From the NCBI GenBank assembly GCA_944392105.1, contig CALXVM010000007.1, positions 3,624-67,623 of the forward strand: a stretch of DNA of 64,000 nt, in the 5' to 3' direction. The first letter of the stretch is position 1. The number at the start of each line of letters is the position of its first letter. The position numbers and the translations under genes were made by a program. Of this stretch, positions 1 through 64,000 are shown one piece after another. Source of the DNA: an uncultured Clostridia bacterium (GTDB lineage Bacteria; Bacillota; Clostridia; TANB77; CAG-508). The notes beneath the pieces were generated by a model that saw only the letters and a list, made by a program, of their open reading frames with translations, searched no databases and was not told the origin of the DNA.

Positions 1-32
1 TCTAAAAAATTTTGATAAGGGAGATGTTAAAT

Positions 33-611
33 ATGGCACTAATAAAATGTAAAGAATGTGGAAAGGAAATATCAGACCAAGCAGAAAGTTGCCCAAATTG
101 TGGATACAGATTAAAAGAAAATAATCCCCAAAAGGTAATAATAGAAAAAACTAACACTTGCAGAACAGGAACAATAATGTGTATAGTTGGAGGAGCATTA
201 ATTTTGGGATTTGCATTAATTGTTGCACTAGCTTTTATATTTCCTAATACAACAACTCCAAAAGAAAATACGACCGAATCAGATATAACAATAAATGTTA
301 CAATAGGAGAAGAAGTAGAAACAGATACACAAGCAGTTATTAACTACTTAATATTAATAGGAACTATATCAATTACTATTATTGTATTAGGAGCATTATA
401 TTTAAAAAATAAGATTAATAGGAAATATACTAGTTTATATGGAATAGTAATGCTAATATTATCAATTATATTATCAGCTATGATGACAGTAACATTAAAT
501 TGTTGTTTATTATTCTTATTCATTGCACCTATTATTTGCTTTGTTGGTAGTATAATGATTATATCAGGGAATATAAAGGAAAAAAGTAATGAAATTAAAA
601 CAACTAATTAA
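33..611 (+). CDS. zinc-ribbon membrane protein
   Basis: ORF 12..611. Start moved to ATG 33 (MALIKCKECG), ~9 nt after AAGGGAG. CKEC..CPNC zinc-ribbon motif followed by several long hydrophobic segments. Confidence 0.6.
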   Translation: MALIKCKECGKEISDQAESCPNCGYRLKENNPQKVIIEKTNTCRTGTIMCIVGGALILGFALIVALAFIFPNTTTPKENTTESDITINVTIGEEVETDTQAVINYLILIGTISITIIVLGALYLKNKINRKYTSLYGIVMLILSIILSAMMTVTLNCCLLFLFIAPIICFVGSIMIISGNIKEKSNEIKTTN

Positions 612-882
612 TGATAAAGACTTTGAAAACGCACGATTAATAATCTATCTAATATTATTTATTTCTTACATATATTTCGCATATTTTAGCCATTTTCAAT
701 GTAGTGGTTGCCCACTTTGTGGAATGACAAGAGCTGTTAAAAGTTTGTTAATATTAGATTTTAAAAGTGCATTTGAATTTAATAAAATGGTATGGATATT
801 TTGTATTACAATACCGATTATAATATTAGATATAGTAGTAATTTTAAAAAGGAGATGTAAAAAAGTATGGTTCAAAGAATGA
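589..882 (+). CDS. DUF2752-like small membrane protein
   Basis: CPLCGMTRA motif typical of DUF2752. Hydrophobic helices. Overlaps the upstream ORF by 23 nt (coupled). Confidence 0.6.
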   Translation: MKLKQLINDKDFENARLIIYLILFISYIYFAYFSHFQCSGCPLCGMTRAVKSLLILDFKSAFEFNKMVWIFCITIPIIILDIVVILKRRCKKVWFKE

Positions 883-2066
883 ATTTTACACAGATTATAA
901 TAATATTGTCACTTTCGATTGCACTTATAGGATATATTATATATTTTTTATATAAAAATAAAGAAAAAGTTAAAAATATAGATTTGAAAAAATTGATTAA
1001 AGAAAAAAAAGCAAGTTTACCAAAATGGCTTAACAAGAAAAATATTTTTATCTCTTTAGGTACTATTGCAACAATAGTAATTATAATTTGTTCATATATA
1101 GGAATAAAAGAGCAACAAAGGATAGAAAAATATAATAATGATTTATCAATTTGTTATGAAGTAATAAAAAATGACTCGGATTTTACAAAGTTTACTTCTA
1201 TAATAGAAGAACATACAAAAGAAACAGGATTTTCATCAGACGCATATAAAAAATTATATCAAGCAATAGATGAAAGAATTGAAAATATTAAAAATGGAAA
1301 TGATGATGAAAAATTAATTAATATGATAAAAGAAATAAAAAGTAAAAATTCAAGCAATCAAACTATTGCTAACAAATATTTACAGGTAAATGGATATTCA
1401 AACATAAATAAAGCAATTAATTTTATAAAAGATAAAAAATATATAGAGGCATATGAACTATTTGAAACAGTAGCTAAAGATAACAAAGATGTAAATAAAG
1501 AAATTGTGGATTTAGCTAAAAATAAACAAAATGAAATAAAAGATAAGACATTTGAACAAATAATTGCTAAAGCAAAAGAGCAAATAAACAATAAAGAATA
1601 TTCTAAAGCTCAATCTACGTTATCAGATTATAAAGATTTGGGAAATCAAACAATATTAGATATGTATAATAAAGCAACTAAAGAAGTTGACAGAATTGAA
1701 AAAGAGAAGAAAGCACAAGAAGAGCTTGAAAGAAGAAAGCAACAAGAGGAAGAAAGAAAAAGACAACAAGCAGAGTTAGACGCAAAAAAAGATAAAATAA
1801 TAGTAGATACTAATGGAAAAAGAATATATAAAGTATGTATGTCAAGTAGCACATTTAGAATAAGTGGAACTTTTAAAGGGCAAGGATATTTTAGTGTAAA
1901 ATTATTAGATGATAATCAAGAGTTCTATGACTTATTAGTAAATGAAATTGGAGATTATGTTGTAGATACGAGTACACAAGTTACTAAAGGAGATTACTAT
2001 TATTTACAAATTGAATGTACTAGAGGAAGTTGGAACTTAAATTGGTGGGGAACATACGGAGATTAG
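867..2066 (+). CDS. membrane-anchored coiled-coil protein, unknown function
   Basis: N-terminal TM helices, K/E-rich coiled-coil middle (EELERRKQQEEERKRQQAELD), beta-rich C-terminal domain. Overlaps the upstream ORF by 16 nt. Confidence 0.5.
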   Translation: MVQRMNFTQIIIILSLSIALIGYIIYFLYKNKEKVKNIDLKKLIKEKKASLPKWLNKKNIFISLGTIATIVIIICSYIGIKEQQRIEKYNNDLSICYEVIKNDSDFTKFTSIIEEHTKETGFSSDAYKKLYQAIDERIENIKNGNDDEKLINMIKEIKSKNSSNQTIANKYLQVNGYSNINKAINFIKDKKYIEAYELFETVAKDNKDVNKEIVDLAKNKQNEIKDKTFEQIIAKAKEQINNKEYSKAQSTLSDYKDLGNQTILDMYNKATKEVDRIEKEKKAQEELERRKQQEEERKRQQAELDAKKDKIIVDTNGKRIYKVCMSSSTFRISGTFKGQGYFSVKLLDDNQEFYDLLVNEIGDYVVDTSTQVTKGDYYYLQIECTRGSWNLNWWGTYGD

Positions 2067-2089
2067 AGGGAAATTCCCTCTTTTCTTTT
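2065..2089 (+). terminator. rho-independent terminator
   Basis: GAGGGA-AAT-TCCCTC hairpin directly after the stop at 2066, followed by TTTTCTTTT. Confidence 0.7.
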
Positions 2090-2611
2090 GCTTCCATTAT
2101 TTTATCAAAATATCACTTTCGCAAATGTAGTAATATCAACGTTTTTTGGCTGTGTAATTGACCATAAAATTAGATTTTTATTGTTATATAATTTCCTATA
2201 TTTTCTTTAATAGAACATTACTGTAGTTACTACGATTGAAATACAGACCTTCAAATTACGAGGTAGTATAATTTGTTGCCCTCAAAAATAAAAATAGTTC
2301 TATGAGGCTCGTACAGAACAAAAAATTATTTAAAAGGCTCTATTTTTAATTTATATGCTTAAAGGTATAATTTGTTGATTCTTACATTTGAGGAATTTAG
2401 GAACGCAGTTTTGTGATTTTTGGAAATATAAAATCAATTAATACTCAATAGATTAGTATATGAAATATATAGGGATAAAATATTTATGGATTTTAATTTG
2501 CTATAAAATAATAAATAATAAAATTTTTAAATTTATTTTAATGCTTAATTTAATATATTTTAATGCTATTTTAATGCGTATACGATGATTTTATATAAAA
2601 TGCAGTGAAAA

Positions 2612-2644
2612 GTAAAATTAAAAAATCCCTAAAAATAGGGATTT
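2612..2644 (-). terminator. rho-independent terminator of the tRNA cluster
   Basis: AAATCCCTA-AAAA-TAGGGATTT hairpin followed on the minus strand by TTTAATTTT, ~45 nt downstream of tRNA-Cys. Confidence 0.65.
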
Positions 2645-2690
2645 CTTGATACGTGTTGAGACAGTATGAAACGTCTTAAAACACCTTTTT

Positions 2691-2765
2691 TGGAGGCGCC
2701 ACTCAGAATCGAACTGAGGAATAAAAGTTTTGCAGACTTCTGCCTTACCACTTGGCTATGGCGCC
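2691..2765 (-). tRNA. tRNA-Cys (GCA)
   Basis: Minus-strand read GGCGCCATAGCCAAGTGGTAAGGCAGAAGTCTGCAAAACTTT..GTTCGATTCTGAGTGGCGCCTCCA. 7-bp acceptor stem, anticodon loop CTGCAAA, GTTCGATTC T-loop, encoded CCA. Confidence 0.9.
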
Positions 2766-2866
2766 GTTTTTTAATTTAACATTGATTCTTATAAAAAATA
2801 TCTTTTTATAAATTATATGCTCCTGTTATTAATTTAATACTTATTTTTATAAATATAAGTTTTATT

Positions 2867-2940
2867 TGGAGCGGAAGATGAGAATCGAACTCACACTTAA
2901 GCCTTGGGAAGGTTTCGTTCTACCACTAAACTACTCCCGC
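2867..2940 (-). tRNA. tRNA-Gly (CCC by my fold)
   Basis: GCGGGAGTAGTTTAGTGGTAGAACGAAACCTTCCCAAGGCTTAAGTGTGAGTTCGATTCTCATCTTCCGCTCCA. Cloverleaf folds with one A.C mismatch in the anticodon stem. Loop TTCCCAA. Confidence 0.85.
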
Positions 2941-2959
2941 AAGTTTTAAAATAAAAAAA

Positions 2960-3033
2960 TGGAGCAGGTAACGAGAATCGAACTCGTAACTAATCCTTGG
3001 CAAGGATTCATTTTACCACTAAACTATACCTGC
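2960..3033 (-). tRNA. tRNA-Gly (GCC)
   Basis: GCAGGTATAGTTTAGTGGTAAAATGAATCCTTGCCAAGGATTAGTTACGAGTTCGATTCTCGTTACCTGCTCCA. Perfect acceptor and anticodon stems, loop TTGCCAA. Confidence 0.9.
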
Positions 3034-3065
3034 ACTTAAATTATATAATTAAAATAACAATTAAT

Positions 3066-3094
3066 ATAATAGCAAAAATGTTTGAAAAAGTCAA
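3066..3094 (-). promoter_or_regulatory. sigma-A type promoter of the tRNA cluster
   Basis: Minus strand TTGACT - 17 nt - TATTAT (preceded by TGC), ~30 nt upstream of tRNA-Gly(GCC). Confidence 0.55.
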
Positions 3095-3110
3095 TACTTA
3101 TTGTTTAAAG

Positions 3111-3149
3111 AATTTTGAACTTTAAGGAAATTCCTTAAAGTTCAAAATT
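3111..3149 (-). terminator. long hairpin terminator after the carboxypeptidase gene
   Basis: 19-bp perfect inverted repeat AATTTTGAACTTTAAGGAA / TTCCTTAAAGTTCAAAATT abutting the stop codon at 3150. Confidence 0.55.
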
Positions 3150-4529
3150 TTACAAATACCTAATACTATATAAAAACTCTTTCACATAATCTTTTACTTC
3201 TTTTTTCTTTATGTCTTCTTTATTATATATGTCTAAAACTTCAATTTCTTTTCCTCCTACTTTTACTTTCATGTTGCCCACTATAGTTTTTTCTTTTACT
3301 GGTGCTTCAAAATAGAAAATAGCGTTAATTTCTATATCTATACTGTTTTTTTCTTGCTTTTTTATTGCCATATTTTCAAAACTCATATTTTCTAAATAAA
3401 GCTCTATATTTGTATGTGTTCCTTTATTTATATATATTCTATCTTTGTTAATTTTCAACCATTCATCAAATTTATTTTCTACTATTTGTTTGATATTTAC
3501 AAGCTCATAGTTTTTATAAATATATTCTATTAGTTTTATGCTATCCGATGTTCTTATTTTTTTAGTGTCTGCTCCTAATACAACTGTTATTATGTCTAAA
3601 TTTCCTCTTTTGCATCCTGTAACTAAGCATCTCCCTGCCCCATTTGTAAAACCTGTTTTTATTCCATAAACCCCATCTAAATATCCTAATAATTCATTAG
3701 TATTTGTAATGTTTTTAGATTTACCATTAATTGTTATATTACAGCTTTGTGTACCCACAATTTTCTTAAATTTTTCTTTTTGTAAAGCATAATCTGCCAT
3801 TTTTGCAAGCTCATATGCAGTTGTATAGTGTTTTTCGCTATCTAGTCCATGCGGAGTTACAAAATTTGTATTCTTTAGTCCTAGTTCATTCGCCTTTTGA
3901 TTCATAAGTGTAGCAAACCCTTCTACACTTCCTCCAACGTGTATTGCTAAAGCAACAGCAGCATCATTTCCGGATACCAACATTAGTCCATATAATAAGT
4001 CATTAACAGTTATTTTATCTCCAGTTTTTAAACCTAACCTTGAACCTCCTGTCGCTGCTGCTTTTTTATCCACTACAACTACATCATTTAAATTTGCATT
4101 TTCTAAAATTATTATACAAGTCATTATTTTCGTTGTACTAGCCATCTTGCTTATTTTATAACCATTCTTTTCATATAATACATTTCCAGAACTTCTATCG
4201 TAAACAAGTGCAATCTTTGAATTCAATTTCGGTTCTTCGTTCTCTTCTACAGTTGCTGATGTTTCTATTGACTTTTGCATTTCCTCTAAATTTATTTCTT
4301 CATTGTCTTTCAAATTCGCTAAACTTACTATAAAATTACCTATTGCACAATTAAAGATAATTATAATTAAAGTTATAGTTATTATTCTTTTTAATAATAA
4401 TTTTTTTCCTTCTGACTCGTATTTTGAATTAAAGTTTATGTGATTATTTATAACTTTTACTTTTTTATTAGCATGTTTAGTAACTTCGCCATCTATGTAA
4501 TTCGATATATTTTTATATTTTTTATTCAT
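3150..4529 (-). CDS. dacB: serine-type D-alanyl-D-alanine carboxypeptidase (PBP5 family)
   Basis: SxxK (ASTTK), SGN (VSGNDAA) and KTG (GIKTGFT) motifs in canonical order. N-terminal TM anchor. Gene symbol is a family-level guess. Confidence 0.85.
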   Translation of the reverse strand: MNKKYKNISNYIDGEVTKHANKKVKVINNHINFNSKYESEGKKLLLKRIITITLIIIIFNCAIGNFIVSLANLKDNEEINLEEMQKSIETSATVEENEEPKLNSKIALVYDRSSGNVLYEKNGYKISKMASTTKIMTCIIILENANLNDVVVVDKKAAATGGSRLGLKTGDKITVNDLLYGLMLVSGNDAAVALAIHVGGSVEGFATLMNQKANELGLKNTNFVTPHGLDSEKHYTTAYELAKMADYALQKEKFKKIVGTQSCNITINGKSKNITNTNELLGYLDGVYGIKTGFTNGAGRCLVTGCKRGNLDIITVVLGADTKKIRTSDSIKLIEYIYKNYELVNIKQIVENKFDEWLKINKDRIYINKGTHTNIELYLENMSFENMAIKKQEKNSIDIEINAIFYFEAPVKEKTIVGNMKVKVGGKEIEVLDIYNKEDIKKKEVKDYVKEFLYSIRYL

Positions 4530-4575
4530 AAAAAATCACCTTTTAAATTATATTTTAAAAAGTGATTTTTATGAT

Positions 4576-5928
4576 TTATTTTCTTTCTCTTGAAGGGAAA
4601 GCTCTTACTTCATCTTCAACTTTTAGTCTAATTTCTGTAACTATATTTTCCTCTTCTTCATTATTTATTTCTAAATTATAGCCTTCCAACTCCTCTTTTA
4701 CATATTGCGTTAAAGCACTAGGAGACAAGTCTTCATATTTGTCTATAGCTCTTTCTAGTATTTCTCTTTTTATTTCTTCTAAATCAGCATCTGTTCCTTC
4801 TAAAGTTCTTTCTTCTAAATCTCCTTTTTCTTCGCTTTCTCTTACCGCTTCACTTCTTTCTTCTATTTCTTCGTCTTTTTCTTGTGTTCCAAGCCCCTCG
4901 TTTCTATTTGCCTCTTCTCTTACTCTATGATACACATATTCATCATACCTAGATTTTACACCTATAGGTATTGCTTGTCTGTTTTCCCTATCGTTCATAT
5001 TTTGGATATATTGTACTTCTGGAATATTATAATTTCCTATGGAGATACTAATTCCTTCTTCCGGTCTTCCAGCTATTTGAAATAATCCTTTTACTTCTTT
5101 TTCTTCAACTTCTGTTCCATCTCTATTTATAGAAGTTACTGTTCTTCCAGTATTTATTCCCTCAACTTGTCCTACAGTTTCTACAGGCTCCTTCGTTCCA
5201 TCAGCTCTTTTGCCTATCATTGTAAATCTTCCATCATTTTGATTGTCACCTTTTTCACAAGCAATTTGCACTTCTTCATACTGATTTAGCTCTGGTATAA
5301 TTTGTCCTAAAGTTTCATTTTCTGTTACTAAAGTATGCGGATTTATAACTGCTAAAGTTCTTAAGTTATCTTCTTCTATGCCTATTGTTTCTGATGCCTC
5401 TTTTTCTTCTTTATCAAAATTAATTTTCTTGCTTTTTTCTTCATATTTTTCTATATCTTTTTCTGACAGTTCTATGTCATTTTCGCTAATTTCTTGTAAA
5501 GAAAATTTTGTAGAACTTAAGTCTATCATAGAATAATATTCTGGTGGTAGTTTTTCTAGCTTTGAAAGATATTCTTCGGAGAAGCTTACATTTCCATCTG
5601 TATCTACTGTAGCAATTAAATTTTGATTTTCATCATATATCTCATATGTTGTAAGCTCTAATTCTTCATTGTCCCCAATTTGCATATCTTCAGCTGTTTG
5701 ACTATTTCCATCTACTTTTTCTTTTTTATCTGCCTTAAATTTTGGATTTTGGGATTTTATTTCCACTATATACACATTGTTTTCCTCAATGTTTGCACCT
5801 TCAAAAAAGAAGTCTTTATAATATTTTATGCTACTTATGTGCTCTGTTTTTTTATCTAAAGTTTCTGAAATTTGTTTTGATAATGCAGCAGATTTTTTTA
5901 GTATTTCTTCTTTTTTCTTATCATTCAT
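4576..5928 (-). CDS. highly acidic hypothetical protein (450 aa, no TM)
   Basis: Long ORF with RBS GGAGGAAAG upstream. E/D-rich. Preceded by a terminator at 6030-6066, so probably its own transcription unit. Confidence 0.5.
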   Translation of the reverse strand: MNDKKKEEILKKSAALSKQISETLDKKTEHISSIKYYKDFFFEGANIEENNVYIVEIKSQNPKFKADKKEKVDGNSQTAEDMQIGDNEELELTTYEIYDENQNLIATVDTDGNVSFSEEYLSKLEKLPPEYYSMIDLSSTKFSLQEISENDIELSEKDIEKYEEKSKKINFDKEEKEASETIGIEEDNLRTLAVINPHTLVTENETLGQIIPELNQYEEVQIACEKGDNQNDGRFTMIGKRADGTKEPVETVGQVEGINTGRTVTSINRDGTEVEEKEVKGLFQIAGRPEEGISISIGNYNIPEVQYIQNMNDRENRQAIPIGVKSRYDEYVYHRVREEANRNEGLGTQEKDEEIEERSEAVRESEEKGDLEERTLEGTDADLEEIKREILERAIDKYEDLSPSALTQYVKEELEGYNLEINNEEEENIVTEIRLKVEDEVRAFPSRERK

Positions 5929-6029
5929 ATACTTTCCTCCACAAAAATTTATTTTAAATAATAATTCTAAAAGACTATATTTTTACTTTATTTCTTACAA
6001 AGTTAACCTATTAATGTATATTATAACAT

Positions 6030-6066
6030 AAAAAATCGTTAGAATATATATTCCAACGATTTTTTT
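6030..6066 (-). terminator. hairpin terminator
   Basis: AAAAAATCGTTAGAATAT / ATATTCCAACGATTTTTT inverted repeat with flanking A/T runs (bidirectional shape), downstream of ORF 6132..7487. Confidence 0.6.
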
Positions 6067-6131
6067 AATGTGTCTATTGCTTTTAATAATGAAGTCTAGC
6101 TTTTAAATTTTTATGTTTTTTAATTTATATC

Positions 6132-7487
6132 TTATTTTTCAAAAGACATTACAAAGTCTGTTCCTTCTAGTAATTTTACTACAAATTGCTTTTCTATTGT
6201 TTGTGTAGAATCTTCGCTATTTGTAATTACCATTTTATAAATATACAAGTCACCATTTTTTTCATATGATGTATATCCTAATTTGTTATATGCATAAAAT
6301 GTTGTTTTCATATAGTTTTCAAAGTCTACTTGTGTAGGGAAATTATTATTTCTATAAGTTTGGTCTAGTTTGTTGTAAGCATATGCATAGTCACCGTCAT
6401 TTATTGCATCAAAGAATTTTTGTATATTGAATTGTACTTTTTTCTCATCTGTTGAAGAATTGTATTGTTCAACAAATTCTGGCAAGTCTATTGTATATGT
6501 GTCTAATATAATTCCATAGTCCATTACTGCATTTTCTTTAAATATATAATATTTTCCATTTTGATCTAAACATACATATAATGTATATCCATCATTTGAT
6601 GTTATTTTTTGATATTGATTTAATTCTAATAAAACATTTTTTCTTACATTATTTTTAGCATAATTTTGAAATTCTTCTAAGTTAGTAAACTTTTTAGTCT
6701 TATATTCATTATCTAAATGCTCATATGCTAACTCTGTATTATATAATATTTCTTCTTTATATTTGCTAATTAAATCAACACAATATGTTTCATCCGTAAT
6801 ATTTTGATAGTCGTATACATTATTAGAATTTTTTTCTATATTAACATTCTCACTTGCATTAAATTCTTCACCTATTGAAATAGCTGGATATTTTTCATCT
6901 ATATAGTCTTGTAAAAATATAGAAAAGACTCTATTTAGTGCATCAACTTCAATCATCATTTTAAAATTAGATATATTACTGGTTATTTTTTCTCTAACGG
7001 TTCCCTCTACAATATATATTGATGTATCTACAGTTCTCTGACTCACATACATTTTATTTATGTTAATAACCACCTCATTAATCGGATTTAGCTTTGATAT
7101 AATATCAGAACTTGTTGTAATTCCTGCATATTCTTTATAATCGTTATCTAGCATATCGTATATTACTTGTGCATATTCTAGCTGTATTTCTTTTATACTT
7201 TCCTTTGCATCTTCATCCATAATATAAACATCACCTTCTAAGGTATTCATACTATAATAATAAGTATAAAATTTATTTACAGCATTTTTAACTATATAAT
7301 AGTTGTTTCTGTTTGTAACCTCTTTTAATGTAGTATCTACATCGTAAGATATGTCACTTCCTTCTTCGTCAACTCCGTGTAAAATTTTTGCACTACTTTT
7401 AGTAAAAAATAATATAAAAATTAAAATTGCAATAATAACAATTACTAATATAGTTAAAATTATAATCCATTTTTTTAAATTTTTCAT
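6132..7487 (-). CDS. N-terminally anchored extracytoplasmic protein of the T4SS-like cluster
   Basis: Single N-terminal TM (IIILTILVIVIIAILIFILFF). Contains the motif FFDAINDGDYAYAYNKLD, which resembles NTF2-like/SnoaL-like lipoprotein domains. Confidence 0.5.
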   Translation of the reverse strand: MKNLKKWIIILTILVIVIIAILIFILFFTKSSAKILHGVDEEGSDISYDVDTTLKEVTNRNNYYIVKNAVNKFYTYYYSMNTLEGDVYIMDEDAKESIKEIQLEYAQVIYDMLDNDYKEYAGITTSSDIISKLNPINEVVININKMYVSQRTVDTSIYIVEGTVREKITSNISNFKMMIEVDALNRVFSIFLQDYIDEKYPAISIGEEFNASENVNIEKNSNNVYDYQNITDETYCVDLISKYKEEILYNTELAYEHLDNEYKTKKFTNLEEFQNYAKNNVRKNVLLELNQYQKITSNDGYTLYVCLDQNGKYYIFKENAVMDYGIILDTYTIDLPEFVEQYNSSTDEKKVQFNIQKFFDAINDGDYAYAYNKLDQTYRNNNFPTQVDFENYMKTTFYAYNKLGYTSYEKNGDLYIYKMVITNSEDSTQTIEKQFVVKLLEGTDFVMSFEK

Positions 7488-7569
7488 AAATAATTTCTTT
7501 CCTCCTTGGCTTTGTTGATGCTATGTACGGAAATCAAGTTATTTTTTATTTTCCTCTATATTTAATAAC

Positions 7570-10500
7570 TTATGGTGCTCTTAATCCAAATAGTAATCCA
7601 CTTAGACTTTTGTTCTGTGGTGAAGAACTTCTTATTGCATTACCGCTTCCTGCATTATATACAGTTCCATCTCCTGCATAAATTTCAATATGACCAGAAT
7701 AACATAATATATCTCCTGGCTGTAATTCTGATACATTATCTATTCTCTTAAATCCTTTGCTTAATAATAAACTCCTTAAGTTATTTGCTCCATCAAGATG
7801 TTCAGAATCGCTAATATATCCTGCTTCTTGCAATACCCATGATACATAAGTTGCACAGCAACTATTATGATATCCTGTTTTTGATGCTTCAAAAGTTGCA
7901 TTTAAACCATGTGCTTTTCCATATTTTCCACATTCTTCATAACTATTTCCCCCATATACACAATATGTATAGTTATTCTCTTCCATATATTTATGTATCA
8001 TATCTGCTATTTCAATAATGGCTCCGCCTTCTGCATGCCATTTATCTAAAACATCATAATATCCTGTTTGGAATAATGTCCATTCAGATTTTCTCCTTCT
8101 TTCTAAGCCCTCTAAATGTTGTCCTTCCGATGTAGTAGGCTTTGACATGTATTGAGTATATAAACTATGGTTAAAATTTGCATTTTTGTCTTGTGCTTCG
8201 AATAAATCATCAGTTTCTGCATTCCAATATTTTTGATATGATTGAACAAAGTTTAGTACAGGCGAGCCTCTCTTTACAGTAATAGCTCCAGCGGTTCCAC
8301 AGTTATAAGCCCTAGATACTAAAGCATTTATTTGGTATTCTTTTAATCCTAATCCACTGGTTGCCGCTTTTATAGCATCTGACTGACTCTTTATCTCCTG
8401 TTTTTCCAAGCTGTCAACAAAATCTTTATCAACTTCTCCGCCTATTTCAGTTGGATATCCTGATGCAATAAATAAATCTGCATATCCTCCATTGAAAATA
8501 TCTATACCATATCCTACTGTTGGATGTCCCATACCATCATCATGTATAATATATTTAGTTCCATCAGCATTCATTGGTGCTCCAGAGCCATTTTCCCAAT
8601 AATGTATGTATTCTACTAATAATTGACTACTTGTCGCACTACTAAAATTACTTTGTGCAAACAGACTTAAATTAAATTCTGTAACTCCATAGCTTTTGCC
8701 TGTATATTTATACAATACATATCTCATTATGTTTTCCATAGCTTGTGTTGTTGAACTTCTTGATAAAAATTCAAAATAAGCCACCGAATTACTTACTAAA
8801 TCTGGTCCCGCTGAACGAGTATTCATTGAATTTGGTATTCTAAATCTTTTGTCTAATAATCCTACAAAAGTACCTTCTTCGCCCTTTTCTCCACCATTAT
8901 ATTCCTCTTTTGGTGTATCTTCTGAATACGTAACTCCAGATGATTCTATATCTACAATTACTCTATCCACACCAGAACCAGTATCACTATGTGAATATGT
9001 TGACCCTAAGTTTGTCTGTTTAAATCCGGCTTCTCTACTAAATATCCATGTTTTAGCTGTTGATATCATTATTGATGGAGTATAACTTTCTTGCGTTGTT
9101 ACTGTAGTATCCGGAACCAATTCTTGGACAGTTTCATTTCCAACCGTCTTTTCTTCATAATGGTATGTCGTAGTTGTTGTTACTTCCCTACTTGAATTAT
9201 ACATAACATTTAATGTAATTCTACTGTCTTTTACCATTTCAACAAATGCTTCCATAAATTTAGGATTTTGTACAGCCATGGCTGTGTCCACGAAAAACAT
9301 ACATGATGTTGTATATTGTGATATCATACTTTTATAATCAACATGCTGGATTGTTAAATCAGGTGTACCATTTGTATAGTTAAAATTAATAAGCATTAAT
9401 TTTCCATTTTCATCTATAGAATAGTATTTTCTTAGTTCATTAAAACTTCCACCATTTTTAACAAGTGTTTCAAAATCAGTCTTTTTCTTAAATATCATAG
9501 GTTCTAATTCTTTTTCATGTTCTAAGACAGTATATTTTCCTAATGAATCACCTAATTTGCATTTATCTCCAAAAATATTTAACATGTGTTGCTTTACTAA
9601 GTCGCTCCAACCTGCAGTTGTGCAATATAAAGGTCCTATACCATCAAGAGTTGTTGGATCTCTCCCCTCTCCTGTAATTCTTTCATATCTCCATGTACCA
9701 GGGGTTGTCCATTCTTGCTTTAAGCTTGTTGCTACCTCTTCAATTCCTTTGCTTATGCCTTCTTTTATTTCTTCTGAAGAAAAATCTATTGCAGATTCTC
9801 CTGGACTAGAATCATAAGCTCCCCAGCCCCATAAATTTAACTTTTCATTTGCTATGTTTGAAGTTCCATATCCACTCTCATGTGTTCCAATTGCTACTAT
9901 TACCATTGGGTTTATTCCTGCTGCAGTACATATATCATAAAATTCTTCTGCATTATCTTTAAAAAATTTATCATAGCAAGTCCAATTATTTCTCATACTT
10001 TCGCCAAATCCAATAGGAGGTATATAACTTTTAACAGCATTTACAAAGTCTTCTTTAGAAATGATAGGATTATCGGCATCCCACAATATTGAATAATCTG
10101 GATATTTAGTAACCGTATCCTCTGAAATCTTAGGTGTCATCATATAGACACTACCATTTGAACCAGTTACCCCAGTATTAATAGTCTGCGTAGTTTGCTG
10201 AGCTTCTAAAAATAGTTTTATATATTTTCTCTCTGCTTCTTTTATTTCCTCTTCTGATGCAGTTTCATAATCTATATCTCCTAATAAGCCTAAATCTTCT
10301 GCTGATAAATCATACTGTTCCTTTAATTGCTCCAAGACTTTATCTACTTCTTCATCTTTTATCTCATAAGCACCATTTTCTAGATTAATTGTAAAAAAGT
10401 TTGCTATATCTTCAAATAGTCCTTGGAAAAAATCTACAACTAATGAAATTAGAGCATAAAAGAGCATAGCTAAAAGTAATATTGGTATGACAGGTATTAA

Positions 10501-10620
10501 AAACTTTAATAAATGTTTTAATGCTTTTTTTGCTCCTGATTTTCCAGCTTTTTTTACTTGGTCTGTCATAGTAGATTTTTTTTGTTCATTATTTTCATTA
10601 TTATTTTTTTCGTCTGCCAA
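7570..10620 (-). CDS. three-module cell-wall hydrolase (GH73-like glucosaminidase + lysozyme-like + NlpC/P60-CHAP-like peptidase), VirB1/PrgK/TcpG analogue
   Basis: N-terminal TM. IGTHESGYGTSNIA..NLWGWGAYD (GH73-like). YWENGSG..HPTVGYGIDI (phage-lysozyme-like). C-terminal NSCCATYVSWVL ... GDILCYSGHIEIYAGDG (Cys/His papain-like peptidase). Confidence 0.75.
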   Translation of the reverse strand: MADEKNNNENNEQKKSTMTDQVKKAGKSGAKKALKHLLKFLIPVIPILLLAMLFYALISLVVDFFQGLFEDIANFFTINLENGAYEIKDEEVDKVLEQLKEQYDLSAEDLGLLGDIDYETASEEEIKEAERKYIKLFLEAQQTTQTINTGVTGSNGSVYMMTPKISEDTVTKYPDYSILWDADNPIISKEDFVNAVKSYIPPIGFGESMRNNWTCYDKFFKDNAEEFYDICTAAGINPMVIVAIGTHESGYGTSNIANEKLNLWGWGAYDSSPGESAIDFSSEEIKEGISKGIEEVATSLKQEWTTPGTWRYERITGEGRDPTTLDGIGPLYCTTAGWSDLVKQHMLNIFGDKCKLGDSLGKYTVLEHEKELEPMIFKKKTDFETLVKNGGSFNELRKYYSIDENGKLMLINFNYTNGTPDLTIQHVDYKSMISQYTTSCMFFVDTAMAVQNPKFMEAFVEMVKDSRITLNVMYNSSREVTTTTTYHYEEKTVGNETVQELVPDTTVTTQESYTPSIMISTAKTWIFSREAGFKQTNLGSTYSHSDTGSGVDRVIVDIESSGVTYSEDTPKEEYNGGEKGEEGTFVGLLDKRFRIPNSMNTRSAGPDLVSNSVAYFEFLSRSSTTQAMENIMRYVLYKYTGKSYGVTEFNLSLFAQSNFSSATSSQLLVEYIHYWENGSGAPMNADGTKYIIHDDGMGHPTVGYGIDIFNGGYADLFIASGYPTEIGGEVDKDFVDSLEKQEIKSQSDAIKAATSGLGLKEYQINALVSRAYNCGTAGAITVKRGSPVLNFVQSYQKYWNAETDDLFEAQDKNANFNHSLYTQYMSKPTTSEGQHLEGLERRRKSEWTLFQTGYYDVLDKWHAEGGAIIEIADMIHKYMEENNYTYCVYGGNSYEECGKYGKAHGLNATFEASKTGYHNSCCATYVSWVLQEAGYISDSEHLDGANNLRSLLLSKGFKRIDNVSELQPGDILCYSGHIEIYAGDGTVYNAGSGNAIRSSSPQNKSLSGLLFGLRAP

Positions 10621-10644
10621 TTTCCTTACTCTACCTCCTTTCTT

Positions 10645-11610
10645 TTATATTTTTATATCCATTTGTATTTTTTGTAAATTTTCGTCATTTGGATTATTTA
10701 TATATGCATTGTAATCTAAATAAATATTTTTAAATCTTATATATCTAGCACTAGTACTTGAATTATATCCTTTTGCAAATCTAATTGTAAATTTTTTCTG
10801 TTCTACTCTATTTATAATTAAATTAAATTGAGGTATTTCATTCAAATATGAAATATATTCACTATCATGTTCATCTACTAAGCATATTTGCTTATTGTCA
10901 CTATTATCTGAAAGTAAAATAGTATTTTCGCTATTATTAGTTATAGTAAACGAATATACAACATAATCCATATAAATATCTTGTCTAGTCACTTTAATTT
11001 CCACATTATTTTCATTTTCAGTTTTTTCGGTGTCATAACTATTAATAAAGTTATATATACTTAATTTATCTTCACCATTTTCTCTAGTTATAGTAATATA
11101 GTCTGTATAATTTAAGCCTTCTGATATACCTCCTGTTGCTAAAATATTATCTTCTAAATATGTTACTTTATATGTTTGCCCTTCAGCCTTGCTTATCCAT
11201 CCTTCTAATTGATATGTCTTGCTAGTTTGAAATATTAAATCACAATAATTTTTAACAAAACTATCCATTGTTCCACTAAAGACTATATTTTTGCAATCAT
11301 CTGTAAGCATATTATAAGCTATTGCATAGTCTTTGCTATTACAAGCTTTTACAAAGCTTTCTATTATATTTTTATCTTCTTCCGCATCTTCTTTTGATAT
11401 TTCGTCTCCAGAAATTATCGTTTCTTCTGGAAGTGTAGTATCTCTATATCCTTCACTGTAACTGTTGGACACATTATTTCTTTCTTCCTGTATATTGGTT
11501 TTGATAATATAGTTAAGTACTCTTACAAATATAATAAGAAAGACTATAATTGAGACAATTAATAGTATTTTAGTCCTATTTTGATTAAAGTATCTAATTA
11601 ATTTTCTCAT
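10645..11610 (-). CDS. N-terminally anchored protein, possible VirB8/TcpC-like component
   Basis: Single N-terminal TM. FVKACNSKDYAIAYNMLTDDCKN (NTF2-like motif). Beta-rich C-terminal domain. The VirB8 role is inferred from position between the VirB6-like and hydrolase genes. Confidence 0.4.
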   Translation of the reverse strand: MRKLIRYFNQNRTKILLIVSIIVFLIIFVRVLNYIIKTNIQEERNNVSNSYSEGYRDTTLPEETIISGDEISKEDAEEDKNIIESFVKACNSKDYAIAYNMLTDDCKNIVFSGTMDSFVKNYCDLIFQTSKTYQLEGWISKAEGQTYKVTYLEDNILATGGISEGLNYTDYITITRENGEDKLSIYNFINSYDTEKTENENNVEIKVTRQDIYMDYVVYSFTITNNSENTILLSDNSDNKQICLVDEHDSEYISYLNEIPQFNLIINRVEQKKFTIRFAKGYNSSTSARYIRFKNIYLDYNAYINNPNDENLQKIQMDIKI

Positions 11611-11638
11611 AATTATAGTCCTCCTGTTAATAACAACT

Positions 11639-14263
11639 TTAATTTACTTTTTTAAGTTTTTTAACATATTTCATCATATTTTCTGCTTCTCTTCTAGCTT
11701 GTGTTTGATTTATTCCGTTTTCTGGACTTAGCATTCCTCTTGCCCAAGATTGGGTTACTTGTTCTACATATTTCTCATCTACTAATTTCTTATCATCTAC
11801 TCTTTCTGCAAATTGAGCTGCTATCATTGCTCTTTTCTTAGCTGCATCTGCTTTTTCTTGATCTGTCATTCCTTCAACATTTTGTAAGTCTTTTGCAACA
11901 GTTTTCTCAAGTTTCATTGCTTTTACTATCTTCTTTTCATCTGTTATTCCTGCTTCTGTGTAATCTATAGATTTTGCAAGTAATTCTTTCTTTTCTTTTG
12001 CTGTTCTCTCATGACCATCGTCTGTAGGAATTAAATCATTTAATCTATTCATCCTATCTTTGTCTTTCATAAGTGTTCTTCTTTGTTCTGCTAATTGTGC
12101 TGCATTTAATCCATGTGCTCCAACATTATATGTATCTCTTATTCCAGAAGCACCTTCTGCTATTGAGCTTCCAAATCCTGTAACTGCATCATATCCCAAA
12201 GTAGAACCTAGTCCTGCACCTGCTGCTCCAAATTTAACAATATCATTAAGGTCATCTCCAGCAATACCTGCTGCAATACCAACACTTGCTCCAAGTGCTC
12301 CCAATGCTGCTCTTCCTGCCACTCTTGGAGCTGCATGTAAGCCTTTCTTTCCAAGATCTGCTAAAACTGCTCCTGCACCACGTACGCTATTTTTTAATGG
12401 TTGTACTGCACCTACTGAATTAATCTTTGCTGCCATTCTACCTAAACCACTATCGCTAACACCATTAGCAATTTTACGAACTTTATTTGCTCCTTCATTT
12501 TTTAGCCTTATAGCTCCTTTTCCCACAGCAGTATTACCTAATCTGCTCATTGCTGCACTTCCTTTAGCGCCTATCCAGTCTCTTGTATATTGCCCTAATC
12601 CTCTTGTATCTCTTGGTCTAGTTGATGCAGAAGCTTGTGTTCCGCTTGAACTTGAGCTCGTACTTGTTGAACTTGCACTGCTTCGAGGTATTGGAGTGCT
12701 ATATATTATACCTGATGGTGTTGACGACATTCCTGGTGGTATTGAACCTGAATTTCCATTTGCTCCACCCATTGCTCCTCCACCAGAAGGACTTGAAGTA
12801 GGCGTTCCTCCAAGAAGAACCGGTCCACTAGAACCTCCTCCAGTATTATCTGAGCCACTAGCACCAGCAATTCTAGAATCTGCGAAATCTCCTAATCCTG
12901 GTGCATTATTATCTTCTATACTACCAGCATTTTGAGTTCTAATTTTGTTATTTCCTCCTGAACTACCAGAACCACCTTTCTTTCTATGTGCTGCACTTCC
13001 TATAAGTTTCTGTGTTAAACTCATAGCCGCTGCACCACCTGCAAATGACCCAAGAGAACCAGCTGAACTTGCTTTATCAAATCCGAAGAATTTTCTTAAC
13101 ATTTTTTCAGATTGTGAAATAGATGCTAATACTATAATTGCATATATTGGATTTTCTGCTGATAAATCAACAACTGCCGAGCCAGCAAATACTGTATAAA
13201 TTATTAAATGGAATGGTTGTATTAATGCATTATACACATATTCTTTAAGCCATGAATTAAATCCTTGTGCACTTCCATCTCCTATTTTATCTATAGGGTA
13301 TGTAAGAGCTATAAGAGGTGCTATTATGGTTAAAAATGCCATTGTTAAAGACCTCTTTAGATATGTTATTGTAAACATTACTGTATATATTACCATGGCT
13401 ATATATATAATAAAGTATAACACTTTTGTTCCTAAGTCATCATATTGTACCAAAAATCTTGCATACCCCATTATGTCTGTATTAAATTTAAACTTTGCAT
13501 TATCTGCTGTAGCATTTTTAGCTGCATCTGCATCTCCATCAACTACAATAACTGGTATATTATTAGTTCCTTGTGATGGATTTTCACCAGCAATTGCTTC
13601 TGTAATTGAATTTACAACAGTTACTGTAAATGTCATTATATAGTGCAATGTAAATAATAAGCATAATGCTATTAGCCAATCTTTTAAAAATTCTTTATAC
13701 TTTGCTTTGTCAGATGCTGTACTTGAAACTATTATTCTTATACCTACATATAACAAAATAATAAGCATTCCTACAATGGCCAAGTTTCTTAAAGCAACAT
13801 ACCATTTTGCTATAGTATCATGTAATATTACTGCTATAGATTTATTATTTTTTGCATTCAGCTTATCTTTCGTTTCCTGAGCTTCTGCTCTAGCTTCTTC
13901 TGAGGCATTAGAATCTTTTAACATAGCGTCTGCAGCATCTAACTGTCTTTGTTCTTCTTCGCTTAATGTCTCTGACCAATCTTTTGGATCTATAAAGTTA
14001 ACGTCAAATGCTGGTACAGCTCCTGAAAATATTTTTTCTGGGCTATACCTTGTAAAAGGCACTTTTACATCTCCGTCTCCTCCTATACCATTTAACAATT
14101 CTATACCAAATGATTTAGATTCTGCCATTGCATTATCAGTATTATATGCCGCATCGTTTAGCTCTGGTCTATCTGTATTTTCTCCCCCTGTAAACGGTGC
14201 TTGATTCCATTCTACTAGCACTATATCAAAAAAATTTCCGCCCATCTGGAGTAAATTCCCCAT
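11639..14263 (-). CDS. VirB6/TrbL-like polytopic T4SS membrane protein, main fragment (frameshifted from 14226..14456)
   Basis: Six or more hydrophobic helices (residues ~160-400), then a G/S/A/P-rich low-complexity tail and a charged C-terminus. The annotated ATG 14263 has no SD and is immediately preceded by an in-frame TAG. Confidence 0.7.
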   Translation of the reverse strand: MGNLLQMGGNFFDIVLVEWNQAPFTGGENTDRPELNDAAYNTDNAMAESKSFGIELLNGIGGDGDVKVPFTRYSPEKIFSGAVPAFDVNFIDPKDWSETLSEEEQRQLDAADAMLKDSNASEEARAEAQETKDKLNAKNNKSIAVILHDTIAKWYVALRNLAIVGMLIILLYVGIRIIVSSTASDKAKYKEFLKDWLIALCLLFTLHYIMTFTVTVVNSITEAIAGENPSQGTNNIPVIVVDGDADAAKNATADNAKFKFNTDIMGYARFLVQYDDLGTKVLYFIIYIAMVIYTVMFTITYLKRSLTMAFLTIIAPLIALTYPIDKIGDGSAQGFNSWLKEYVYNALIQPFHLIIYTVFAGSAVVDLSAENPIYAIIVLASISQSEKMLRKFFGFDKASSAGSLGSFAGGAAAMSLTQKLIGSAAHRKKGGSGSSGGNNKIRTQNAGSIEDNNAPGLGDFADSRIAGASGSDNTGGGSSGPVLLGGTPTSSPSGGGAMGGANGNSGSIPPGMSSTPSGIIYSTPIPRSSASSTSTSSSSSGTQASASTRPRDTRGLGQYTRDWIGAKGSAAMSRLGNTAVGKGAIRLKNEGANKVRKIANGVSDSGLGRMAAKINSVGAVQPLKNSVRGAGAVLADLGKKGLHAAPRVAGRAALGALGASVGIAAGIAGDDLNDIVKFGAAGAGLGSTLGYDAVTGFGSSIAEGASGIRDTYNVGAHGLNAAQLAEQRRTLMKDKDRMNRLNDLIPTDDGHERTAKEKKELLAKSIDYTEAGITDEKKIVKAMKLEKTVAKDLQNVEGMTDQEKADAAKKRAMIAAQFAERVDDKKLVDEKYVEQVTQSWARGMLSPENGINQTQARREAENMMKYVKKLKKVN

Positions 14264-14456
14264 CTACCAAAAAAGCATTTAATCCTGCTAGTATAACATC
14301 TCCGATGCTAGAAAGTAAGTCGAAAATAGGTCCAAGTAATACTCCACCCACGTCTGCTTGTACTCTCGTTGGAACAGAAAAAGTAAACAATAGCATAATT
14401 ACAATTGCAATAATAACTTTTTGTATGAAGTTCTTATTTGTAAATATTTTTTTCAT
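14226..14456 (-). CDS. N-terminal signal/TM fragment of the VirB6-like protein
   Basis: Strong RBS AGGAGG 5 nt upstream of ATG 14456. MKKIF..LLFTFSVPTRVQA signal-like sequence. Ends in the T7 tract (A7 on plus, 14228-14234), where a 1-nt deletion would fuse it to ORF 11639..14263. Confidence 0.6.
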   Translation of the reverse strand: MKKIFTNKNFIQKVIIAIVIMLLFTFSVPTRVQADVGGVLLGPIFDLLSSIGDVILAGLNAFLVDGEFTPDGRKFF

Positions 14457-14465
14457 CTTTTCCTC

Positions 14466-16454
14466 CTAATAATTGTAGTTGCTAACCTGCCTTCTTTTGT
14501 TCCTTTCTACTAATGTGTTTAAGTTTGTATCCACAAATTCAAATTCTTTATTTGTAGGGTTTATTTGTATTATAGCACTATCTGCGCCTACTTTCAATAA
14601 TCCTTCTCCTTTAAAACAAGTTACTAAGAAACCTGCTTCACCTTCACTTAGTTTAAATACTTCTTTTAAATATTGTATTTCAGATTTATCTTGTGCTAGA
14701 AACAACTTAGTATCTGAGGATGTAAGAACAGCTTGTGCTTCTGGTTTCTCATAAAAGTCTTGAAATCTTTGAGAAATAATTGCTAAAGATACATTTCTTT
14801 TTCTAGCACGTCTTGCCATTGTATTTAAGAAGTCTACGGCTTCTGGGTATGGAAGTAACATCCAAGCCTCATCGACAATTACTCTTTTCTTTGATGCTCT
14901 TTCTCTATCTTCACTATTCTTTTTAACATATTTTTCCCATATCCATGCTAGTAATATTTGTTGAGCAAGTGGTCTTGCAAATCTTTCCTCTAATTGAGAT
15001 ATATCTAGATTTATAAATAATGTTCCGTCTAATAAATCAAATGTAGATTGTCCGTCAAAATATGCCATTTGTCCGTCATATTCTCTTATATATTGTTTCA
15101 TAACTTTTAACAAATAACTATAATGGAAACTATAGTCTGGGTTCTTATTTTCTTCTGCTTTTCTTTGTATTCTTCTATACCAAGAACCTATTGTTGGCAT
15201 TTCTTTCTTTTCTCTTCCAAGCATATTTCCATCAACATTGCCAGCCGACGTTTTATATAAGCTGTTTGGATCTCCATTTATTCCTAGACTTGCATATTCT
15301 TCTGAAACAGATTCTGCAATAATTTGTTTTGTAAGCTCGTTAACTTCTTGGCTTCTTGTACTACCTCTTGCCATTGTAAGTAAAGCTTGTGTTACGTCCT
15401 CTACCTTATTTTCTACATTTAAAACTAGTCTTTCTCTACCTGTTATTTCGTCTTTTACAATTTCTGTTTCCAAATCGAATATATTTATAACTGTTGATGA
15501 TGTTGGCGAAAGTACGACATTTATTCCTCCTAAGCTTTCAGCAACTATGCTATACTCACCTTCTGCATCTAGTGCCAAACTTTGTATTCCCATAAGAACT
15601 GCTGACCTTGAAATTAATGTTTTCATAGTAACAGACTTACCAGCACCAGACTTAGCAAATATAACCATGTTATAGTTTGTTAAACTGCTATGGAAGTTAT
15701 CAAATAAAATAGGTACTCCTGTTTGTTTGTTTATTCCTAACGGTATTCCTGTTGGATGTCCTACTTCTGATGTAGTAAATGGGAAAACTGTTCCCATAGA
15801 TCTACGGTCAAATGTATGTGTTTTTCTTATTTTGTCTTCCATTAATGGAAGGTTTGATTTAAATGCATCTTCTTGCATTCCCCATGCTGTTTTTATTCCT
15901 ACTAATGATTTTGCAACTTCTGTAGATAATAGTTTTGTATATTTATTTAAATCATCTAAACTATATGCAAATAATGTTGATATAATAGAAGCTTCATATA
16001 ATTTGTTGTAACCTGCTGCAATTTCATCTCTTAATTGCTCTGCTTCCATTCTTTTCTGTGCCAAACTACTCTCTCTATTTATATTTCCTCTATCTGCTGC
16101 AACAATTCTTTCTGTTTCTAACTCATTTATTGTTCTATTTAAATCGTTTTGTGACTTTGACTCCAAGATTGGATTTATGTATATAGATGTATTAATATCT
16201 CCAAACATGTACATATCTCTAAATAATTCTGGGAATGTACACATTCTAGGTAGTGCAGATACAAAGAAGCTTCTAGCATATCTAGTAACATTAGATATAA
16301 TTTCTAAGTGGTCTATGTTACTAGCATCTATTCCAGATGGAGCAATAAGTTCTTTTATAGTTTTCTTCTTTAAAATTTCATATTCGTCTGGTTTTGTATA
16401 ATCATTATGTTGTACTTGTAAATCATTTGTTTGAAGTTTGTTCTTTTTGCTCAT
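14466..16454 (-). CDS. virB4: VirB4-family T4SS ATPase
   Basis: Walker A KSGAGKSV, Walker B VIVDEAWML. 662 aa. N-terminal region typical of Gram-positive VirB4/PrgJ/Orf16-like proteins. Confidence 0.85.
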   Translation of the reverse strand: MSKKNKLQTNDLQVQHNDYTKPDEYEILKKKTIKELIAPSGIDASNIDHLEIISNVTRYARSFFVSALPRMCTFPELFRDMYMFGDINTSIYINPILESKSQNDLNRTINELETERIVAADRGNINRESSLAQKRMEAEQLRDEIAAGYNKLYEASIISTLFAYSLDDLNKYTKLLSTEVAKSLVGIKTAWGMQEDAFKSNLPLMEDKIRKTHTFDRRSMGTVFPFTTSEVGHPTGIPLGINKQTGVPILFDNFHSSLTNYNMVIFAKSGAGKSVTMKTLISRSAVLMGIQSLALDAEGEYSIVAESLGGINVVLSPTSSTVINIFDLETEIVKDEITGRERLVLNVENKVEDVTQALLTMARGSTRSQEVNELTKQIIAESVSEEYASLGINGDPNSLYKTSAGNVDGNMLGREKKEMPTIGSWYRRIQRKAEENKNPDYSFHYSYLLKVMKQYIREYDGQMAYFDGQSTFDLLDGTLFINLDISQLEERFARPLAQQILLAWIWEKYVKKNSEDRERASKKRVIVDEAWMLLPYPEAVDFLNTMARRARKRNVSLAIISQRFQDFYEKPEAQAVLTSSDTKLFLAQDKSEIQYLKEVFKLSEGEAGFLVTCFKGEGLLKVGADSAIIQINPTNKEFEFVDTNLNTLVERNKRRQVSNYNY

Positions 16455-17643
16455 TCTCTTTTGTACCTCCTTCTTCTTTTCTTGGTCTTCCTTTTCTTTT
16501 TGCTCGTTCTTCTTTTATAATGTCTTTTGCATCATCTGCTACTTTGTTTCCTATAGATGCTCTGTTTTCATCTATTATCAATTGTGCCATTTGTTCTATT
16601 AAATCATTCATTCGATTCTGCTTTCTTTCAAGAGCTTTTTGCCTTTTAGATTTAGCCTCAACAACTGCTTCGTTTGCTTTATTAAATGCCTCTTGTTCTA
16701 TTTTTGTATCTAACGCTCTCATCTTTTTGTCTAGTACATCTGGTGCTGTTGAATATAATTCGTCATAGCCAGCTCTTAATGCTTTATCTAATCCATATAC
16801 TTCTGCATCATCTCTGTTATATGCAACATATAGCAAATCTACTAATCCATTTGAATCCAGTATTTTAGTATTTATACCACAAACTGATAATGTTCTCATA
16901 ATAGATTGCGCTCTTGTATATAATTCTGAAAATGCTAAGTTTTTCTTCTCGTCTTTATCAAAATCATTTTGTCCTAGTTCTGATGTATAATATGGAATAA
17001 CAATATAATATTTTTTATTAAGTACATTTTTGTTTAAACTCATTCTTTCTGTTGTGTAGATTATATCTTTACCATATTCACAAAGGTTAGTTTGTTTAGT
17101 TAACTCATAGTAGGCTTGGTCTAATTGTTGTCTTGAATATTTTCCAGAGTCGACCATATTCTGATATTGCATTTTTTGTCTTTCTAATCTATCATCTAAT
17201 TCTTTAACCTTTTCTTTATATGTTTGTATACTATTTTCTAAGTTTATTGTTCTTGTTTGTGTATATATCTGTATAGGATGTCTTAATGTGTTTAAGAATT
17301 GTATAAAGCCTTCTTCTACTGCATTTTTTTCTACTTCTGACATTAAGTCATAGTTTACACCTTGGCACTCCACAACCATTATATATCTCTCACCATTTTT
17401 TTGTGAAATCATATTGTCTTCTACTTTATCAAAGTCCATAAAGTCAAATACAGATTCCACAGTATAAGTTTTTCTTGATTCTTTTTTTACATTACTATTG
17501 GTTGTAGGTGTTTTAGCTTGTTCTTCTTTTTTTTCTTTTGATTTAGAAGAAAAATATACAGCTGCTAATATTACTAGTAATAGTAAGAAAATTCCTAAAG
17601 CAACTGCTAATATTATTGTAATTGTATTTATATCATTTAGCAT
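16423..17643 (-). CDS. bitopic membrane protein of the T4SS-like cluster (unknown role)
   Basis: N-terminal TM (ITIILAVALGIFLLLLVILAAVYF), coiled-coil and basic C-terminus. Overlaps virB4 by 32 nt and the prgI-like gene by 11 nt. Confidence 0.5.
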   Translation of the reverse strand: MLNDINTITIILAVALGIFLLLLVILAAVYFSSKSKEKKEEQAKTPTTNSNVKKESRKTYTVESVFDFMDFDKVEDNMISQKNGERYIMVVECQGVNYDLMSEVEKNAVEEGFIQFLNTLRHPIQIYTQTRTINLENSIQTYKEKVKELDDRLERQKMQYQNMVDSGKYSRQQLDQAYYELTKQTNLCEYGKDIIYTTERMSLNKNVLNKKYYIVIPYYTSELGQNDFDKDEKKNLAFSELYTRAQSIMRTLSVCGINTKILDSNGLVDLLYVAYNRDDAEVYGLDKALRAGYDELYSTAPDVLDKKMRALDTKIEQEAFNKANEAVVEAKSKRQKALERKQNRMNDLIEQMAQLIIDENRASIGNKVADDAKDIIKEERAKRKGRPRKEEGGTKENEQKEQTSNK

Positions 17644-17980
17644 TGTTCTTTCCCTCCTTATACACGTATATTTTACTTCCTTTTGTCTTAAACATTATTG
17701 CCCTCTTTATAATGTCGTCTAGGTTTTCTCCTCCAACTTTTTTAGTAAAATTTAGTCCTGAGATTTCTGGCATTTTAAGTGTTCCTATAGCAAAACCTAC
17801 TAAAGCAAGTAAAGCTGTTATTACAATTCCTACAATATTTAATTCAACAAGTGAAAATATGCCATAAAAAATTAGCCCTATTCCTCCACCTACAATTGCA
17901 TATATAAAGCTTTTTCCTGTAAATACAAATAGAATTCTACCTTCACCTTTTACATTTCTGGGTAAATTATATGTTCCCAT
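17633..17980 (-). CDS. PrgI-family (VirB3-like) T4SS membrane protein
   Basis: 115 aa. YNLPRNVKGEGRILFVFTGKSF then two TM helices. Matches the PrgI family pattern and sits directly upstream of virB4. Confidence 0.7.
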   Translation of the reverse strand: MGTYNLPRNVKGEGRILFVFTGKSFIYAIVGGGIGLIFYGIFSLVELNIVGIVITALLALVGFAIGTLKMPEISGLNFTKKVGGENLDDIIKRAIMFKTKGSKIYVYKEGKNNAK

Positions 17981-18060
17981 AATTTCCTCCTTCGTATAAC
18001 TAATTATACTTAATATTAATTATAGCAAATTATGTAGAAAAAAGGTAGATAAAAAATAAA

Positions 18061-18085
18061 AAAAAGTGCATTGTAATGCACTTTT
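18061..18085 (-). terminator. terminator/attenuator between the pilin genes and prgI-virB4
   Basis: AAAAGTGCATT-GTA-ATGCACTTTT hairpin followed on the minus strand by TTTTTTTTATTTTTT. Confidence 0.7.
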
Positions 18086-18116
18086 AATATATTTGTAATC
18101 TTGTTGTAATATATTA

Positions 18117-18497
18117 TTAATTTTGTCCTGTTGTCTCGCCTGCTTGTTTAGCTATACTGTATACAACTTGTGCTATAGCAGATGCACCAAATACTAGTAC
18201 TGCACCAACTAAGTATGGTATCATTGTTTTCTTGTATTCTGCTTTTTCTTCTGCACTACCAATCATGTATTTAATACCTAATACAAGTAATACTATAACA
18301 GATACAGCCATACCAATACCAGTTAACCAACCAATAATTGTATTAACAAGTCCTTGTCCTTCTCCTAAATCAGCTTCTCCCCCAAGATCTCCTGGTTGTA
18401 ATGCAAAAGCTGCATTAGCTACTGATAAAAACATACATACCATTAATATTACGCAGAATATTTTTACAATTGCATTTTTCTTTGCTGTTTTGCTCAT
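18117..18497 (-). CDS. VirB2/TrbC-like T4SS pilin paralog 1
   Basis: Signal-like N-terminus, then TGIGMAVSVIVLLVLGIKYMIGSAEEKAEYKKTMIPYLVGAVLVFGAS (two TM helices with a charged loop). Confidence 0.65.
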   Translation of the reverse strand: MSKTAKKNAIVKIFCVILMVCMFLSVANAAFALQPGDLGGEADLGEGQGLVNTIIGWLTGIGMAVSVIVLLVLGIKYMIGSAEEKAEYKKTMIPYLVGAVLVFGASAIAQVVYSIAKQAGETTGQN

Positions 18498-18568
18498 TTA
18501 TTTTCCTCCCTTTTTATTCTATATTTTTTATCTTTGTTTTAATTAAGATAATTATAATATCAAATTTA

Positions 18569-18967
18569 TTATATACCTCTTAGTATTGTAACTACTAGTT
18601 TCCATATTCCAAATGCTCCAAATACCACTACACATCCTACAATATATGGTATCAAAGCATCTTTTACTTTTGCTTTTTGTTCTACACTTCCAGTCATAAA
18701 CTGCATTCCAAGTATCATACCTATTATTAATGCAAGTACTAATCCAACAAAAAATAATATATTGTATAAATCATTTGTTAGTTCCTGAGTTTTATCTGAT
18801 GTTATAGGCGATTCTTGTCCTTCTCCATCTTTAATAAAACTTGAGCCTCCATCTATAATTCCACTAACACTTTGGTCCCCAGTAGCAAGTACAATATTGG
18901 TTGAAGAAAAAATAATTAAAAAAAGCAACAATGTTAATATTATGTTTTTTAAAAAACTTTTTTTCAT
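18569..18967 (-). CDS. VirB2/TrbC-like T4SS pilin paralog 2 (divergent)
   Basis: Same architecture. VGLVLALIIGMILGMQFMTGSVEQKAKVKDALIPYIVGCVVVFGAFG. Confidence 0.6.
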   Translation of the reverse strand: MKKSFLKNIILTLLLFLIIFSSTNIVLATGDQSVSGIIDGGSSFIKDGEGQESPITSDKTQELTNDLYNILFFVGLVLALIIGMILGMQFMTGSVEQKAKVKDALIPYIVGCVVVFGAFGIWKLVVTILRGI

Positions 18968-19010
18968 ATTATTCCTCCTTATATTAATATACTATATCAT
19001 AATTCTATTT

Positions 19011-19400
19011 TCAAGTAGTTGGGAATAATTCATTAGTAAATTGCATAATTACTGATACTATAGTAGATATTGCAAATACCAAGAATGCTCCTATTAAGTA
19101 AGGAAGCATACTTTTTTTATATTCTGCTCTTTCTTCTATACTTCCAACCATATATTTTATACCTAATACAACTAATGTTATAACAGAAACTGCCATCCCT
19201 ATTCCTGTAATATATCCTATAATCGGCTTTACCTTATCTATAGCAGTCTGTGTATCCTCAGTAGTTAGTGTAGGTGGTTTCTTTATAGTACTAGGATCTA
19301 ATGTTCCTTGTCCATACACCCCAGATAAACTAAACAAAAACATGCAACATATAAGTAATAATATTATTCTATTAACTAGCTTTTTTGTATTGTTACTCAT
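19011..19400 (-). CDS. VirB2/TrbC-like T4SS pilin paralog 3
   Basis: TGIGMAVSVITLVVLGIKYMVGSIEERAEYKKSMLPYLIGAFLVFAIS, close paralog of 18117..18497. Confidence 0.65.
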   Translation of the reverse strand: MSNNTKKLVNRIILLLICCMFLFSLSGVYGQGTLDPSTIKKPPTLTTEDTQTAIDKVKPIIGYITGIGMAVSVITLVVLGIKYMVGSIEERAEYKKSMLPYLIGAFLVFAISTIVSVIMQFTNELFPTT

Positions 19401-19497
19401 AACTACTCCTTTTAAGTGTATTATTTATATGATAGCATACTTTTTTTTATTTTTCTACATATTTTTTTAATTTGTAATAAAAATGTAAAAAAAATAA

Positions 19498-19555
19498 AGG
19501 TTTATTATTTTTTATATGTGCTTAACATTCGTACAATATAAAAAATAATAAACCT
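19498..19555 (-). terminator. long-stem terminator after the Spo0E-like gene
   Basis: 18-bp perfect inverted repeat AGGTTTATTATTTTTTAT / ATAAAAAATAATAAACCT with a 22-nt loop, then a T-run on the minus strand. Confidence 0.6.
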
Positions 19556-19581
19556 ATTTTATATGTATTTCCCTAATATTT

Positions 19582-19788
19582 TTATTTTTCTTTAAACAAT
19601 TCTTGTATCTCTTTTATACTTTTTCTCTTCTTCTTTGGTTTTGGCTTTAGTGTTATTGTTGTTCTGTAGTATTTTGCAATTAATTCGTCTAATTCTACGC
19701 TTATTTTATATGTAATGCTGTAATCGTCGTTATTGATTATACTTTCGTTTAGTTTTTCTCTTAATCTACAAATCTCATCATTTAACAT
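19582..19788 (-). CDS. Spo0E-family aspartyl-phosphate phosphatase-like protein
   Basis: Start moved to MLNDEICRLREKL (AAGGAGAG 7 nt upstream). ISVELDELIAKYY matches the Spo0E SQELDxLI-type helix. Confidence 0.6.
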   Translation of the reverse strand: MLNDEICRLREKLNESIINNDDYSITYKISVELDELIAKYYRTTITLKPKPKKKRKSIKEIQELFKEK

Positions 19789-20005
19789 ATAATCACTCTC
19801 CTTTTTATGCAATTTTCATTTTGTACATATTAAAAATACCATATTTTTACATATAAGTCAACGAATTTTCCCATTATTAGCAGGTTTTTGCATAATTTTC
19901 GAGTGACTTTTTATTCTATTTTTTTACTTTTTTCGACATTAAGTGATTTTTGATTACAGCATACATAAAAATCCCTAAAAATATGATGAAAATAGCTAAA
20001 GAATT

Positions 20006-21280
20006 TTATTTAGGATTTACTATTGATAATATTTCATTTTTCTCATTAAATACTTCTTTTAAAATGCCTTCTGTATATTCTTTTGTTACTGTATTAAATT
20101 CTTCTATATAGTCAAAGCTATTTATTCCTTTCATTTTATCTGCTAAAAACATTCTAGCAATATCTGCAACACTATTATATTCTATAGCGTAGTCTCCATA
20201 TATTTTCTTTTTTATTCTTTTAAAATGTTCTTCATCCAAGCCATTTTTAATATATTTTTCAACTTGTTTTGTTATTTCTTCATATATTTTTCTTGGATTT
20301 TTAGACTGTCCATATATTGTAACATGTGCGTATTCATTATTAAATTCGTAGTCAAAATTTGGCTCACTAAGTAAAATGTTTTCTTCATATAATTTCTTAT
20401 ATAATTCGGAACTTTTTCCTATTAACATGTTTAATATAATTTCAATAGCAATATGTCTTTTTACTAAATTTTCCTTGTTCTTTGTAGCATCTTTGTATCC
20501 CACAAGAAATAGCGGATTACTTAATTCCATTTTGACTTCCGTTTCTTTCTTATTTATTTCTGTTTCTTCTTTAGCATATATTCTTTTTATTTCTCCTTGA
20601 TTTTCTTTTGGAACTGACCTTTTCTTTATCTCATTTAGTAGCTTTTCTGGTTCAAAGTCACCACAAACTACCATTGTCATGTTAGATGGATTATAAAATG
20701 TATTATAACATTTGTATAACACGTCTGGAGTTATTTTACTTATTGATTCTACTGTTCCTGCAATATCTATCTTTATTGGATTTTCTTTGTACATACAATC
20801 CATTGCATTTATATAAAGTTGCCAACTTGGGTCATCGTCATACATTCCAATTTCTTGACCTATTATTCCTTTTTCTTTTTCTACATTTTCTTCTGTAAAA
20901 TATGGATGTTGTACATAATCCATTAACTCATCTAATCCTTCATAAAAGTTGTCTGTACATTCAAACAAATATGCAGTATGGTCATTAGATGTATATGCAT
21001 TTGCATCAATGCCAAGTGCCATTAAGATGTCTAAACTGTTAGTTCCGTTAGGCTGTTCGAACATTTTGTGTTCCAAAAAATGTGCTACTCCGTCTGGTAT
21101 ATATACTTCTTCTCCAGTTGTTGGCATTATAAAATGATTATCTATAGAACCAAAATGTGTTCCCCATATTACATATTTTTTTATAGCATTTTTCTTAGGT
21201 ATTATTATTACGTCCATACCATTTTCTAATTTTTCTATATATGCTTTTTCTTTTATCTTTGAACTTTCAATTATTTTCAT
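20006..21280 (-). CDS. M16-family (insulinase/pitrilysin) zinc peptidase
   Basis: HFLEH (HxxEH) zinc motif. Start moved to MKIIESS after GGAG. Confidence 0.8.
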   Translation of the reverse strand: MKIIESSKIKEKAYIEKLENGMDVIIIPKKNAIKKYVIWGTHFGSIDNHFIMPTTGEEVYIPDGVAHFLEHKMFEQPNGTNSLDILMALGIDANAYTSNDHTAYLFECTDNFYEGLDELMDYVQHPYFTEENVEKEKGIIGQEIGMYDDDPSWQLYINAMDCMYKENPIKIDIAGTVESISKITPDVLYKCYNTFYNPSNMTMVVCGDFEPEKLLNEIKKRSVPKENQGEIKRIYAKEETEINKKETEVKMELSNPLFLVGYKDATKNKENLVKRHIAIEIILNMLIGKSSELYKKLYEENILLSEPNFDYEFNNEYAHVTIYGQSKNPRKIYEEITKQVEKYIKNGLDEEHFKRIKKKIYGDYAIEYNSVADIARMFLADKMKGINSFDYIEEFNTVTKEYTEGILKEVFNEKNEILSIVNPK

Positions 21281-21312
21281 TAGATTTTCTCCTTCCGTAA
21301 GCAATATACTTC

Positions 21313-22575
21313 TTAGTTTTTCAAAAAATAAATTGTATTAATATTAATTTTATTTGCTATTTCTATAATTTGCTCTCTTGTGGTATTTTGTATTTTTTCT
21401 TCATATTCTTTTATTGTTATATGTTCACCTGATAATTCTTGTCCATAATCATATGTTATTTCTGTATCTTGTTCTGCCGAAATACTTTTTATACTTGAAA
21501 TGATTAATTTTTTAGAATCTTCTACGTCTTCGTCTGTAAAGTTTCCTTTTTTCATATCTTCTAGCTGTTCTTTTATAGTTTCTAAAGCTTTTTTATACTT
21601 GTCTATGTCTATTCCGCAATGAATTAATATAATATTTTTAGTTCTTATATAGCTTGAACTTGCAGTATATGCTAAACTATTTTTTTCTCTTACATTTTGG
21701 AATAATTTAGAGTTTGCTCCTCCACCTAAAACAGCATTATATACAGAGGCTGCAAATCTTGAGTCTTTGTTATTATCATTTATTTGCAGACCTAAGACTA
21801 ATTTTCCCTGAGTTATATCCATACTATCTTCAATTATTTTAGGTTGTTCTATATTTTTCTTTTCTGTTGTTTCATTATTTACTATATATTCTGCTTTTCT
21901 TGATTCAATTTTATTTTCTTGTAATTTCTTATTTATTATTTCTTCTGTTTTATTATCATTAAATAGCCCCGAATAATAAATATCAATTTTGCAATTTTGT
22001 ATTAATTTTTTATAATATTCATATAAGCTCTCAGGAGTTATGTTTTCCAAATCTTCAATATAACCATATTTATATAGCCCATATGGTTCACCCTTAAATA
22101 TTTCTTCTATGCATCTATCTAAAGCATATCTTGATTTATTATCTATTTTACCATTTATAATTTGTTTTAAGTTTTCTTTTTCACTGTCTACGTATTCTTT
22201 CTTAAAACCATTATTTTCTATTAAAGGATTTGTTACTATGTCTAACAAAATATTTATACATTTTTGTGTTAGTTCTTCTTTCTCTGGTAAAAATTCTTCA
22301 TTTAAAGCTTCTAAATAAAATTTTATAATATGATTATCCCCTGTTTTTTCTATTCCGCAATCAAAACTTGCTCCATACATTTCTTCTAGCTCTTTACTAA
22401 TTTTGTCTTGAGATGGAATAGACATAGTTCCTCTTCTTAATACAGCTGCAATTAAAGCGTCTTTTGTGACATTTTCTCTACTTAGCGGAGTTGCTAAGAA
22501 AACTGCATACAAATTGGTTTTAAACTGATTGGTTTCTATTTTATGAATTTTTATTCCTTCCATATTAAATTTCAA
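21313..22575 (-). CDS. M16-family peptidase-like protein (non-catalytic partner, no HxxEH seen)
   Basis: Paired with the downstream M16 gene as in ymfF/ymfH-type operons. Similar length and fold-typical pattern. Confidence 0.7.
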   Translation of the reverse strand: MKFNMEGIKIHKIETNQFKTNLYAVFLATPLSRENVTKDALIAAVLRRGTMSIPSQDKISKELEEMYGASFDCGIEKTGDNHIIKFYLEALNEEFLPEKEELTQKCINILLDIVTNPLIENNGFKKEYVDSEKENLKQIINGKIDNKSRYALDRCIEEIFKGEPYGLYKYGYIEDLENITPESLYEYYKKLIQNCKIDIYYSGLFNDNKTEEIINKKLQENKIESRKAEYIVNNETTEKKNIEQPKIIEDSMDITQGKLVLGLQINDNNKDSRFAASVYNAVLGGGANSKLFQNVREKNSLAYTASSSYIRTKNIILIHCGIDIDKYKKALETIKEQLEDMKKGNFTDEDVEDSKKLIISSIKSISAEQDTEITYDYGQELSGEHITIKEYEEKIQNTTREQIIEIANKININTIYFLKN

Positions 22576-22947
22576 TCCTTTCTTTATGTAATTTTGTTAT
22601 ATAAATATTTTTTATTTAACTTATATTCTATAAACTTTATTATTTTTCTATTTTATGCTTTTGGGTATTAGGTATTTGGTGTATGGTGTTTTTTATTTTG
22701 TGTTTTGCTTTTTTTATTTTTTATAATTTCCAATTTATAATGAATTTATATATTTAACTTTTCTTATTATAATACATTTTTGGAAATTTTATACACTTTT
22801 TATAAATTTATAATATTTTTATATTACTTTTGCACTTTTAAGGTATTATTTATAGTGTAAAATTCACAACTTATACGCTTTTTGTGGATTTTATTTGTAT
22901 ATAACTTATATTTTTATATTTAATTATAGCTATATGCAAAGTGCAAT

Positions 22948-22981
22948 TTAAAAGGCGCTTTCAAATAATTGAAAAACGCCC
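22948..22981 (-). terminator. rpsU terminator
   Basis: GGCGTTTTTCAA-TTAT-TTGAAAGCGCC hairpin followed by TTTTAAATT on the minus strand. Confidence 0.65.
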
Positions 22982-23000
22982 GTATATATGTAATTATTAA

Positions 23001-23171
23001 TTAAAATTTTCTTTTTCTAGCTGCCTCTGATTTTTTCTTTCTTTTAACGCTTGGCTTTTCATAGTGTTCTCTTTTTCTAACTTCTTGAAGAACTCCATTT
23101 CTAGCGCATTGTCTCTTAAATCTCTTTAAGGCATCCTCTATATTCCCATTATTAACTTTAACCTCTGACAT
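23001..23171 (-). CDS. rpsU: 30S ribosomal protein S21
   Basis: Not in the ORF track (56 aa). Hand translation gives [70 protein letters not shown] upstream. Confidence 0.9.
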
Positions 23172-23257
23172 AATTTCCCCTCCCTTCAGTAATTACACTC
23201 TTACGTGTGGGATTTTCTTTACAAGAGCTAAAATATTTATGCTCTACCATGCAATTA

Positions 23258-23286
23258 ATTATACTAATCTTGGTTAAATTTGTCAA
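23258..23286 (-). promoter_or_regulatory. consensus sigma-A promoter of rpsU
   Basis: Minus strand TTGACA - 17 nt - TATAAT, ~80 nt upstream of the rpsU ATG. Confidence 0.65.
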
Positions 23287-23349
23287 TATTTCTAAAAAAA
23301 TTTATAGGCTATTATAAAAATTAGGACAAATAGACTTGTCCTAATCGTT

Positions 23350-23850
23350 TTATCTTATATCTTTGTAAAGTTCTACCTTGCCAGTTTTTAAACTATTTTG
23401 TACATCAATTACTCTTTGGTTTGAAGAGCCATTGTATTTTAATCTTGGGTCTCTTAGCTCATCTACATACTGTCCATCTACTAAAACGTCAATATATTTT
23501 AGCACTTCTTTATTTTGCAAATCTCTATCAAATAGAAATCCTGTCCAAACCCATAAATTCTTATTTGGAAATTTCTCTTTAAACTTTTTTGCAAGTTCAG
23601 TTGTTCCTTCTATATTAATTGGATGCATTGGTTCTCCACCTAATATAGATAAACCTTCAATATGCTCATTTTCACATAACTTTAGTACTTCATTTATGAC
23701 ATCTTCTGTAAACTCTTCTCCCCCCATAAAGTCGTGTGTCTCTGGATTAAAGCAATTTTTACAATTAAATGTACATCCTTGCATAAATATAGAAACTCTA
23801 ACTCCTGGTCCATTTGAAATATCCATTTTTCTAACTTTATTATATCTCAT
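23350..23850 (-). CDS. nrdG: anaerobic ribonucleoside-triphosphate reductase activating protein (radical SAM)
   Basis: CTFNCKNC radical-SAM cluster motif. 166 aa. Downstream of nrdD. Confidence 0.9.
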   Translation of the reverse strand: MRYNKVRKMDISNGPGVRVSIFMQGCTFNCKNCFNPETHDFMGGEEFTEDVINEVLKLCENEHIEGLSILGGEPMHPINIEGTTELAKKFKEKFPNKNLWVWTGFLFDRDLQNKEVLKYIDVLVDGQYVDELRDPRLKYNGSSNQRVIDVQNSLKTGKVELYKDIR

Positions 23851-23895
23851 ATTATCTGCCTCTTTTTTCTTTATTTTGCTTATTTAACTAGCCTT

Positions 23896-24043
23896 TTATA
23901 AGAAGAAATATAATGAATTCGATAGCACCGCGCAGCGACCAAACGTAGCGTAAGCGAAGTGCGATTGGAGCAGCCAACTTACATTAAAGATTTGAAGGTT
24001 GCGACCAGCAAGGTGCAAGAATTATTATATTTCTTCTTAATAA
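23896..24043. repeat. inverted-repeat-flanked GC-rich insert in the nrdD-nrdG spacer
   Basis: ~24-bp arms (TTATAAGAAGAAATATAATGAATTC / GAATTATTATATTTCTTCTTAATAA, two 1-nt bulges) enclosing a 98-nt core that I count at about 51% GC. Confidence 0.6.
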
Positions 24044-24068
24044 AGTAAGTCTTATCATAAGATTATTT

Positions 24069-26261
24069 CTAAACAGCTACTTTTGTTTTTTCTTTTTTTG
24101 GCATTTCTGCATCTTTGTTGTCTATATGAAGTACTCTTTCTTTTATTTCTTGTGTTCTTCCTTTATTCCAGAATTGGCTTCCTATATATCCACAAGTTCT
24201 TCTTGCTACATTTAATGTATCATGGTTTCTATTTCCGCAATTTGGGCAATACCATTCTAGATTATCATCTATCAAAATTTCTCCATCAAATCCACATACT
24301 TGGCAGTAATCTGATTTTGTATTTAGTTCTGCATACATAATATTATCATAGATAAATTTAATAATTTGTAATACAGATTCTATATTGTTTTGTAGGTTTG
24401 GTGTCTCTATATATGATATAGCTCCTCCTGGGCTTAATTGTTGGAATTGACTTTCTATACTTAGTTTAGAGAATGCATCAATTTCTTCAAATACAGGAAT
24501 ATGATATGAATTTGTTATATAGTCTCTATCTGTTATTCCTTCTATTACACCAAATCTCTTCTTTAAGCATTTTGCAAATTTGTATGTTGTAGATTCTATT
24601 GGTGTTCCATAAACGCTGTAATCTATATCTTCTGCTGCTTTCCATTCTTTACATTTGTCGTTTAACTTTTGCATTACTTTAATACCAAAGTCTTTTCCTT
24701 CTCCATTATCTGTATGGCTATGGTCTGTCATATATTTTACGCACTCATATAGTCCGGCATATCCAAGAGATATTGTTGAATATCCTCCATGTAGTAATGG
24801 ATGTATGCTTTCACCTTTCTTTAGTCTTGCCAAAGCTCCATTTTGCCAAAGAATAGGTGCTACATCGCTCGTAACTTTGCTTAATCTTTCATGTCTTACT
24901 TGTAATGCTCTATGGCATAGTTCTAGTCTTTCGTCAAATATTTTCCAGAACTTGTCCATATCTTTATCTGATGATAATGCTACATCTACTAAGTTTATTG
25001 TTACAACACCTTGATTAAATCTTCCATAATACTTAGGTTTATTTGTTTTTGGATCTACATATGGTGTTAGGAATGAACGGCATCCCATACAAGGATAGCA
25101 ATTTCCATTTCCATTTTTATCTATTTTTAGTTCTAACATTTTCTTTTCTGAGATATAGTCTGGAACCATTCTTTTTGCAGTACATTTTGCTGCAAGTTCT
25201 GTTAAATACCAATATGGACTATCTTCTGTAATATTGTCTTTTTCTAATACATATAATAATTTAGGGAACGCTGGAGTAATGTAAACTCCTTTTTCGTTTT
25301 TAAATCCTTCAATTCTTTGTTTTAAGAATTCTTCTATTACCATTGCAAGTTCTTTTTTATATTCTTTAGTTTCTCCTAAGTACATATTTACAGATAAGAA
25401 AGGTGCTTGTCCATTTGTATTAGTCATAGAGTTTACTTGATAATTAAATGTTTGTACTCCGTCAGCTATTTCTTTTTTAGTATCTTGTTCTGCATATTCT
25501 TTGCATTGTTTCTCACTTAAGCCTCTTTCTTTATATTTTTTGTAATATCTTTCATAACTACTTCTTACGAAAGGAGCTAAGTGTGTAAGTGATACTGTTG
25601 CACCACCATAAGTAGAAGATGTAACAGCTAATATAATTTGTGTTGCAATTGTCATAGCTGTTAAAAATCTATGTGGTTTTTCTATCATTACACCATTCAT
25701 TATAGTTCCATTTTGTAACATATCGTCTAAGTTAATTAATTCACAGTTTGTTAATGCATTTTGAGCAAAATAGTCTGCATCATGGAAATGTATTATTCCT
25801 TCGTCATGAGCTTCCACAACATCTTTTGGTAACAAAAATCTTCTTGTTATATCTGTACTTGTAATTCCTGCTAAGTAATCTCTTTGTGTTGTTACAACTC
25901 TTGCATTTTTGTTAGAGTTTTCGTTATTCCAATAGTCGCTTTCTCCGTCAATTAATTCTTTAATTGATTGATCTGTTGTGTTTGCTTTTCTTACTAATTC
26001 TCTAGTATAACGGTATGTTATGTATTTTTTAGCTAAAAGATATTTTTCACATTCCATTAACTTTTCTTCAATGATATCTTGAATATCTTCAACAAGAATT
26101 CTTTTTTTATCTAATCCTTCAACATATTCAATAATTCCCTTAATATCTTCTTTACTTGCTCTTTCTCTTGGTTTTACTTCTGCATTAGCTTTTCCTATTG
26201 CTGCTGCTATTTTTTGTCTGTCAAAGTCTACTATCCTTCCATCTCTTTTAATTACTTGCAT
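24069..26261 (-). CDS. nrdD: anaerobic ribonucleoside-triphosphate reductase (class III)
   Basis: C-terminal glycyl-radical motif RRTCGYIG and Zn-ribbon CQVCG..CPNCG. 730 aa. Confidence 0.95.
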   Translation of the reverse strand: MQVIKRDGRIVDFDRQKIAAAIGKANAEVKPRERASKEDIKGIIEYVEGLDKKRILVEDIQDIIEEKLMECEKYLLAKKYITYRYTRELVRKANTTDQSIKELIDGESDYWNNENSNKNARVVTTQRDYLAGITSTDITRRFLLPKDVVEAHDEGIIHFHDADYFAQNALTNCELINLDDMLQNGTIMNGVMIEKPHRFLTAMTIATQIILAVTSSTYGGATVSLTHLAPFVRSSYERYYKKYKERGLSEKQCKEYAEQDTKKEIADGVQTFNYQVNSMTNTNGQAPFLSVNMYLGETKEYKKELAMVIEEFLKQRIEGFKNEKGVYITPAFPKLLYVLEKDNITEDSPYWYLTELAAKCTAKRMVPDYISEKKMLELKIDKNGNGNCYPCMGCRSFLTPYVDPKTNKPKYYGRFNQGVVTINLVDVALSSDKDMDKFWKIFDERLELCHRALQVRHERLSKVTSDVAPILWQNGALARLKKGESIHPLLHGGYSTISLGYAGLYECVKYMTDHSHTDNGEGKDFGIKVMQKLNDKCKEWKAAEDIDYSVYGTPIESTTYKFAKCLKKRFGVIEGITDRDYITNSYHIPVFEEIDAFSKLSIESQFQQLSPGGAISYIETPNLQNNIESVLQIIKFIYDNIMYAELNTKSDYCQVCGFDGEILIDDNLEWYCPNCGNRNHDTLNVARRTCGYIGSQFWNKGRTQEIKERVLHIDNKDAEMPKKEKTKVAV

Positions 26262-27008
26262 TTTTTGTTCCCCCTTATTAATGTTTTATATTACTCTTTT
26301 AATTTTAAAGAGATTATCATTTGTTATTTACTAAATTTTCTTTTAAACTTTTACTTTTTCTTCATCTTGTTTGTAATGCTATATTAATCCAGTATTTTTA
26401 TAATGTCAAACGCATATATTTTATGTAATTCGAACGGCTTTTTTATTAATTTTTCAACGGTTTCCAGTGTTTTTGTCAATATGTCACTAATATTAGGATT
26501 ATGTATCCTTTTCTTAGAACTCTCTTGTTTATTGCATTTTTTTATGTCTTTTATGAAATGTTACAAAAATATTACATTTTTATTACATTTTCCGTTTTTT
26601 GTGTATTTTTCAGTACTTTTGGGCTTCTAATCCTTGAAGCGCATGAGTTTCACGTTTTTTATTTTTTCTTTTATATTTTTTAAGTTTCTAAAAAATGATT
26701 TTTTTACTTTTTCTATTTTTTGTATTATATTTCGAAATGCATTTATAATGTTTTTCTTTTATTTCTATTGTTGCTAGTGTGTTTTATATCTTTTTGTATT
26801 TTTATTTTTTATTTTAAAAATCGAAAACTTTTAAAAAATCATTTTTTCAAGTTTTCGATTTTCAGGTTAACATTTTTGTTTTTTTATTTTTTCTATAAAA
26901 AATATTTTTTCAGTATAATTGTAATATTGTATTTATTAATACTTTTAAGGTGTTTTTTGACTTTTTGAGTGTGTATTTTCGTGTCTTTATGACAATTATT
27001 TGTTATTT

Positions 27009-28019
27009 TTAGTAATTTTTAATTGAATTTTCCGCAAATTCGTTATTTATTACTTTATTATATGGTGCTTCTTTGTCTAATTCTCCAGCTTCTTTCATAA
27101 CAGTTTGTAATCTATTAAATGCTTCTTCTTTTAATATTGGAGTATCATTCCAAGCATCTATATCCATATAACTTTGTATTGATTTTGTTAGCATATCTAA
27201 GTCTGTATCTGGGAAAAAGTCTTGTATTACTTCTGCTATTTCCTTTGCAGAATGTTGTTTTACCCATTGTTGTCCTTTATATATAGCATTTGTAAATCCT
27301 TGAATGACATCCTTATTTTCTTCTATATAACTCTTTTTTGCAAAATATGCAGTATATGGAATTTCTCCTGATGCTTCTCCTACAGATGCTACAACATAAC
27401 CTTTCCCAGCCTCTTCTGTCATTGAAGCTGTTGGCTCAAACAAGGTTACATATTCTGCGTCTCCTCCTGCAAAAGCTCCTGCCATTAAGTCGAATTTTAT
27501 ACTATCATCTAAATTCACATCTGTTTCTGGGTCTATTCCATTTTGTTTTAATACATATTCAAAAGTCATATATGGCACTCCGCCTTTTCTACCAGGTATT
27601 ACAGTTTTTCCTTTTAAATCGTTCCAACTAAAATTGTCTGTATCTGTTTTACTTACTAAAAACGATCCGTCTCTTTTGGTCATTTGTGCAAAAACTTCTG
27701 CATAGTCTTCTTTCCCCTCATTATAAACATATATTGATGCTTCTGGTCCTGCAAATCCTATATCACTTTGACCAGCTAACACCGCTGTCATTACTTTGTC
27801 TGCACCTTGCCCTGTAGTAAGTTCTATTTCTAGTCCCTCTTTTTTAAAAAAGCCATTGTTTATAGCAACATATTGAGGTGCATAGAATACAGAACGTGCT
27901 ACTTCGTTTACACTAATTTTCTTTAAGTCATTATCATTTGTTTTATTATTCATACTGTATATTACTGCTCCTGCAATAATAACAGCAACAATTATAATAA
28001 TTACTAATATTTTTTTCAC
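27009..28019 (-). CDS. ABC transporter substrate-binding protein (NMT1/THI5-like, NitT/TauT family)
   Basis: N-terminal anchor/signal. Family-typical pattern GFAGPEA..VFAQMTKRDGSFLV. Last gene of the ATPase-permease-SBP operon. Confidence 0.7.
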   Translation of the reverse strand: MKKILVIIIIVAVIIAGAVIYSMNNKTNDNDLKKISVNEVARSVFYAPQYVAINNGFFKKEGLEIELTTGQGADKVMTAVLAGQSDIGFAGPEASIYVYNEGKEDYAEVFAQMTKRDGSFLVSKTDTDNFSWNDLKGKTVIPGRKGGVPYMTFEYVLKQNGIDPETDVNLDDSIKFDLMAGAFAGGDAEYVTLFEPTASMTEEAGKGYVVASVGEASGEIPYTAYFAKKSYIEENKDVIQGFTNAIYKGQQWVKQHSAKEIAEVIQDFFPDTDLDMLTKSIQSYMDIDAWNDTPILKEEAFNRLQTVMKEAGELDKEAPYNKVINNEFAENSIKNY

Positions 28020-28023
28020 AATT

Positions 28024-37818: not shown

Positions 37819-37939
37819 CTTCCTATTGCTTCGTTAATTTCTTGTTTTTTGTTTTAAAGTAATATGCAAATAATTAATATTACTTTTAATTGATTTTTAT
37901 TAGTTTAATATATAAAATTAGTATGTTTTTTTATTCTAA

Positions 37940-38551
37940 CTAATTTTCTTCTAATTGCTTTATATATCTATAAATTTCGCCCCAGTTATATAATACTTTT
38001 AAATATTCATTTTCTTCCAAGTCGAAAGATGGTGCATCTTTTAAATATATTGTATGTATGTGGTCCCTAGCTAATTTTTTACAATTTTTATTTGAGTCAT
38101 CTATCATTAAGTCTATCTTCTCTTGTTTACAAATTTCTTCTTTATTTTCAGTTCCCCAATAATATTTTTCGAATATATCAAGGTCGTTATCTTTAAGTCT
38201 TTGGATTGTTATAGGTATCAAATCCTTATTTAGCTTTCCTCTTGCAGTTATAACTATTAGAGTATGCCCTTCTTCTTTTAGCAAAGGTATAATATCCTTT
38301 GCTCCTGGCATAAAATTAGATACTTCTGTAATTTTTCTATGATATTTTTTTACAAAGCCATCTGTTTCTTCTTCACTCCATGAATATCTATCTTGAAATT
38401 TTATTTCTCTGTTATTTCTTATGCTGTTTTTCTTTAAATCCTGAATATCATATAGCTCTGAGTATATTCTATAAAGTTTTTCTGAGTCAAATATTACTCC
38501 ATCTAAATCAATTCCAATTCTCATGCACAAATTTGTATGATGTTTTACCAT
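37940..38551 (-). CDS. HAD-superfamily 5'(3')-deoxyribonucleotidase-like (NT5C family)
   Basis: IGIDLDGVIFD (DxDxV/T nucleophile motif). ~200 aa. MIDDS near the C-terminal third. Confidence 0.6.
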   Translation of the reverse strand: MVKHHTNLCMRIGIDLDGVIFDSEKLYRIYSELYDIQDLKKNSIRNNREIKFQDRYSWSEEETDGFVKKYHRKITEVSNFMPGAKDIIPLLKEEGHTLIVITARGKLNKDLIPITIQRLKDNDLDIFEKYYWGTENKEEICKQEKIDLMIDDSNKNCKKLARDHIHTIYLKDAPSFDLEENEYLKVLYNWGEIYRYIKQLEEN

Positions 38552-38741
38552 ACTCTCCTTTCCTCGTTTTTTATATATTCTATCTTAGATATGTCATTTT
38601 TTCAATTATTTTTGGTTTTTATTAATAATTTTATAAGATTTTGATATCTATAATTAGTTGCCTCATTTTTTATTATTTGTAGCCGATTAATTTCGGTCCG
38701 TTCCGCTATAGCGGATATTTTTTGTGCGTTTTAAAATTATT

Positions 38742-38768
38742 CTACAACAAAACCCGCCGGAGCGGGTT
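38742..38768 (-). terminator. terminator after cas2
   Basis: AACCCGC-TCCG-GCGGGTT hairpin followed by TTTGTTGT on the minus strand. Confidence 0.7.
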
Positions 38769-38793
38769 AATGTGATTGTAATAGACGAAATTA

Positions 38794-39078
38794 CTATAAA
38801 AAGTTGTCTGTTTTATCCTCTTCAATTTTTCCTAAAAATTTTTTATCTAGCCATTTTTGACTTCTACTTTTAAATACAATCACTGAATCTTTTTCTTTTC
38901 TAATATGTCTTTTTAGCTCTTTCTCTAATTTTAGCATTGCTGAATCTGAAATATCACCTTCAAATACTGAATTTTGTATATGTACCAAATATTTTTTACA
39001 AGTTTTGAATACTTTTCTTAAAACTTTCTGTCCTCCATTTTCTTCTAAATTTATATCATAAACTAAAATTATATACAT
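38794..39078 (-). CDS. cas2: CRISPR-associated endoribonuclease Cas2
   Basis: 94 aa. MYIILVYDI start typical of Cas2. Directly follows cas1. Confidence 0.9.
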   Translation of the reverse strand: MYIILVYDINLEENGGQKVLRKVFKTCKKYLVHIQNSVFEGDISDSAMLKLEKELKRHIRKEKDSVIVFKSRSQKWLDKKFLGKIEEDKTDNFL

Positions 39079-39079
39079 A

Positions 39080-40072
39080 CTACCACCACATTTTAAATCC
39101 TTCGTATTCTTGTCCTTCTATAAAATGCTTTATTAATTTATATATCTCTAACCTTATTAAATATTCATAACTTACTTCTCTATTTAGCTTTTTGTGTTTA
39201 ATTGTCGTTTGAAGTCTTAAGTCCATTTCTCTTGTAATTTCTTTTCTTTTTTCTTCTTTTATGTATAAAAAATTTAAACCTTTTTCAAAATCATTTTCTG
39301 TTATTTGTTTTTTATTTAACATTGAAAATATAAGTCTATCTGCTATAATTGGCTTAAAAATCTCTGCTATATCTAAACAAAGCGAAAATCTTCTCTCTGA
39401 TGGCTCATGCAAATAGCTAATTGTTGGGTTTAATTGTGTTTTATATATTTCACTTAATACCCTTGTATATACTAATGTGTTTGTATACGAAATTAACGAA
39501 TTTATAGCATTATCCGGAGGATTTTTGACTCGTTTTTCAAATTCTATTTCTTGACTAATAATATTTTTCCATGAACTATAATATGTTTTTCTTATGTTGC
39601 CTTCTATTCCCATTAGTTCTTGTACATCTTTACACAAATCTATTTGTTTTCTTAAATGTTCTATTTCATTTATGTATTCTTTTAATTCTTTTCCTCTATT
39701 ATTATAGTAATTTAAGTTTCTATAAATATTGTATGATGCACTTTTTATAAATTCTTTGGCTATGTTTAGCCTTTTATTCTTATCTATATAATGTTTTACT
39801 TGTTCTATTAGGAGTTTTCCAGATACCAAATTTTCTTTTGGATAGTATGTCCCAGTATAAAAACCATAATGATTAAAAAAGTGTATAGATATACCATATT
39901 GAGATAGAAAATTAAGTAAATTAGTATTCAAATCAAATTCGGTCATAATATAAATGTCGTCTGTATGTTCAACTGGAATTGATTTTTTACTTCCATCTTT
40001 ATAAATAATTTCTAATGAATTGTCTTTTCTCTGTAGTCTTCCGTTTCTATATAAATAGTACGATTTTTTCAT
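39080..40072 (-). CDS. cas1: CRISPR-associated endonuclease Cas1
   Basis: 330 aa. GIEGNIRKTYY..NPPDNAINSLISY..HEPSERRFSLCLDIAEIFKP matches Cas1 core motifs. Confidence 0.9.
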   Translation of the reverse strand: MKKSYYLYRNGRLQRKDNSLEIIYKDGSKKSIPVEHTDDIYIMTEFDLNTNLLNFLSQYGISIHFFNHYGFYTGTYYPKENLVSGKLLIEQVKHYIDKNKRLNIAKEFIKSASYNIYRNLNYYNNRGKELKEYINEIEHLRKQIDLCKDVQELMGIEGNIRKTYYSSWKNIISQEIEFEKRVKNPPDNAINSLISYTNTLVYTRVLSEIYKTQLNPTISYLHEPSERRFSLCLDIAEIFKPIIADRLIFSMLNKKQITENDFEKGLNFLYIKEEKRKEITREMDLRLQTTIKHKKLNREVSYEYLIRLEIYKLIKHFIEGQEYEGFKMWW

Positions 40073-40158
40073 ATCTGAAGCTCATTCCTTTCTTCTATTG
40101 GCTATATGCATGTTTTTATAAGATTTTAATTGTCTCATTTTTCGCTTCTGTTTCCCTT

Positions 40159-40659
40159 TTATATATAACATAAGTCATAATATGCACATTTTTTGCATTT
40201 TTTATCTTGCGCTACATCTATTGGCCCATTTGAGTTTATAATTTTTCTAATGTTCATTATAATATTTTTTAGAGCTTGTCTGTCTTCATTATCTAGTGTT
40301 ATATCTTTTGTTTCTTTTATTAAAGGAAAATCTATTTTTGCTTTAACATTTTCTACACCTTTTTGTTCTAAGTAATACATGTAGTACTTTACTTGCCAAA
40401 TTGATGCTTCTTCAATTGATTTTGTTTTCTTTACTTCATGTAGAATTGCACTATTTTTGATAAAATCAATATTTATAGTATTGTCTATTAAAATATGTTT
40501 TTCTTGATTTTCATAACTCGTTTCGTCTATTATTTTACCAATTTCAACTAGTTCGCTATTCTGTTCCATTTGTATTTGATTTGCAAAATACCATAATTTC
40601 TTTTTGCATACGAAGTAATAATAAACCATTATTCCACTTATCTCTTTCATTTTTATCAC
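40159..40659 (-). CDS. cas4: CRISPR-associated exonuclease Cas4
   Basis: 166 aa. N-terminal Cys (FVCKKK) plus C-terminal CKKCAYYDLC Fe-S cysteines. Confidence 0.85.
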   Translation of the reverse strand: MIKMKEISGIMVYYYFVCKKKLWYFANQIQMEQNSELVEIGKIIDETSYENQEKHILIDNTINIDFIKNSAILHEVKKTKSIEEASIWQVKYYMYYLEQKGVENVKAKIDFPLIKETKDITLDNEDRQALKNIIMNIRKIINSNGPIDVAQDKKCKKCAYYDLCYI

Positions 40660-40806
40660 TTCCTTTTTTGTTTTTATTACGTTATTATTTATCTATATTT
40701 AATGTTCTATTATAATTATATTAAGCTTTAGTAAACTCATTGATTATCAATTAGTATATTTTGATTAATATATATCATTTTCCTGCTTAATTTCCTGTAC
40801 TTTAAA

Positions 40807-42967
40807 GTTTACATTCTATTATATTTAGATTACTACTTCGATTTTCAGCCTCTTTTACTGCTTCATCAGTGTTTATATTCTACTATATTTAAATTACTAC
40901 TTGACCAAATGACAAAGTTCCTCTGACTGTGAAATCCCAATTTATATTCTACTATATTTAAATTACTACCAAGACTATCACGTATATCACTAATCTGTCC
41001 ACTATAATATTTATATTCTACTATATTTAAATTACTACTGAAATATATTACTAAAGATTGTGTAAAAAATAGTAAATTTATATTCTACTATATTTAAATT
41101 ACTACCTTCATCTTCTTTTTGTCTTGCTGGGTTTGCTATTAATATATTTATATTCTACTATATTTAAATTACTACCATATCTATATAATAATTTATGTGA
41201 AAGCATAATCATTTATATTCTACTATATTTAAATTACTACTTAAGAAAGTCGGGACGGTCTAAAATATCACGTGAGACATTTATATTCTACTATATTTAA
41301 ATTACTACTTATTTTGTAGTATCCTTTTTCTGTCATTACGTGATTTATATTCTACTATATTTAAATTACTACTATGTTCTAGTCCATTCTACCCAATAAA
41401 AGAATTCTACATTTATATTCTACTATATTTAAATTACTACGCAACTCTATTTAATATATCTGCTTGATTTTCATCATTTATATTCTACTATATTTAAATT
41501 ACTACAGACTATAACGAATGTGATATACGAATAAAAATAGAATTTATATTCTACTATATTTAAATTACTACTTTAAAACTAAAGTAGATTATACTTTTGA
41601 TGAAGAATTTATATTCTACTATATTTAAATTACTACCCCCACATTAGTCCTGTAGAATTACTATATTCTACATTTATATTCTACTATATTTAAATTACTA
41701 CTTTTGGAGGTAATGTAGTGATAAGAGAGCAAAAAGAAGTATTTATATTCTACTATATTTAAATTACTACTAATTCCAAGCTGTATGATATTACAGTTTA
41801 GCACTATTTATATTCTACTATATTTAAATTACTACGAGCCAGAAGATGACGAAAAAGTCAATCTTCAAAAAATTTATATTCTACTATATTTAAATTACTA
41901 CGAAAAGTATTGATATAAGAAAAAGCAATACCAACATCATTTATATTCTACTATATTTAAATTACTACTTTCTTCTCTAATATCTTCTTCTGTCCTATTC
42001 TTCATATTTATATTCTACTATATTTAAATTACTACCAAGAAGATATGTGGAAATACTCTTCATATTGGTACAATTTATATTCTACTATATTTAAATTACT
42101 ACAAGTATAAACATTTCTAAAAAATCATTTATTTTTTCATTTATATTCTACTATATTTAAATTACTACATAGATAATCCTCATATATTTACAATGAAAGA
42201 TATATGAGATTTATATTCTACTATATTTAAATTACTACTTTTGAAACTTCCTTGATTACTCATTATTCTAAATGATTTATATTCTACTATATTTAAATTA
42301 CTACAAAGTATTGATATAAGAGAAAGCTACGCCGAACATCATTTATATTCTACTATATTTAAATTACTACAAAGAAAATAATCGAGAAAATGAAACTATG
42401 AATTTATTTATATTCTACTATATTTAAATTACTACCTAGTCCTCCTTAAGTTTTAGTCTTCTTCCACACATATTTATATTCTACTATATTTAAATTACTA
42501 CATAATACCCATTTAAATTTTCTTGTCTTTTTATCAAGATTTATATTCTACTATATTTAAATTACTACGTCCATTTGAGCAAGCAACAGTCTACACGCCT
42601 ACAGCATTTATATTCTACTATATTTAAATTACTACACAGAATTATCAGTAACTACAATATTCGCATTGGTATTTATATTCTACTATATTTAAATTACTAC
42701 TCAAATCCATTCGCGGTTGGGTCATCTGTAACATTTGATTTATATTCTACTATATTTAAATTACTACAAGTGATTTTACTTTAACCATTTTATTTGTTTC
42801 TTTATTTATATTCTACTATATTTAAATTACTACATAATTGTATGGATAGCAATAGCACTTGTTATTTTTATTTATATTCTACTATATTTAAATTACTACA
42901 TATCTTCTTTGTTTGCGTAATATTTCTTAATAATTAAATTTATATTCTACTATATTTAAATTACTAC
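40807..42967 (-). CRISPR. CRISPR array, 33 repeats / 32 spacers (34-40 nt)
   Basis: 30-nt repeat ATTTATATTCTACTATATTTAAATTACTAC (plus strand), i.e. GTAGTAATTTAAATATAGTAGAATATAAAT in the cas direction. The terminal repeat at 40807-40836 has 4 mismatches, so the leader is at the 42968 side. Confidence 0.97.
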
Positions 42968-43147
42968 AGGTTCATATATACATGGCTATATTCTAGTGTT
43001 TATCAGCATATATCTGTCGACCTATTCATTTTTTACTAAATTTTCAAATAAAAATTTAGTATATTTATTAAAAATGCTTATATTTAAGCCTTTTCTTTAT
43101 CTGTCGATGCAACGTATATTTTTGCTTATTAGTGGTCGACAGATATT
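42968..43147 (-). promoter_or_regulatory. CRISPR leader
   Basis: 180-bp AT-rich spacer between the cas3 stop and the first perfect repeat. Contains three copies of TATCTGTCGA(C/T) and a TAGAAT -10-like box. Confidence 0.6.
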
Positions 43148-45337
43148 TTATAAGAACCTACTATCCAAATCATATTCTTCATCATTTTCTAATAATAGTC
43201 CTATTTTATTATCATATTTTAAATTAAGTACCTGTATTCCTTCTATCTCTATGCTATTTACAGTATATTCGCGCACTTTTCTCATCTGTCCACTACTTAT
43301 AGTTGTTGTTAACTTATTCATTTCTCTTTTAAGCCTTCTTCTCTTTTCTCTATCTTTTTCGTTCTTATACTCATCAAATAGTTTTATATTTTCATCATAA
43401 ATTGATTTCGGAATTACTGTATAACTTTCTATTTTTCTTAGCAATTGTTGTGCTTCTTTCTTATCTACATCATAGTCTATAATATTGTCTAAAACTTTTA
43501 TTCCTTCTTCAAAGTTTCTTAAAAAGTCACTATCCTTTAATTTTTCTTTGGAGTATAGTTTATCTACTAGCATCATCTTTTGTTCTTCTTTTAGTAGTTT
43601 CTCATCAAATTTTTCTAAAAGTTCTTTACTTATTTCATATATTTTCTTATCATAGACACTACTAATTCCACTATTTTTCTCTGTAAATATATATATATTT
43701 GGCTCATTCATGTCAAATTTTCTTTTTCTATAGCATCTTCCCAATCTTTGAAATAAGCTGTCTAATGTTGACATTTCTGTATATAAATAATCAAAATCTA
43801 TATCTAATGATGCTTCTACAAGTTGTGTTGTAATCCAGACTCCGTTTTCTTTTTTATTATCTGAAAATTCCTTTATTTCTTTTTCTAACTTTGCTCTATC
43901 TTTTGCAATAAATCTAGCATGTAGTAAACGCACATTTTTATTGTTGTATTCTAGTATTTTTTTATATATTTCAATAGCTTTGTTTACAGTATTGGCTATA
44001 ACTAAAACTTTTTTATTTTTTGCTTTTTCACATATTGCCTCACAATTATCTATTATATCTGATTTTTCTAGTTTTATTTTATGTCTTTCTAATTTACTTG
44101 GAACTTCTTTATATTCAAAATCTATCTTCATTTCTTCTAATTTGTCTTTATATATTCTTGGCAGAGTTGCTGTCATAATCATAAATCTTCCGCCAATGTT
44201 ACTTATCATCTGTAAGCCTTTTAAAATGATAGCTGTTATTTCTGGGTCGTATGCTTGTATTTCATCTATAATTACTTTTGAATATGCTAGAGTAGAATAT
44301 ATTCTCTCATATCCTTTATATTTAAATACAAATGGGAATATTTGATCTACTGTACATGTGGTAATTCTATATGATAAATTTTTAGCTTGTTCCCACTCTG
44401 CATTGGAAATTCCAAATTCTGTTTCCGCTTCTTCTAAATAATCTAATGCTGCAGAATGAAGCAGTCCTACACTTTTATAATTTATAATGTCTTTAATTCT
44501 ATCAAATATTGCATTAATGCTTATTCTTAAAGGTAGTGTAAAAAATGCTTTGTCTCCTTGTGCCCACATTAAAGCAGCTTCTGTTTTTCCTAATCCTGTT
44601 GAACCAACTGCAACTACATTGTTTTCTTGATTATTTTTTGCAAATATTTGTAACTCGTTTTCTTTAAAATTATGCTTAATGAAAAAGCTTTCTATATAAT
44701 CTGATATTTTTTCATCACATGTATCTTCTACTTGAATGTGTGCAGAAGCACTATAATCTAGTCGATGTAAAAACCCTTTTAATAAGACATAATCTACGTA
44801 TAATTTGTGTAAAGAATTAATTCGCTTTCCGTCTCCTACTAAACTTAAATATATAGTGTTTGGAGATTTATTAAGCTCTATTTCTAACTCTTCTGATGCA
44901 CTTGCTATCTTTGGCATGAGGTCATTTTTTATTATTTTATTAACCAAGTCTCTATCATCATTTTTTTGTTTTCTCTCATGATGATAATATATTGCCTGAA
45001 TTAATAACTTTTCCACTTGTTCTGTTAGATTTAAGTCATCTATTGGGATAAGAGCTGGAGAAAGTTGTTCGTGTTTTATATCATTATAATTAAATTCTGT
45101 TGGTATTTCTTTCTTACCTATTTTATTTAAAATTAGGTTTTGAAATGGTGTATATATTTTGCCTATGTCATGGTATTTACAAGCTAATTCTAAGATTCTC
45201 CAAAACTCTTCTCCTCTTAAACTTGTTGTTCTTGCTACCTGTTTAGCACTAATTTTCTTTAAATACTTTATTTGTTTTACAAGCTCGTCTGTGTGTTCTT
45301 TTAAGGTCTCTTGTGGTTCTGATTTTGCATAAAACAT
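43148..45337 (-). CDS. cas3: CRISPR-associated helicase/nuclease Cas3 (HD + DExH)
   Basis: HD region (KYHDIGK), helicase motif I GSTGLGKTEAA, motif II IIDEIQ. 729 aa. Confidence 0.9.
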   Translation of the reverse strand: MFYAKSEPQETLKEHTDELVKQIKYLKKISAKQVARTTSLRGEEFWRILELACKYHDIGKIYTPFQNLILNKIGKKEIPTEFNYNDIKHEQLSPALIPIDDLNLTEQVEKLLIQAIYYHHERKQKNDDRDLVNKIIKNDLMPKIASASEELEIELNKSPNTIYLSLVGDGKRINSLHKLYVDYVLLKGFLHRLDYSASAHIQVEDTCDEKISDYIESFFIKHNFKENELQIFAKNNQENNVVAVGSTGLGKTEAALMWAQGDKAFFTLPLRISINAIFDRIKDIINYKSVGLLHSAALDYLEEAETEFGISNAEWEQAKNLSYRITTCTVDQIFPFVFKYKGYERIYSTLAYSKVIIDEIQAYDPEITAIILKGLQMISNIGGRFMIMTATLPRIYKDKLEEMKIDFEYKEVPSKLERHKIKLEKSDIIDNCEAICEKAKNKKVLVIANTVNKAIEIYKKILEYNNKNVRLLHARFIAKDRAKLEKEIKEFSDNKKENGVWITTQLVEASLDIDFDYLYTEMSTLDSLFQRLGRCYRKRKFDMNEPNIYIFTEKNSGISSVYDKKIYEISKELLEKFDEKLLKEEQKMMLVDKLYSKEKLKDSDFLRNFEEGIKVLDNIIDYDVDKKEAQQLLRKIESYTVIPKSIYDENIKLFDEYKNEKDREKRRRLKREMNKLTTTISSGQMRKVREYTVNSIEIEGIQVLNLKYDNKIGLLLENDEEYDLDSRFL

Positions 45338-45347
45338 ACATTACTCC

Positions 45348-45998
45348 TTATTTATAGAATATTATGTAGTCTCCATCTTCATCTTTCAAAACATTTTTTA
45401 ATAATATATTGCTATCTTCTTCTATATATTTTACCTTTACTTTGTCATATTTTCTTAAATTATCTGGAGTTATATGATATACTGTATTAAGATTATAATT
45501 AATTCCGGGCATATCTTCTCCTAGTTTTTCTAATGGGACATATGCATTTCTATTGGCTTGGTCTCTTCTTACTTGTTCTATATTTTGTACATATTTTATT
45601 CCATCTATTCTAACCATATCTTCATTTCTTCCTAATGAAAATGTTTCTTTTCCATTTACAATGTTTTGATAAATTTTGTCTATTACCTCGTCTTCTGCTT
45701 GTACATGAATTACTAAGTTTATGTTTAAAAGTTGATGGACATTTCTTGGCATTGATGTTACTTTATCTTTTCCTTTATACATTCTTAGATTTTGATAGTT
45801 AGTAAAAATGCTTTCATATTCTCCTTGAACAGATATATTCATATCAAAGTATTCACCTGGTTTTGCTTGTAATATTTTATGTAACATACCAATTATAGTA
45901 GAATATGGGGGTAATGGATATGTTTCTGCTACTTTTAAAGCCAATGGTTTCTTATAACATGCTGTTTCTTGAAAAAGATTTAGTTTTAATATTTTCAT
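45348..45998 (-). CDS. cas5: Cas5 (type I-B)
   Basis: 216 aa. ETACYKKPLALKVAETYPLPPYSTIIGMLHKIL is the typical Cas5 N-terminus. Confidence 0.85.
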   Translation of the reverse strand: MKILKLNLFQETACYKKPLALKVAETYPLPPYSTIIGMLHKILQAKPGEYFDMNISVQGEYESIFTNYQNLRMYKGKDKVTSMPRNVHQLLNINLVIHVQAEDEVIDKIYQNIVNGKETFSLGRNEDMVRIDGIKYVQNIEQVRRDQANRNAYVPLEKLGEDMPGINYNLNTVYHITPDNLRKYDKVKVKYIEEDSNILLKNVLKDEDGDYIIFYK

Positions 45999-46033
45999 AA
46001 TTGGTCGCCATCCTTTCTATGTAGTAGCTTAAT

Positions 46034-46948
46034 TTATTTTGCATAATATTCCTTTACCTCATTTTCTATTTCATCAAAGAACTTTTGTATACTAAGCATT
46101 TTATCTCCAAATAGTTCTTGTAATTCTTCCTCATTTTTAAATTCATTTGGAACGATTCCTGCAAAAGTATTTTCTTTTACACTATTTTCTCCTATTTTAA
46201 GCTCCATTGCAGAGTCTAAAATTTTTGTATCTATTTTAAAACCTTCACCTTTTGTCTCTAACTTTATTCTACCTAAGAAAAATGGAGTATTGATGTTATA
46301 TATTCCGCCTACTATAAATAATGGGCTTAGGTTTTCTTCTCTACCTCTAATATCTCTATTTAGTACTTTTATGATTTCTAATAATTGTAGTACTCTATTT
46401 GTTTTTTCTTCTTGGCTAAGTTCTATATTTCCATCTTTTCCAACTCTTGCTAATTCTACTGTTACTGTATATGTATAATAACTTAAATGTTGTTCTACAT
46501 TTGCTAAATTAGGAAATTCATCTATTCTATCTGCTAATCCTTTATTAGTTAAAAAGTCCATATCGCTTTTATATTCTTCTAATGAAAGCGCATGACTTAG
46601 TCTAACAGTTGCACTTCTTGTTTCAGAACCTCCATCCTCATTTTCTGCAGATTTTTTAGATGTTTTCATATAACCAAATAAATCCATCTCTTGAGAATCT
46701 TTAATATTTAGTTCATCTTTAAATTGTATAGTACCTTTTGATTTGTCTACAACTTCTAAATTCCAGTTATATAGTTTATTTCCAATTCTTGCAATATCAT
46801 ATCTTAATGCTTGTCTTGAAGCAAATGTATATACATTTCCATTACCTCTTGCTAACTTTTTTAACTCTGATATGTTTCCAATTCCTTCTCCATAATTTAA
46901 GCTTTGTGCTTTAAATATTATTGTTAATGTTAATCCTTTACTATTCAT
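46034..46948 (-). CDS. cas7: Cas7 (type I-B, Cst2/DevR-like)
   Basis: 304 aa. AQSLNYGEGIGNISELKK..YTFASRQALRYDI matches the Cas7 backbone family. Confidence 0.85.
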   Translation of the reverse strand: MNSKGLTLTIIFKAQSLNYGEGIGNISELKKLARGNGNVYTFASRQALRYDIARIGNKLYNWNLEVVDKSKGTIQFKDELNIKDSQEMDLFGYMKTSKKSAENEDGGSETRSATVRLSHALSLEEYKSDMDFLTNKGLADRIDEFPNLANVEQHLSYYTYTVTVELARVGKDGNIELSQEEKTNRVLQLLEIIKVLNRDIRGREENLSPLFIVGGIYNINTPFFLGRIKLETKGEGFKIDTKILDSAMELKIGENSVKENTFAGIVPNEFKNEEELQELFGDKMLSIQKFFDEIENEVKEYYAK

Positions 46949-47173
46949 AATTATTTCCTTATATAATATAATAAAACTTAAATTTTAATATATAACTTAC
47001 CATTTTGGTTTTATCTCTTTATTACCGATTATGTTTAAATAGGAAACTTATATTATATTTTATTATATTATACTTTCCTTTCTCCATTAATTATTTTATT
47101 CCTAAGAATCTTGGTTTAATGGTACCATTAAAATTTGCAAATAAGTTTAAATATATATGTATTTGTACATAAT

Positions 47174-49030
47174 TTATTCTCCAAGTGCTTCGTCAACATT
47201 TGTTTCTTTCTTTTCATATTTATTTGATGCTAACCCTGATAAAAAAGTATGTCCAATTGTTGCAAAATCAAATTGCTCTTCTTTCATTACATCTAAAAAT
47301 ATTGGTGATATATCTTTTCCAAGAGCCATATGCAACCTAATTACATTATCCATAAATTCTTTTTTGTTTCCAGTTTTTACACAATTTAACATTTTATAAA
47401 CATATCCGTCTAGTTTATTATCTGTTCCTTTTCTCTTTAGCTCTTCGTGAATTTCTGTACCAATTGAGTATAATGCCATTAATTTTTTATTTTTCTTCTC
47501 CATTTCACTCATATCTTTTTCTCCTTTCTGGATTGATTTTATTTGCATTCTTGTTTTTGATGCTAAAAATGTTGCATATCCTCCATAATTATTTTTTATA
47601 ACATCTCTAAGCTTGTCATTTACAATATATTTTGTATCTTTGTTTTTCATAATTTTGTCAACCATTTGTATCTTTAATCTATAGTCTTTTATTTTCATTA
47701 AACTTTTGTCTGCATAATCCTTAAAAAATACTGCAACTGGTCTTGTTATATGGAAATATTCAAGTCTGCTATATGCTAAATATTCCGCTTCAATTTCTAC
47801 TACAAATATATTTTCTAATTGACATTTACTTATGTCTTTTTCTTGTTCTACGATATCTATTAATAGGTCTGCATAAGGACTTTCGATATACCTATCCTTT
47901 CTAGATTTACTTGCAAAATTATTATTTGTCCTTAATAAGTTTTCAATGTCAGTGTCGTAATTTACAAAACTTAAGATATCTTTTTCCTCATATTTTTGAC
48001 TATTTTTTGTAAGTTTTGTGATTGTCGTCAATCCCATTGGAATACAAAACATAATTAATTTGCATATATCACAAATTGGATAATTTACTTTTTGATTCCA
48101 AAAGAAATTTTTCATGTTATCACTACTAACAGCCATTGCTAAAAAGTTGCTTTCTGAATAATTACTTGTAATACAATGTTCATTTCCACATAAATAGCAT
48201 ATTTTAAAGACATTTTTTTCTATATATTCTTTTATTTCATTTGCTTGCTTACCTTTTTCTATGTATTTTTTGTTAATATCTGTATAAATTTTCAGCATTT
48301 CTTTAGTTATTAGCTCTTGATTTAACTTTTTTATATGTTCTTTTAGGTTCTCTAAATTATATTTTTCATCTATAAAGTCTTTTAAATATCCTGTTTCTAC
48401 AATATTGCTTACATAATCTTTATACATTAAGTTCATTTGTTCTTCATAAGAAGCACTATTTTTTACTACATTTAGAAATGAAGGTTGTCCGAAATATTTA
48501 TTACTTAATATGCTTTTAAATAAATTTGCAGTTAGCTTTTTATTAATGCTTTCTTTGTATAAGTATTGTCTTACTCGGTTAAAGATGTTTTCTAACTCCT
48601 CTAGTTGTTCTTTTTCTTTAATTGAATCTATTTCATTATATTCTTCTTGAATCTCATTTGCGGTTTCTTGGTCGAATTTCTTTATTTTATCTAATTGTTT
48701 TTTTATATTGTCTTTAATGTACTTTTTTTCTCTTTTTAATTTTTCTTTTGCATCATTTAATTCTTTTTTGTCTTCGCTTTCTATTTCTAAATATTGCTTT
48801 ATTCTATCAAATGACTCATCCATTCTTTTATTCATTGTCTTAGCTATATCATATGTTTCAAACAAATATTGGAAATAGTATTTGTGAAATTCTTTTAAAA
48901 TTTCTGTATCAAATTCTACGTAATTATCTTGAACTACTAATGCATCTTTTTGATACTTTTCCGTAATTCTTAAAAAGCCAATTAAACCTGCATTGTAAGA
49001 CCAGTCATTTAATTCTAGTTTTGCTTTCAT
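47174..49030 (-). CDS. cas8b: Cas8b/Cst1 large subunit (CXXC-CXXC type)
   Basis: 618 aa. N-terminal DWSYNAGLIGFLRI. CYLCG and CDIC motifs characteristic of Cst1. Confidence 0.8.
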   Translation of the reverse strand: MKAKLELNDWSYNAGLIGFLRITEKYQKDALVVQDNYVEFDTEILKEFHKYYFQYLFETYDIAKTMNKRMDESFDRIKQYLEIESEDKKELNDAKEKLKREKKYIKDNIKKQLDKIKKFDQETANEIQEEYNEIDSIKEKEQLEELENIFNRVRQYLYKESINKKLTANLFKSILSNKYFGQPSFLNVVKNSASYEEQMNLMYKDYVSNIVETGYLKDFIDEKYNLENLKEHIKKLNQELITKEMLKIYTDINKKYIEKGKQANEIKEYIEKNVFKICYLCGNEHCITSNYSESNFLAMAVSSDNMKNFFWNQKVNYPICDICKLIMFCIPMGLTTITKLTKNSQKYEEKDILSFVNYDTDIENLLRTNNNFASKSRKDRYIESPYADLLIDIVEQEKDISKCQLENIFVVEIEAEYLAYSRLEYFHITRPVAVFFKDYADKSLMKIKDYRLKIQMVDKIMKNKDTKYIVNDKLRDVIKNNYGGYATFLASKTRMQIKSIQKGEKDMSEMEKKNKKLMALYSIGTEIHEELKRKGTDNKLDGYVYKMLNCVKTGNKKEFMDNVIRLHMALGKDISPIFLDVMKEEQFDFATIGHTFLSGLASNKYEKKETNVDEALGE

Positions 49031-49276
49031 CTTTTATTATCACTCCTTTCTCAATTTATTATTTTAATGTTTCTGCAAACAAACGATTTTGAGATGTCTG
49101 CTGAGACTCCTTCCCTAATTTTACTATTTTAATGTTTGTATAAAATCTTACATTATCTGCTACTTTTTTGGTACTACTTTCTTCTTTATGTAGGTAAATT
49201 CAATGCTGAGTCTTCGTTTTATAAACTTGCTTTTTATCTGCACTTAAAATGTACTGTATATTTTGAAATTATCTAC

Positions 49277-49993
49277 TTAGATAGAAAACATTCCAAATCC
49301 GCTACTTCTTTTGCTTCCAATTCCTGCTTTATATAGATAGTCTAATAATTCTGGATTTCCTTTTAATTTATATACCCCTAAGGAAGTTTCTATTTGTTTT
49401 TCGTAGAATTTAATAACTGCTTTTTTAGCATTTACTGCCTCTATTGAAAAAGTATCTACTAATTTTTCTGGAATATCTGTATTTTTTATTTCTTCTTTTA
49501 TGTTAATTTTTAGCATTTCTTCAAATTTTTCATGTTTAAATGAATAATAGTAATCTTTTTTCGTTTCATTATTATGCTCTCTTACTACCAGTGGAGACAT
49601 GAATTTTACTACAATTTCATCTGTTTTAATTTGCTTTTCAGGAACAATAGAAATTTTTTGTAAAGTCATATAATTTCGATTTAATGGGAAAGCTTTGTGA
49701 AGCTGATGATTAAAACTATTGTAGATATTAATTGCAATATTATAGTCTTGAATTGAAAAGTTTAGCTCTACTTTTTTGTCTTCTAACAAAATAAAATCTT
49801 CTTCGAATTTTGGATTCTTAAAAAATACCGCAAAAGTGTAAGGTTTCATAATAGGGTCTTTTGCATGATATAGCTTGTTAAATTCTTCTTCGCTATAGTT
49901 TTCTAAAGACATTTTTATAAAACTCATTATGCTTTTGCGATATTGTATGGGGAATTTTTCATTTGCTAGTGTAAATAGAAATTTAAATCTCAT
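49277..49993 (-). CDS. cas6: Cas6 endoribonuclease
   Basis: 238 aa. C-terminal glycine-rich loop GIGSKRSSGFGMF. First gene of the cas operon. Confidence 0.85.
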   Translation of the reverse strand: MRFKFLFTLANEKFPIQYRKSIMSFIKMSLENYSEEEFNKLYHAKDPIMKPYTFAVFFKNPKFEEDFILLEDKKVELNFSIQDYNIAINIYNSFNHQLHKAFPLNRNYMTLQKISIVPEKQIKTDEIVVKFMSPLVVREHNNETKKDYYYSFKHEKFEEMLKINIKEEIKNTDIPEKLVDTFSIEAVNAKKAVIKFYEKQIETSLGVYKLKGNPELLDYLYKAGIGSKRSSGFGMFSI

Positions 49994-50269
49994 TTTTTCA
50001 CCTTCTTTTTTTATTGATTTTATTATTGTATCATATTAATGTTAAAAAGTTTGTCGTAATTTGTCGTAAAACATTATTTTTTGTATATACTTATTACGTA
50101 TATATTTATCATGTATTCAACTCTTTGTCAATTCATATATTTTTTTATATTTACACTATTTGTTCCTATACTTTTATGATATAATTGATTTGTTTGTATA
50201 TATTTATATTATATAAGGAAAAATAAGGTTGAAAAAGAATTGTACCTAAAGAAAGGAATACGATTAATT

Positions 50270-50731
50270 ATGGATAATTTTATGAAAATGGCTAAAGAAG
50301 CCGCTGAAAACGGAATGAACTTAAACGAAGGAGGTCCATTTGGTGCTGTTATAACGGATAAAAATGGAAATGTAATTTCTGTAGGAAATAATCAAGTGTT
50401 AAAAAATAATGATCCAACTGCACATGCAGAAGTCATGGCTATACGCAAAGCTTGTGAAAAACTTAATACTTATGATTTATCTAATTGTATTTTGTATACA
50501 TCTTGCGAGCCTTGTCCAATGTGTTTATCTGCTGCAATATGGGCAAACATTAAAGATGTTTATTATGCCTGCACTCGCGAAGATGCTGCTAATATTGGCT
50601 TTAGAGATGATTTTATTTATGAATATTTAGAAGGGAAAAATAAGGATGCTATAACTTTGCATCAAATTGATAGAGATAAGTGTATAGAAGTTTTTGAGAA
50701 ATATAAGAAAGAAAATAAAACGATTTATTAA
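50270..50731 (+). CDS. guaD: guanine deaminase (CDA-fold, GuaD-like)
   Basis: GGPFGAVI..DPTAHAEVMAIRKAC..CILYTSCEPCPMCLSAI, very close in pattern to B. subtilis GuaD. Start moved to ATG 50270. Confidence 0.8.
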   Translation: MDNFMKMAKEAAENGMNLNEGGPFGAVITDKNGNVISVGNNQVLKNNDPTAHAEVMAIRKACEKLNTYDLSNCILYTSCEPCPMCLSAAIWANIKDVYYACTREDAANIGFRDDFIYEYLEGKNKDAITLHQIDRDKCIEVFEKYKKENKTIY

Positions 50732-50805
50732 GAAAAATAATTTTAACATAATGGAATTTAAATATTAGTTGTACTTTATCTTTGCTTTCAAATGCATTTG
50801 ATTAA

Positions 50806-50855
50806 TAATCTAAATATATTAGAATATACATTTATATTCTAATATATTTAGATTA
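50806..50855. repeat. orphan inverted pair of CRISPR-repeat-like sequences (23-bp perfect hairpin)
   Basis: TAATCTAAATATATTAGAATATA-CATT-TATATTCTAATATATTTAGATTA. Positions 50830-50855 match the first 26 nt of the CRISPR repeat at 24 positions. Confidence 0.75.
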
Positions 50856-50911
50856 GGGATTAGTTTAATTTGGTTGATACAATAAATATTTTATATTCCA
50901 ATATTTTTATA

Positions 50912-51271
50912 TTATTTATTAAAATATTCTTTCCATTCTTGCTCCTTAAAACCTACTAATATTTTATCGTCACTTACAATTAAAGGTCTTTTTATTAACA
51001 TTCCATCACTTGCAAGTAATTTTATTTTCTCTTCTTCTGTCATTTCTGGTAATTTTTCCTTTAAATTTAGTGCTTTATATTTTAATCCACTAGTATTAAA
51101 CCAACTTTTTATATCTTTTTCACTTAATGGTATCCATTGCTTTAACTCCTCCGCTGTTGGCGTTTCTTCTATAATATGTCTATCTTCAAATTGTATATTG
51201 TTAATTTCTAACCATTTTTTAGCTTTTTGACATGTTGAACATTTTGGATATTCAATAAATATAATTTTCAT
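50912..51271 (-). CDS. ArsC/Spx/YffB-family thioredoxin-fold protein
   Basis: 119 aa. N-terminal CSTC (CxxC) and LIKRPLIV motif of the ArsC/Spx family. Confidence 0.7.
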   Translation of the reverse strand: MKIIFIEYPKCSTCQKAKKWLEINNIQFEDRHIIEETPTAEELKQWIPLSEKDIKSWFNTSGLKYKALNLKEKLPEMTEEEKIKLLASDGMLIKRPLIVSDDKILVGFKEQEWKEYFNK

Positions 51272-51310
51272 TTTTTTCTCCTTTCATCATTTATTTCGTG
51301 AATTAGACAA

Positions 51311-52942
51311 TTAATCATTTTTCATTATATCATACATTATGTAGCCACCGATTAAATTTTTTACATTATAGCCTTTTTGTTTTAGTATTCTACATGCTAA
51401 ATAACTTCTTGACCCACTATGACAATGTACTACTATTTCTTTTGACTTATCTAGCTTTTTCAAGTTTTCTCTTAATTCGTCTAATGGTATGTTTATTGCC
51501 CTGTCAATATGGCTTAGGTTATATTCTTCTATTGTTCGTACATCTAGTATATATGTTTTTTTTTCATTTCTTAGCTCTTCTACAGATATTGTATCTACTA
51601 AGCCGTTTATTTCATTTTCTATTGCATTTCCAAGAATATTTACTGGGCTTTTTGCAGATGAAAATGGTGGTGCGTAGCATAATTCTAAAGCTGATAAATC
51701 AGCTGCCTTCATCTTGGTTTGAATTGCTATAGATAGAATATCTGTTATTTTATCAACACTTGCTTTTCCCCATATGTATGCACCAAGTATTTGTGATGTT
51801 TCGCTATTATATATTGCCTTTATTGTAAGCATTTTTGCTCCTGGATAATATGTTGCATGAGAATACGGCGAAATAATCATAATTTTATATGGTATTTTTA
51901 AAGTTTGGCATACTCTTTCTGAAAGTCCAACTATTCCTAGCGAATAATTAAATACTTTTAAAATGCTGCTTCCTATAAAGCCATCATAAGTACTTGTTAT
52001 TCCTTCTATATTATTTGCTACTATTCTAGCTTGTCTATTTGCTGGGCCAGCTAATGCAATTCCGCTTCTCGCACCGGTTATTATATTTTGTACTTCCACT
52101 GCATCTCCTAGTGCATATATATTTTCGTCACTTGTTTGCATTTTACTATTTACTATTATTGCGCCTTTTTCGTTTAGAGTAAGTCCAGCCTCTTTTGCTA
52201 GATTTGACTCTGGTTTTACACCTATACATAATATAGCTAGGTCTGTTTCTATTTTATCATTATCTAGTGTTAGCAATAGTTTTTCGTGTTCTGATATATC
52301 ATTTACGCCTTGATTTAGATATAATTTCACTCCATGCTTTTTTACCTCTTTATGTACAAAATGTGCTATGTCATTATCAATAATTGAAATTAGATGTGGA
52401 GACTTTTCTACTATTGACACTTCCATATTGTATTCTGACAAATTTTCCGCCATTTCAACACCAATATATCCTCCACCTACAATTACAGCACTTTTCGGAT
52501 TGTTACTTTTGATAAATGCTTTTACTTTTTCTGCATCATTTACGTTTCTTATAGTAAAAATTCTATCGCTTTTTACGTCTTTAAAAGGATTAATTGGCTC
52601 TGCGCCTGGAGATAAAACTAATTTGTCATAAGTCTCAAAGTATGTCTCTCCTGTATCATTTTTCTTAACTTCTACCTTTCTATTTTCTTTATCTATTTTT
52701 ATTACTTCTTGGCTTATTCTTACATCTATATTAAATCTTTCTTTAAATTTTTCAGGAGTTTGAACTAATAAGTCTTCTTCATTTTTTATAACATTTCCTA
52801 CATAATATGGAAGTCCACAATTTGCAAATGAAATATGCTCTCCTCTTTCAAATAAAATTATTTCTGAGTTTTCATCTAGTCTTCTTAACCTAGTAGCTGT
52901 TGTAGCTCCTCCTGCTACTCCTCCTACAATTACAACTTTCAT
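51311..52942 (-). CDS. cdr: CoA-disulfide reductase / NADH oxidase with C-terminal rhodanese domain
   Basis: GGVAGGATTA FAD site, SFANCGLPYY redox Cys motif, C-terminal rhodanese loop VHCHSGSRS. Gene symbol is a family-level guess. Confidence 0.85.
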   Translation of the reverse strand: MKVVIVGGVAGGATTATRLRRLDENSEIILFERGEHISFANCGLPYYVGNVIKNEEDLLVQTPEKFKERFNIDVRISQEVIKIDKENRKVEVKKNDTGETYFETYDKLVLSPGAEPINPFKDVKSDRIFTIRNVNDAEKVKAFIKSNNPKSAVIVGGGYIGVEMAENLSEYNMEVSIVEKSPHLISIIDNDIAHFVHKEVKKHGVKLYLNQGVNDISEHEKLLLTLDNDKIETDLAILCIGVKPESNLAKEAGLTLNEKGAIIVNSKMQTSDENIYALGDAVEVQNIITGARSGIALAGPANRQARIVANNIEGITSTYDGFIGSSILKVFNYSLGIVGLSERVCQTLKIPYKIMIISPYSHATYYPGAKMLTIKAIYNSETSQILGAYIWGKASVDKITDILSIAIQTKMKAADLSALELCYAPPFSSAKSPVNILGNAIENEINGLVDTISVEELRNEKKTYILDVRTIEEYNLSHIDRAINIPLDELRENLKKLDKSKEIVVHCHSGSRSYLACRILKQKGYNVKNLIGGYIMYDIMKND

Positions 52943-53063
52943 ATCTTGTTATGGCTTGCGCAAAATGCACAAGTTTCTCCTTTCCTTATATTTTTGTATA
53001 TTTATTTTATCTTACAAATTACTTTTATTAAAAATTTTTGCAATTGACTTTTTATTTTATAAG

Positions 53064-53630
53064 CTATTTTTTAAAAAAGTGTTTTATTTTTTCTATAATT
53101 CTTTTAAATATCGATTTTTTATATGTTGCTAATTGTTTATTATCTGTTTTTTGGTTGTCATCTAGCTTTTGTTGATAGATTGCGTTTTTACTATTAGCTA
53201 TGGATTGCTTATTATTTTCTCCATCATTACTATTTTCTTTAGTATCTTGAAATGTAGCTCTTTTTTCACTCACGTTTTCTAAATCTTCATTACTATTTTT
53301 CTTAAATATATCTTCAGGATTATACTTTTTTCTAGCCTCGTTTTCCACAATTTGTTGGTTTCTTGTTAATATCTCATTTAATTTTTGCTTTTGAACATCA
53401 TTTGTAAAATACTTTTTAAAATATACAACTAAAATAGCATTAGCTTTTCTGGAGATATTTTGTTCTTCTAGTGTTTTTTCTGGATTAATTACAAACTTAT
53501 AATTTTTATTCCTATTGGTTTCTAAAAATTTAATCTCATCTTTTGGTATTTTTTTAAATTCAGATTCGGGTAAGTATTTAAGTATTTCTAATACTTCTGT
53601 ATAAGCCATGTTATATGTAACATTAGTCAT
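53064..53630 (-). CDS. hypothetical protein (188 aa), translationally coupled to the 823-aa ORF
   Basis: Start moved to MTNVTYNMAYTEVLEILKYLP. Its ATG overlaps the upstream stop (CATGACTAA). Structured N-terminal ~90 aa, then a polar low-complexity tail. Confidence 0.5.
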   Translation of the reverse strand: MTNVTYNMAYTEVLEILKYLPESEFKKIPKDEIKFLETNRNKNYKFVINPEKTLEEQNISRKANAILVVYFKKYFTNDVQKQKLNEILTRNQQIVENEARKKYNPEDIFKKNSNEDLENVSEKRATFQDTKENSNDGENNKQSIANSKNAIYQQKLDDNQKTDNKQLATYKKSIFKRIIEKIKHFFKK

Positions 53631-56094
53631 GTTCTTCCTTTTCCTCCTCCTTCTCATTTTCTATTGAAAGTACTTGCTCTGCTCCTTTTACTTCTTCTGA
53701 TGTAATTTTCTGATTTAGTAAAGCATTTTTCATAAGTTTTTTCATTGTTACTGTTCTTTTATATTCCAAAGCTGTTGGTATATTTTCTAAATCAATTGAG
53801 AAATCTTCTAGTTGTAAGCTTTTCATAGTTTGATTTAGTTTTTGTAAAATACTTTCTGTGTCTATTGTTATCTCAGTTTTACTAATTGGCTTCTTTTCTG
53901 CACACTTTGCATATAAGTCTCTTTCTTCTAATACTATCTGCATAATTCTAATTAAATCTTTATCTTGTGCTTGTACATTTTGATTTGCAATTCTATCTAA
54001 ATAGTTGTCCAAGGTTTCTGAAATTTTTTTGTACTCTTCGTCAAAGCTTTCTCTAAACCTTTCATTTTCAACATCTCCTGTATAGCTTTTATCTTCTTCA
54101 TCTTTTTTTCTATTTAAAAGCCATCCTGCCATGTTGGTTTCATATGCGTTTAGTAATGCTTTCAGCTTTTCTGTATCTCCTGTTTTCTCAAACTCTTGAC
54201 GCAAAACTTCTAAATTTTCTATTTGACTGTCTTTTATCTTTAATTTGTTCATAAACAAAACTGGTATATCCCAATCGGAAGCAGCTTTATAAGCACTTTG
54301 TACATTTTCTTCTGTCGAGTCATCAAACAATAACACATAATCTGGTGTAGTATCTGCTCTTTCCACTCCGAATTCGTTATACACTCTTCTAGAATGATAT
54401 GGCATTGTATTGGCAGTTAAGTATTTTCGCTGTGAAGCGCTATATCCAAATTCATTAGAATATGTATTAATATCTGTATCTCCCATTAATCTTATGGCAT
54501 CATCATTAATTGAGTTAAATCCATAAATAACTCCGCTTCCTTCTACTGGAGCCATTCCCATAAAATCTTGATTGATATAAGACATTGATATTACATGATT
54601 AAATTGTTTGTCATTATCTGTCCATTTTTCTCTATAACTTTCTGTTTTTGCAACATTATTAGTATTAACAAAGCCGGCTCCAGTGCTATGTACTAATAAA
54701 CTAAAGTTTTCAGGAGCCTTTAATTGAGTTATTGTTTTGCCATTATATTCTATTGTGGTTTTATCTTGTTCACTCTCTATATTTTCCTGTGTTTGTTGTA
54801 ATTCTGAAGTATAGCTTAATGCATATTCCTTACCCATTTGTTGTTTTATTTTCTCTAGTTCTTCTGCATTTAAATTTAAGCCACTACTAAAATCCATTTG
54901 GCTTTCAGCTTCAAAATCTAACACTTTCTGAATATTTTGTAATAAGCTCTTTCCACTTGCAAGCTGCATGTTATCTACATTTTGCCCATACATGGTTATT
55001 AATTTCTTTGCCTCTTCTAATGACATAGAAAAATATTTATTAAAATATATATTTTTTATTACGTCAAGTTTCGATGGATTCCCTGGCAAACTAAAGTTTA
55101 TTCCATAGTAGTATGTTCCAAATTCTTCTCTTTCCTCTTTTGTTATTTTTTCATAATCTTCGTCTAAGGCTTTTTCTAAATCTTGTTTATAGTGTGCAGA
55201 AAATGGAACCATTATAACTCCGTTATCTCTTTTAGATTTATTATTTCTTAAAGCTGCATCTATTAGTTCTGCTGGATTTTGAATCTCACTTGGATTAATT
55301 TTGTAACAATTATTGGTGCAATATTGAACTAAATCATCTATTAAATTACGTCCATCATCTAAGTTTGGAGTTTCTTTTATTTTATCTCCGATTAGTTTAA
55401 GTAATGACGGATTTTCCTTGCTTAAAAGAGTTAATTGTGTACTCATATTAGGAAATTTCATTGCATATGACACAAACTCACTTCCAAGTACACTATAAAT
55501 ATTGTCCTGAAATATACTAAAATTTACATGTCTTAACGCTTGAGGATTGTGTTCTAGAGCTTTTTCTATTATTGCAACTTTTTCATCAGAAAATTCACCT
55601 TTTTCAAAGCATGCTAAAAAGCTAGCATAATCAATTGCATGTGTAAAGTGAGTAGCTATTTTTTCACAACTTGTGCCTTTTAAAACTTTACCTCGCTCTA
55701 CTACAGCTGTCTTGATTTTATCTCCTAGCTCTTTTGTTAGTTTTGAAAATTCAAATTCTCCGTAAAATAATGGTACTAAAAAGACTCCATCTTTCATTAA
55801 GTCTTCTGCATAAAATGGTTCATGCTCTATTTTTTCTGATATTATTTGAATAATACGCTCTTTGTTTTCGTCGCTTACTCTACTACTTGATAAGATGTGC
55901 ATAAGGTTTTTTATTGAAAATTGCTTTAGCACTTCGTTTTCTTCTTGAGACATTTTCTCAAATATTTCTGCATTTCTTATGCTTCTCTCTTCGTTGCACC
56001 TATCCAATATACCAATTGATTTATCTAACGTCATTACTCCATAGTAACAGAACCAATCTTGTTTTTTTACGAATTTTTCTGATAGTTCACTCAT
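53623..56094 (-). CDS. large cytoplasmic hypothetical protein (823 aa), no recognisable motif
   Basis: Uninterrupted ORF. No signal peptide or TM, no P-loop or other motif I can recognise. Confidence 0.55.
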   Translation of the reverse strand: MSELSEKFVKKQDWFCYYGVMTLDKSIGILDRCNEERSIRNAEIFEKMSQEENEVLKQFSIKNLMHILSSSRVSDENKERIIQIISEKIEHEPFYAEDLMKDGVFLVPLFYGEFEFSKLTKELGDKIKTAVVERGKVLKGTSCEKIATHFTHAIDYASFLACFEKGEFSDEKVAIIEKALEHNPQALRHVNFSIFQDNIYSVLGSEFVSYAMKFPNMSTQLTLLSKENPSLLKLIGDKIKETPNLDDGRNLIDDLVQYCTNNCYKINPSEIQNPAELIDAALRNNKSKRDNGVIMVPFSAHYKQDLEKALDEDYEKITKEEREEFGTYYYGINFSLPGNPSKLDVIKNIYFNKYFSMSLEEAKKLITMYGQNVDNMQLASGKSLLQNIQKVLDFEAESQMDFSSGLNLNAEELEKIKQQMGKEYALSYTSELQQTQENIESEQDKTTIEYNGKTITQLKAPENFSLLVHSTGAGFVNTNNVAKTESYREKWTDNDKQFNHVISMSYINQDFMGMAPVEGSGVIYGFNSINDDAIRLMGDTDINTYSNEFGYSASQRKYLTANTMPYHSRRVYNEFGVERADTTPDYVLLFDDSTEENVQSAYKAASDWDIPVLFMNKLKIKDSQIENLEVLRQEFEKTGDTEKLKALLNAYETNMAGWLLNRKKDEEDKSYTGDVENERFRESFDEEYKKISETLDNYLDRIANQNVQAQDKDLIRIMQIVLEERDLYAKCAEKKPISKTEITIDTESILQKLNQTMKSLQLEDFSIDLENIPTALEYKRTVTMKKLMKNALLNQKITSEEVKGAEQVLSIENEKEEEKEEHD

Positions 56095-56204
56095 ATTTTC
56101 CTCTGTTTCGTTGGATTGATTTTAATTTAATTCTATTTTTAACATATTGGCTGATTTTTTGTGTTTATTAGTGCTTAATGCTTCGCTATTATAGTGTTAT
56201 GGAT

Positions 56205-56615
56205 TTATTTTACAAGGTTTAAGTCTCCGTGTATGATGATTGGTGAAAATCCTGAAATTTCGTCATATAACATACCTTCTGGTATATCATTGTATAGGAA
56301 TATTTTTTTATGCATCATGAATGCTTCGTATAGTTCTAGAAATGTAGCGCCACCTATGTAATTTGCTTGTCCATGTTTTTCAAAATTTAAAGTTAACACC
56401 GCATCCATACTTTCTATTGTGTCTCTACTTTTAATAAACATTCTTTCTTTAAATTTTGCATGCTCTTGTTCCCCTAAATTCCAGCTTTCTTTTTCTGCAT
56501 CTGGATTATCATACGAATTTGGAAGCGCAACTTCATGTCCCATTTGCTCTAATTTTTCCTTAATTGGTGGTATGTCTTTATAAAAAGCTTTACTACATAT
56601 AACAAATACTTTCAT
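56205..56615 (-). CDS. nucleoside 2-deoxyribosyltransferase-like small protein
   Basis: 136 aa. MKVFVICS beta1 start and ANYIGGATFLELYEAF, reminiscent of the NDT-family GTxxExG region. Weak assignment. Confidence 0.4.
   Translation of the reverse strand: MKVFVICSKAFYKDIPPIKEKLEQMGHEVALPNSYDNPDAEKESWNLGEQEHAKFKERMFIKSRDTIESMDAVLTLNFEKHGQANYIGGATFLELYEAFMMHKKIFLYNDIPEGMLYDEISGFSPIIIHGDLNLVK

Positions 56616-64000: not shown

What the first reader, a model, noticed from the sequence alone, without database searches (positions are those of the whole stretch)
6132..19400. Relaxase-less, coupling-protein-less T4SS-like operon wedged between core genes
Co-directional, mostly overlapping minus-strand genes encode the membrane core of a Gram-positive type IV secretion machine:
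- three VirB2/TrbC-like pilins;
- PrgI/VirB3-like;
- a 406-aa bitopic protein;
- VirB4 (GAGKS / DEAW);
- a VirB6-like polytopic protein;
- two N-terminally anchored proteins with NTF2-like DYxxAYNxL motifs (possible VirB8/TcpC analogues);
- a 1016-aa cell-wall hydrolase.

Everything that makes such a machine conjugative is absent from the whole 64 kb. There is no relaxase, no VirD4/FtsK-type coupling ATPase (VirB4 is the only P-loop protein in the cluster), no integrase/recombinase and no replication module. The flanks are core genes: a carboxypeptidase plus tRNAs on one side, a Spo0E-like gene plus M16 peptidases on the other.

It is either an eroding ICE remnant or a domesticated T4SS with a non-conjugative function (protein export, DNA release/uptake, contact-dependent antagonism).
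Basis: partly seen in the sequence, partly recalled or inferred. Interest (0 to 1): 0.78.

Follow-up and report, generated by a model that had tools for sequence, protein, structure and literature searches.

The report
Domesticated type IV secretion gene cluster
This 13-kb operon encodes a type IV secretion/pilus machine with no DNA-transfer genes nearby, and hundreds of uncultured small-genome gut Clostridia species keep it intact at the same chromosomal site, much like the machine that ultra-small Patescibacteria need to live on other bacteria.

Summary
Window 6132-19400 (minus strand) encodes three VirB2/TrbC-type pilins, a PrgI/VirB3-like protein, a TrsD-like protein resembling the VirB4 N-terminus, a VirB4 ATPase, an extended VirB6-like protein (split 76+874 aa here), a TM+NTF2+beta-sandwich protein, a three-domain peptidoglycan hydrolase, and a TM+3xNTF2 protein with TcpC/OrfG (VirB8-like) architecture.

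No relaxase, coupling protein, integrase or replication gene was found in the 64 kb. BLAST with one plasmid coupling protein and three integrases found none in 94 related loci.

It is not a decaying ICE:
- The cluster lies in the same gene order and between the same core genes in most of 80 species examined. Several hundred species carry it.
- VirB4 is 82-90% identical across species, more conserved than the flanking housekeeping genes, with dN/dS about 0.03.
- Nearly all ORFs are intact.
- A promoter-like site is common upstream of the pilins, and a terminator hairpin after them is conserved.

The surface parts evolve fast, and the hydrolase swaps domains between near relatives.

The closest mobile relatives are clostridial megaplasmid modules (VirB4 41-42% identical). 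The closest functional analogue is the relaxase-less, pilin-bearing chromosomal T4SS of Patescibacteria.

I could not test function or whether a coupling protein exists elsewhere in the genome.

The parts
19011..19400 (-). VirB2/TrbC-type pilin 1 (129 aa): signal peptide plus two TM helices
   Evidence: Pfam T4SS_pilin 45.7 bits and TrbC 34.8 bits, both above cut-off. Position-specific orthologues are found across species.
19429..19457 (-). Promoter-like site upstream of the first pilin (TAGAAA-N17-TATCAT, with TG)
   Evidence: The aligned position in other species reads TTGAAA-N16-18-TATAAT. That pattern occurs in 47 of 70 species against 21% of random 250-nt windows.
18569..18967 (-). VirB2/TrbC-type pilin 2 (132 aa)
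   Evidence: Pfam T4SS_pilin 37.3 bits and TrbC 31.6 bits.
18117..18497 (-). VirB2/TrbC-type pilin 3 (126 aa)
   Evidence: Pfam TrbC 50.1 bits and T4SS_pilin 41.0 bits. NCBIfam Mbov_0395 pilin-like hit, E 2.5e-7.
18062..18085 (-). Intrinsic-terminator-like hairpin (AAAAGTGCAT-N4-ATGCACTTTT plus T run) between the pilin array and the machinery genes
   Evidence: A hairpin is present at this position in 67 of 76 species. Most share the GTGCA/TGCAC core and some carry compensatory stem variants.
17633..17980 (-). PrgI/VirB3-like small membrane protein (115 aa)
   Evidence: Pfam PrgI E 7.7e-5, below cut-off. Homologous to the plasmid counterpart, E 3e-6. dN/dS 0.09.
16423..17643 (-). TrsD-like bitopic protein (406 aa), homologous to the N-terminal part of VirB4
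   Evidence: NCBIfam VirB4_plasma model positions 88-348, E 4e-6. Precomputed PF26593 TraC-like. Homologue precedes VirB4 in clostridial plasmids, E 1e-28. dN/dS 0.04.
14466..16454 (-). VirB4 ATPase (662 aa), the only P-loop protein of the cluster
   Evidence: Pfam P-loop_TraG, AAA_10 and DUF87 above cut-off. NCBIfam CD1110 family, 3e-59. 82-90% identical across 80 species. dN/dS 0.026-0.035.
14226..14456 (-). N-terminal piece (76 aa, signal/TM) of the VirB6-like gene, separated by a +1 frame change just before a UUU_UGA stop
   Evidence: A single fused ORF in 47 of 59 other species and in the nearest relatives. The same split appears in 10 of 10 conspecific assemblies.
11639..14263 (-). Extended VirB6-like polytopic protein (874 aa), with a Gly/Ser/Ala-rich linker and a charged C-terminal domain
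   Evidence: Sub-threshold NCBIfam hits to MMCAP2_0566, Mbov_0396 and pLS20_p028. 28% identical to the plasmid protein after VirB4.
10645..11610 (-). Membrane-anchored protein (321 aa): TM helix, NTF2-like domain, Ig-like beta-sandwich
   Evidence: AlphaFold model, pLDDT 85. Foldseek finds YjhA-type sandwiches and NTF2/KSI folds, with no VirB8 hit. Shares a 75-residue domain with the 451-aa protein (hhalign probability 94%).
7570..10620 (-). VirB1-type multi-domain cell-wall hydrolase (1016 aa): glucosaminidase, lysozyme, CHAP/NlpC-P60
   Evidence: Domain content differs in near relatives: M23+C39_2 in one, glucosaminidase only in another.
6132..7487 (-). Membrane-anchored protein (451 aa) with three tandem NTF2-like domains; VirB8-like architecture of the TcpC/OrfG type
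   Evidence: AlphaFold model, pLDDT 88. Foldseek finds TcpC 3ub1 (E 3e-3) and OrfG 7pkw/8s7l (E 2e-2) among the top 12.
4576..5928 (-). Acidic 450-aa protein without TM or signal peptide; syntenic neighbour whose membership in the system is uncertain
   Evidence: No Pfam or PDB match. Found after the cluster in at least 28 of 80 species. dN/dS 0.15.

Best explanation
This is a chromosomally fixed, vertically inherited type IV secretion apparatus of the monoderm (MPF_FATA-like) kind. It was probably derived from a clostridial plasmid-type module. Its DNA-processing partners are absent from the locus, and a whole clade of uncultured, small-genome (about 1.6 Mb), low-GC gut Clostridia keeps it as a core function.

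Proposed working:
1. A dedicated promoter drives the three pilin genes. A terminator hairpin after them lets only part of the transcripts continue into the machinery genes, so pilins are made in excess.
2. The pilins are exported by Sec and sit in the membrane as two-helix hairpins.
3. The VirB4 ATPase is held at the membrane by the PrgI/VirB3-like and TrsD-like proteins. Together with the VirB6-like platform, it extracts and polymerises the pilins and powers the channel.
4. The multi-domain hydrolase opens the peptidoglycan.
5. The two NTF2-domain proteins form the wall-spanning scaffold.
6. The resulting filament or channel serves contact with other cells, for adhesion and exchange or delivery of molecules, and not for plasmid conjugation. 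This parallels the Patescibacteria T4SS.

Shown: the parts list, local absence of conjugation genes, synteny, purifying selection, and conserved expression signals.

Inferred: pilus formation, the role of each part, and the cell-contact function.
For: Parts list from Pfam, NCBIfam and structure predictions.

Local absence of conjugation genes:
- No relaxase, T4CP, integrase or rep in 64 kb.
- No BLAST match to a plasmid T4CP or to integrases in 1.8 Mb of window plus related loci, apart from one marginal hit in L080 at E 0.007.
- No att-like repeats.

Vertical inheritance:
- The same order, M16b-M16a-spo0E-cluster-dac, holds in most of 80 species. A deeper branch has the cluster after mnmE-mnmG-rsmG-parA-parB.
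- The whole clade collapses into one 50%-identity cluster. The next full-length relatives are at 40-42% identity.

Selection:
- dN/dS is 0.026-0.038 for VirB4 and the TrsD-like protein and 0.09 for PrgI, against 0.02-0.08 for the flanking housekeeping genes.
- dN/dS is 0.35-0.6 for the extracellular proteins.
- ORFs are intact.

Expression signals: the terminator after the pilins is present in 67 of 76 species with compensatory changes. A promoter-like site occurs in 47 of 70 species.

Three position-specific pilin paralogues are retained.

Origin: clostridial megaplasmids carry the same module order, with VirB4 41-42% identical plus homologues of the TrsD-like, PrgI-like and VirB6-like proteins. 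One carries a T4CP 12 kb away.

Analogy: the Patescibacteria T4SS has TrsD+VirB4, PrgI, VirB6 and VirB2-like pilin arrays. It has no recognisable relaxase or coupling protein and is essential for epibiotic growth (PMC12102498; PMC10633639; PMC12857230).
Against: - No expression, structural or genetic data exist for these uncultured organisms.
- A T4CP or relaxase elsewhere in the genome cannot be excluded.
- The VirB6-like gene is frameshifted in the window species and split in 11 of 59 other species. This could mean the machine is dispensable or being lost in some lineages.
- PrgI and VirB6 assignments rest on sub-threshold HMM hits plus position.
- The 321-aa protein gave no VirB8 match.
- Nothing in the locus identifies a substrate.
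Confidence: 0.55

Rival explanations
1. ComB-like DNA-uptake machine. The T4SS pulls environmental DNA through the wall and hands it to ComEC/DprA, as the relaxase-less and T4CP-less ComB system does in Helicobacter pylori.
For: The composition is VirB2/3/4/6/8-like without a T4CP or relaxase. An intact dprA lies 14 kb away and comM 12 kb away. Reduced genomes may scavenge DNA.
Against: - comM is frameshifted inside its Walker A motif in this genome.
- dprA is widespread regardless of competence (general knowledge).
- In Southlakia, competence depends on type IV pili and ComEC, while T4SS essentiality is independent of ComEC (PMC12857230).
- A three-domain hydrolase that swaps domains between near relatives is not expected for a self-wall DNA-uptake pore.
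- Presence of comEC and comG could not be checked.
Confidence: 0.15
2. Still a DNA-transfer (conjugation-like) machine. It would use a T4CP, such as a VirD4- or FtsK/TcpA-type protein, and a relaxase or other nuclease encoded elsewhere in the chromosome. It would mobilise chromosomal DNA or unlinked elements, as in mycoplasma chromosomal transfer.
For: T4CP genes are often far from virB4, and Patescibacteria genomes do carry distant T4CP homologues (PMC12102498). The HMM hits are to conjugation families of C. difficile CTn and mycoplasma ICEs. The closest plasmid module has a T4CP 12 kb away.
Against: - None was found in 64 kb or in the ~20-kb neighbourhoods of 94 related loci.
- Fixed position and order-wide vertical inheritance are unlike self-transmissible elements.
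- A selfish DNA-transfer function does not explain VirB4 being more conserved than housekeeping neighbours.
Confidence: 0.13
3. Adhesive pilus only. The machine has been reduced to a VirB2-type pilus assembly system for attachment to mucus, host cells or other bacteria, with no substrate translocation.
For: - Three conserved pilin paralogues have their own promoter-like site and a terminator that favours pilin excess.
- No T4CP is present to recruit substrates.
- VirB4 is the pilus-biogenesis ATPase in known systems (PMC12102498).
Against: The extended VirB6, the two wall-spanning NTF2 proteins and a large hydrolase are retained under selection, which is more than a filament alone would seem to need. 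This reading overlaps with the best explanation and cannot be separated from it in silico.
Confidence: 0.12
4. Eroding remnant of an integrated conjugative element, no longer functional.
For: - No relaxase, T4CP or integrase.
- tRNA genes lie 3 kb from one end.
- The VirB6-like gene is frameshifted.
- GC content is higher than in the flanks.
Against: - Synteny is the same in most of 80 species.
- VirB4 is intact in 80 of 80 species, and dN/dS is about 0.03.
- Regulatory elements are conserved.
- No att repeats.
- The GC rise coincides with the Gly/Ala/Ser-rich part of VirB6 and with conserved genes. nrdD shows a similar rise.
Confidence: 0.02

Closest known systems
Chromosomal T4SS of Patescibacteria/CPR (e.g. 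Southlakia epibionticum SEML1_0006-0019; Wang et al. 2023, Quinonero-Coronel et al. 2025)
   Same: - Monoderm, MPF_FATA-like parts: TrsD-like protein plus VirB4, PrgI/VirB3, VirB6, and lysozyme/peptidase genes after virB4.
- An array of divergent VirB2-like pilins (PF04956/PF18895).
- No linked relaxase or coupling protein.
- Chromosomal and vertically inherited in reduced genomes.
- Origin-proximal position. Here this applies to a deep branch, where the cluster sits next to parB.
   Different: - The host phylum is Bacillota/Clostridia, with genomes of about 1.6 Mb, not under 1 Mb.
- Three pilin paralogues are kept as orthologous positions, whereas Patescibacteria arrays hold 2-11 pilin genes.
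- Clear NTF2-type VirB8-like proteins are present, and these are mostly undetected in CPR.
- The nearest sequence relatives found here are clostridial plasmids, not CPR.
- The phylogenetic relation of VirB4 to the CPR clade was not tested, and essentiality is unknown.
T4SS modules of clostridial megaplasmids (C. botulinum p12/29, NZ_KT897275; C. beijerinckii NZ_CP107023)
   Same: The gene order is the same: small pilin-like protein, PrgI-like protein, TrsD-like protein, VirB4, an ~880-aa VirB6-like protein, then a large peptidase/hydrolase. VirB4 is 41-42% identical. The TrsD-like (E 1e-28), PrgI-like (E 3e-6) and VirB6-like (E 3e-10) proteins are homologous.
   Different: - These modules are on plasmids with integrases.
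- In C. beijerinckii a 1001-aa T4CP lies nearby.
- There is one pilin-like gene, not three, and it is recognisable only by topology.
- The hydrolase is of the C39 type.
- No NTF2 homologues are detectable by BLAST.
Gram-positive conjugative T4SSs (pCF10 Prg, pIP501 Tra, pGO1 Trs, pCW3 Tcp, ICESt3, C. difficile CTn CD1110 family)
   Same: - VirB4, with the best NCBIfam hit to the CD1110 family.
- PrgI.
- TrsD-type protein.
- VirB6-like protein.
- Two NTF2/VirB8-like wall proteins, comparable to TcpC, OrfG, PrgL/PrgD and TraM/TraH.
- Bifunctional VirB1-like hydrolase.
   Different: Those systems always come with a T4CP and a relaxase on a mobile element, and they generally lack VirB2 pilins (PMC12857230). 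Here there is no linked T4CP or relaxase, there are three pilins, and the chromosomal position is fixed.
Helicobacter pylori ComB DNA-uptake T4SS
   Same: A T4SS without a relaxase, T4CP or VirB11 that retains VirB2-, VirB3-, VirB4-, VirB6- and VirB8-like parts. It is chromosomal and non-conjugative.
   Different: ComB is a diderm system with VirB7/9/10 and no VirB1-type hydrolase. There is no sequence affinity beyond VirB4, and a link to competence is not shown here.
Mycoplasma ICE transfer module (Mbov_0395 pilin-like, Mbov_0396 membrane protein, Mbov_0397 VirB4)
   Same: NCBIfam hits to all three families, in the same order. The host is a wall-less or monoderm low-GC organism.
   Different: All hits are below the curated cut-offs. 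The mycoplasma modules sit on ICEs with a DDE transposase and a TraG-type T4CP (general knowledge). VirB4 is a single protein there, whereas here it is split into a TrsD-like protein plus the ATPase.

Membership tests
Type IV secretion system, monoderm MPF_FATA-like | VirB4-family ATPase with Walker A/B motifs | tested here: met
   Pfam P-loop_TraG, AAA_10 and DUF87 above cut-off. NCBIfam CD1110 family 3e-59 and VirB4_CagE 5e-25. GAGKS and DEAW are read.
Type IV secretion system, monoderm MPF_FATA-like | VirB3/PrgI-like small membrane protein next to virB4 | tested here: inconclusive
   PrgI 23.6 bits against a cut-off of 27. Orthologues carry 'PrgI (weak)'. Homologous to the plasmid counterpart, E 3e-6.
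Type IV secretion system, monoderm MPF_FATA-like | VirB6-like polytopic membrane protein | tested here: inconclusive
   Hits to MMCAP2_0566 (44.8 bits, cut-off 90), Mbov_0396 (41.1, cut-off 70) and pLS20_p028 are all below cut-off. Position and homology to the plasmid protein after VirB4 support the call.
Type IV secretion system, monoderm MPF_FATA-like | VirB8-like (NTF2-fold) bitopic wall-spanning protein(s) | tested here: inconclusive
   The 451-aa protein is a TM helix plus three NTF2 domains. TcpC and OrfG are among the top Foldseek hits, but E is only 3e-3 to 2e-2 and TM-scores are low. The 321-aa protein is NTF2 plus a beta-sandwich, with no VirB8 hit. No sequence-profile hit in PDB.
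Type IV secretion system, monoderm MPF_FATA-like | VirB1-type peptidoglycan hydrolase | tested here: met
   Phage_lysozyme above cut-off. Glucosaminidase 29.1 bits against 30.2. CHAP/NlpC_P60 weak. NCBIfam peptidoglycan hydrolase 5e-18.
Type IV secretion system, monoderm MPF_FATA-like | Type IV coupling protein (VirD4/TcpA type) | tested here: not met
   None in the cluster or in the 64-kb window by Pfam. No tblastn match to a clostridial plasmid T4CP in window plus 94 related loci, apart from one marginal hit at E 0.007. Genome-wide absence could not be tested.
Integrative conjugative element / conjugative plasmid | Relaxase (MOB) gene | tested here: not met
   No relaxase domain in any of the 45 window ORFs scanned with Pfam.
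Integrative conjugative element / conjugative plasmid | Integrase/recombinase and flanking att repeats | tested here: not met
   No integrase domain. No tblastn match to three plasmid integrases. No direct repeats bracket the cluster.
Integrative conjugative element / conjugative plasmid | Patchy distribution and variable insertion sites among related genomes | tested here: not met
   The same flanks and order hold in most of 80 species. One alternative site, after parB, is found in a deeper branch.
Patescibacteria-type domesticated chromosomal T4SS | TrsD-like protein (resembling the VirB4 N-terminus) encoded next to VirB4 | tested here: met
   The 406-aa protein matches VirB4_plasma model positions 88-348 and PF26593 TraC-like. 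It overlaps virB4 by 32 nt.
Patescibacteria-type domesticated chromosomal T4SS | Array of VirB2-like pilin genes (PF04956/PF18895) in the cluster | tested here: met
   Three genes, all above the Pfam cut-offs. Three were recognised in 47 of 67 species by a crude filter.
Patescibacteria-type domesticated chromosomal T4SS | No linked relaxase or coupling protein; chromosomal and vertically inherited | tested here: met
Patescibacteria-type domesticated chromosomal T4SS | VirB4 belongs to the monophyletic Patescibacteria VirB4 clade | not tested
The nearest relatives found were clostridial plasmids at 41-42% identity. The host is a Clostridia lineage, so common descent with the CPR clade is doubtful.
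Patescibacteria-type domesticated chromosomal T4SS | Required for growth on or with a partner organism | not testable with these tools
   The organisms are uncultured and no genetic data exist.
ComB-type DNA-uptake T4SS | Functional coupling to ComEC-dependent transformation | not testable with these tools
   Only dprA (intact) and comM (frameshifted) lie in the window. comEC and comG status in the genome is unknown.

The most novel reading that the evidence does not exclude
These uncultured small-genome gut Clostridia (probably GTDB order TANB77) depend on physical contact with other bacteria or host cells. They would use this T4SS and its VirB2-type filament as a conduit to obtain or exchange molecules, a Patescibacteria-like partner-dependent lifestyle that arose independently inside Bacillota. 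That would explain both the order-wide conservation of the machine and the failure to culture the clade. The rapidly changing hydrolase and NTF2 wall proteins would be the partner-specific interface.
Probability: 0.2. Interest if true: 0.85.

Novelty: new member of a known kind. Interest (0 to 1): 0.6.

Why it matters
A 2025 review describes the Patescibacteria T4SS as unique among monoderm bacteria, both in its potential to make a VirB2-type pilus and in being required for growth (PMC12857230). This cluster shows the same design in an ordinary Gram-positive class: a pilin array, TrsD-like protein plus VirB4, no linked relaxase or coupling protein, and a fixed chromosomal site. It is conserved across several hundred gut species.

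- It offers a second, independent lineage in which to ask what a non-conjugative monoderm T4SS does.
- It points to clostridial megaplasmids as a likely source of such machines.
- It suggests a cell-contact-dependent lifestyle for a prevalent uncultured gut clade.

If the clade is TANB77, it is the one linked to response to cancer immunotherapy. The published work on TANB77 surface structures describes only a Tad pilus, not this system (PMC11680825).

Tried and rejected
- **PDB profile searches.** Profile searches against PDB sequences with alignments of the 321-aa, 451-aa, 406-aa and acidic 450-aa proteins found nothing significant.
- **Acidic protein, member by member.** Pfam scans of the orthologues found nothing consistent.
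- **Phage origin.** PHROGs gave only a 'terminase' family that matches VirB4-like ATPases. The phage collection gave 21-25% identity hits on unannotated faecal contigs. Rejected.
- **ICE borders.** No att-like direct repeats and no tRNA-fragment duplication.
- **Riboswitch or other regulatory RNA.** No Rfam family in the cluster.
- **Generic promoter scan.** Uninformative in this AT-rich DNA: 116 sites found against 103 expected. The cross-species comparison was used in its place.
- **GC rise as a sign of recent transfer.** Rejected. The rise coincides with the Gly/Ala/Ser-rich VirB6 segment and with conserved genes.
- **Verifying GTDB placement in TANB77.** Literature searches for the CAG names of two matching genomes found nothing, and the TANB77 paper has no supplements held. 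The assignment rests on my memory only.

Full report
**What is there.** The window is AT-rich (about 27% GC) and almost all genes lie on the minus strand. Between 19400 and 6132 there is a run of abutting or overlapping minus-strand genes.
- Three small proteins (129, 132 and 126 aa), each with a signal peptide and two C-terminal hydrophobic helices. All pass the Pfam cut-offs for TrbC/VirB2 and T4SS_pilin.
- A 115-aa membrane protein with a sub-threshold PrgI match (E 7.7e-5).
- A 406-aa bitopic protein.
- A 662-aa VirB4 ATPase. P-loop_TraG, AAA_10 and DUF87 are above cut-off, and the NCBIfam CD1110-family VirB4 hit is 3e-59. GAGKS and VIVDEAW are visible.
- A 76-aa ORF, then an 874-aa polytopic protein with weak hits to the membrane proteins that follow VirB4 in mycoplasma ICEs and pLS20.
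- A 321-aa anchored protein.
- A 1016-aa hydrolase with glucosaminidase, lysozyme and CHAP/NlpC-P60 regions.
- A 451-aa anchored protein.

- The 406-aa protein is not anonymous. It matches positions 88-348 of the mycoplasma VirB4 model and carries the precomputed Pfam family PF26593 'TraC-like'. This corresponds to TrsD, a separate protein remotely homologous to the VirB4 N-terminus, known from pGO1 and abundant in Patescibacteria (PMC12102498).
- The 76-aa ORF is the N-terminus of the VirB6-like gene. The two pieces form one ORF in 47 of 59 other species and in the nearest relatives, where it is 944 and 901 aa.
- AlphaFold models built on homologue alignments were confident.
  - The 321-aa protein (pLDDT 85) is a TM helix, an NTF2-like domain and an Ig-like beta-sandwich. 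It has no VirB8 match.
  - The 451-aa protein (pLDDT 88) is a TM helix followed by three tandem NTF2-like domains. Its top Foldseek hits include TcpC of pCW3 (3ub1) and the VirB8-like OrfG of ICESt3.
  - The two proteins share one homologous 75-residue domain (hhalign probability 94%).
  - Gram-positive T4SSs often have two VirB8-like proteins (PMC12102498).

**What is absent.** Pfam scans of 30 further ORFs identify the rest of the window:
- nrdD and nrdG
- an ABC transporter
- a GH25-LysM lysozyme
- yraN
- comM and dprA
- sprT
- a type I-B CRISPR-Cas system
- a CoA-disulfide-reductase-like enzyme
- a subtilase/AAA pair
- a few proteins with no Pfam hit

There is no relaxase, coupling protein, integrase, transposase or replication gene. 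A tblastn search used the T4CP and three integrases of the closest plasmid module as queries. It found nothing in the window plus 94 related loci (1.8 Mb), apart from one marginal hit at E 0.007. No direct repeats bracket the cluster. VirB4 is the only P-loop protein in the cluster.

**Distribution and inheritance.**
- VirB4 has more than 7000 database relatives, and the best 120 are all at least 86% identical.
All are labelled uncultured Clostridia or Clostridium sp., including CAG:780 and CAG:575. They include complete MAG chromosomes of 1.57 and 1.70 Mb.
- In most of the 80 best loci, each a different species, the gene order is M16b, M16a, spo0E, three pilins, PrgI, TrsD-like, VirB4, VirB6-like, the 321-aa protein, hydrolase, the 451-aa protein, the acidic protein, dac.
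- About 15 deeper-branching species have other upstream neighbours. In the one checked (L079) these are mnmE, mnmG, rsmG, parA and parB, which is an origin-proximal core region.
- VirB4 is 82-90% identical across these species, while the flanking M16 peptidases are 51-77% identical.
- In a library clustered at 50% identity the whole clade collapses to one representative. The next full-length relatives are at 40-42% identity.
- VirB4 is full length in 80 of 80 species and the other genes are nearly always intact.

**Selection.** I computed Nei-Gojobori dN/dS against two near species whose dS is 0.45-1.0.

| Gene | dN/dS |
|---|---|
| VirB4 | 0.026-0.035 |
| TrsD-like protein | 0.036-0.038 |
| PrgI-like | 0.09 |
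| Pilins | 0.11-0.28 |
| VirB6-like | 0.13-0.17 |
| 321-aa protein | 0.35 |
| Hydrolase (one comparison) | 0.35 |
| 451-aa protein | 0.38-0.60 |
| Flanking nrdD and M16 genes | 0.02-0.08 |

The motor is therefore as constrained as housekeeping genes, while the extracellular parts change quickly. The hydrolase even changes domain content between species whose VirB4 is 96-98% identical. It is glucosaminidase+lysozyme+CHAP here, M23+C39_2 in L093, and glucosaminidase alone in L095.

**Expression signals.**
- A hairpin followed by a T run lies between the last pilin gene and prgI at 18085-18062. A hairpin is present at this position in 67 of 76 species. Most share the GTGCA/TGCAC core, and some have compensatory stem variants such as GTGCAT/ATGCAC, GTGCAC/GTGCAC and ATGCAT/ATGCAT.
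- A TTGAAA-N16-18-TATAAT promoter-like site lies upstream of the first pilin gene, most often 30-45 nt before the start codon. It occurs in 47 of 70 species against 21% of random 250-nt windows.
- The three pilin positions are orthologous groups across species.
- This arrangement fits pilins being made in excess over the machinery, as expected for a polymer. That step is inference.

**Origin.**
- In the plasmid collection, the nearest VirB4 (41-42% identity) lies on C. botulinum p12/29-type plasmids and on a C. beijerinckii plasmid.
- These plasmids have the same gene order: a 127-aa protein with VirB2-like topology, a PrgI-like protein (E 3e-6), a TrsD-like protein (E 1e-28), VirB4, an ~880-aa VirB6-like protein (E 3e-10), then a large peptidase.
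- The C. beijerinckii plasmid also has a 1001-aa T4CP and integrases within 12 kb.
- The chromosomal cluster therefore looks like a plasmid-type mating-pair-formation module that was captured and kept without its DNA-processing partners.
- Phage records gave only 21-25% identity.

**Comparison with what is known.**
- Patescibacteria carry an MPF_FATA-derived chromosomal T4SS with TrsD, VirB4, PrgI, VirB6 and arrays of 2-11 divergent VirB2-like pilins. Most have no relaxase, and the system often lies near the origin (PMC12102498).
- In Southlakia epibionticum this system lacks recognisable coupling and relaxase proteins. It is essential for epibiotic growth, pilins included (PMC10633639).
- A 2025 review calls these systems unique among monoderms for their pilus potential. 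It states that VirB2 is otherwise not found in Gram-positive T4SSs (PMC12857230).
- The present cluster has the same design in a Clostridia lineage.
- My literature searches found no description of it.
- The paper on the uncultured order TANB77 describes a different conserved locus, a Tad pilus, and never mentions a T4SS (PMC11680825).
- I believe the clade here is TANB77, from my memory of GTDB names, the small genomes and the low GC. I could not verify this.

**Interpretation.** It is well supported that this is a domesticated, vertically inherited and selected T4SS-type machine and not an ICE remnant. What it does is inferred.
- *Favoured reading:* a VirB2-type filament or channel used for contact with other cells, for adhesion and exchange or delivery of molecules. 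This rests on analogy with Patescibacteria and on the fast-evolving, domain-swapping surface components.
- *ComB-like DNA uptake:* possible. It gains little from dprA nearby and loses a little from a comM frameshifted in its Walker A motif.
- *DNA transfer with an unlinked coupling protein:* cannot be excluded without whole genomes.

**Open oddity.** The VirB6-like gene is split in the window species by one extra base.
- The sequence GATGGGCGGAAATTTTTTTGATATAG is identical in 10 of 10 independent assemblies.
- The first ORF ends at UUU_UGA. A +1 slip there would give a protein only two residues different from the in-frame version of the near relative L095.
- Eleven other species of 59 are split at other positions, and 10 of those 11 are of the insertion type.
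- I could not tell whether this reflects frameshifting, a tolerated split, incipient loss or MAG errors.

Noticed in passing
window 14226-14263 (also L081-L090, and L008/L009/L012/L014/L021/L026/L043/L049/L060/L075/L078): The VirB6-like gene is split by a +1 frame change. The split is fixed in this species: 10 of 10 assemblies carry the same T7 run ending in UUU_UGA, which resembles the RF2 shifty stop. Eleven other species of 59 are split at different positions, and 10 of those 11 are of the insertion type.
   Followed up: partly
window 31968-33361 (minus): comM (Mg-chelatase-like competence ATPase) is broken into two ORFs by a one-base insertion inside the Walker A codons. The neighbouring dprA (33773-34576) is intact.
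   Followed up: partly
window 39080-49993; repeat array 41007-42992: A type I-B CRISPR-Cas locus (cas6, cas8b, cas7, cas5, cas3, cas4, cas1). Its repeat array (30-nt repeat ATTTATATTCTACTATATTTAAATTACTAC, period 66-67) lies between cas3 and cas4, not at the end of the operon.
   Followed up: no
window 3150-22575 compared with L095: Against a species whose VirB4 is 98% identical, dS is 0.14-0.20 for nrdD, nrdG and M16b. It is 0.45-1.3 from M16a through the whole T4SS cluster to dac. This 17-kb or longer tract is much more divergent than the adjacent core genes, which suggests recombinational replacement or long-lived haplotypes.
   Followed up: no
L093 15946-18948; L095 15695-18056; window 7570-10620: The hydrolase gene keeps its position but changes domain content between close relatives: glucosaminidase+lysozyme+CHAP, M23+C39_2, or glucosaminidase alone plus an extra 89-aa ORF.
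   Followed up: partly
L079 659-6586; L055 1023-3631: In L079, a deeper-branching species, the cluster sits directly after mnmE-mnmG-rsmG-parA-parB, which is origin-proximal. ORFs of matching sizes in L055 suggest the same arrangement there, but they were not scanned. This echoes the dnaA-proximal position reported for Patescibacteria T4SS.
   Followed up: partly
window 4576-5928: A strongly acidic 450-aa protein with no TM or signal peptide and no family or structure match lies after the cluster in at least 28 of 80 species (dN/dS 0.15). It could be a substrate, a chaperone or unrelated.
   Followed up: partly
upstream of the first pilin gene in L002, L003, L005, L008-L011 and others; weakly in window about 19460-19580: Direct repeats of TTACAWTT lie upstream of the conserved pilin promoter in a subclade. 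Ten of 70 species have two or more copies, against 0.7% of random windows. This may be an operator for an unknown regulator.
   Followed up: no
window 53623-56094, 57980-58837, 59673-60242, 867-2066: Several sizeable ORFs (823, 285, 189 and 399 aa) have no Pfam match. The 823-aa ORF overlaps the end of a 197-aa ORF, which also has no hit.
   Followed up: no

Follow-up and report, generated by a model that had tools for sequence, protein, structure and literature searches.

Pilin genes and their neighbors

The window, the 64,000-nucleotide stretch of DNA analyzed here, carries on its minus strand three adjacent open reading frames of 129, 132 and 126 amino acids (P1, P2 and P3, at positions A, B and C) at the head of a type IV secretion system (T4SS) gene cluster (Table 1). 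All three were recovered with the common layout first described for them, and a strong Shine-Dalgarno sequence precedes each. They are paralogous by pairwise BLASTP, with 44% identity between P1 and P3 (E = 8e-33), 40% over the core between P3 and P2 (E = 6e-17) and 27% between P1 and P2 (E = 3e-12), and P2 is indeed the divergent copy. The earlier description of P1 and P3 as nearly identical is somewhat overstated, since a hand count on the BLASTP alignment gives roughly 80% for their two-helix core, against the 44% for the proteins overall. Each protein begins with a predicted Sec-type signal peptide, in which a lysine-rich n-region and a hydrophobic h-region lead to a small-residue motif at the predicted cleavage site (VANA/AF in P3, VYG/QG in P1 and VLA/TG in P2). 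A variable segment follows in all three, as had been noted, although it spans ~20-35 residues of the mature proteins and not 40-60, and in the remainder a charged loop, GSxEEKAEYKK, connects two hydrophobic helices. In the AlphaFold2 model of P3 (pLDDT 82), helices span residues 3-31, 44-79 and 82-124 and form a signal helix and, after it, a helix-turn-helix hairpin.

Table 1. Features of the pilin/T4SS locus, in window coordinates
Feature	Position	Strand	Remarks
Pilin paralog 1 (P1, position A)	19011..19400	-	129 aa; predicted signal peptide cleavage after VYG30
Pilin paralog 2 (P2, position B, divergent)	18569..18967	-	132 aa; predicted cleavage after VLA28
Pilin paralog 3 (P3, position C, best conserved)	18117..18497	-	126 aa; predicted cleavage after ANA29
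Promoter-like element upstream of first pilin gene	19429..19457	-	TAGAAA-17-TATCAT with TG, i.e. TGCTATCAT; consensus scan
Predicted intrinsic terminator	18052..18085	-	10-bp stem, 4-nt loop, U-tract
Extended -10 promoter-like element before prgI-virB4 operon	18019..18027	-	TGCTATAAT; sequence reading
PrgI/VirB3-like membrane protein	17633..17980	-	115 aa; PF12666 PrgI 23.6 bits, under 27-bit cut-off
TrsD-like bitopic protein	16423..17643	-	406 aa; remotely similar to N-terminal part of VirB4
VirB4 ATPase	14466..16454	-	662 aa; NF045971, NF045975, Pfam TraG P-loop, AAA_10, DUF87
VirB6-like polytopic protein	11639..14456	-	Pilin-like N-terminal module, long G/S-rich tail; two ORFs, 76 + 874 aa
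Bitopic protein	10645..11610	-	321 aa; TM anchor, NTF2-like domain, beta-sandwich; AF2 pLDDT 91
Membrane-anchored multi-domain peptidoglycan hydrolase	7570..10620	-	1016 aa; VirB1-like role (predicted)
Two further locus genes	4576..7487	-	451 aa bitopic, 450 aa acidic; syntenic in relatives

The proposed assignment to VirB2/TrbC-like pilins was borne out by Pfam profile searches, in which all three proteins exceeded the gathering cut-offs of both PF18895 (T4SS_pilin, 26.6 bits) and PF04956 (TrbC/VirB2, 27.9 bits) over near full length, scoring 45.7 and 34.8 bits (P1), 37.3 and 31.6 bits (P2) and 41.0 and 50.1 bits (P3), respectively. Both domains are present in all of the best 120 of 3272 homologous protein clusters, and one JGI record among the homologs carries the name VirB2 pilin. 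A profile built from 117 homologs gave a borderline match among PDB sequences to the R388 pilin TrwL (8s6h; E = 0.05, positions 50-117); its top matches, designed helical repeat proteins, were dismissed as spurious, as was an extra PF18895 match on contig C6 of the same genome, which is RodA/FtsW. Foldseek found no significant match for the pilin model in the PDB (best E = 2.4), and because so simple a fold as a two-helix hairpin has no discriminating power, this result neither supports nor refutes the assignment. P1-P3 combine scores above the cut-offs, a signal peptide with the two-helix/charged-loop layout, and VirB3-, VirB4- and VirB6-type neighbors, which are three of the marks by which we judge membership of the VirB2/TrbC superfamily.

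We considered whether these could be small membrane proteins of another kind (holin-like, immunity or scaffold proteins) that mimic the VirB2 layout by composition and are unrelated to pilins. Two-helix hydrophobic proteins do yield low-complexity-like matches, and both the designed repeats among the PDB matches and the Foldseek result are compatible with such a reading, but it has to contend with two independent curated models passed by all three proteins, with linkage to VirB4, PrgI and VirB6-like genes across five families, and with the same pilin-like module at the N terminus of the VirB6-like protein (PF18895 at 21.6 bits over residues 149-207). No PHROG (phage) family was matched, and a holin or phage identity was rejected. 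We regard an unrelated origin as extremely improbable.

The genes beyond the pilins follow a conserved order. That of the PrgI/VirB3-like protein lies directly after the pilin genes in 79 of 80 species-level loci and in 11 of 14 distant ones, and the succession pilins, PrgI, TrsD-like, VirB4, VirB6-like is kept in 11 of the 14 loci, for which five families were sampled. The 406-residue protein weakly matches positions 88-348 of NF045975 (VirB4_plasma); the idea that it is a frameshifted N terminus of VirB4 was rejected, since it is a separate gene in all locus-bearing relatives and agrees with TrsD as described (PMC12102498). VirB4 itself shows an MPF-FATA-type affinity in the NCBIfam models, with 201 bits for NF045971 (CD1110-type) and 184 bits for NF045975 (Mycoplasma ICE VirB4) against equivalog cut-offs of 325 and 590 bits. 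Matches to NF045848 and NF045889 (Mycoplasma ICE TM proteins) were obtained for the VirB6-like protein, which most relatives encode in a single ORF and about 10 of 80 in a split form. For the 321-residue bitopic protein, a homolog of which is the immediate neighbor of the pilin array in two of the three loci sampled from family f4, Foldseek returned NTF2-like folds and 4les/YjhA sandwiches, with no solved VirB8-family structure among the top matches; judged from its model, a VirB8 analog is possible. The 1016-residue hydrolase scores above the Pfam cut-off for Phage_lysozyme, just below it for Glucosaminidase and weakly for CHAP and NlpC/P60, and neither the 451- nor the 450-residue protein matches a Pfam or PHROG family.

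Transcription signals around the pilin genes

A strong hairpin at 18085-18061 had been proposed as an attenuator that separates the pilin genes from prgI-virB4. The hairpin lies exactly after the last pilin gene, at 18085-18062 of the minus strand, and is followed by U8-A-U6; folding of the surrounding 81 nt yields -14.9 kcal/mol (z = -5.7), a value that none of 200 shuffled sequences reaches. Its position is conserved, all 75 related loci having a hairpin and T-tract behind the final pilin gene, as opposed to 0/70, 0/68, 1/79, 1/79 and 0/77 at five other gene ends, and the stem shows compensatory changes (G-C 35 / A-T 10 and T-A 32 / C-G 10). Judged by these properties, it reads as a conserved intrinsic terminator. 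The attenuator part of the proposal was not supported: 55 of 65 loci have the motif TGnTATAAT in the spacer that leads from the terminator to prgI, compared with 2/65 and 3/65 in control segments (3-5%). "Terminator plus restart promoter" appears to fit the sequences better and, given the conserved extended -10 in front of prgI, the pilins and the machinery appear to be transcribed as two separate units. Many relatives carry, at the equivalent of the promoter-like element upstream of the first pilin gene, TTACA repeats and then TTGAAA-17-TATAAT, of which the window keeps the first element only. An Rfam scan of positions 17500-20000 matched no RNA family and thus no riboswitch or known leader.

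Inheritance of the locus

Antigenic variants had been suggested, and to the question of whether the three copies were freshly generated as such the pilin tree gives a negative answer. The position-B orthologs form a clade with 100/100 support and the position-A orthologs a clade with 96/96 support that is nested within position C. Since the three paralogs are positional orthologs, the triplication is old on the evidence of this tree, and a triplication that is both ancient and positionally orthologous argues for three specialized subunit classes. Within the window's genus the array has a fixed set of three orthologous classes, and sister families carry more copies. The comparison of copy number and variable regions among relatives, raised in the original prediction, does reveal variation, with 1-16 PF18895 matches per genome and divergent pilin ends, around classes that are themselves old. 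The exposed N-segment (mean pairwise identity 0.21-0.26) and the C-tail (0.15-0.24) are the most variable parts of each pilin, and some relatives have an added domain of 150-340 residues at the N-terminal or C-terminal end. The inter-helix loop has a mean pairwise identity of 0.85 in P3 (57 orthologs), 0.73 in P1 and 0.55 in P2, and is the best conserved part of P1 and P3 but not of P2.

PF18895 matches were found in all 151 genomes and all 28 genera of the window's order; of 300 genomes from the rest of the phylum, 28 had them, mostly with one copy each. This order of uncultured, small-genome gut Clostridia is probably TANB77, and its genomes are reduced (0.9-2.2 Mb). The presumption of a monoderm host held, as Omp85/BamA was detected in 0 of 21 relatives, while each of seven diderm genomes used as controls gave a match. 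Across 80 species-level loci, the flanks are made up of the same housekeeping genes in the same order, with M16 peptidases and Spo0E on one side and, where the loci extend far enough, dacB on the other. No integrase or relaxase was identified among the genes of the locus, and base composition across it reveals no island boundary. VirB4 is more conserved among species than the flanking housekeeping genes, the median identity to the window's proteins being 86% for VirB4, 61-72% for the M16 peptidases, 45-50% for the pilins and 40% for the VirB6-like protein.

A VirD4-type coupling protein is encoded in 41 of 41 relatives, unlinked to the pilin locus and in nearly all of them on a separate contig. 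In the window's genome it lies at C2:9409-11482 between housekeeping genes and reads as a pair of ORFs with the break inside the Walker A motif, and from this reading it is uncertain that the genome has a functional coupling protein. Relaxases of PF03432, the one family that the search covered, occur in 10 of 41 relatives and two of nine genera, again unlinked to the pilin locus, and the window's genome has one at C5:8300. Also in this genome is a second, small T4SS-like module that has one VirB2-like gene.

The original prediction had framed the genes as part of a conjugation system, and in a standard conjugative element of the Gram-positive MPF-FATA type, whether ICE or integrated plasmid, the pilins would serve mating-pair formation in DNA transfer. 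VirB4 does score best on conjugation-type models (the CD1110 family and the Mycoplasma ICE), but far under their equivalog cut-offs, and it is better conserved than the adjoining housekeeping genes. The genome does encode a coupling protein, a PF03432 relaxase and the second module, but these relaxases are restricted to a minority of relatives, and none, nor an integrase, was seen among the locus genes. The sporadic single-copy matches in about 9% of the phylum's other genomes are as mobile elements would be; against them stand the universal presence of the locus in the order, its constant flanks in about 80 species and the lack of an island boundary. The marks of an MPF-FATA conjugative element, namely a linked relaxase and coupling protein, boundaries and a patchy distribution, were not found here. 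The conjugation framing is accordingly replaced by a vertically inherited chromosomal locus, and we consider a conjugative element very improbable.

Alternatively, the machine could transport inward and take up DNA or nutrients, in the manner of Helicobacter ComB or the archaeal Ced system, with the pilins as uptake conduit. A relaxase-less chromosomal locus with VirB2, VirB3, VirB4 and VirB6 equivalents matches the ComB part list (PMC12857230), and hosts with such reduced genomes may rely on imported building blocks. ComB lacks the VirD4-type coupling protein, however, which all 41 relatives possess, albeit unlinked and, here, apparently broken. VirB4 faintly matches the CedB and CedD models, but at E = 1e-4 to 6e-6, far below cut-off. 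In the single Patescibacteria species studied as a model, viability does not require natural transformation via ComEC although the T4SS is essential (PMC12857230), a finding that counts against uptake but is silent on import via the T4SS, and the direction of transport is unreadable from sequence. An uptake system is improbable, though less so than a conjugative element.

A probable pilin-bearing secretion system in Clostridia

We favor, at a probability of roughly 80%, the reading that three old, specialized classes of VirB2/TrbC pilin, in an operon of their own that ends at a terminator, head a domesticated, vertically inherited, relaxase-less MPF-FATA-like T4SS that is universal in the order. 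How this system would operate, including export, cleavage and polymerization of the pilins, the joining of the three classes into heteromers, the expression ratio and any cargo, we infer from the gene set. Each precursor would enter the membrane via Sec and be cut by signal peptidase I after the small-residue motif, leaving a mature pilin of 97-104 residues with two membrane helices, the conserved Lys/Glu loop in the cytoplasm and the hypervariable N and C termini directed outward. Drawn out of the membrane by the VirB4 ATPase in concert with PrgI/VirB3, the VirB6-like platform and the TrsD-like protein, the pooled subunits would then build a tube or pilus that spans the wall and displays the variable ends on the surface, the multi-domain hydrolase opening the cell wall. 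A separate promoter and terminator would allow transcription of the pilin genes to differ from, and presumably exceed, that of the machine genes. In Gram-negative T4SSs VirB2 is required for secretion even without a pilus (PMC12857230); the subunits could equally form a short channel and not a fiber.

The closest described analog of the favored system is the chromosomal T4SS of the Patescibacteria (CPR), e.g. of Ca. Southlakia epibionticum ML1 and Ca. Nanosynbacter lyticus TM7x (Wang et al. 2023; Quinonero-Coronel et al. 2025, PMC12102498). These systems have the same parts: their VirB2 arrays comprise 2-11 genes, the coupling protein gene is unlinked and a relaxase is absent (PMC12102498). 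In one species the pilin array is essential (PMC12857230). Shared with the Clostridia locus are a monoderm host with a reduced genome, a chromosomal relaxase-less locus that is near-universal in its lineage, tandem divergent VirB2-like genes detected by PF18895 and PF04956, adjoining PrgI/VirB3, TrsD-like, VirB4 and VirB6 genes, and a VirD4-type coupling protein elsewhere in the genome. Three features of the Patescibacteria type, an array of 2-11 VirB2 genes, clustered PrgI/TrsD/VirB4/VirB6 without PF03432 and a distant VirD4, are found here. In contrast to Patescibacteria, the host is a bona fide Clostridia (Spo0E-like gene, dacB, large wall hydrolase), the genus has a constant array of three orthologous classes, and the locus includes a three-module VirB1-like hydrolase and NTF2-like bitopic proteins.

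With the VirB2/TrbC/TraA pilins of Gram-negative bacteria (Agrobacterium VirB2, R388 TrwL and RP4 TrbC), P1-P3 share the Pfam family, a long signal peptide, two hydrophobic helices with a charged loop and VirB3- and VirB4-type neighbor genes. They differ in the lack of an outer membrane, in having three paralogs instead of one, and in that no equivalents of VirB5, VirB7, VirB9, VirB10 or VirB11 were identified among the locus genes analyzed and no cyclase or acetylase partner was identified; the similarity to TrwL, as noted, is borderline. Several sequence-variable pilin copies in a non-conjugative T4SS are also known from Bartonella Trw (tandem variable VirB2/VirB5), for which variant surface pili are proposed to act in attachment (PMC12857230). 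However, the Trw copies are lineage-specific amplifications in a diderm pathogen whose Trw system has no coupling protein, whereas the classes described here are old and orthologous and the coupling protein is conserved.

A conserved "pilin" has been published for TANB77, and it belongs to a Tad-type pilus cluster (Kim et al. 2024, PMC11680825). That cluster resembles the present one as an order-wide surface-appendage locus with several pilin-like genes in a row, probably in the same order, but its machine consists of TadZ/CpaE, CpaF, TadB/C and type IV-like pilins, and the paper makes no mention of a T4SS, VirB2 or PF18895. We therefore rejected the identity of the two loci; the T4SS pilin locus is a second, separate appendage system beside the Tad cluster.

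The view that Gram-positive T4SSs are usually described without VirB2 agrees with reviews published up to December 2025, which state that VirB2 pilins are absent from them with the ultrasmall Patescibacteria as sole exception and call the latter unique among monoderms for potential conjugative-type pili (PMC12857230, PMC12102498, PMC4027160). VirB2 pilins in a monoderm, presented at first as an anomaly, are thus at odds with the reviews, but they have a precedent in Patescibacteria. We found no paper that reports this locus in Clostridia, and the gap is one of literature and not of annotation, as databases already tag the proteins as VirB2-like. A true Clostridia lineage with a Patescibacteria-like arrangement, universal in its order, is contrary to current textbook teaching.

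The hosts are abundant in the gut and still uncultured, and TANB77 has been linked to cancer immunotherapy response (PMC11680825), which applies to them if they are TANB77. A conserved and strongly constrained machine, with VirB4 more conserved than housekeeping genes, combined with fast-evolving exposed parts suggests an important cell-contact function. A bolder and, in our judgment, unlikely extension is that the whole order depends on a domesticated T4SS with a heteromeric, three-class VirB2-type pilus for obligatory contact or exchange with other cells, as Patescibacteria appear to. If true, such dependence would help to explain the resistance of these bacteria to cultivation and would put these Clostridia forward as a possible source of, or sister lineage to, the pilin-bearing T4SS of Patescibacteria. 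Whether the T4SS that Patescibacteria obtained from monoderms already had VirB2-like pilins was left open by the authors of PMC12102498, and the arrangement in these Clostridia bears on the origin of the Patescibacteria pilins.

Three pilin genes and their family

Three consecutive ORFs (P1, P2 and P3, within 18117-19400), each with a strong ribosome-binding site, encode proteins that align with one another: identity is 44% between P1 and P3 (E 8e-33), 40% over the core between P3 and P2 (E 6e-17), and 27% between P1 and P2 (E 3e-12). The three tandem pilin-like ORFs of the original prediction are confirmed, and they are paralogs. The predicted VirB2/TrbC family membership was likewise borne out by profile HMMs, all three proteins passing the curated cut-offs of T4SS_pilin (PF18895) and TrbC/VirB2 (PF04956) and covering the models almost end to end; a pilin-like protein of Mycoplasma ICEs in NCBIfam was matched below threshold, and PHROG and Rfam scans of the proteins and region matched no phage or Rfam family. 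Both Pfam families are found on every one of the best 120 homolog clusters, where a single JGI record is named VirB2 pilin, and the proteins are thus already tagged at annotation level.

Each protein starts with a signal-like sequence, a Lys-rich n-region and a hydrophobic h-region ending in a small-residue motif (VYG/QG in P1, VLA/TG in P2 and VANA/AF in P3, the slash marking predicted cleavage), followed by a variable 20-35 aa and two hydrophobic helices linked by GSxEEKAEYKK. For P3, AlphaFold2 (117 homologs in the alignment, pLDDT 82) predicts a signal helix at residues 3-31 and a helix-turn-helix hairpin at 44-79 and 82-124. A structure search with the pilin model gave no significant match, which is unsurprising given the simplicity of the fold, and the pilin sequence profile matched the R388 pilin TrwL with an E of only 0.05; the VirB2-family assignment therefore rests on Pfam scores and genomic context, not on structure, and as a reading of the sequences is well supported.

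The most variable parts of the pilins are the post-signal segment and the C-terminal tail (mean pairwise identity 0.21-0.26 and 0.15-0.24), and the inter-helix loop is the best conserved part of P1 (0.73) and P3 (0.85) but not of P2 (0.55). One Lys is invariant in all 117 aligned sequences. In some species one paralog is enlarged to 270-417 aa, with the two-helix module C-terminal behind an extension of 230-340 aa that has no Pfam match; one locus shows the opposite layout, with a collagen-like tail. Both termini lie on the outside of solved VirB2-family pili, and the extensions at either end would fit the same placement here.

In a maximum-likelihood tree of 99 pilins, those at array position B form a clade with support of 100/100, and those at position A a clade (96/96) nested inside position C. 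Array position is thus orthologous across species, and the triplication is older than the divergence of the sampled species. The three copies are maintained classes, neither recent duplicates nor antigenic-switching cassettes. A heteropolymeric fiber and antigenic or functional variants had both been proposed; positional orthology and the old triplication shift the balance toward three specialized subunit classes and away from newly arisen antigenic variants.

A terminator and a probable promoter between pilins and machine

The hairpin with a U-tract predicted after the pilins is real, and all 75 loci scanned (75/75) have a comparable hairpin plus T-tract 3' of their last pilin gene. Control gene ends in the same scan gave 0/70 and 0/68 for the other two pilins, 1/79 each for prgI and the TrsD-like gene, and 0/77 for virB4. 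In the 45 distinct GTGCAT-type sequences, the outer stem pair is always matched, being G-C in 35 and A-T in 10, and the inner pair is T-A in 32, C-G in 10, A-T in one and mismatched in two; more distant species carry wholly different stems at the same site. Conserved position, compensatory stem changes and unrelated stems at one site together mark the hairpin as an intrinsic terminator under selection.

Directly 3' of it, 55 of 65 loci carry TGnTATAAT, a motif seen in 2/65 upstream regions and 3/65 coding segments of 1.6 kb used as controls. The attenuator originally proposed thus gives way to a conserved terminator with a conserved downstream promoter, the simplest reading being two transcription units: a putative pilin operon that stops at the terminator, and machine genes transcribed from a promoter of their own. 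Partial read-through may occur.

In many relatives the pilin operon is preceded by three to four TTACA motifs ~11 nt apart and then TTGAAA-17-TATAAT (compared at ~19460-19545 of the window and ahead of the pilin genes in the sampled loci L033-L057), and in many loci the prgI promoter has a TTACA motif as its -35 region. The motifs could be an operator array of a shared regulator. A second promoter upstream of the pilins seems to have been lost in the window.

Features of the pilin locus and of related loci (window positions unless a contig or locus is named; C2, another contig of the window's genome; L-numbers, sampled loci; identity, median for orthologs against the window's proteins)
Feature	Position	Strand	Remarks	Identity
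M16 peptidases (two)	20006-22575		upstream of pilins, with a Spo0E-like gene; flanking housekeeping	61% and 72%
Region compared for TTACA motifs	~19460-19545			
P1	19400-19011	minus	129 aa	45-50% (pilins)
P2	18967-18569	minus	132 aa	45-50% (pilins)
P3	18497-18117	minus	126 aa	45-50% (pilins)
Stem-loop	18085-18062			
Extended -10-like element, TGCTATAAT	18027-18019	minus	~40 nt ahead of prgI start	
PrgI/VirB3-like		minus	downstream of pilins	62%
TrsD-like, bitopic		minus	downstream; 406 aa; weak likeness to VirB4 N-terminal part	61%
VirB4	14466-16454	minus	downstream; 662 aa; best models CD1110-type and Mycoplasma ICE VirB4	86%
VirB6-like, polytopic		minus	downstream; own pilin-like module	40%
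Bitopic protein	10645-11610	minus	321 aa	30-35% (bitopic proteins and hydrolase)
Multi-domain wall hydrolase		minus	downstream; 1016 aa	30-35% (as above)
Two proteins of no assigned role, then dacB-type carboxypeptidase		minus	end of downstream stretch	
Coupling protein	C2:9409-11482		two overlapping ORFs, 157 and 540 aa	
Second small T4SS-like module (L006)	C2:78620-81832			
Enlarged pilin, extension first	L070:4015-5268; L086:4293-5318; L112:4220-5248; L097:4550-5542; L095:3968-4948			
Enlarged pilin, two-helix module N-terminal, collagen-like tail	L041:5032-5844			

Conservation of the locus and its host range

The gene order pilins (2-5 copies)-PrgI-TrsD-like-VirB4-VirB6-like is kept in 11 of 14 loci from five families of the order; in one family (f4), VirB4 (74% identity) lies on the pilin-array contig, 7-8 kb away. 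With one genome scanned per species, >580 VirB4 relatives emerged; the top 80 (81-90% identity) are encoded in human, rabbit, mouse and deer gut MAGs labeled "uncultured Clostridia" or "Clostridium sp. CAG:780 / CAG:575". Almost every locus of sufficient length among these 80 reads M16b-M16a-Spo0E-three pilins-PrgI-TrsD-like-VirB4-VirB6-like-321-aa-hydrolase. PF18895 matches occur in 151/151 genomes of the order (136/136 high-quality; 28/28 genera), at 1-16 per genome, and in 28/300 genomes of the same phylum outside it, nearly always as a single copy. Genomes in the order are small (0.9-2.2 Mb), and such traits, with the CAG names, point to TANB77 of GTDB as the probable order.

A VirD4-type coupling protein was found in 41/41 relatives, nearly always on a contig other than that of the pilin locus, its neighbors in the window's genome being prfA, sbcCD-like genes, ddl, murF, recR and dnaX; only 10/41 have a PF03432 relaxase. 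The locus is a fixed chromosomal system and not a mobile element. Omp85/BamA was absent from 21/21 genomes of relatives whereas every diderm control scored, so the hosts are monoderms, as had been assumed. In the window's genome, outside the window itself, the coupling-protein frame breaks within Walker A (GTT GGA CGG T TCT GGT TCT GGT AAA TCT), and taking CGGT as one step restores VVG-x-SGSGKS; in same-genus relatives several open frames are ~530-541 aa and others are intact at 684-704 aa.

Judged by median identity, the motor is under very strong constraint and the envelope-exposed parts change fast. Secretion ATPases do not usually exceed adjacent housekeeping genes in conservation, as VirB4 here exceeds the M16 peptidases, and this points to very strong purifying selection. 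The TrsD-like gene is separate from VirB4 in every locus-bearing relative, and its product matches TrsD as published, described as remotely homologous to the VirB4 N-terminus (PMC12102498). The model of the 321-aa protein (pLDDT 91) combines a membrane anchor with an NTF2-like domain and a beta-sandwich akin to 4les and YjhA, which fits a VirB8-type role without proving it; a homolog adjoins the pilin array in two of three sampled f4 loci, and we regard the protein as a candidate VirB8 analog or pilus-associated protein.

The VirB6-like gene is cut off from its signal/TM N-terminus at 14226-14263 (ORFs of 76 and 874 aa). A comparable small ORF precedes a shortened gene in ~10 of 80 related species, and the split may be recurrent or programmed rather than a one-off assembly error. 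The second module in the window's genome encodes a P-loop ATPase of at least 442 aa, a 292-aa polytopic protein, a 99-aa membrane protein and one VirB2-like protein of 120 aa, which has a signal peptide and scores 23.9 bits with PF18895, below cut-off. Of six genomes checked in the order, five have a second VirB4-like gene that is distant in sequence (25-27% identity, ~590-630 aa), and in two of the five it has an internal TAA.

Relation to known systems

Monoderm T4SS classes were described without pilin homologs by Guglielmini et al. 2014 (PMC4027160), and Gram-positive classes are said to lack virB2 (PMC12102498). A December 2025 FEMS review names Patescibacteria as the sole exception among Gram-positive-type systems and reports a six-gene pilin array as essential in Southlakia epibionticum (PMC12857230). 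The Patescibacteria T4SS (Quinonero-Coronel et al. 2025; PMC12102498) is chromosomal and mostly relaxase-less, with a VirB4 related to MPF-FATA, TrsD, PrgI, VirB6, arrays of 2-11 VirB2 genes averaging 25% identity and a usually unlinked coupling protein. The Clostridia locus agrees with it feature by feature and differs in its host, a Clostridia lineage. Full-text literature on PF18895 yielded only the Patescibacteria paper and an unrelated structural survey, neither on the Clostridia locus; the "conserved pilin" of TANB77 (PMC11680825) belongs to a Tad-type cluster, T4SS and VirB2 being unmentioned there. The system is a new lineage-level case of a recently described kind, the chromosomal T4SS of monoderms that lacks a relaxase and carries VirB2 arrays.

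Follow-up and report, generated by a model that had tools for sequence, protein, structure and literature searches.

A perfect CRISPR-repeat hairpin beside a type I-B locus of an uncultured Clostridia bacterium: the probable collision point of two convergent, decayed mini-arrays

The feature described here lies in a stretch of 64,000 nucleotides from an uncultured Clostridia bacterium (contig CALXVM010000007.1, positions 3,624 to 67,623), which we call the window, and it occupies the space between two convergent genes. The first of these (50240..50731, plus strand, with a probable ATG at 50270) encodes a protein of the CMP/dCMP deaminase fold carrying the Pfam domain dCMP_cyt_deam_1. It scores 74.6 bits against the TadA model, under the cut-off of 150, and judging by its sequence the name guaD is plausible but unproven. 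The second gene (50912..51271, minus strand) encodes an Spx/MgsR-family protein of the ArsC fold, which matches TIGR01617 at 117 bits, over the cut-off of 75. On the other side of the deaminase gene, a type I-B (Cst1/Cst2/Cas5t) cassette takes up 38794..49993 on the minus strand and comprises cas6, cas8b, cas7, cas5, cas3, the CRISPR array, cas4, cas1 and cas2, as annotated from NCBIfam models and open reading frames. The cas6 gene (49277-49993, minus strand) is followed by cas8b1/cst1, cas7/cst2, cas5b and cas3, which is the composition of type I-B. The array (40807-42967) holds 33 repeats with the plus-strand unit ATTTATATTCTACTATATTTAAATTACTAC. The minus-strand form of this repeat is GTAGTAATTTAAATATAGTAGAATATAAAT, from which we conclude that the array has the same reading direction as the cas genes, namely that of the minus strand. 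Degenerate copies of the repeat sit at the low-coordinate end of the array.

Between the deaminase and Spx-family genes, at a distance of 813 nt from the cas6 start, we find a perfect 23-bp stem. Its arms, 50806-50828 (TAATCTAAATATATTAGAATATA) and 50833-50855 (TATATTCTAATATATTTAGATTA), are exact reverse complements separated by the loop CATT (50829-50832), in which two inverted copies of the CRISPR repeat share 2 nt. The right arm together with three loop bases (50830-50855) agrees with positions 1-26 of the array repeat at 24 of 26 positions; the minus strand of 50806-50831 has one mismatch more. A search with the arm pattern, allowing 3 mismatches, returned the array copies and the two hairpin sites only, and 0.00 matches are expected by chance according to 100 dinucleotide shuffles. 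The G of the arm variant TTTAGATTA, an A-to-G change, is also found in the degenerate terminal repeat of the array at 40807. The preliminary description of this site, made from the sequence alone, had reported the hairpin with its 4-nt loop, its position between the convergent genes near cas6, the 24/26 repeat match, the shared A-to-G variant and the retention of the last 11 nt of the repeat (see the minus-strand copy below), and our analysis bears out all of these points.

The bases by which the arms depart from the array repeat have a simple counterpart elsewhere. The live repeat of the sister lineage G003 (GTTATAATCTAAATATATTAGAATTTAAAT), which agrees with the arm at 25 of 26 positions, has the two derived bases, C in TAATCT and T in ATATTAG, as its normal state, and one of the two also occurs in the oldest repeat of the window's own array. 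On this comparison the arms are an old repeat variant with no special adaptation. The spacer region of 228 nt is identical in 10 independent metagenome assemblies, one of which (L192) has an A>G substitution in the loop, the sole substitution inside the hairpin across these assemblies. The recovery of the hairpin in 10 independent assemblies means that it is not an assembly artefact. A dispersed repeat or MITE was considered as well and rejected, as the arm is a single occurrence in the 1.5-Mb genome. Long AT-rich perfect hairpins between genes are frequent in this genome, with 59 of at least 16 bp, many of which are A/T-tract bidirectional terminators.

In order to define the layout around the hairpin, we scanned the region with the full 30-nt repeat and obtained four copies, two on each strand. 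On the plus strand, psiR1(+) (50734..50763, AAAATAATTTTAACATAATGGAATTTAAAT) is a degenerate repeat with 8 mismatches that starts 2 nt past the deaminase stop codon; it is followed by psiS(+), a 38-nt spacer-like stretch (50764..50801), and by psiR2(+) (50802..50831, TTAATAATCTAAATATATTAGAATATACAT), a copy with 5 mismatches of which 50806-50828 form the left hairpin arm. On the minus strand, psiRa(-) (50889..50918) has 8 mismatches and overlaps the stop codon of the Spx/ArsC-family gene (50912-50914); it is followed by the 29-nt spacer-like stretch psiS(-) (50860..50888, minus-strand sequence TATTTATTGTATCAACCAAATTAAACTAA) and by psiRb(-) (50830..50859), which reads TCCCTAATCTAAATATATTAGAATATAAAT, has 6 mismatches, is identical to the repeat over its last 11 nt, provides the right arm (50833-50855) and agrees with the repeat of the relative G003 at 25 of 26 positions. 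With the array and this region set aside, 22 sites at 8 or fewer mismatches exist genome-wide in 3.0 million positions on both strands, so that about 0.004 are expected in these 250 bp. The label of an orphan pair, used in the preliminary description, has therefore to be given up, since two further degenerate copies flank the pair at array-like spacing.

Both halves of the locus have the appearance of short arrays. Repeats in direct orientation enclose spacer-like sequence on both strands, with a period of 68 nt on the plus side, within the range of the live array (64-70 nt), and of 59 nt on the minus side. The outer copies psiR1 and psiRa carry 8 mismatches and the inner copies psiR2 and psiRb carry 5-6, while the parts corresponding to the 5' handle are conserved at 7 of 8 positions in psiR1 and psiRa. 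The first copies adjoin the stop codons, leaving no space for a leader. Repeat units at an array-like period, the lack of a leader and decay towards the outside are what relic arrays show. We also considered a single large inverted duplication that included the spacers, which is unsupported: the outer repeats align, and the pseudo-spacers align no better than shuffles do (2174 of 5000 shuffles score equally or higher). No further repeat relics at 9 or fewer mismatches were found in the cas operon gaps 49031-49276 and 46949-47173.

We gathered deaminase neighborhoods from species-representative genomes, metagenome contigs and exact-protein look-ups. Relatives with the same convergent relics at the same site are human-gut Clostridia of the Clostridium sp. 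CAG:273 group; the window's genome belongs to the genus that includes Clostridium sp. CAG:273, whose genome G018 is FR901520.1. A plus-sense repeat copy directly past the deaminase stop codon is present in every lineage with a close cas6 homolog (G001, G012 and G018; 87-89% identity), and the same copy is present in L107, L108 and L110-112, all of which lack the cassette. Genomes G001 and G012 contain 3-4 plus-sense relic repeats after guaD, with pseudo-spacers common to both species. The first 8 nt of psiS(+) (ATTAGTTG) and its 3' part are common to spacer 3 of these relic arrays, and the plus-side unit of the window is homologous to their repeat 3-spacer 3-repeat 4 segment; psiR2 is therefore a genuine old array member and not a fresh copy of the other hairpin arm. 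The G001 and G012 relic arrays agree at 29-56 of every 60 alignment columns, against 50-58 in their flanks. They diverge no more slowly than their flanks, as expected of neutral-like evolution, and relics persist in strains without cas genes.

The minus side can be traced in the same manner, and the center of the locus varies between lineages. Orthologs of psiRb(-) and psiRa(-) occur in L107, in L108 and in the CAG:273 type, and psiS(-) is a shortened form of a stretch of about 45 nt found in L108 and the CAG:273 type. In the CAG:273 type the order is psiR1(+), 12 nt (ATTATTAATAAT), psiRb(-), about 45 nt and psiRa(-), and the center forms a palindrome of about 20-22 bp. The 20 N in the G018 sequence mark a scaffold gap, and four complete contigs confirm that it conceals nothing. 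L108, from another species, keeps psiR1(+), psiRb(-) and psiRa(-), and has at its center a GC-rich terminator of canonical form, CCCGCTTCGGCGGG with six T after it. In the distant relative L030 the deaminase and ArsC-fold genes are convergent, 10 nt apart and accompanied by zero repeat copies; the gene pair was thus probably already adjacent, and the arrays would have been inserted between pre-existing neighbors. Searched against 400 family genomes, the head-on junction pattern (ATAKTAGAATNTA, a gap of 0-40 nt, TANATTCTAMTAT) was matched only in G000 and G018, and a control pattern gave zero matches. The head-on junction is one locus in one small clade and no recurrent design. As to conservation of the hairpin at related loci, which the preliminary description had proposed as a check, convergent relics are kept in relatives, and the perfect form is limited to one of the three alleles of the species.

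The presence of the relics does not follow that of the cas genes. In L107, L108 and L110-112 the sequence corresponding to window position ~38732 is joined straight to that at ~50250, and everything from cas2 to cas6 (38794-49993) is missing; upstream of the deaminase these contigs are collinear with window positions ~34830-38732. The missing cassette, next to guaD, measures 11.5 kb. The relics are retained in these contigs and in L195, which are all without the cassette, and the CAG:273-type palindrome is essentially the same in cassette-bearing (L114, G018) and cassette-less (L110-112) contigs. The 5' ends of the pseudo-spacers vary between lineages. The conservation together with the cas locus that would be expected of a regulatory mini-array was thus not found.

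Within the species we compared contigs that encode an identical Spx-family or deaminase protein, counting contigs retrieved twice as one sample, and distinguished three alleles. Allele A, represented by the window and 10 independent assemblies (11 of 19 samples), has the perfect hairpin, and the cassette is present in 11/11. Allele B (L195, L205 and L206) has a different plus-side pseudo-spacer and a different palindrome, GTAGTAATCTAAATATATTTATATTACTAC, which consists of the fused 5' halves of one plus-strand and one minus-strand repeat; past it come a third minus-strand repeat (psiRc), a 36-nt pseudo-spacer and psiRb. The cassette is present in L205 and L206 and absent in L195. Allele C (L107/L187, L189, L193, L194 and L203, the cassette being present in L203 only) has an intergenic region of 620 nt with an insert of 0.45 kb. 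Its order is three plus-sense copies, a terminator, a hydrophobic ORF of 50 codons on the minus strand with its own predicted promoter, psiRc, psiRb and psiRa. The ORF is absent from the window's genome. We rejected a CreTA-like reading of it, because the cassette is missing in 4 of 5 allele-C strains, which is a misfit for a Cascade-repressed toxin.

The perfect hairpin is confined to one of these three alleles. At the junction, alleles B and C have a hairpin of 8 bp only (-6 to -9 kcal/mol); a history of purely two independent arrays leaves this mini-palindrome unexplained. The terminator element of allele C (L107) is inverted in L108, where 28 of 29 nt are identical once reverse-complemented, and therefore the segment between the inverted repeats has probably been inverted at least once and deleted to varying extents. 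The palindrome of allele A would then be, on the evidence of these sequences, the state in which nothing remains between the inner repeats. Strains with allele A are cas-positive in 11/11 samples, against 3/8 for alleles B and C together (Fisher estimate ~0.005). This association may reflect linkage, but it also fits a cas-dependent role.

Such variation raises the question of whether the locus acts at the level of DNA, with the inverted repeats bounding a recombination hot spot or an invertible cassette of which the palindrome is the "empty" state. Such a cassette would swap, invert or delete cargo, for example the hydrophobic ORF of allele C. The three alleles of one species differ exactly between the outer repeat copies, allele B has a second palindrome built from fused repeat 5' halves, the terminator is inverted between L107 and L108, and the cargo ORF of allele C comes with its own predicted promoter and terminator, all of which would fit a cassette. 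However, the neighborhood has no recombinase, and neither this genome nor the other loci contain the cargo elsewhere. The history as we read it contains only one inversion and a few deletions, for which ordinary recombination between 30-bp inverted repeats suffices, and we regard a dedicated DNA-level element as unlikely.

A second possibility is that the units work as a regulatory mini-array of the CreR/CreA type, in which a Cas6-processed, crRNA-like RNA guides Cascade to the cas6 promoter or another promoter and the hairpin is the terminator. The direct psiR-psiS-psiR units 0.8 kb upstream of cas6 resemble type I-B mini-arrays (10.1101/2023.03.03.530964), and the 5'-handle parts of psiR1 and psiRa are largely conserved. 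Moreover, psiS(-) has an 11-nt run in common with 50023-50033, between the predicted -35 and -10 elements of cas6, which 32 of 3000 shuffles equal. This is the sole cas-promoter match of psiS(-), and for psiS(+) we found no target. In order to judge the match, we derived the PAM by comparing the 32 array spacers, concatenated, with 150 family genomes. Two spacers gave matches with a single mismatch each, spacer 21 in G141 behind CCT and spacer 23 in G143 behind CCA, and the weaker match of spacer 32 is likewise behind CCT; the PAM is therefore 5'-CCW. The whole array gave no match in phage records, and three spacer cores gave 0 matches in IMG/VR.

Measured against this PAM, the candidate site in the cas6 promoter does not have the properties of a target. 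It is flanked by ATT, and the match begins at spacer position 4, with positions 2 and 3 of the seed mismatched. Among CCN-flanked sites upstream of cas6, cas8b, cas7, cas4 and the leader, none exceeds 7 of 10 seed positions for either pseudo-spacer. Two CCA-flanked seed matches exist genome-wide, a number expected by chance, and both lie inside ORFs (507 and 458 codons). Additionally, psiS(-) owes its 5' end to a deletion that is restricted to this species, and its CAG:273 counterpart has no match. In the CreR/CreA class, the PAM-proximal end of the spacer agrees over at least about 10 consecutive nucleotides with a PAM-flanked site of a cas or toxin promoter; the two pseudo-spacers have no such site, and the CreR/CreA-type reading fails because neither pseudo-spacer has a PAM-flanked, seed-anchored cas-promoter target. 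The units are also kept in strains without the cassette. The CreA-type regulator suggested in the preliminary description consequently loses its footing, also considering that the perfect hairpin belongs to one of three alleles and the junction to 2 of 400 genomes, and we consider a guide function very unlikely.

Predicted RNA folds of the hairpin are strong on both strands (-27.4 kcal/mol for plus, -24.2 kcal/mol for minus), and the whole 201-nt spacer region has a z score of -6 to -7 relative to shuffles, because the two arrays are mutually complementary. The stem-loop is located directly downstream of both genes, 75 nt past the deaminase stop codon and 57 nt past the Spx stop codon, and no other terminator-like sites were found between the two genes. 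The tails that follow the stem are GGGAUUAGUUUAAUUU (plus) and UUAAUCAAAUGCAUUU (minus). There is no U-rich tract on either strand, a consensus scan gives no call, and the hairpin is therefore not a canonical intrinsic terminator. An earlier suggestion that it doubles as a bidirectional terminator stands as regards the strong stem past both genes, but not as regards the U-tract. Canonical terminators are in use elsewhere in this genome. Each of three lineages has a strong hairpin at this site, and the sequences that form it differ in part: a stem of 23 bp in the window, one of about 20-22 bp in the CAG:273 type, and the GC-rich terminator in L108. Selection for a structure at transcript ends would account for this, and so would the tendency of inverted repeats to collapse into palindromes. 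Neither the hairpin region nor the end of the array belongs to an Rfam family; a sub-threshold match to MicX, inside the deaminase gene, is all that Rfam returned.

The same folding properties bear on the headline of the preliminary description, according to which the hairpin is a potential Cas6 decoy or anti-repeat. The transcript of such a sponge would titrate Cas6 or pair with the repeats of pre-crRNA, thereby modulating crRNA maturation. The antisense arm is complementary to the array repeats at 24 of 26 positions, the sense arm still has, on the minus strand, the final 11 nt of the repeat, and all allele-A samples are cas-positive. However, the arm-arm duplex, at -24 to -27 kcal/mol, should outcompete both Cas6 binding and pairing in trans. 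A perfect 23-bp duplex would hide the inner repeats from Cas6 and has sufficient length to serve as an RNase III substrate, which speaks against both a decoy and an anti-repeat acting in trans. Alleles B and C, the cas-positive strains L203, L205 and L206 among them, lack the perfect form, the junction is restricted to one locus in 2 of 400 family genomes, and no promoter of its own scores above chance. Since the relics also persist without the cassette, the decoy proposal is hard to sustain, and we hold it to be highly improbable.

We therefore favor, with a probability of roughly 70%, the interpretation that two convergent CRISPR mini-arrays, both decayed, collide at the hairpin, which would be a fossil with at most a passive role at transcript ends. 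The preliminary description had listed "the fossil of an old array end" as one of its options, and it is this option that the four-copy layout and the relics in relatives and cassette-less strains favor. A plus-strand mini-array (psiR1-38 nt-psiR2) would run from the deaminase stop codon and a minus-strand one (psiRa-29 nt-psiRb) from the stop codon of the Spx/ArsC-family gene, the two meeting where psiR2 and psiRb abut with a 2-nt overlap. The palindrome is perfect because psiR2 and psiRb are oppositely oriented copies of one old repeat variant. The arrays themselves would be what is left, without leaders, of an older set of type I-B arrays, and their insertion would have separated a gene pair that is 10 nt apart in a distant relative. 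Recombination and deletion between the inverted copies would then have repeatedly reshaped the center, with a deletion in this genome, an inversion in L108 and a 0.45-kb insert in allele C as the probable outcomes, while arm-to-arm conversion may have preserved the perfect palindrome.

We infer that the hairpin has no CRISPR function today and that it escapes Cas6 processing, while a passive role is plausible. Read-through transcripts of both convergent genes would fold into the stem of -24 to -27 kcal/mol, which could stall or stabilize transcript 3' ends or be cut by RNase III, and which would hide psiR2 and psiRb from Cas6. The readings as a regulatory guide, a decoy or an anti-repeat either lack support or meet with contrary evidence, and are improbable. 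It is quite unlikely, too, that the palindrome serves either as an intramolecular repeat:anti-repeat lock or as the empty state of a recombination cassette. In the lock, deaminase or spx transcripts would read into the relic repeats, and an RNase III cut or a Cas6 block would stop useless or self-directed relic guides from loading Cascade. If either were true, CRISPR repeats arranged as inverted pairs would have a function in their own right in systems other than those with tracrRNA.

Comparison with known systems places the locus among array debris. Degenerate and orphan CRISPR arrays are debris left after cas loss or rearrangement, such as the Listeria RliB array. Like these, the locus has leaderless, decayed repeats at the array period without adjacent cas genes in part of the strains, and pseudo-spacers common to related strains and species; unlike these, two relic arrays face each other here and their inner repeats form a perfect palindrome. 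A limited literature search, which was not aimed at this feature, turned up no published description of a head-on palindromic junction. The anti-repeat of tracrRNA in types II and V likewise is a repeat-complementary sequence and can form a duplex longer than 20 bp, of the kind that RNase III typically cuts. In type I-B, however, maturation is carried out by Cas6 and needs no anti-repeat. The locus has no type II or V effector, only type I-B proteins (Cas6, Cas8b1/Cst1, Cas7/Cst2, Cas5b and Cas3), and the duplex is intramolecular.

The closest regulatory parallels are mini-arrays and crRNA-like regulators. Shmakov et al. 2023 reported bacterial type I-B mini-arrays upstream of cas6, for example in Clostridium perfringens and Fusobacterium, which target the cas6 promoter next to a PAM (10.1101/2023.03.03.530964). 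The present locus resembles them in having degenerate repeats around spacer-like sequence, next to the cas6 end of a type I-B locus in a member of the Clostridia. It differs in that it has no PAM-flanked, seed-anchored target in the cas6 promoter, in that a housekeeping gene lies between the copies and cas6, and in that two opposed units collide and are kept without the cas cassette. Liu et al. 2023 defined CreR by at least 11-15 nt of PAM-proximal complementarity to a cas promoter (10.1101/2023.03.10.532045). The CreA/CreR units of Li et al. 2021 (cited in 10.1101/2023.03.10.532045) have the same psiR-psiS-psiR order and a first repeat whose 5' handle is mostly kept; their spacers reportedly agree with a cas or toxin promoter over 11-15 or more successive PAM-proximal positions, and their second repeat remains free. 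In the window no such target is found, and the second repeat is locked in the 23-bp duplex. Racrs, or solitary repeat units (Camara-Wilpert et al. 2023, PMC10651486), are likewise repeat mimics outside an array, but they are single mimics encoded in viruses and other mobile elements. The hairpin is instead chromosomal, a single genome copy at the deaminase/Spx site, outside mobile elements, syntenic across species and paired with its own complement.

Array debris and standalone repeat copies near cas6 are known, and the head-on palindromic junction with its allelic series is an unusual variant of them. Repeat-like sequences next to cas6 in type I-B loci are now often taken for regulatory guide RNAs. 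The locus described here indicates that array debris can mimic regulatory guide loci, even with a perfect repeat/anti-repeat hairpin, and that the two can be separated by deriving the PAM from real protospacers, by looking for a seed-anchored target and by examining persistence without cas genes. If it were true that the hairpin gates Cas6 or marks a recombination cassette, this would be a new use of CRISPR repeats, which the present evidence makes unlikely. The several alleles within one uncultured gut species suggest that CRISPR repeats in inverted orientation can be a driving force of local deletions and inversions and of the formation of palindromes.

The entire type I-B cassette of the window, which runs from cas2 to cas6 with the array mid-way (38733-50249), is a present/absent polymorphism between close relatives. 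Its left junction lies immediately past a hairpin, TCCGCTATAGCGGA (38699-38715), which is retained in strains without the cassette. In L108, a locus from another species, the cassette site is instead occupied by an ORF of the minus strand, which is unrelated to the cassette and contains a long charged repeat. In the divergent promoter region of cas6 and the deaminase gene, the unit TTTGTCGTAA is tandemly duplicated (two copies, 50051-50071), and one related copy of this unit, AATTAGT(C/T)GTAAAATG, is found in the related genomes G001 and G012. Another tandem repeat, with 5.5 copies of a 40-bp unit (35210-35428), is located upstream of a gene for a 563-codon membrane protein; its alignment with L107, a contig from the same species carrying allele C of the deaminase/Spx intergenic region, suggests that copy number is strain-dependent.

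Allele C encodes a 50-codon hydrophobic ORF (L107:4640-4960, VSKNFYYVWSIFEVFLVFNHLFNQEWLMAMIFVPFAIYFIRLYLKHAND), which is limited to allele-C contigs and has no counterpart in the window. The ORF has a predicted promoter (TTGAGT-17-TGCTATAAT) and GGAGG as its ribosome-binding site, ends in a GC-rich terminator, and is flanked by the inverted, degenerate CRISPR-repeat relics of this intergenic region. The same terminator is present in L108, in the opposite orientation. The adjacent deaminase gene aligns in two frames in the reference scaffold of Clostridium sp. CAG:273 (L009:9260-9750), a pattern indicative of either a frameshift or a fault in the assembly; the gene is intact in other contigs of the CAG:273 type.

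A solitary mini-array is encoded on the minus strand of contig C2 of the window's own genome (C2:13531-13630, corresponding to L207:3532-3631), distant from the cas locus. A 193-codon ORF precedes it, with 8 nt between the ORF's stop codon and the start of the mini-array. Its first repeat is near-perfect (2 mismatches), its second is degenerate, and the spacer between them is 35 nt long (GAAGGTACAGGTTATAGAACAAAGACTAGATTTTC). A search of the genome for a PAM-flanked target of the mini-array's spacer found none. The same genome carries two families of dispersed hairpins, which are perfect, long (25-34 bp) and GC-containing, with the cores GAAATTAGGGACAGGTCATTT... and AGAAATTGGGACCAGATCTAAATTTC... 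The first group of sites comprises C13:3838-3915, C3:53635-53693 and C17:21202-21260, and the second C23:19755-21, C1:91363-91429 and C1:142183-142243. Both families look like REP- or MITE-type elements.

Two protospacers, both located in different genera of the same family, gave the PAM as 5'-CCW. Within the cassette's array (40807-42967), spacers 10 and 16 (42305-42340 and 41902-41938) are near-identical versions of a single target, GATGTT...TCTTATATCAATACTTT, which suggests that the array took up spacers more than once from variants of the same invader.
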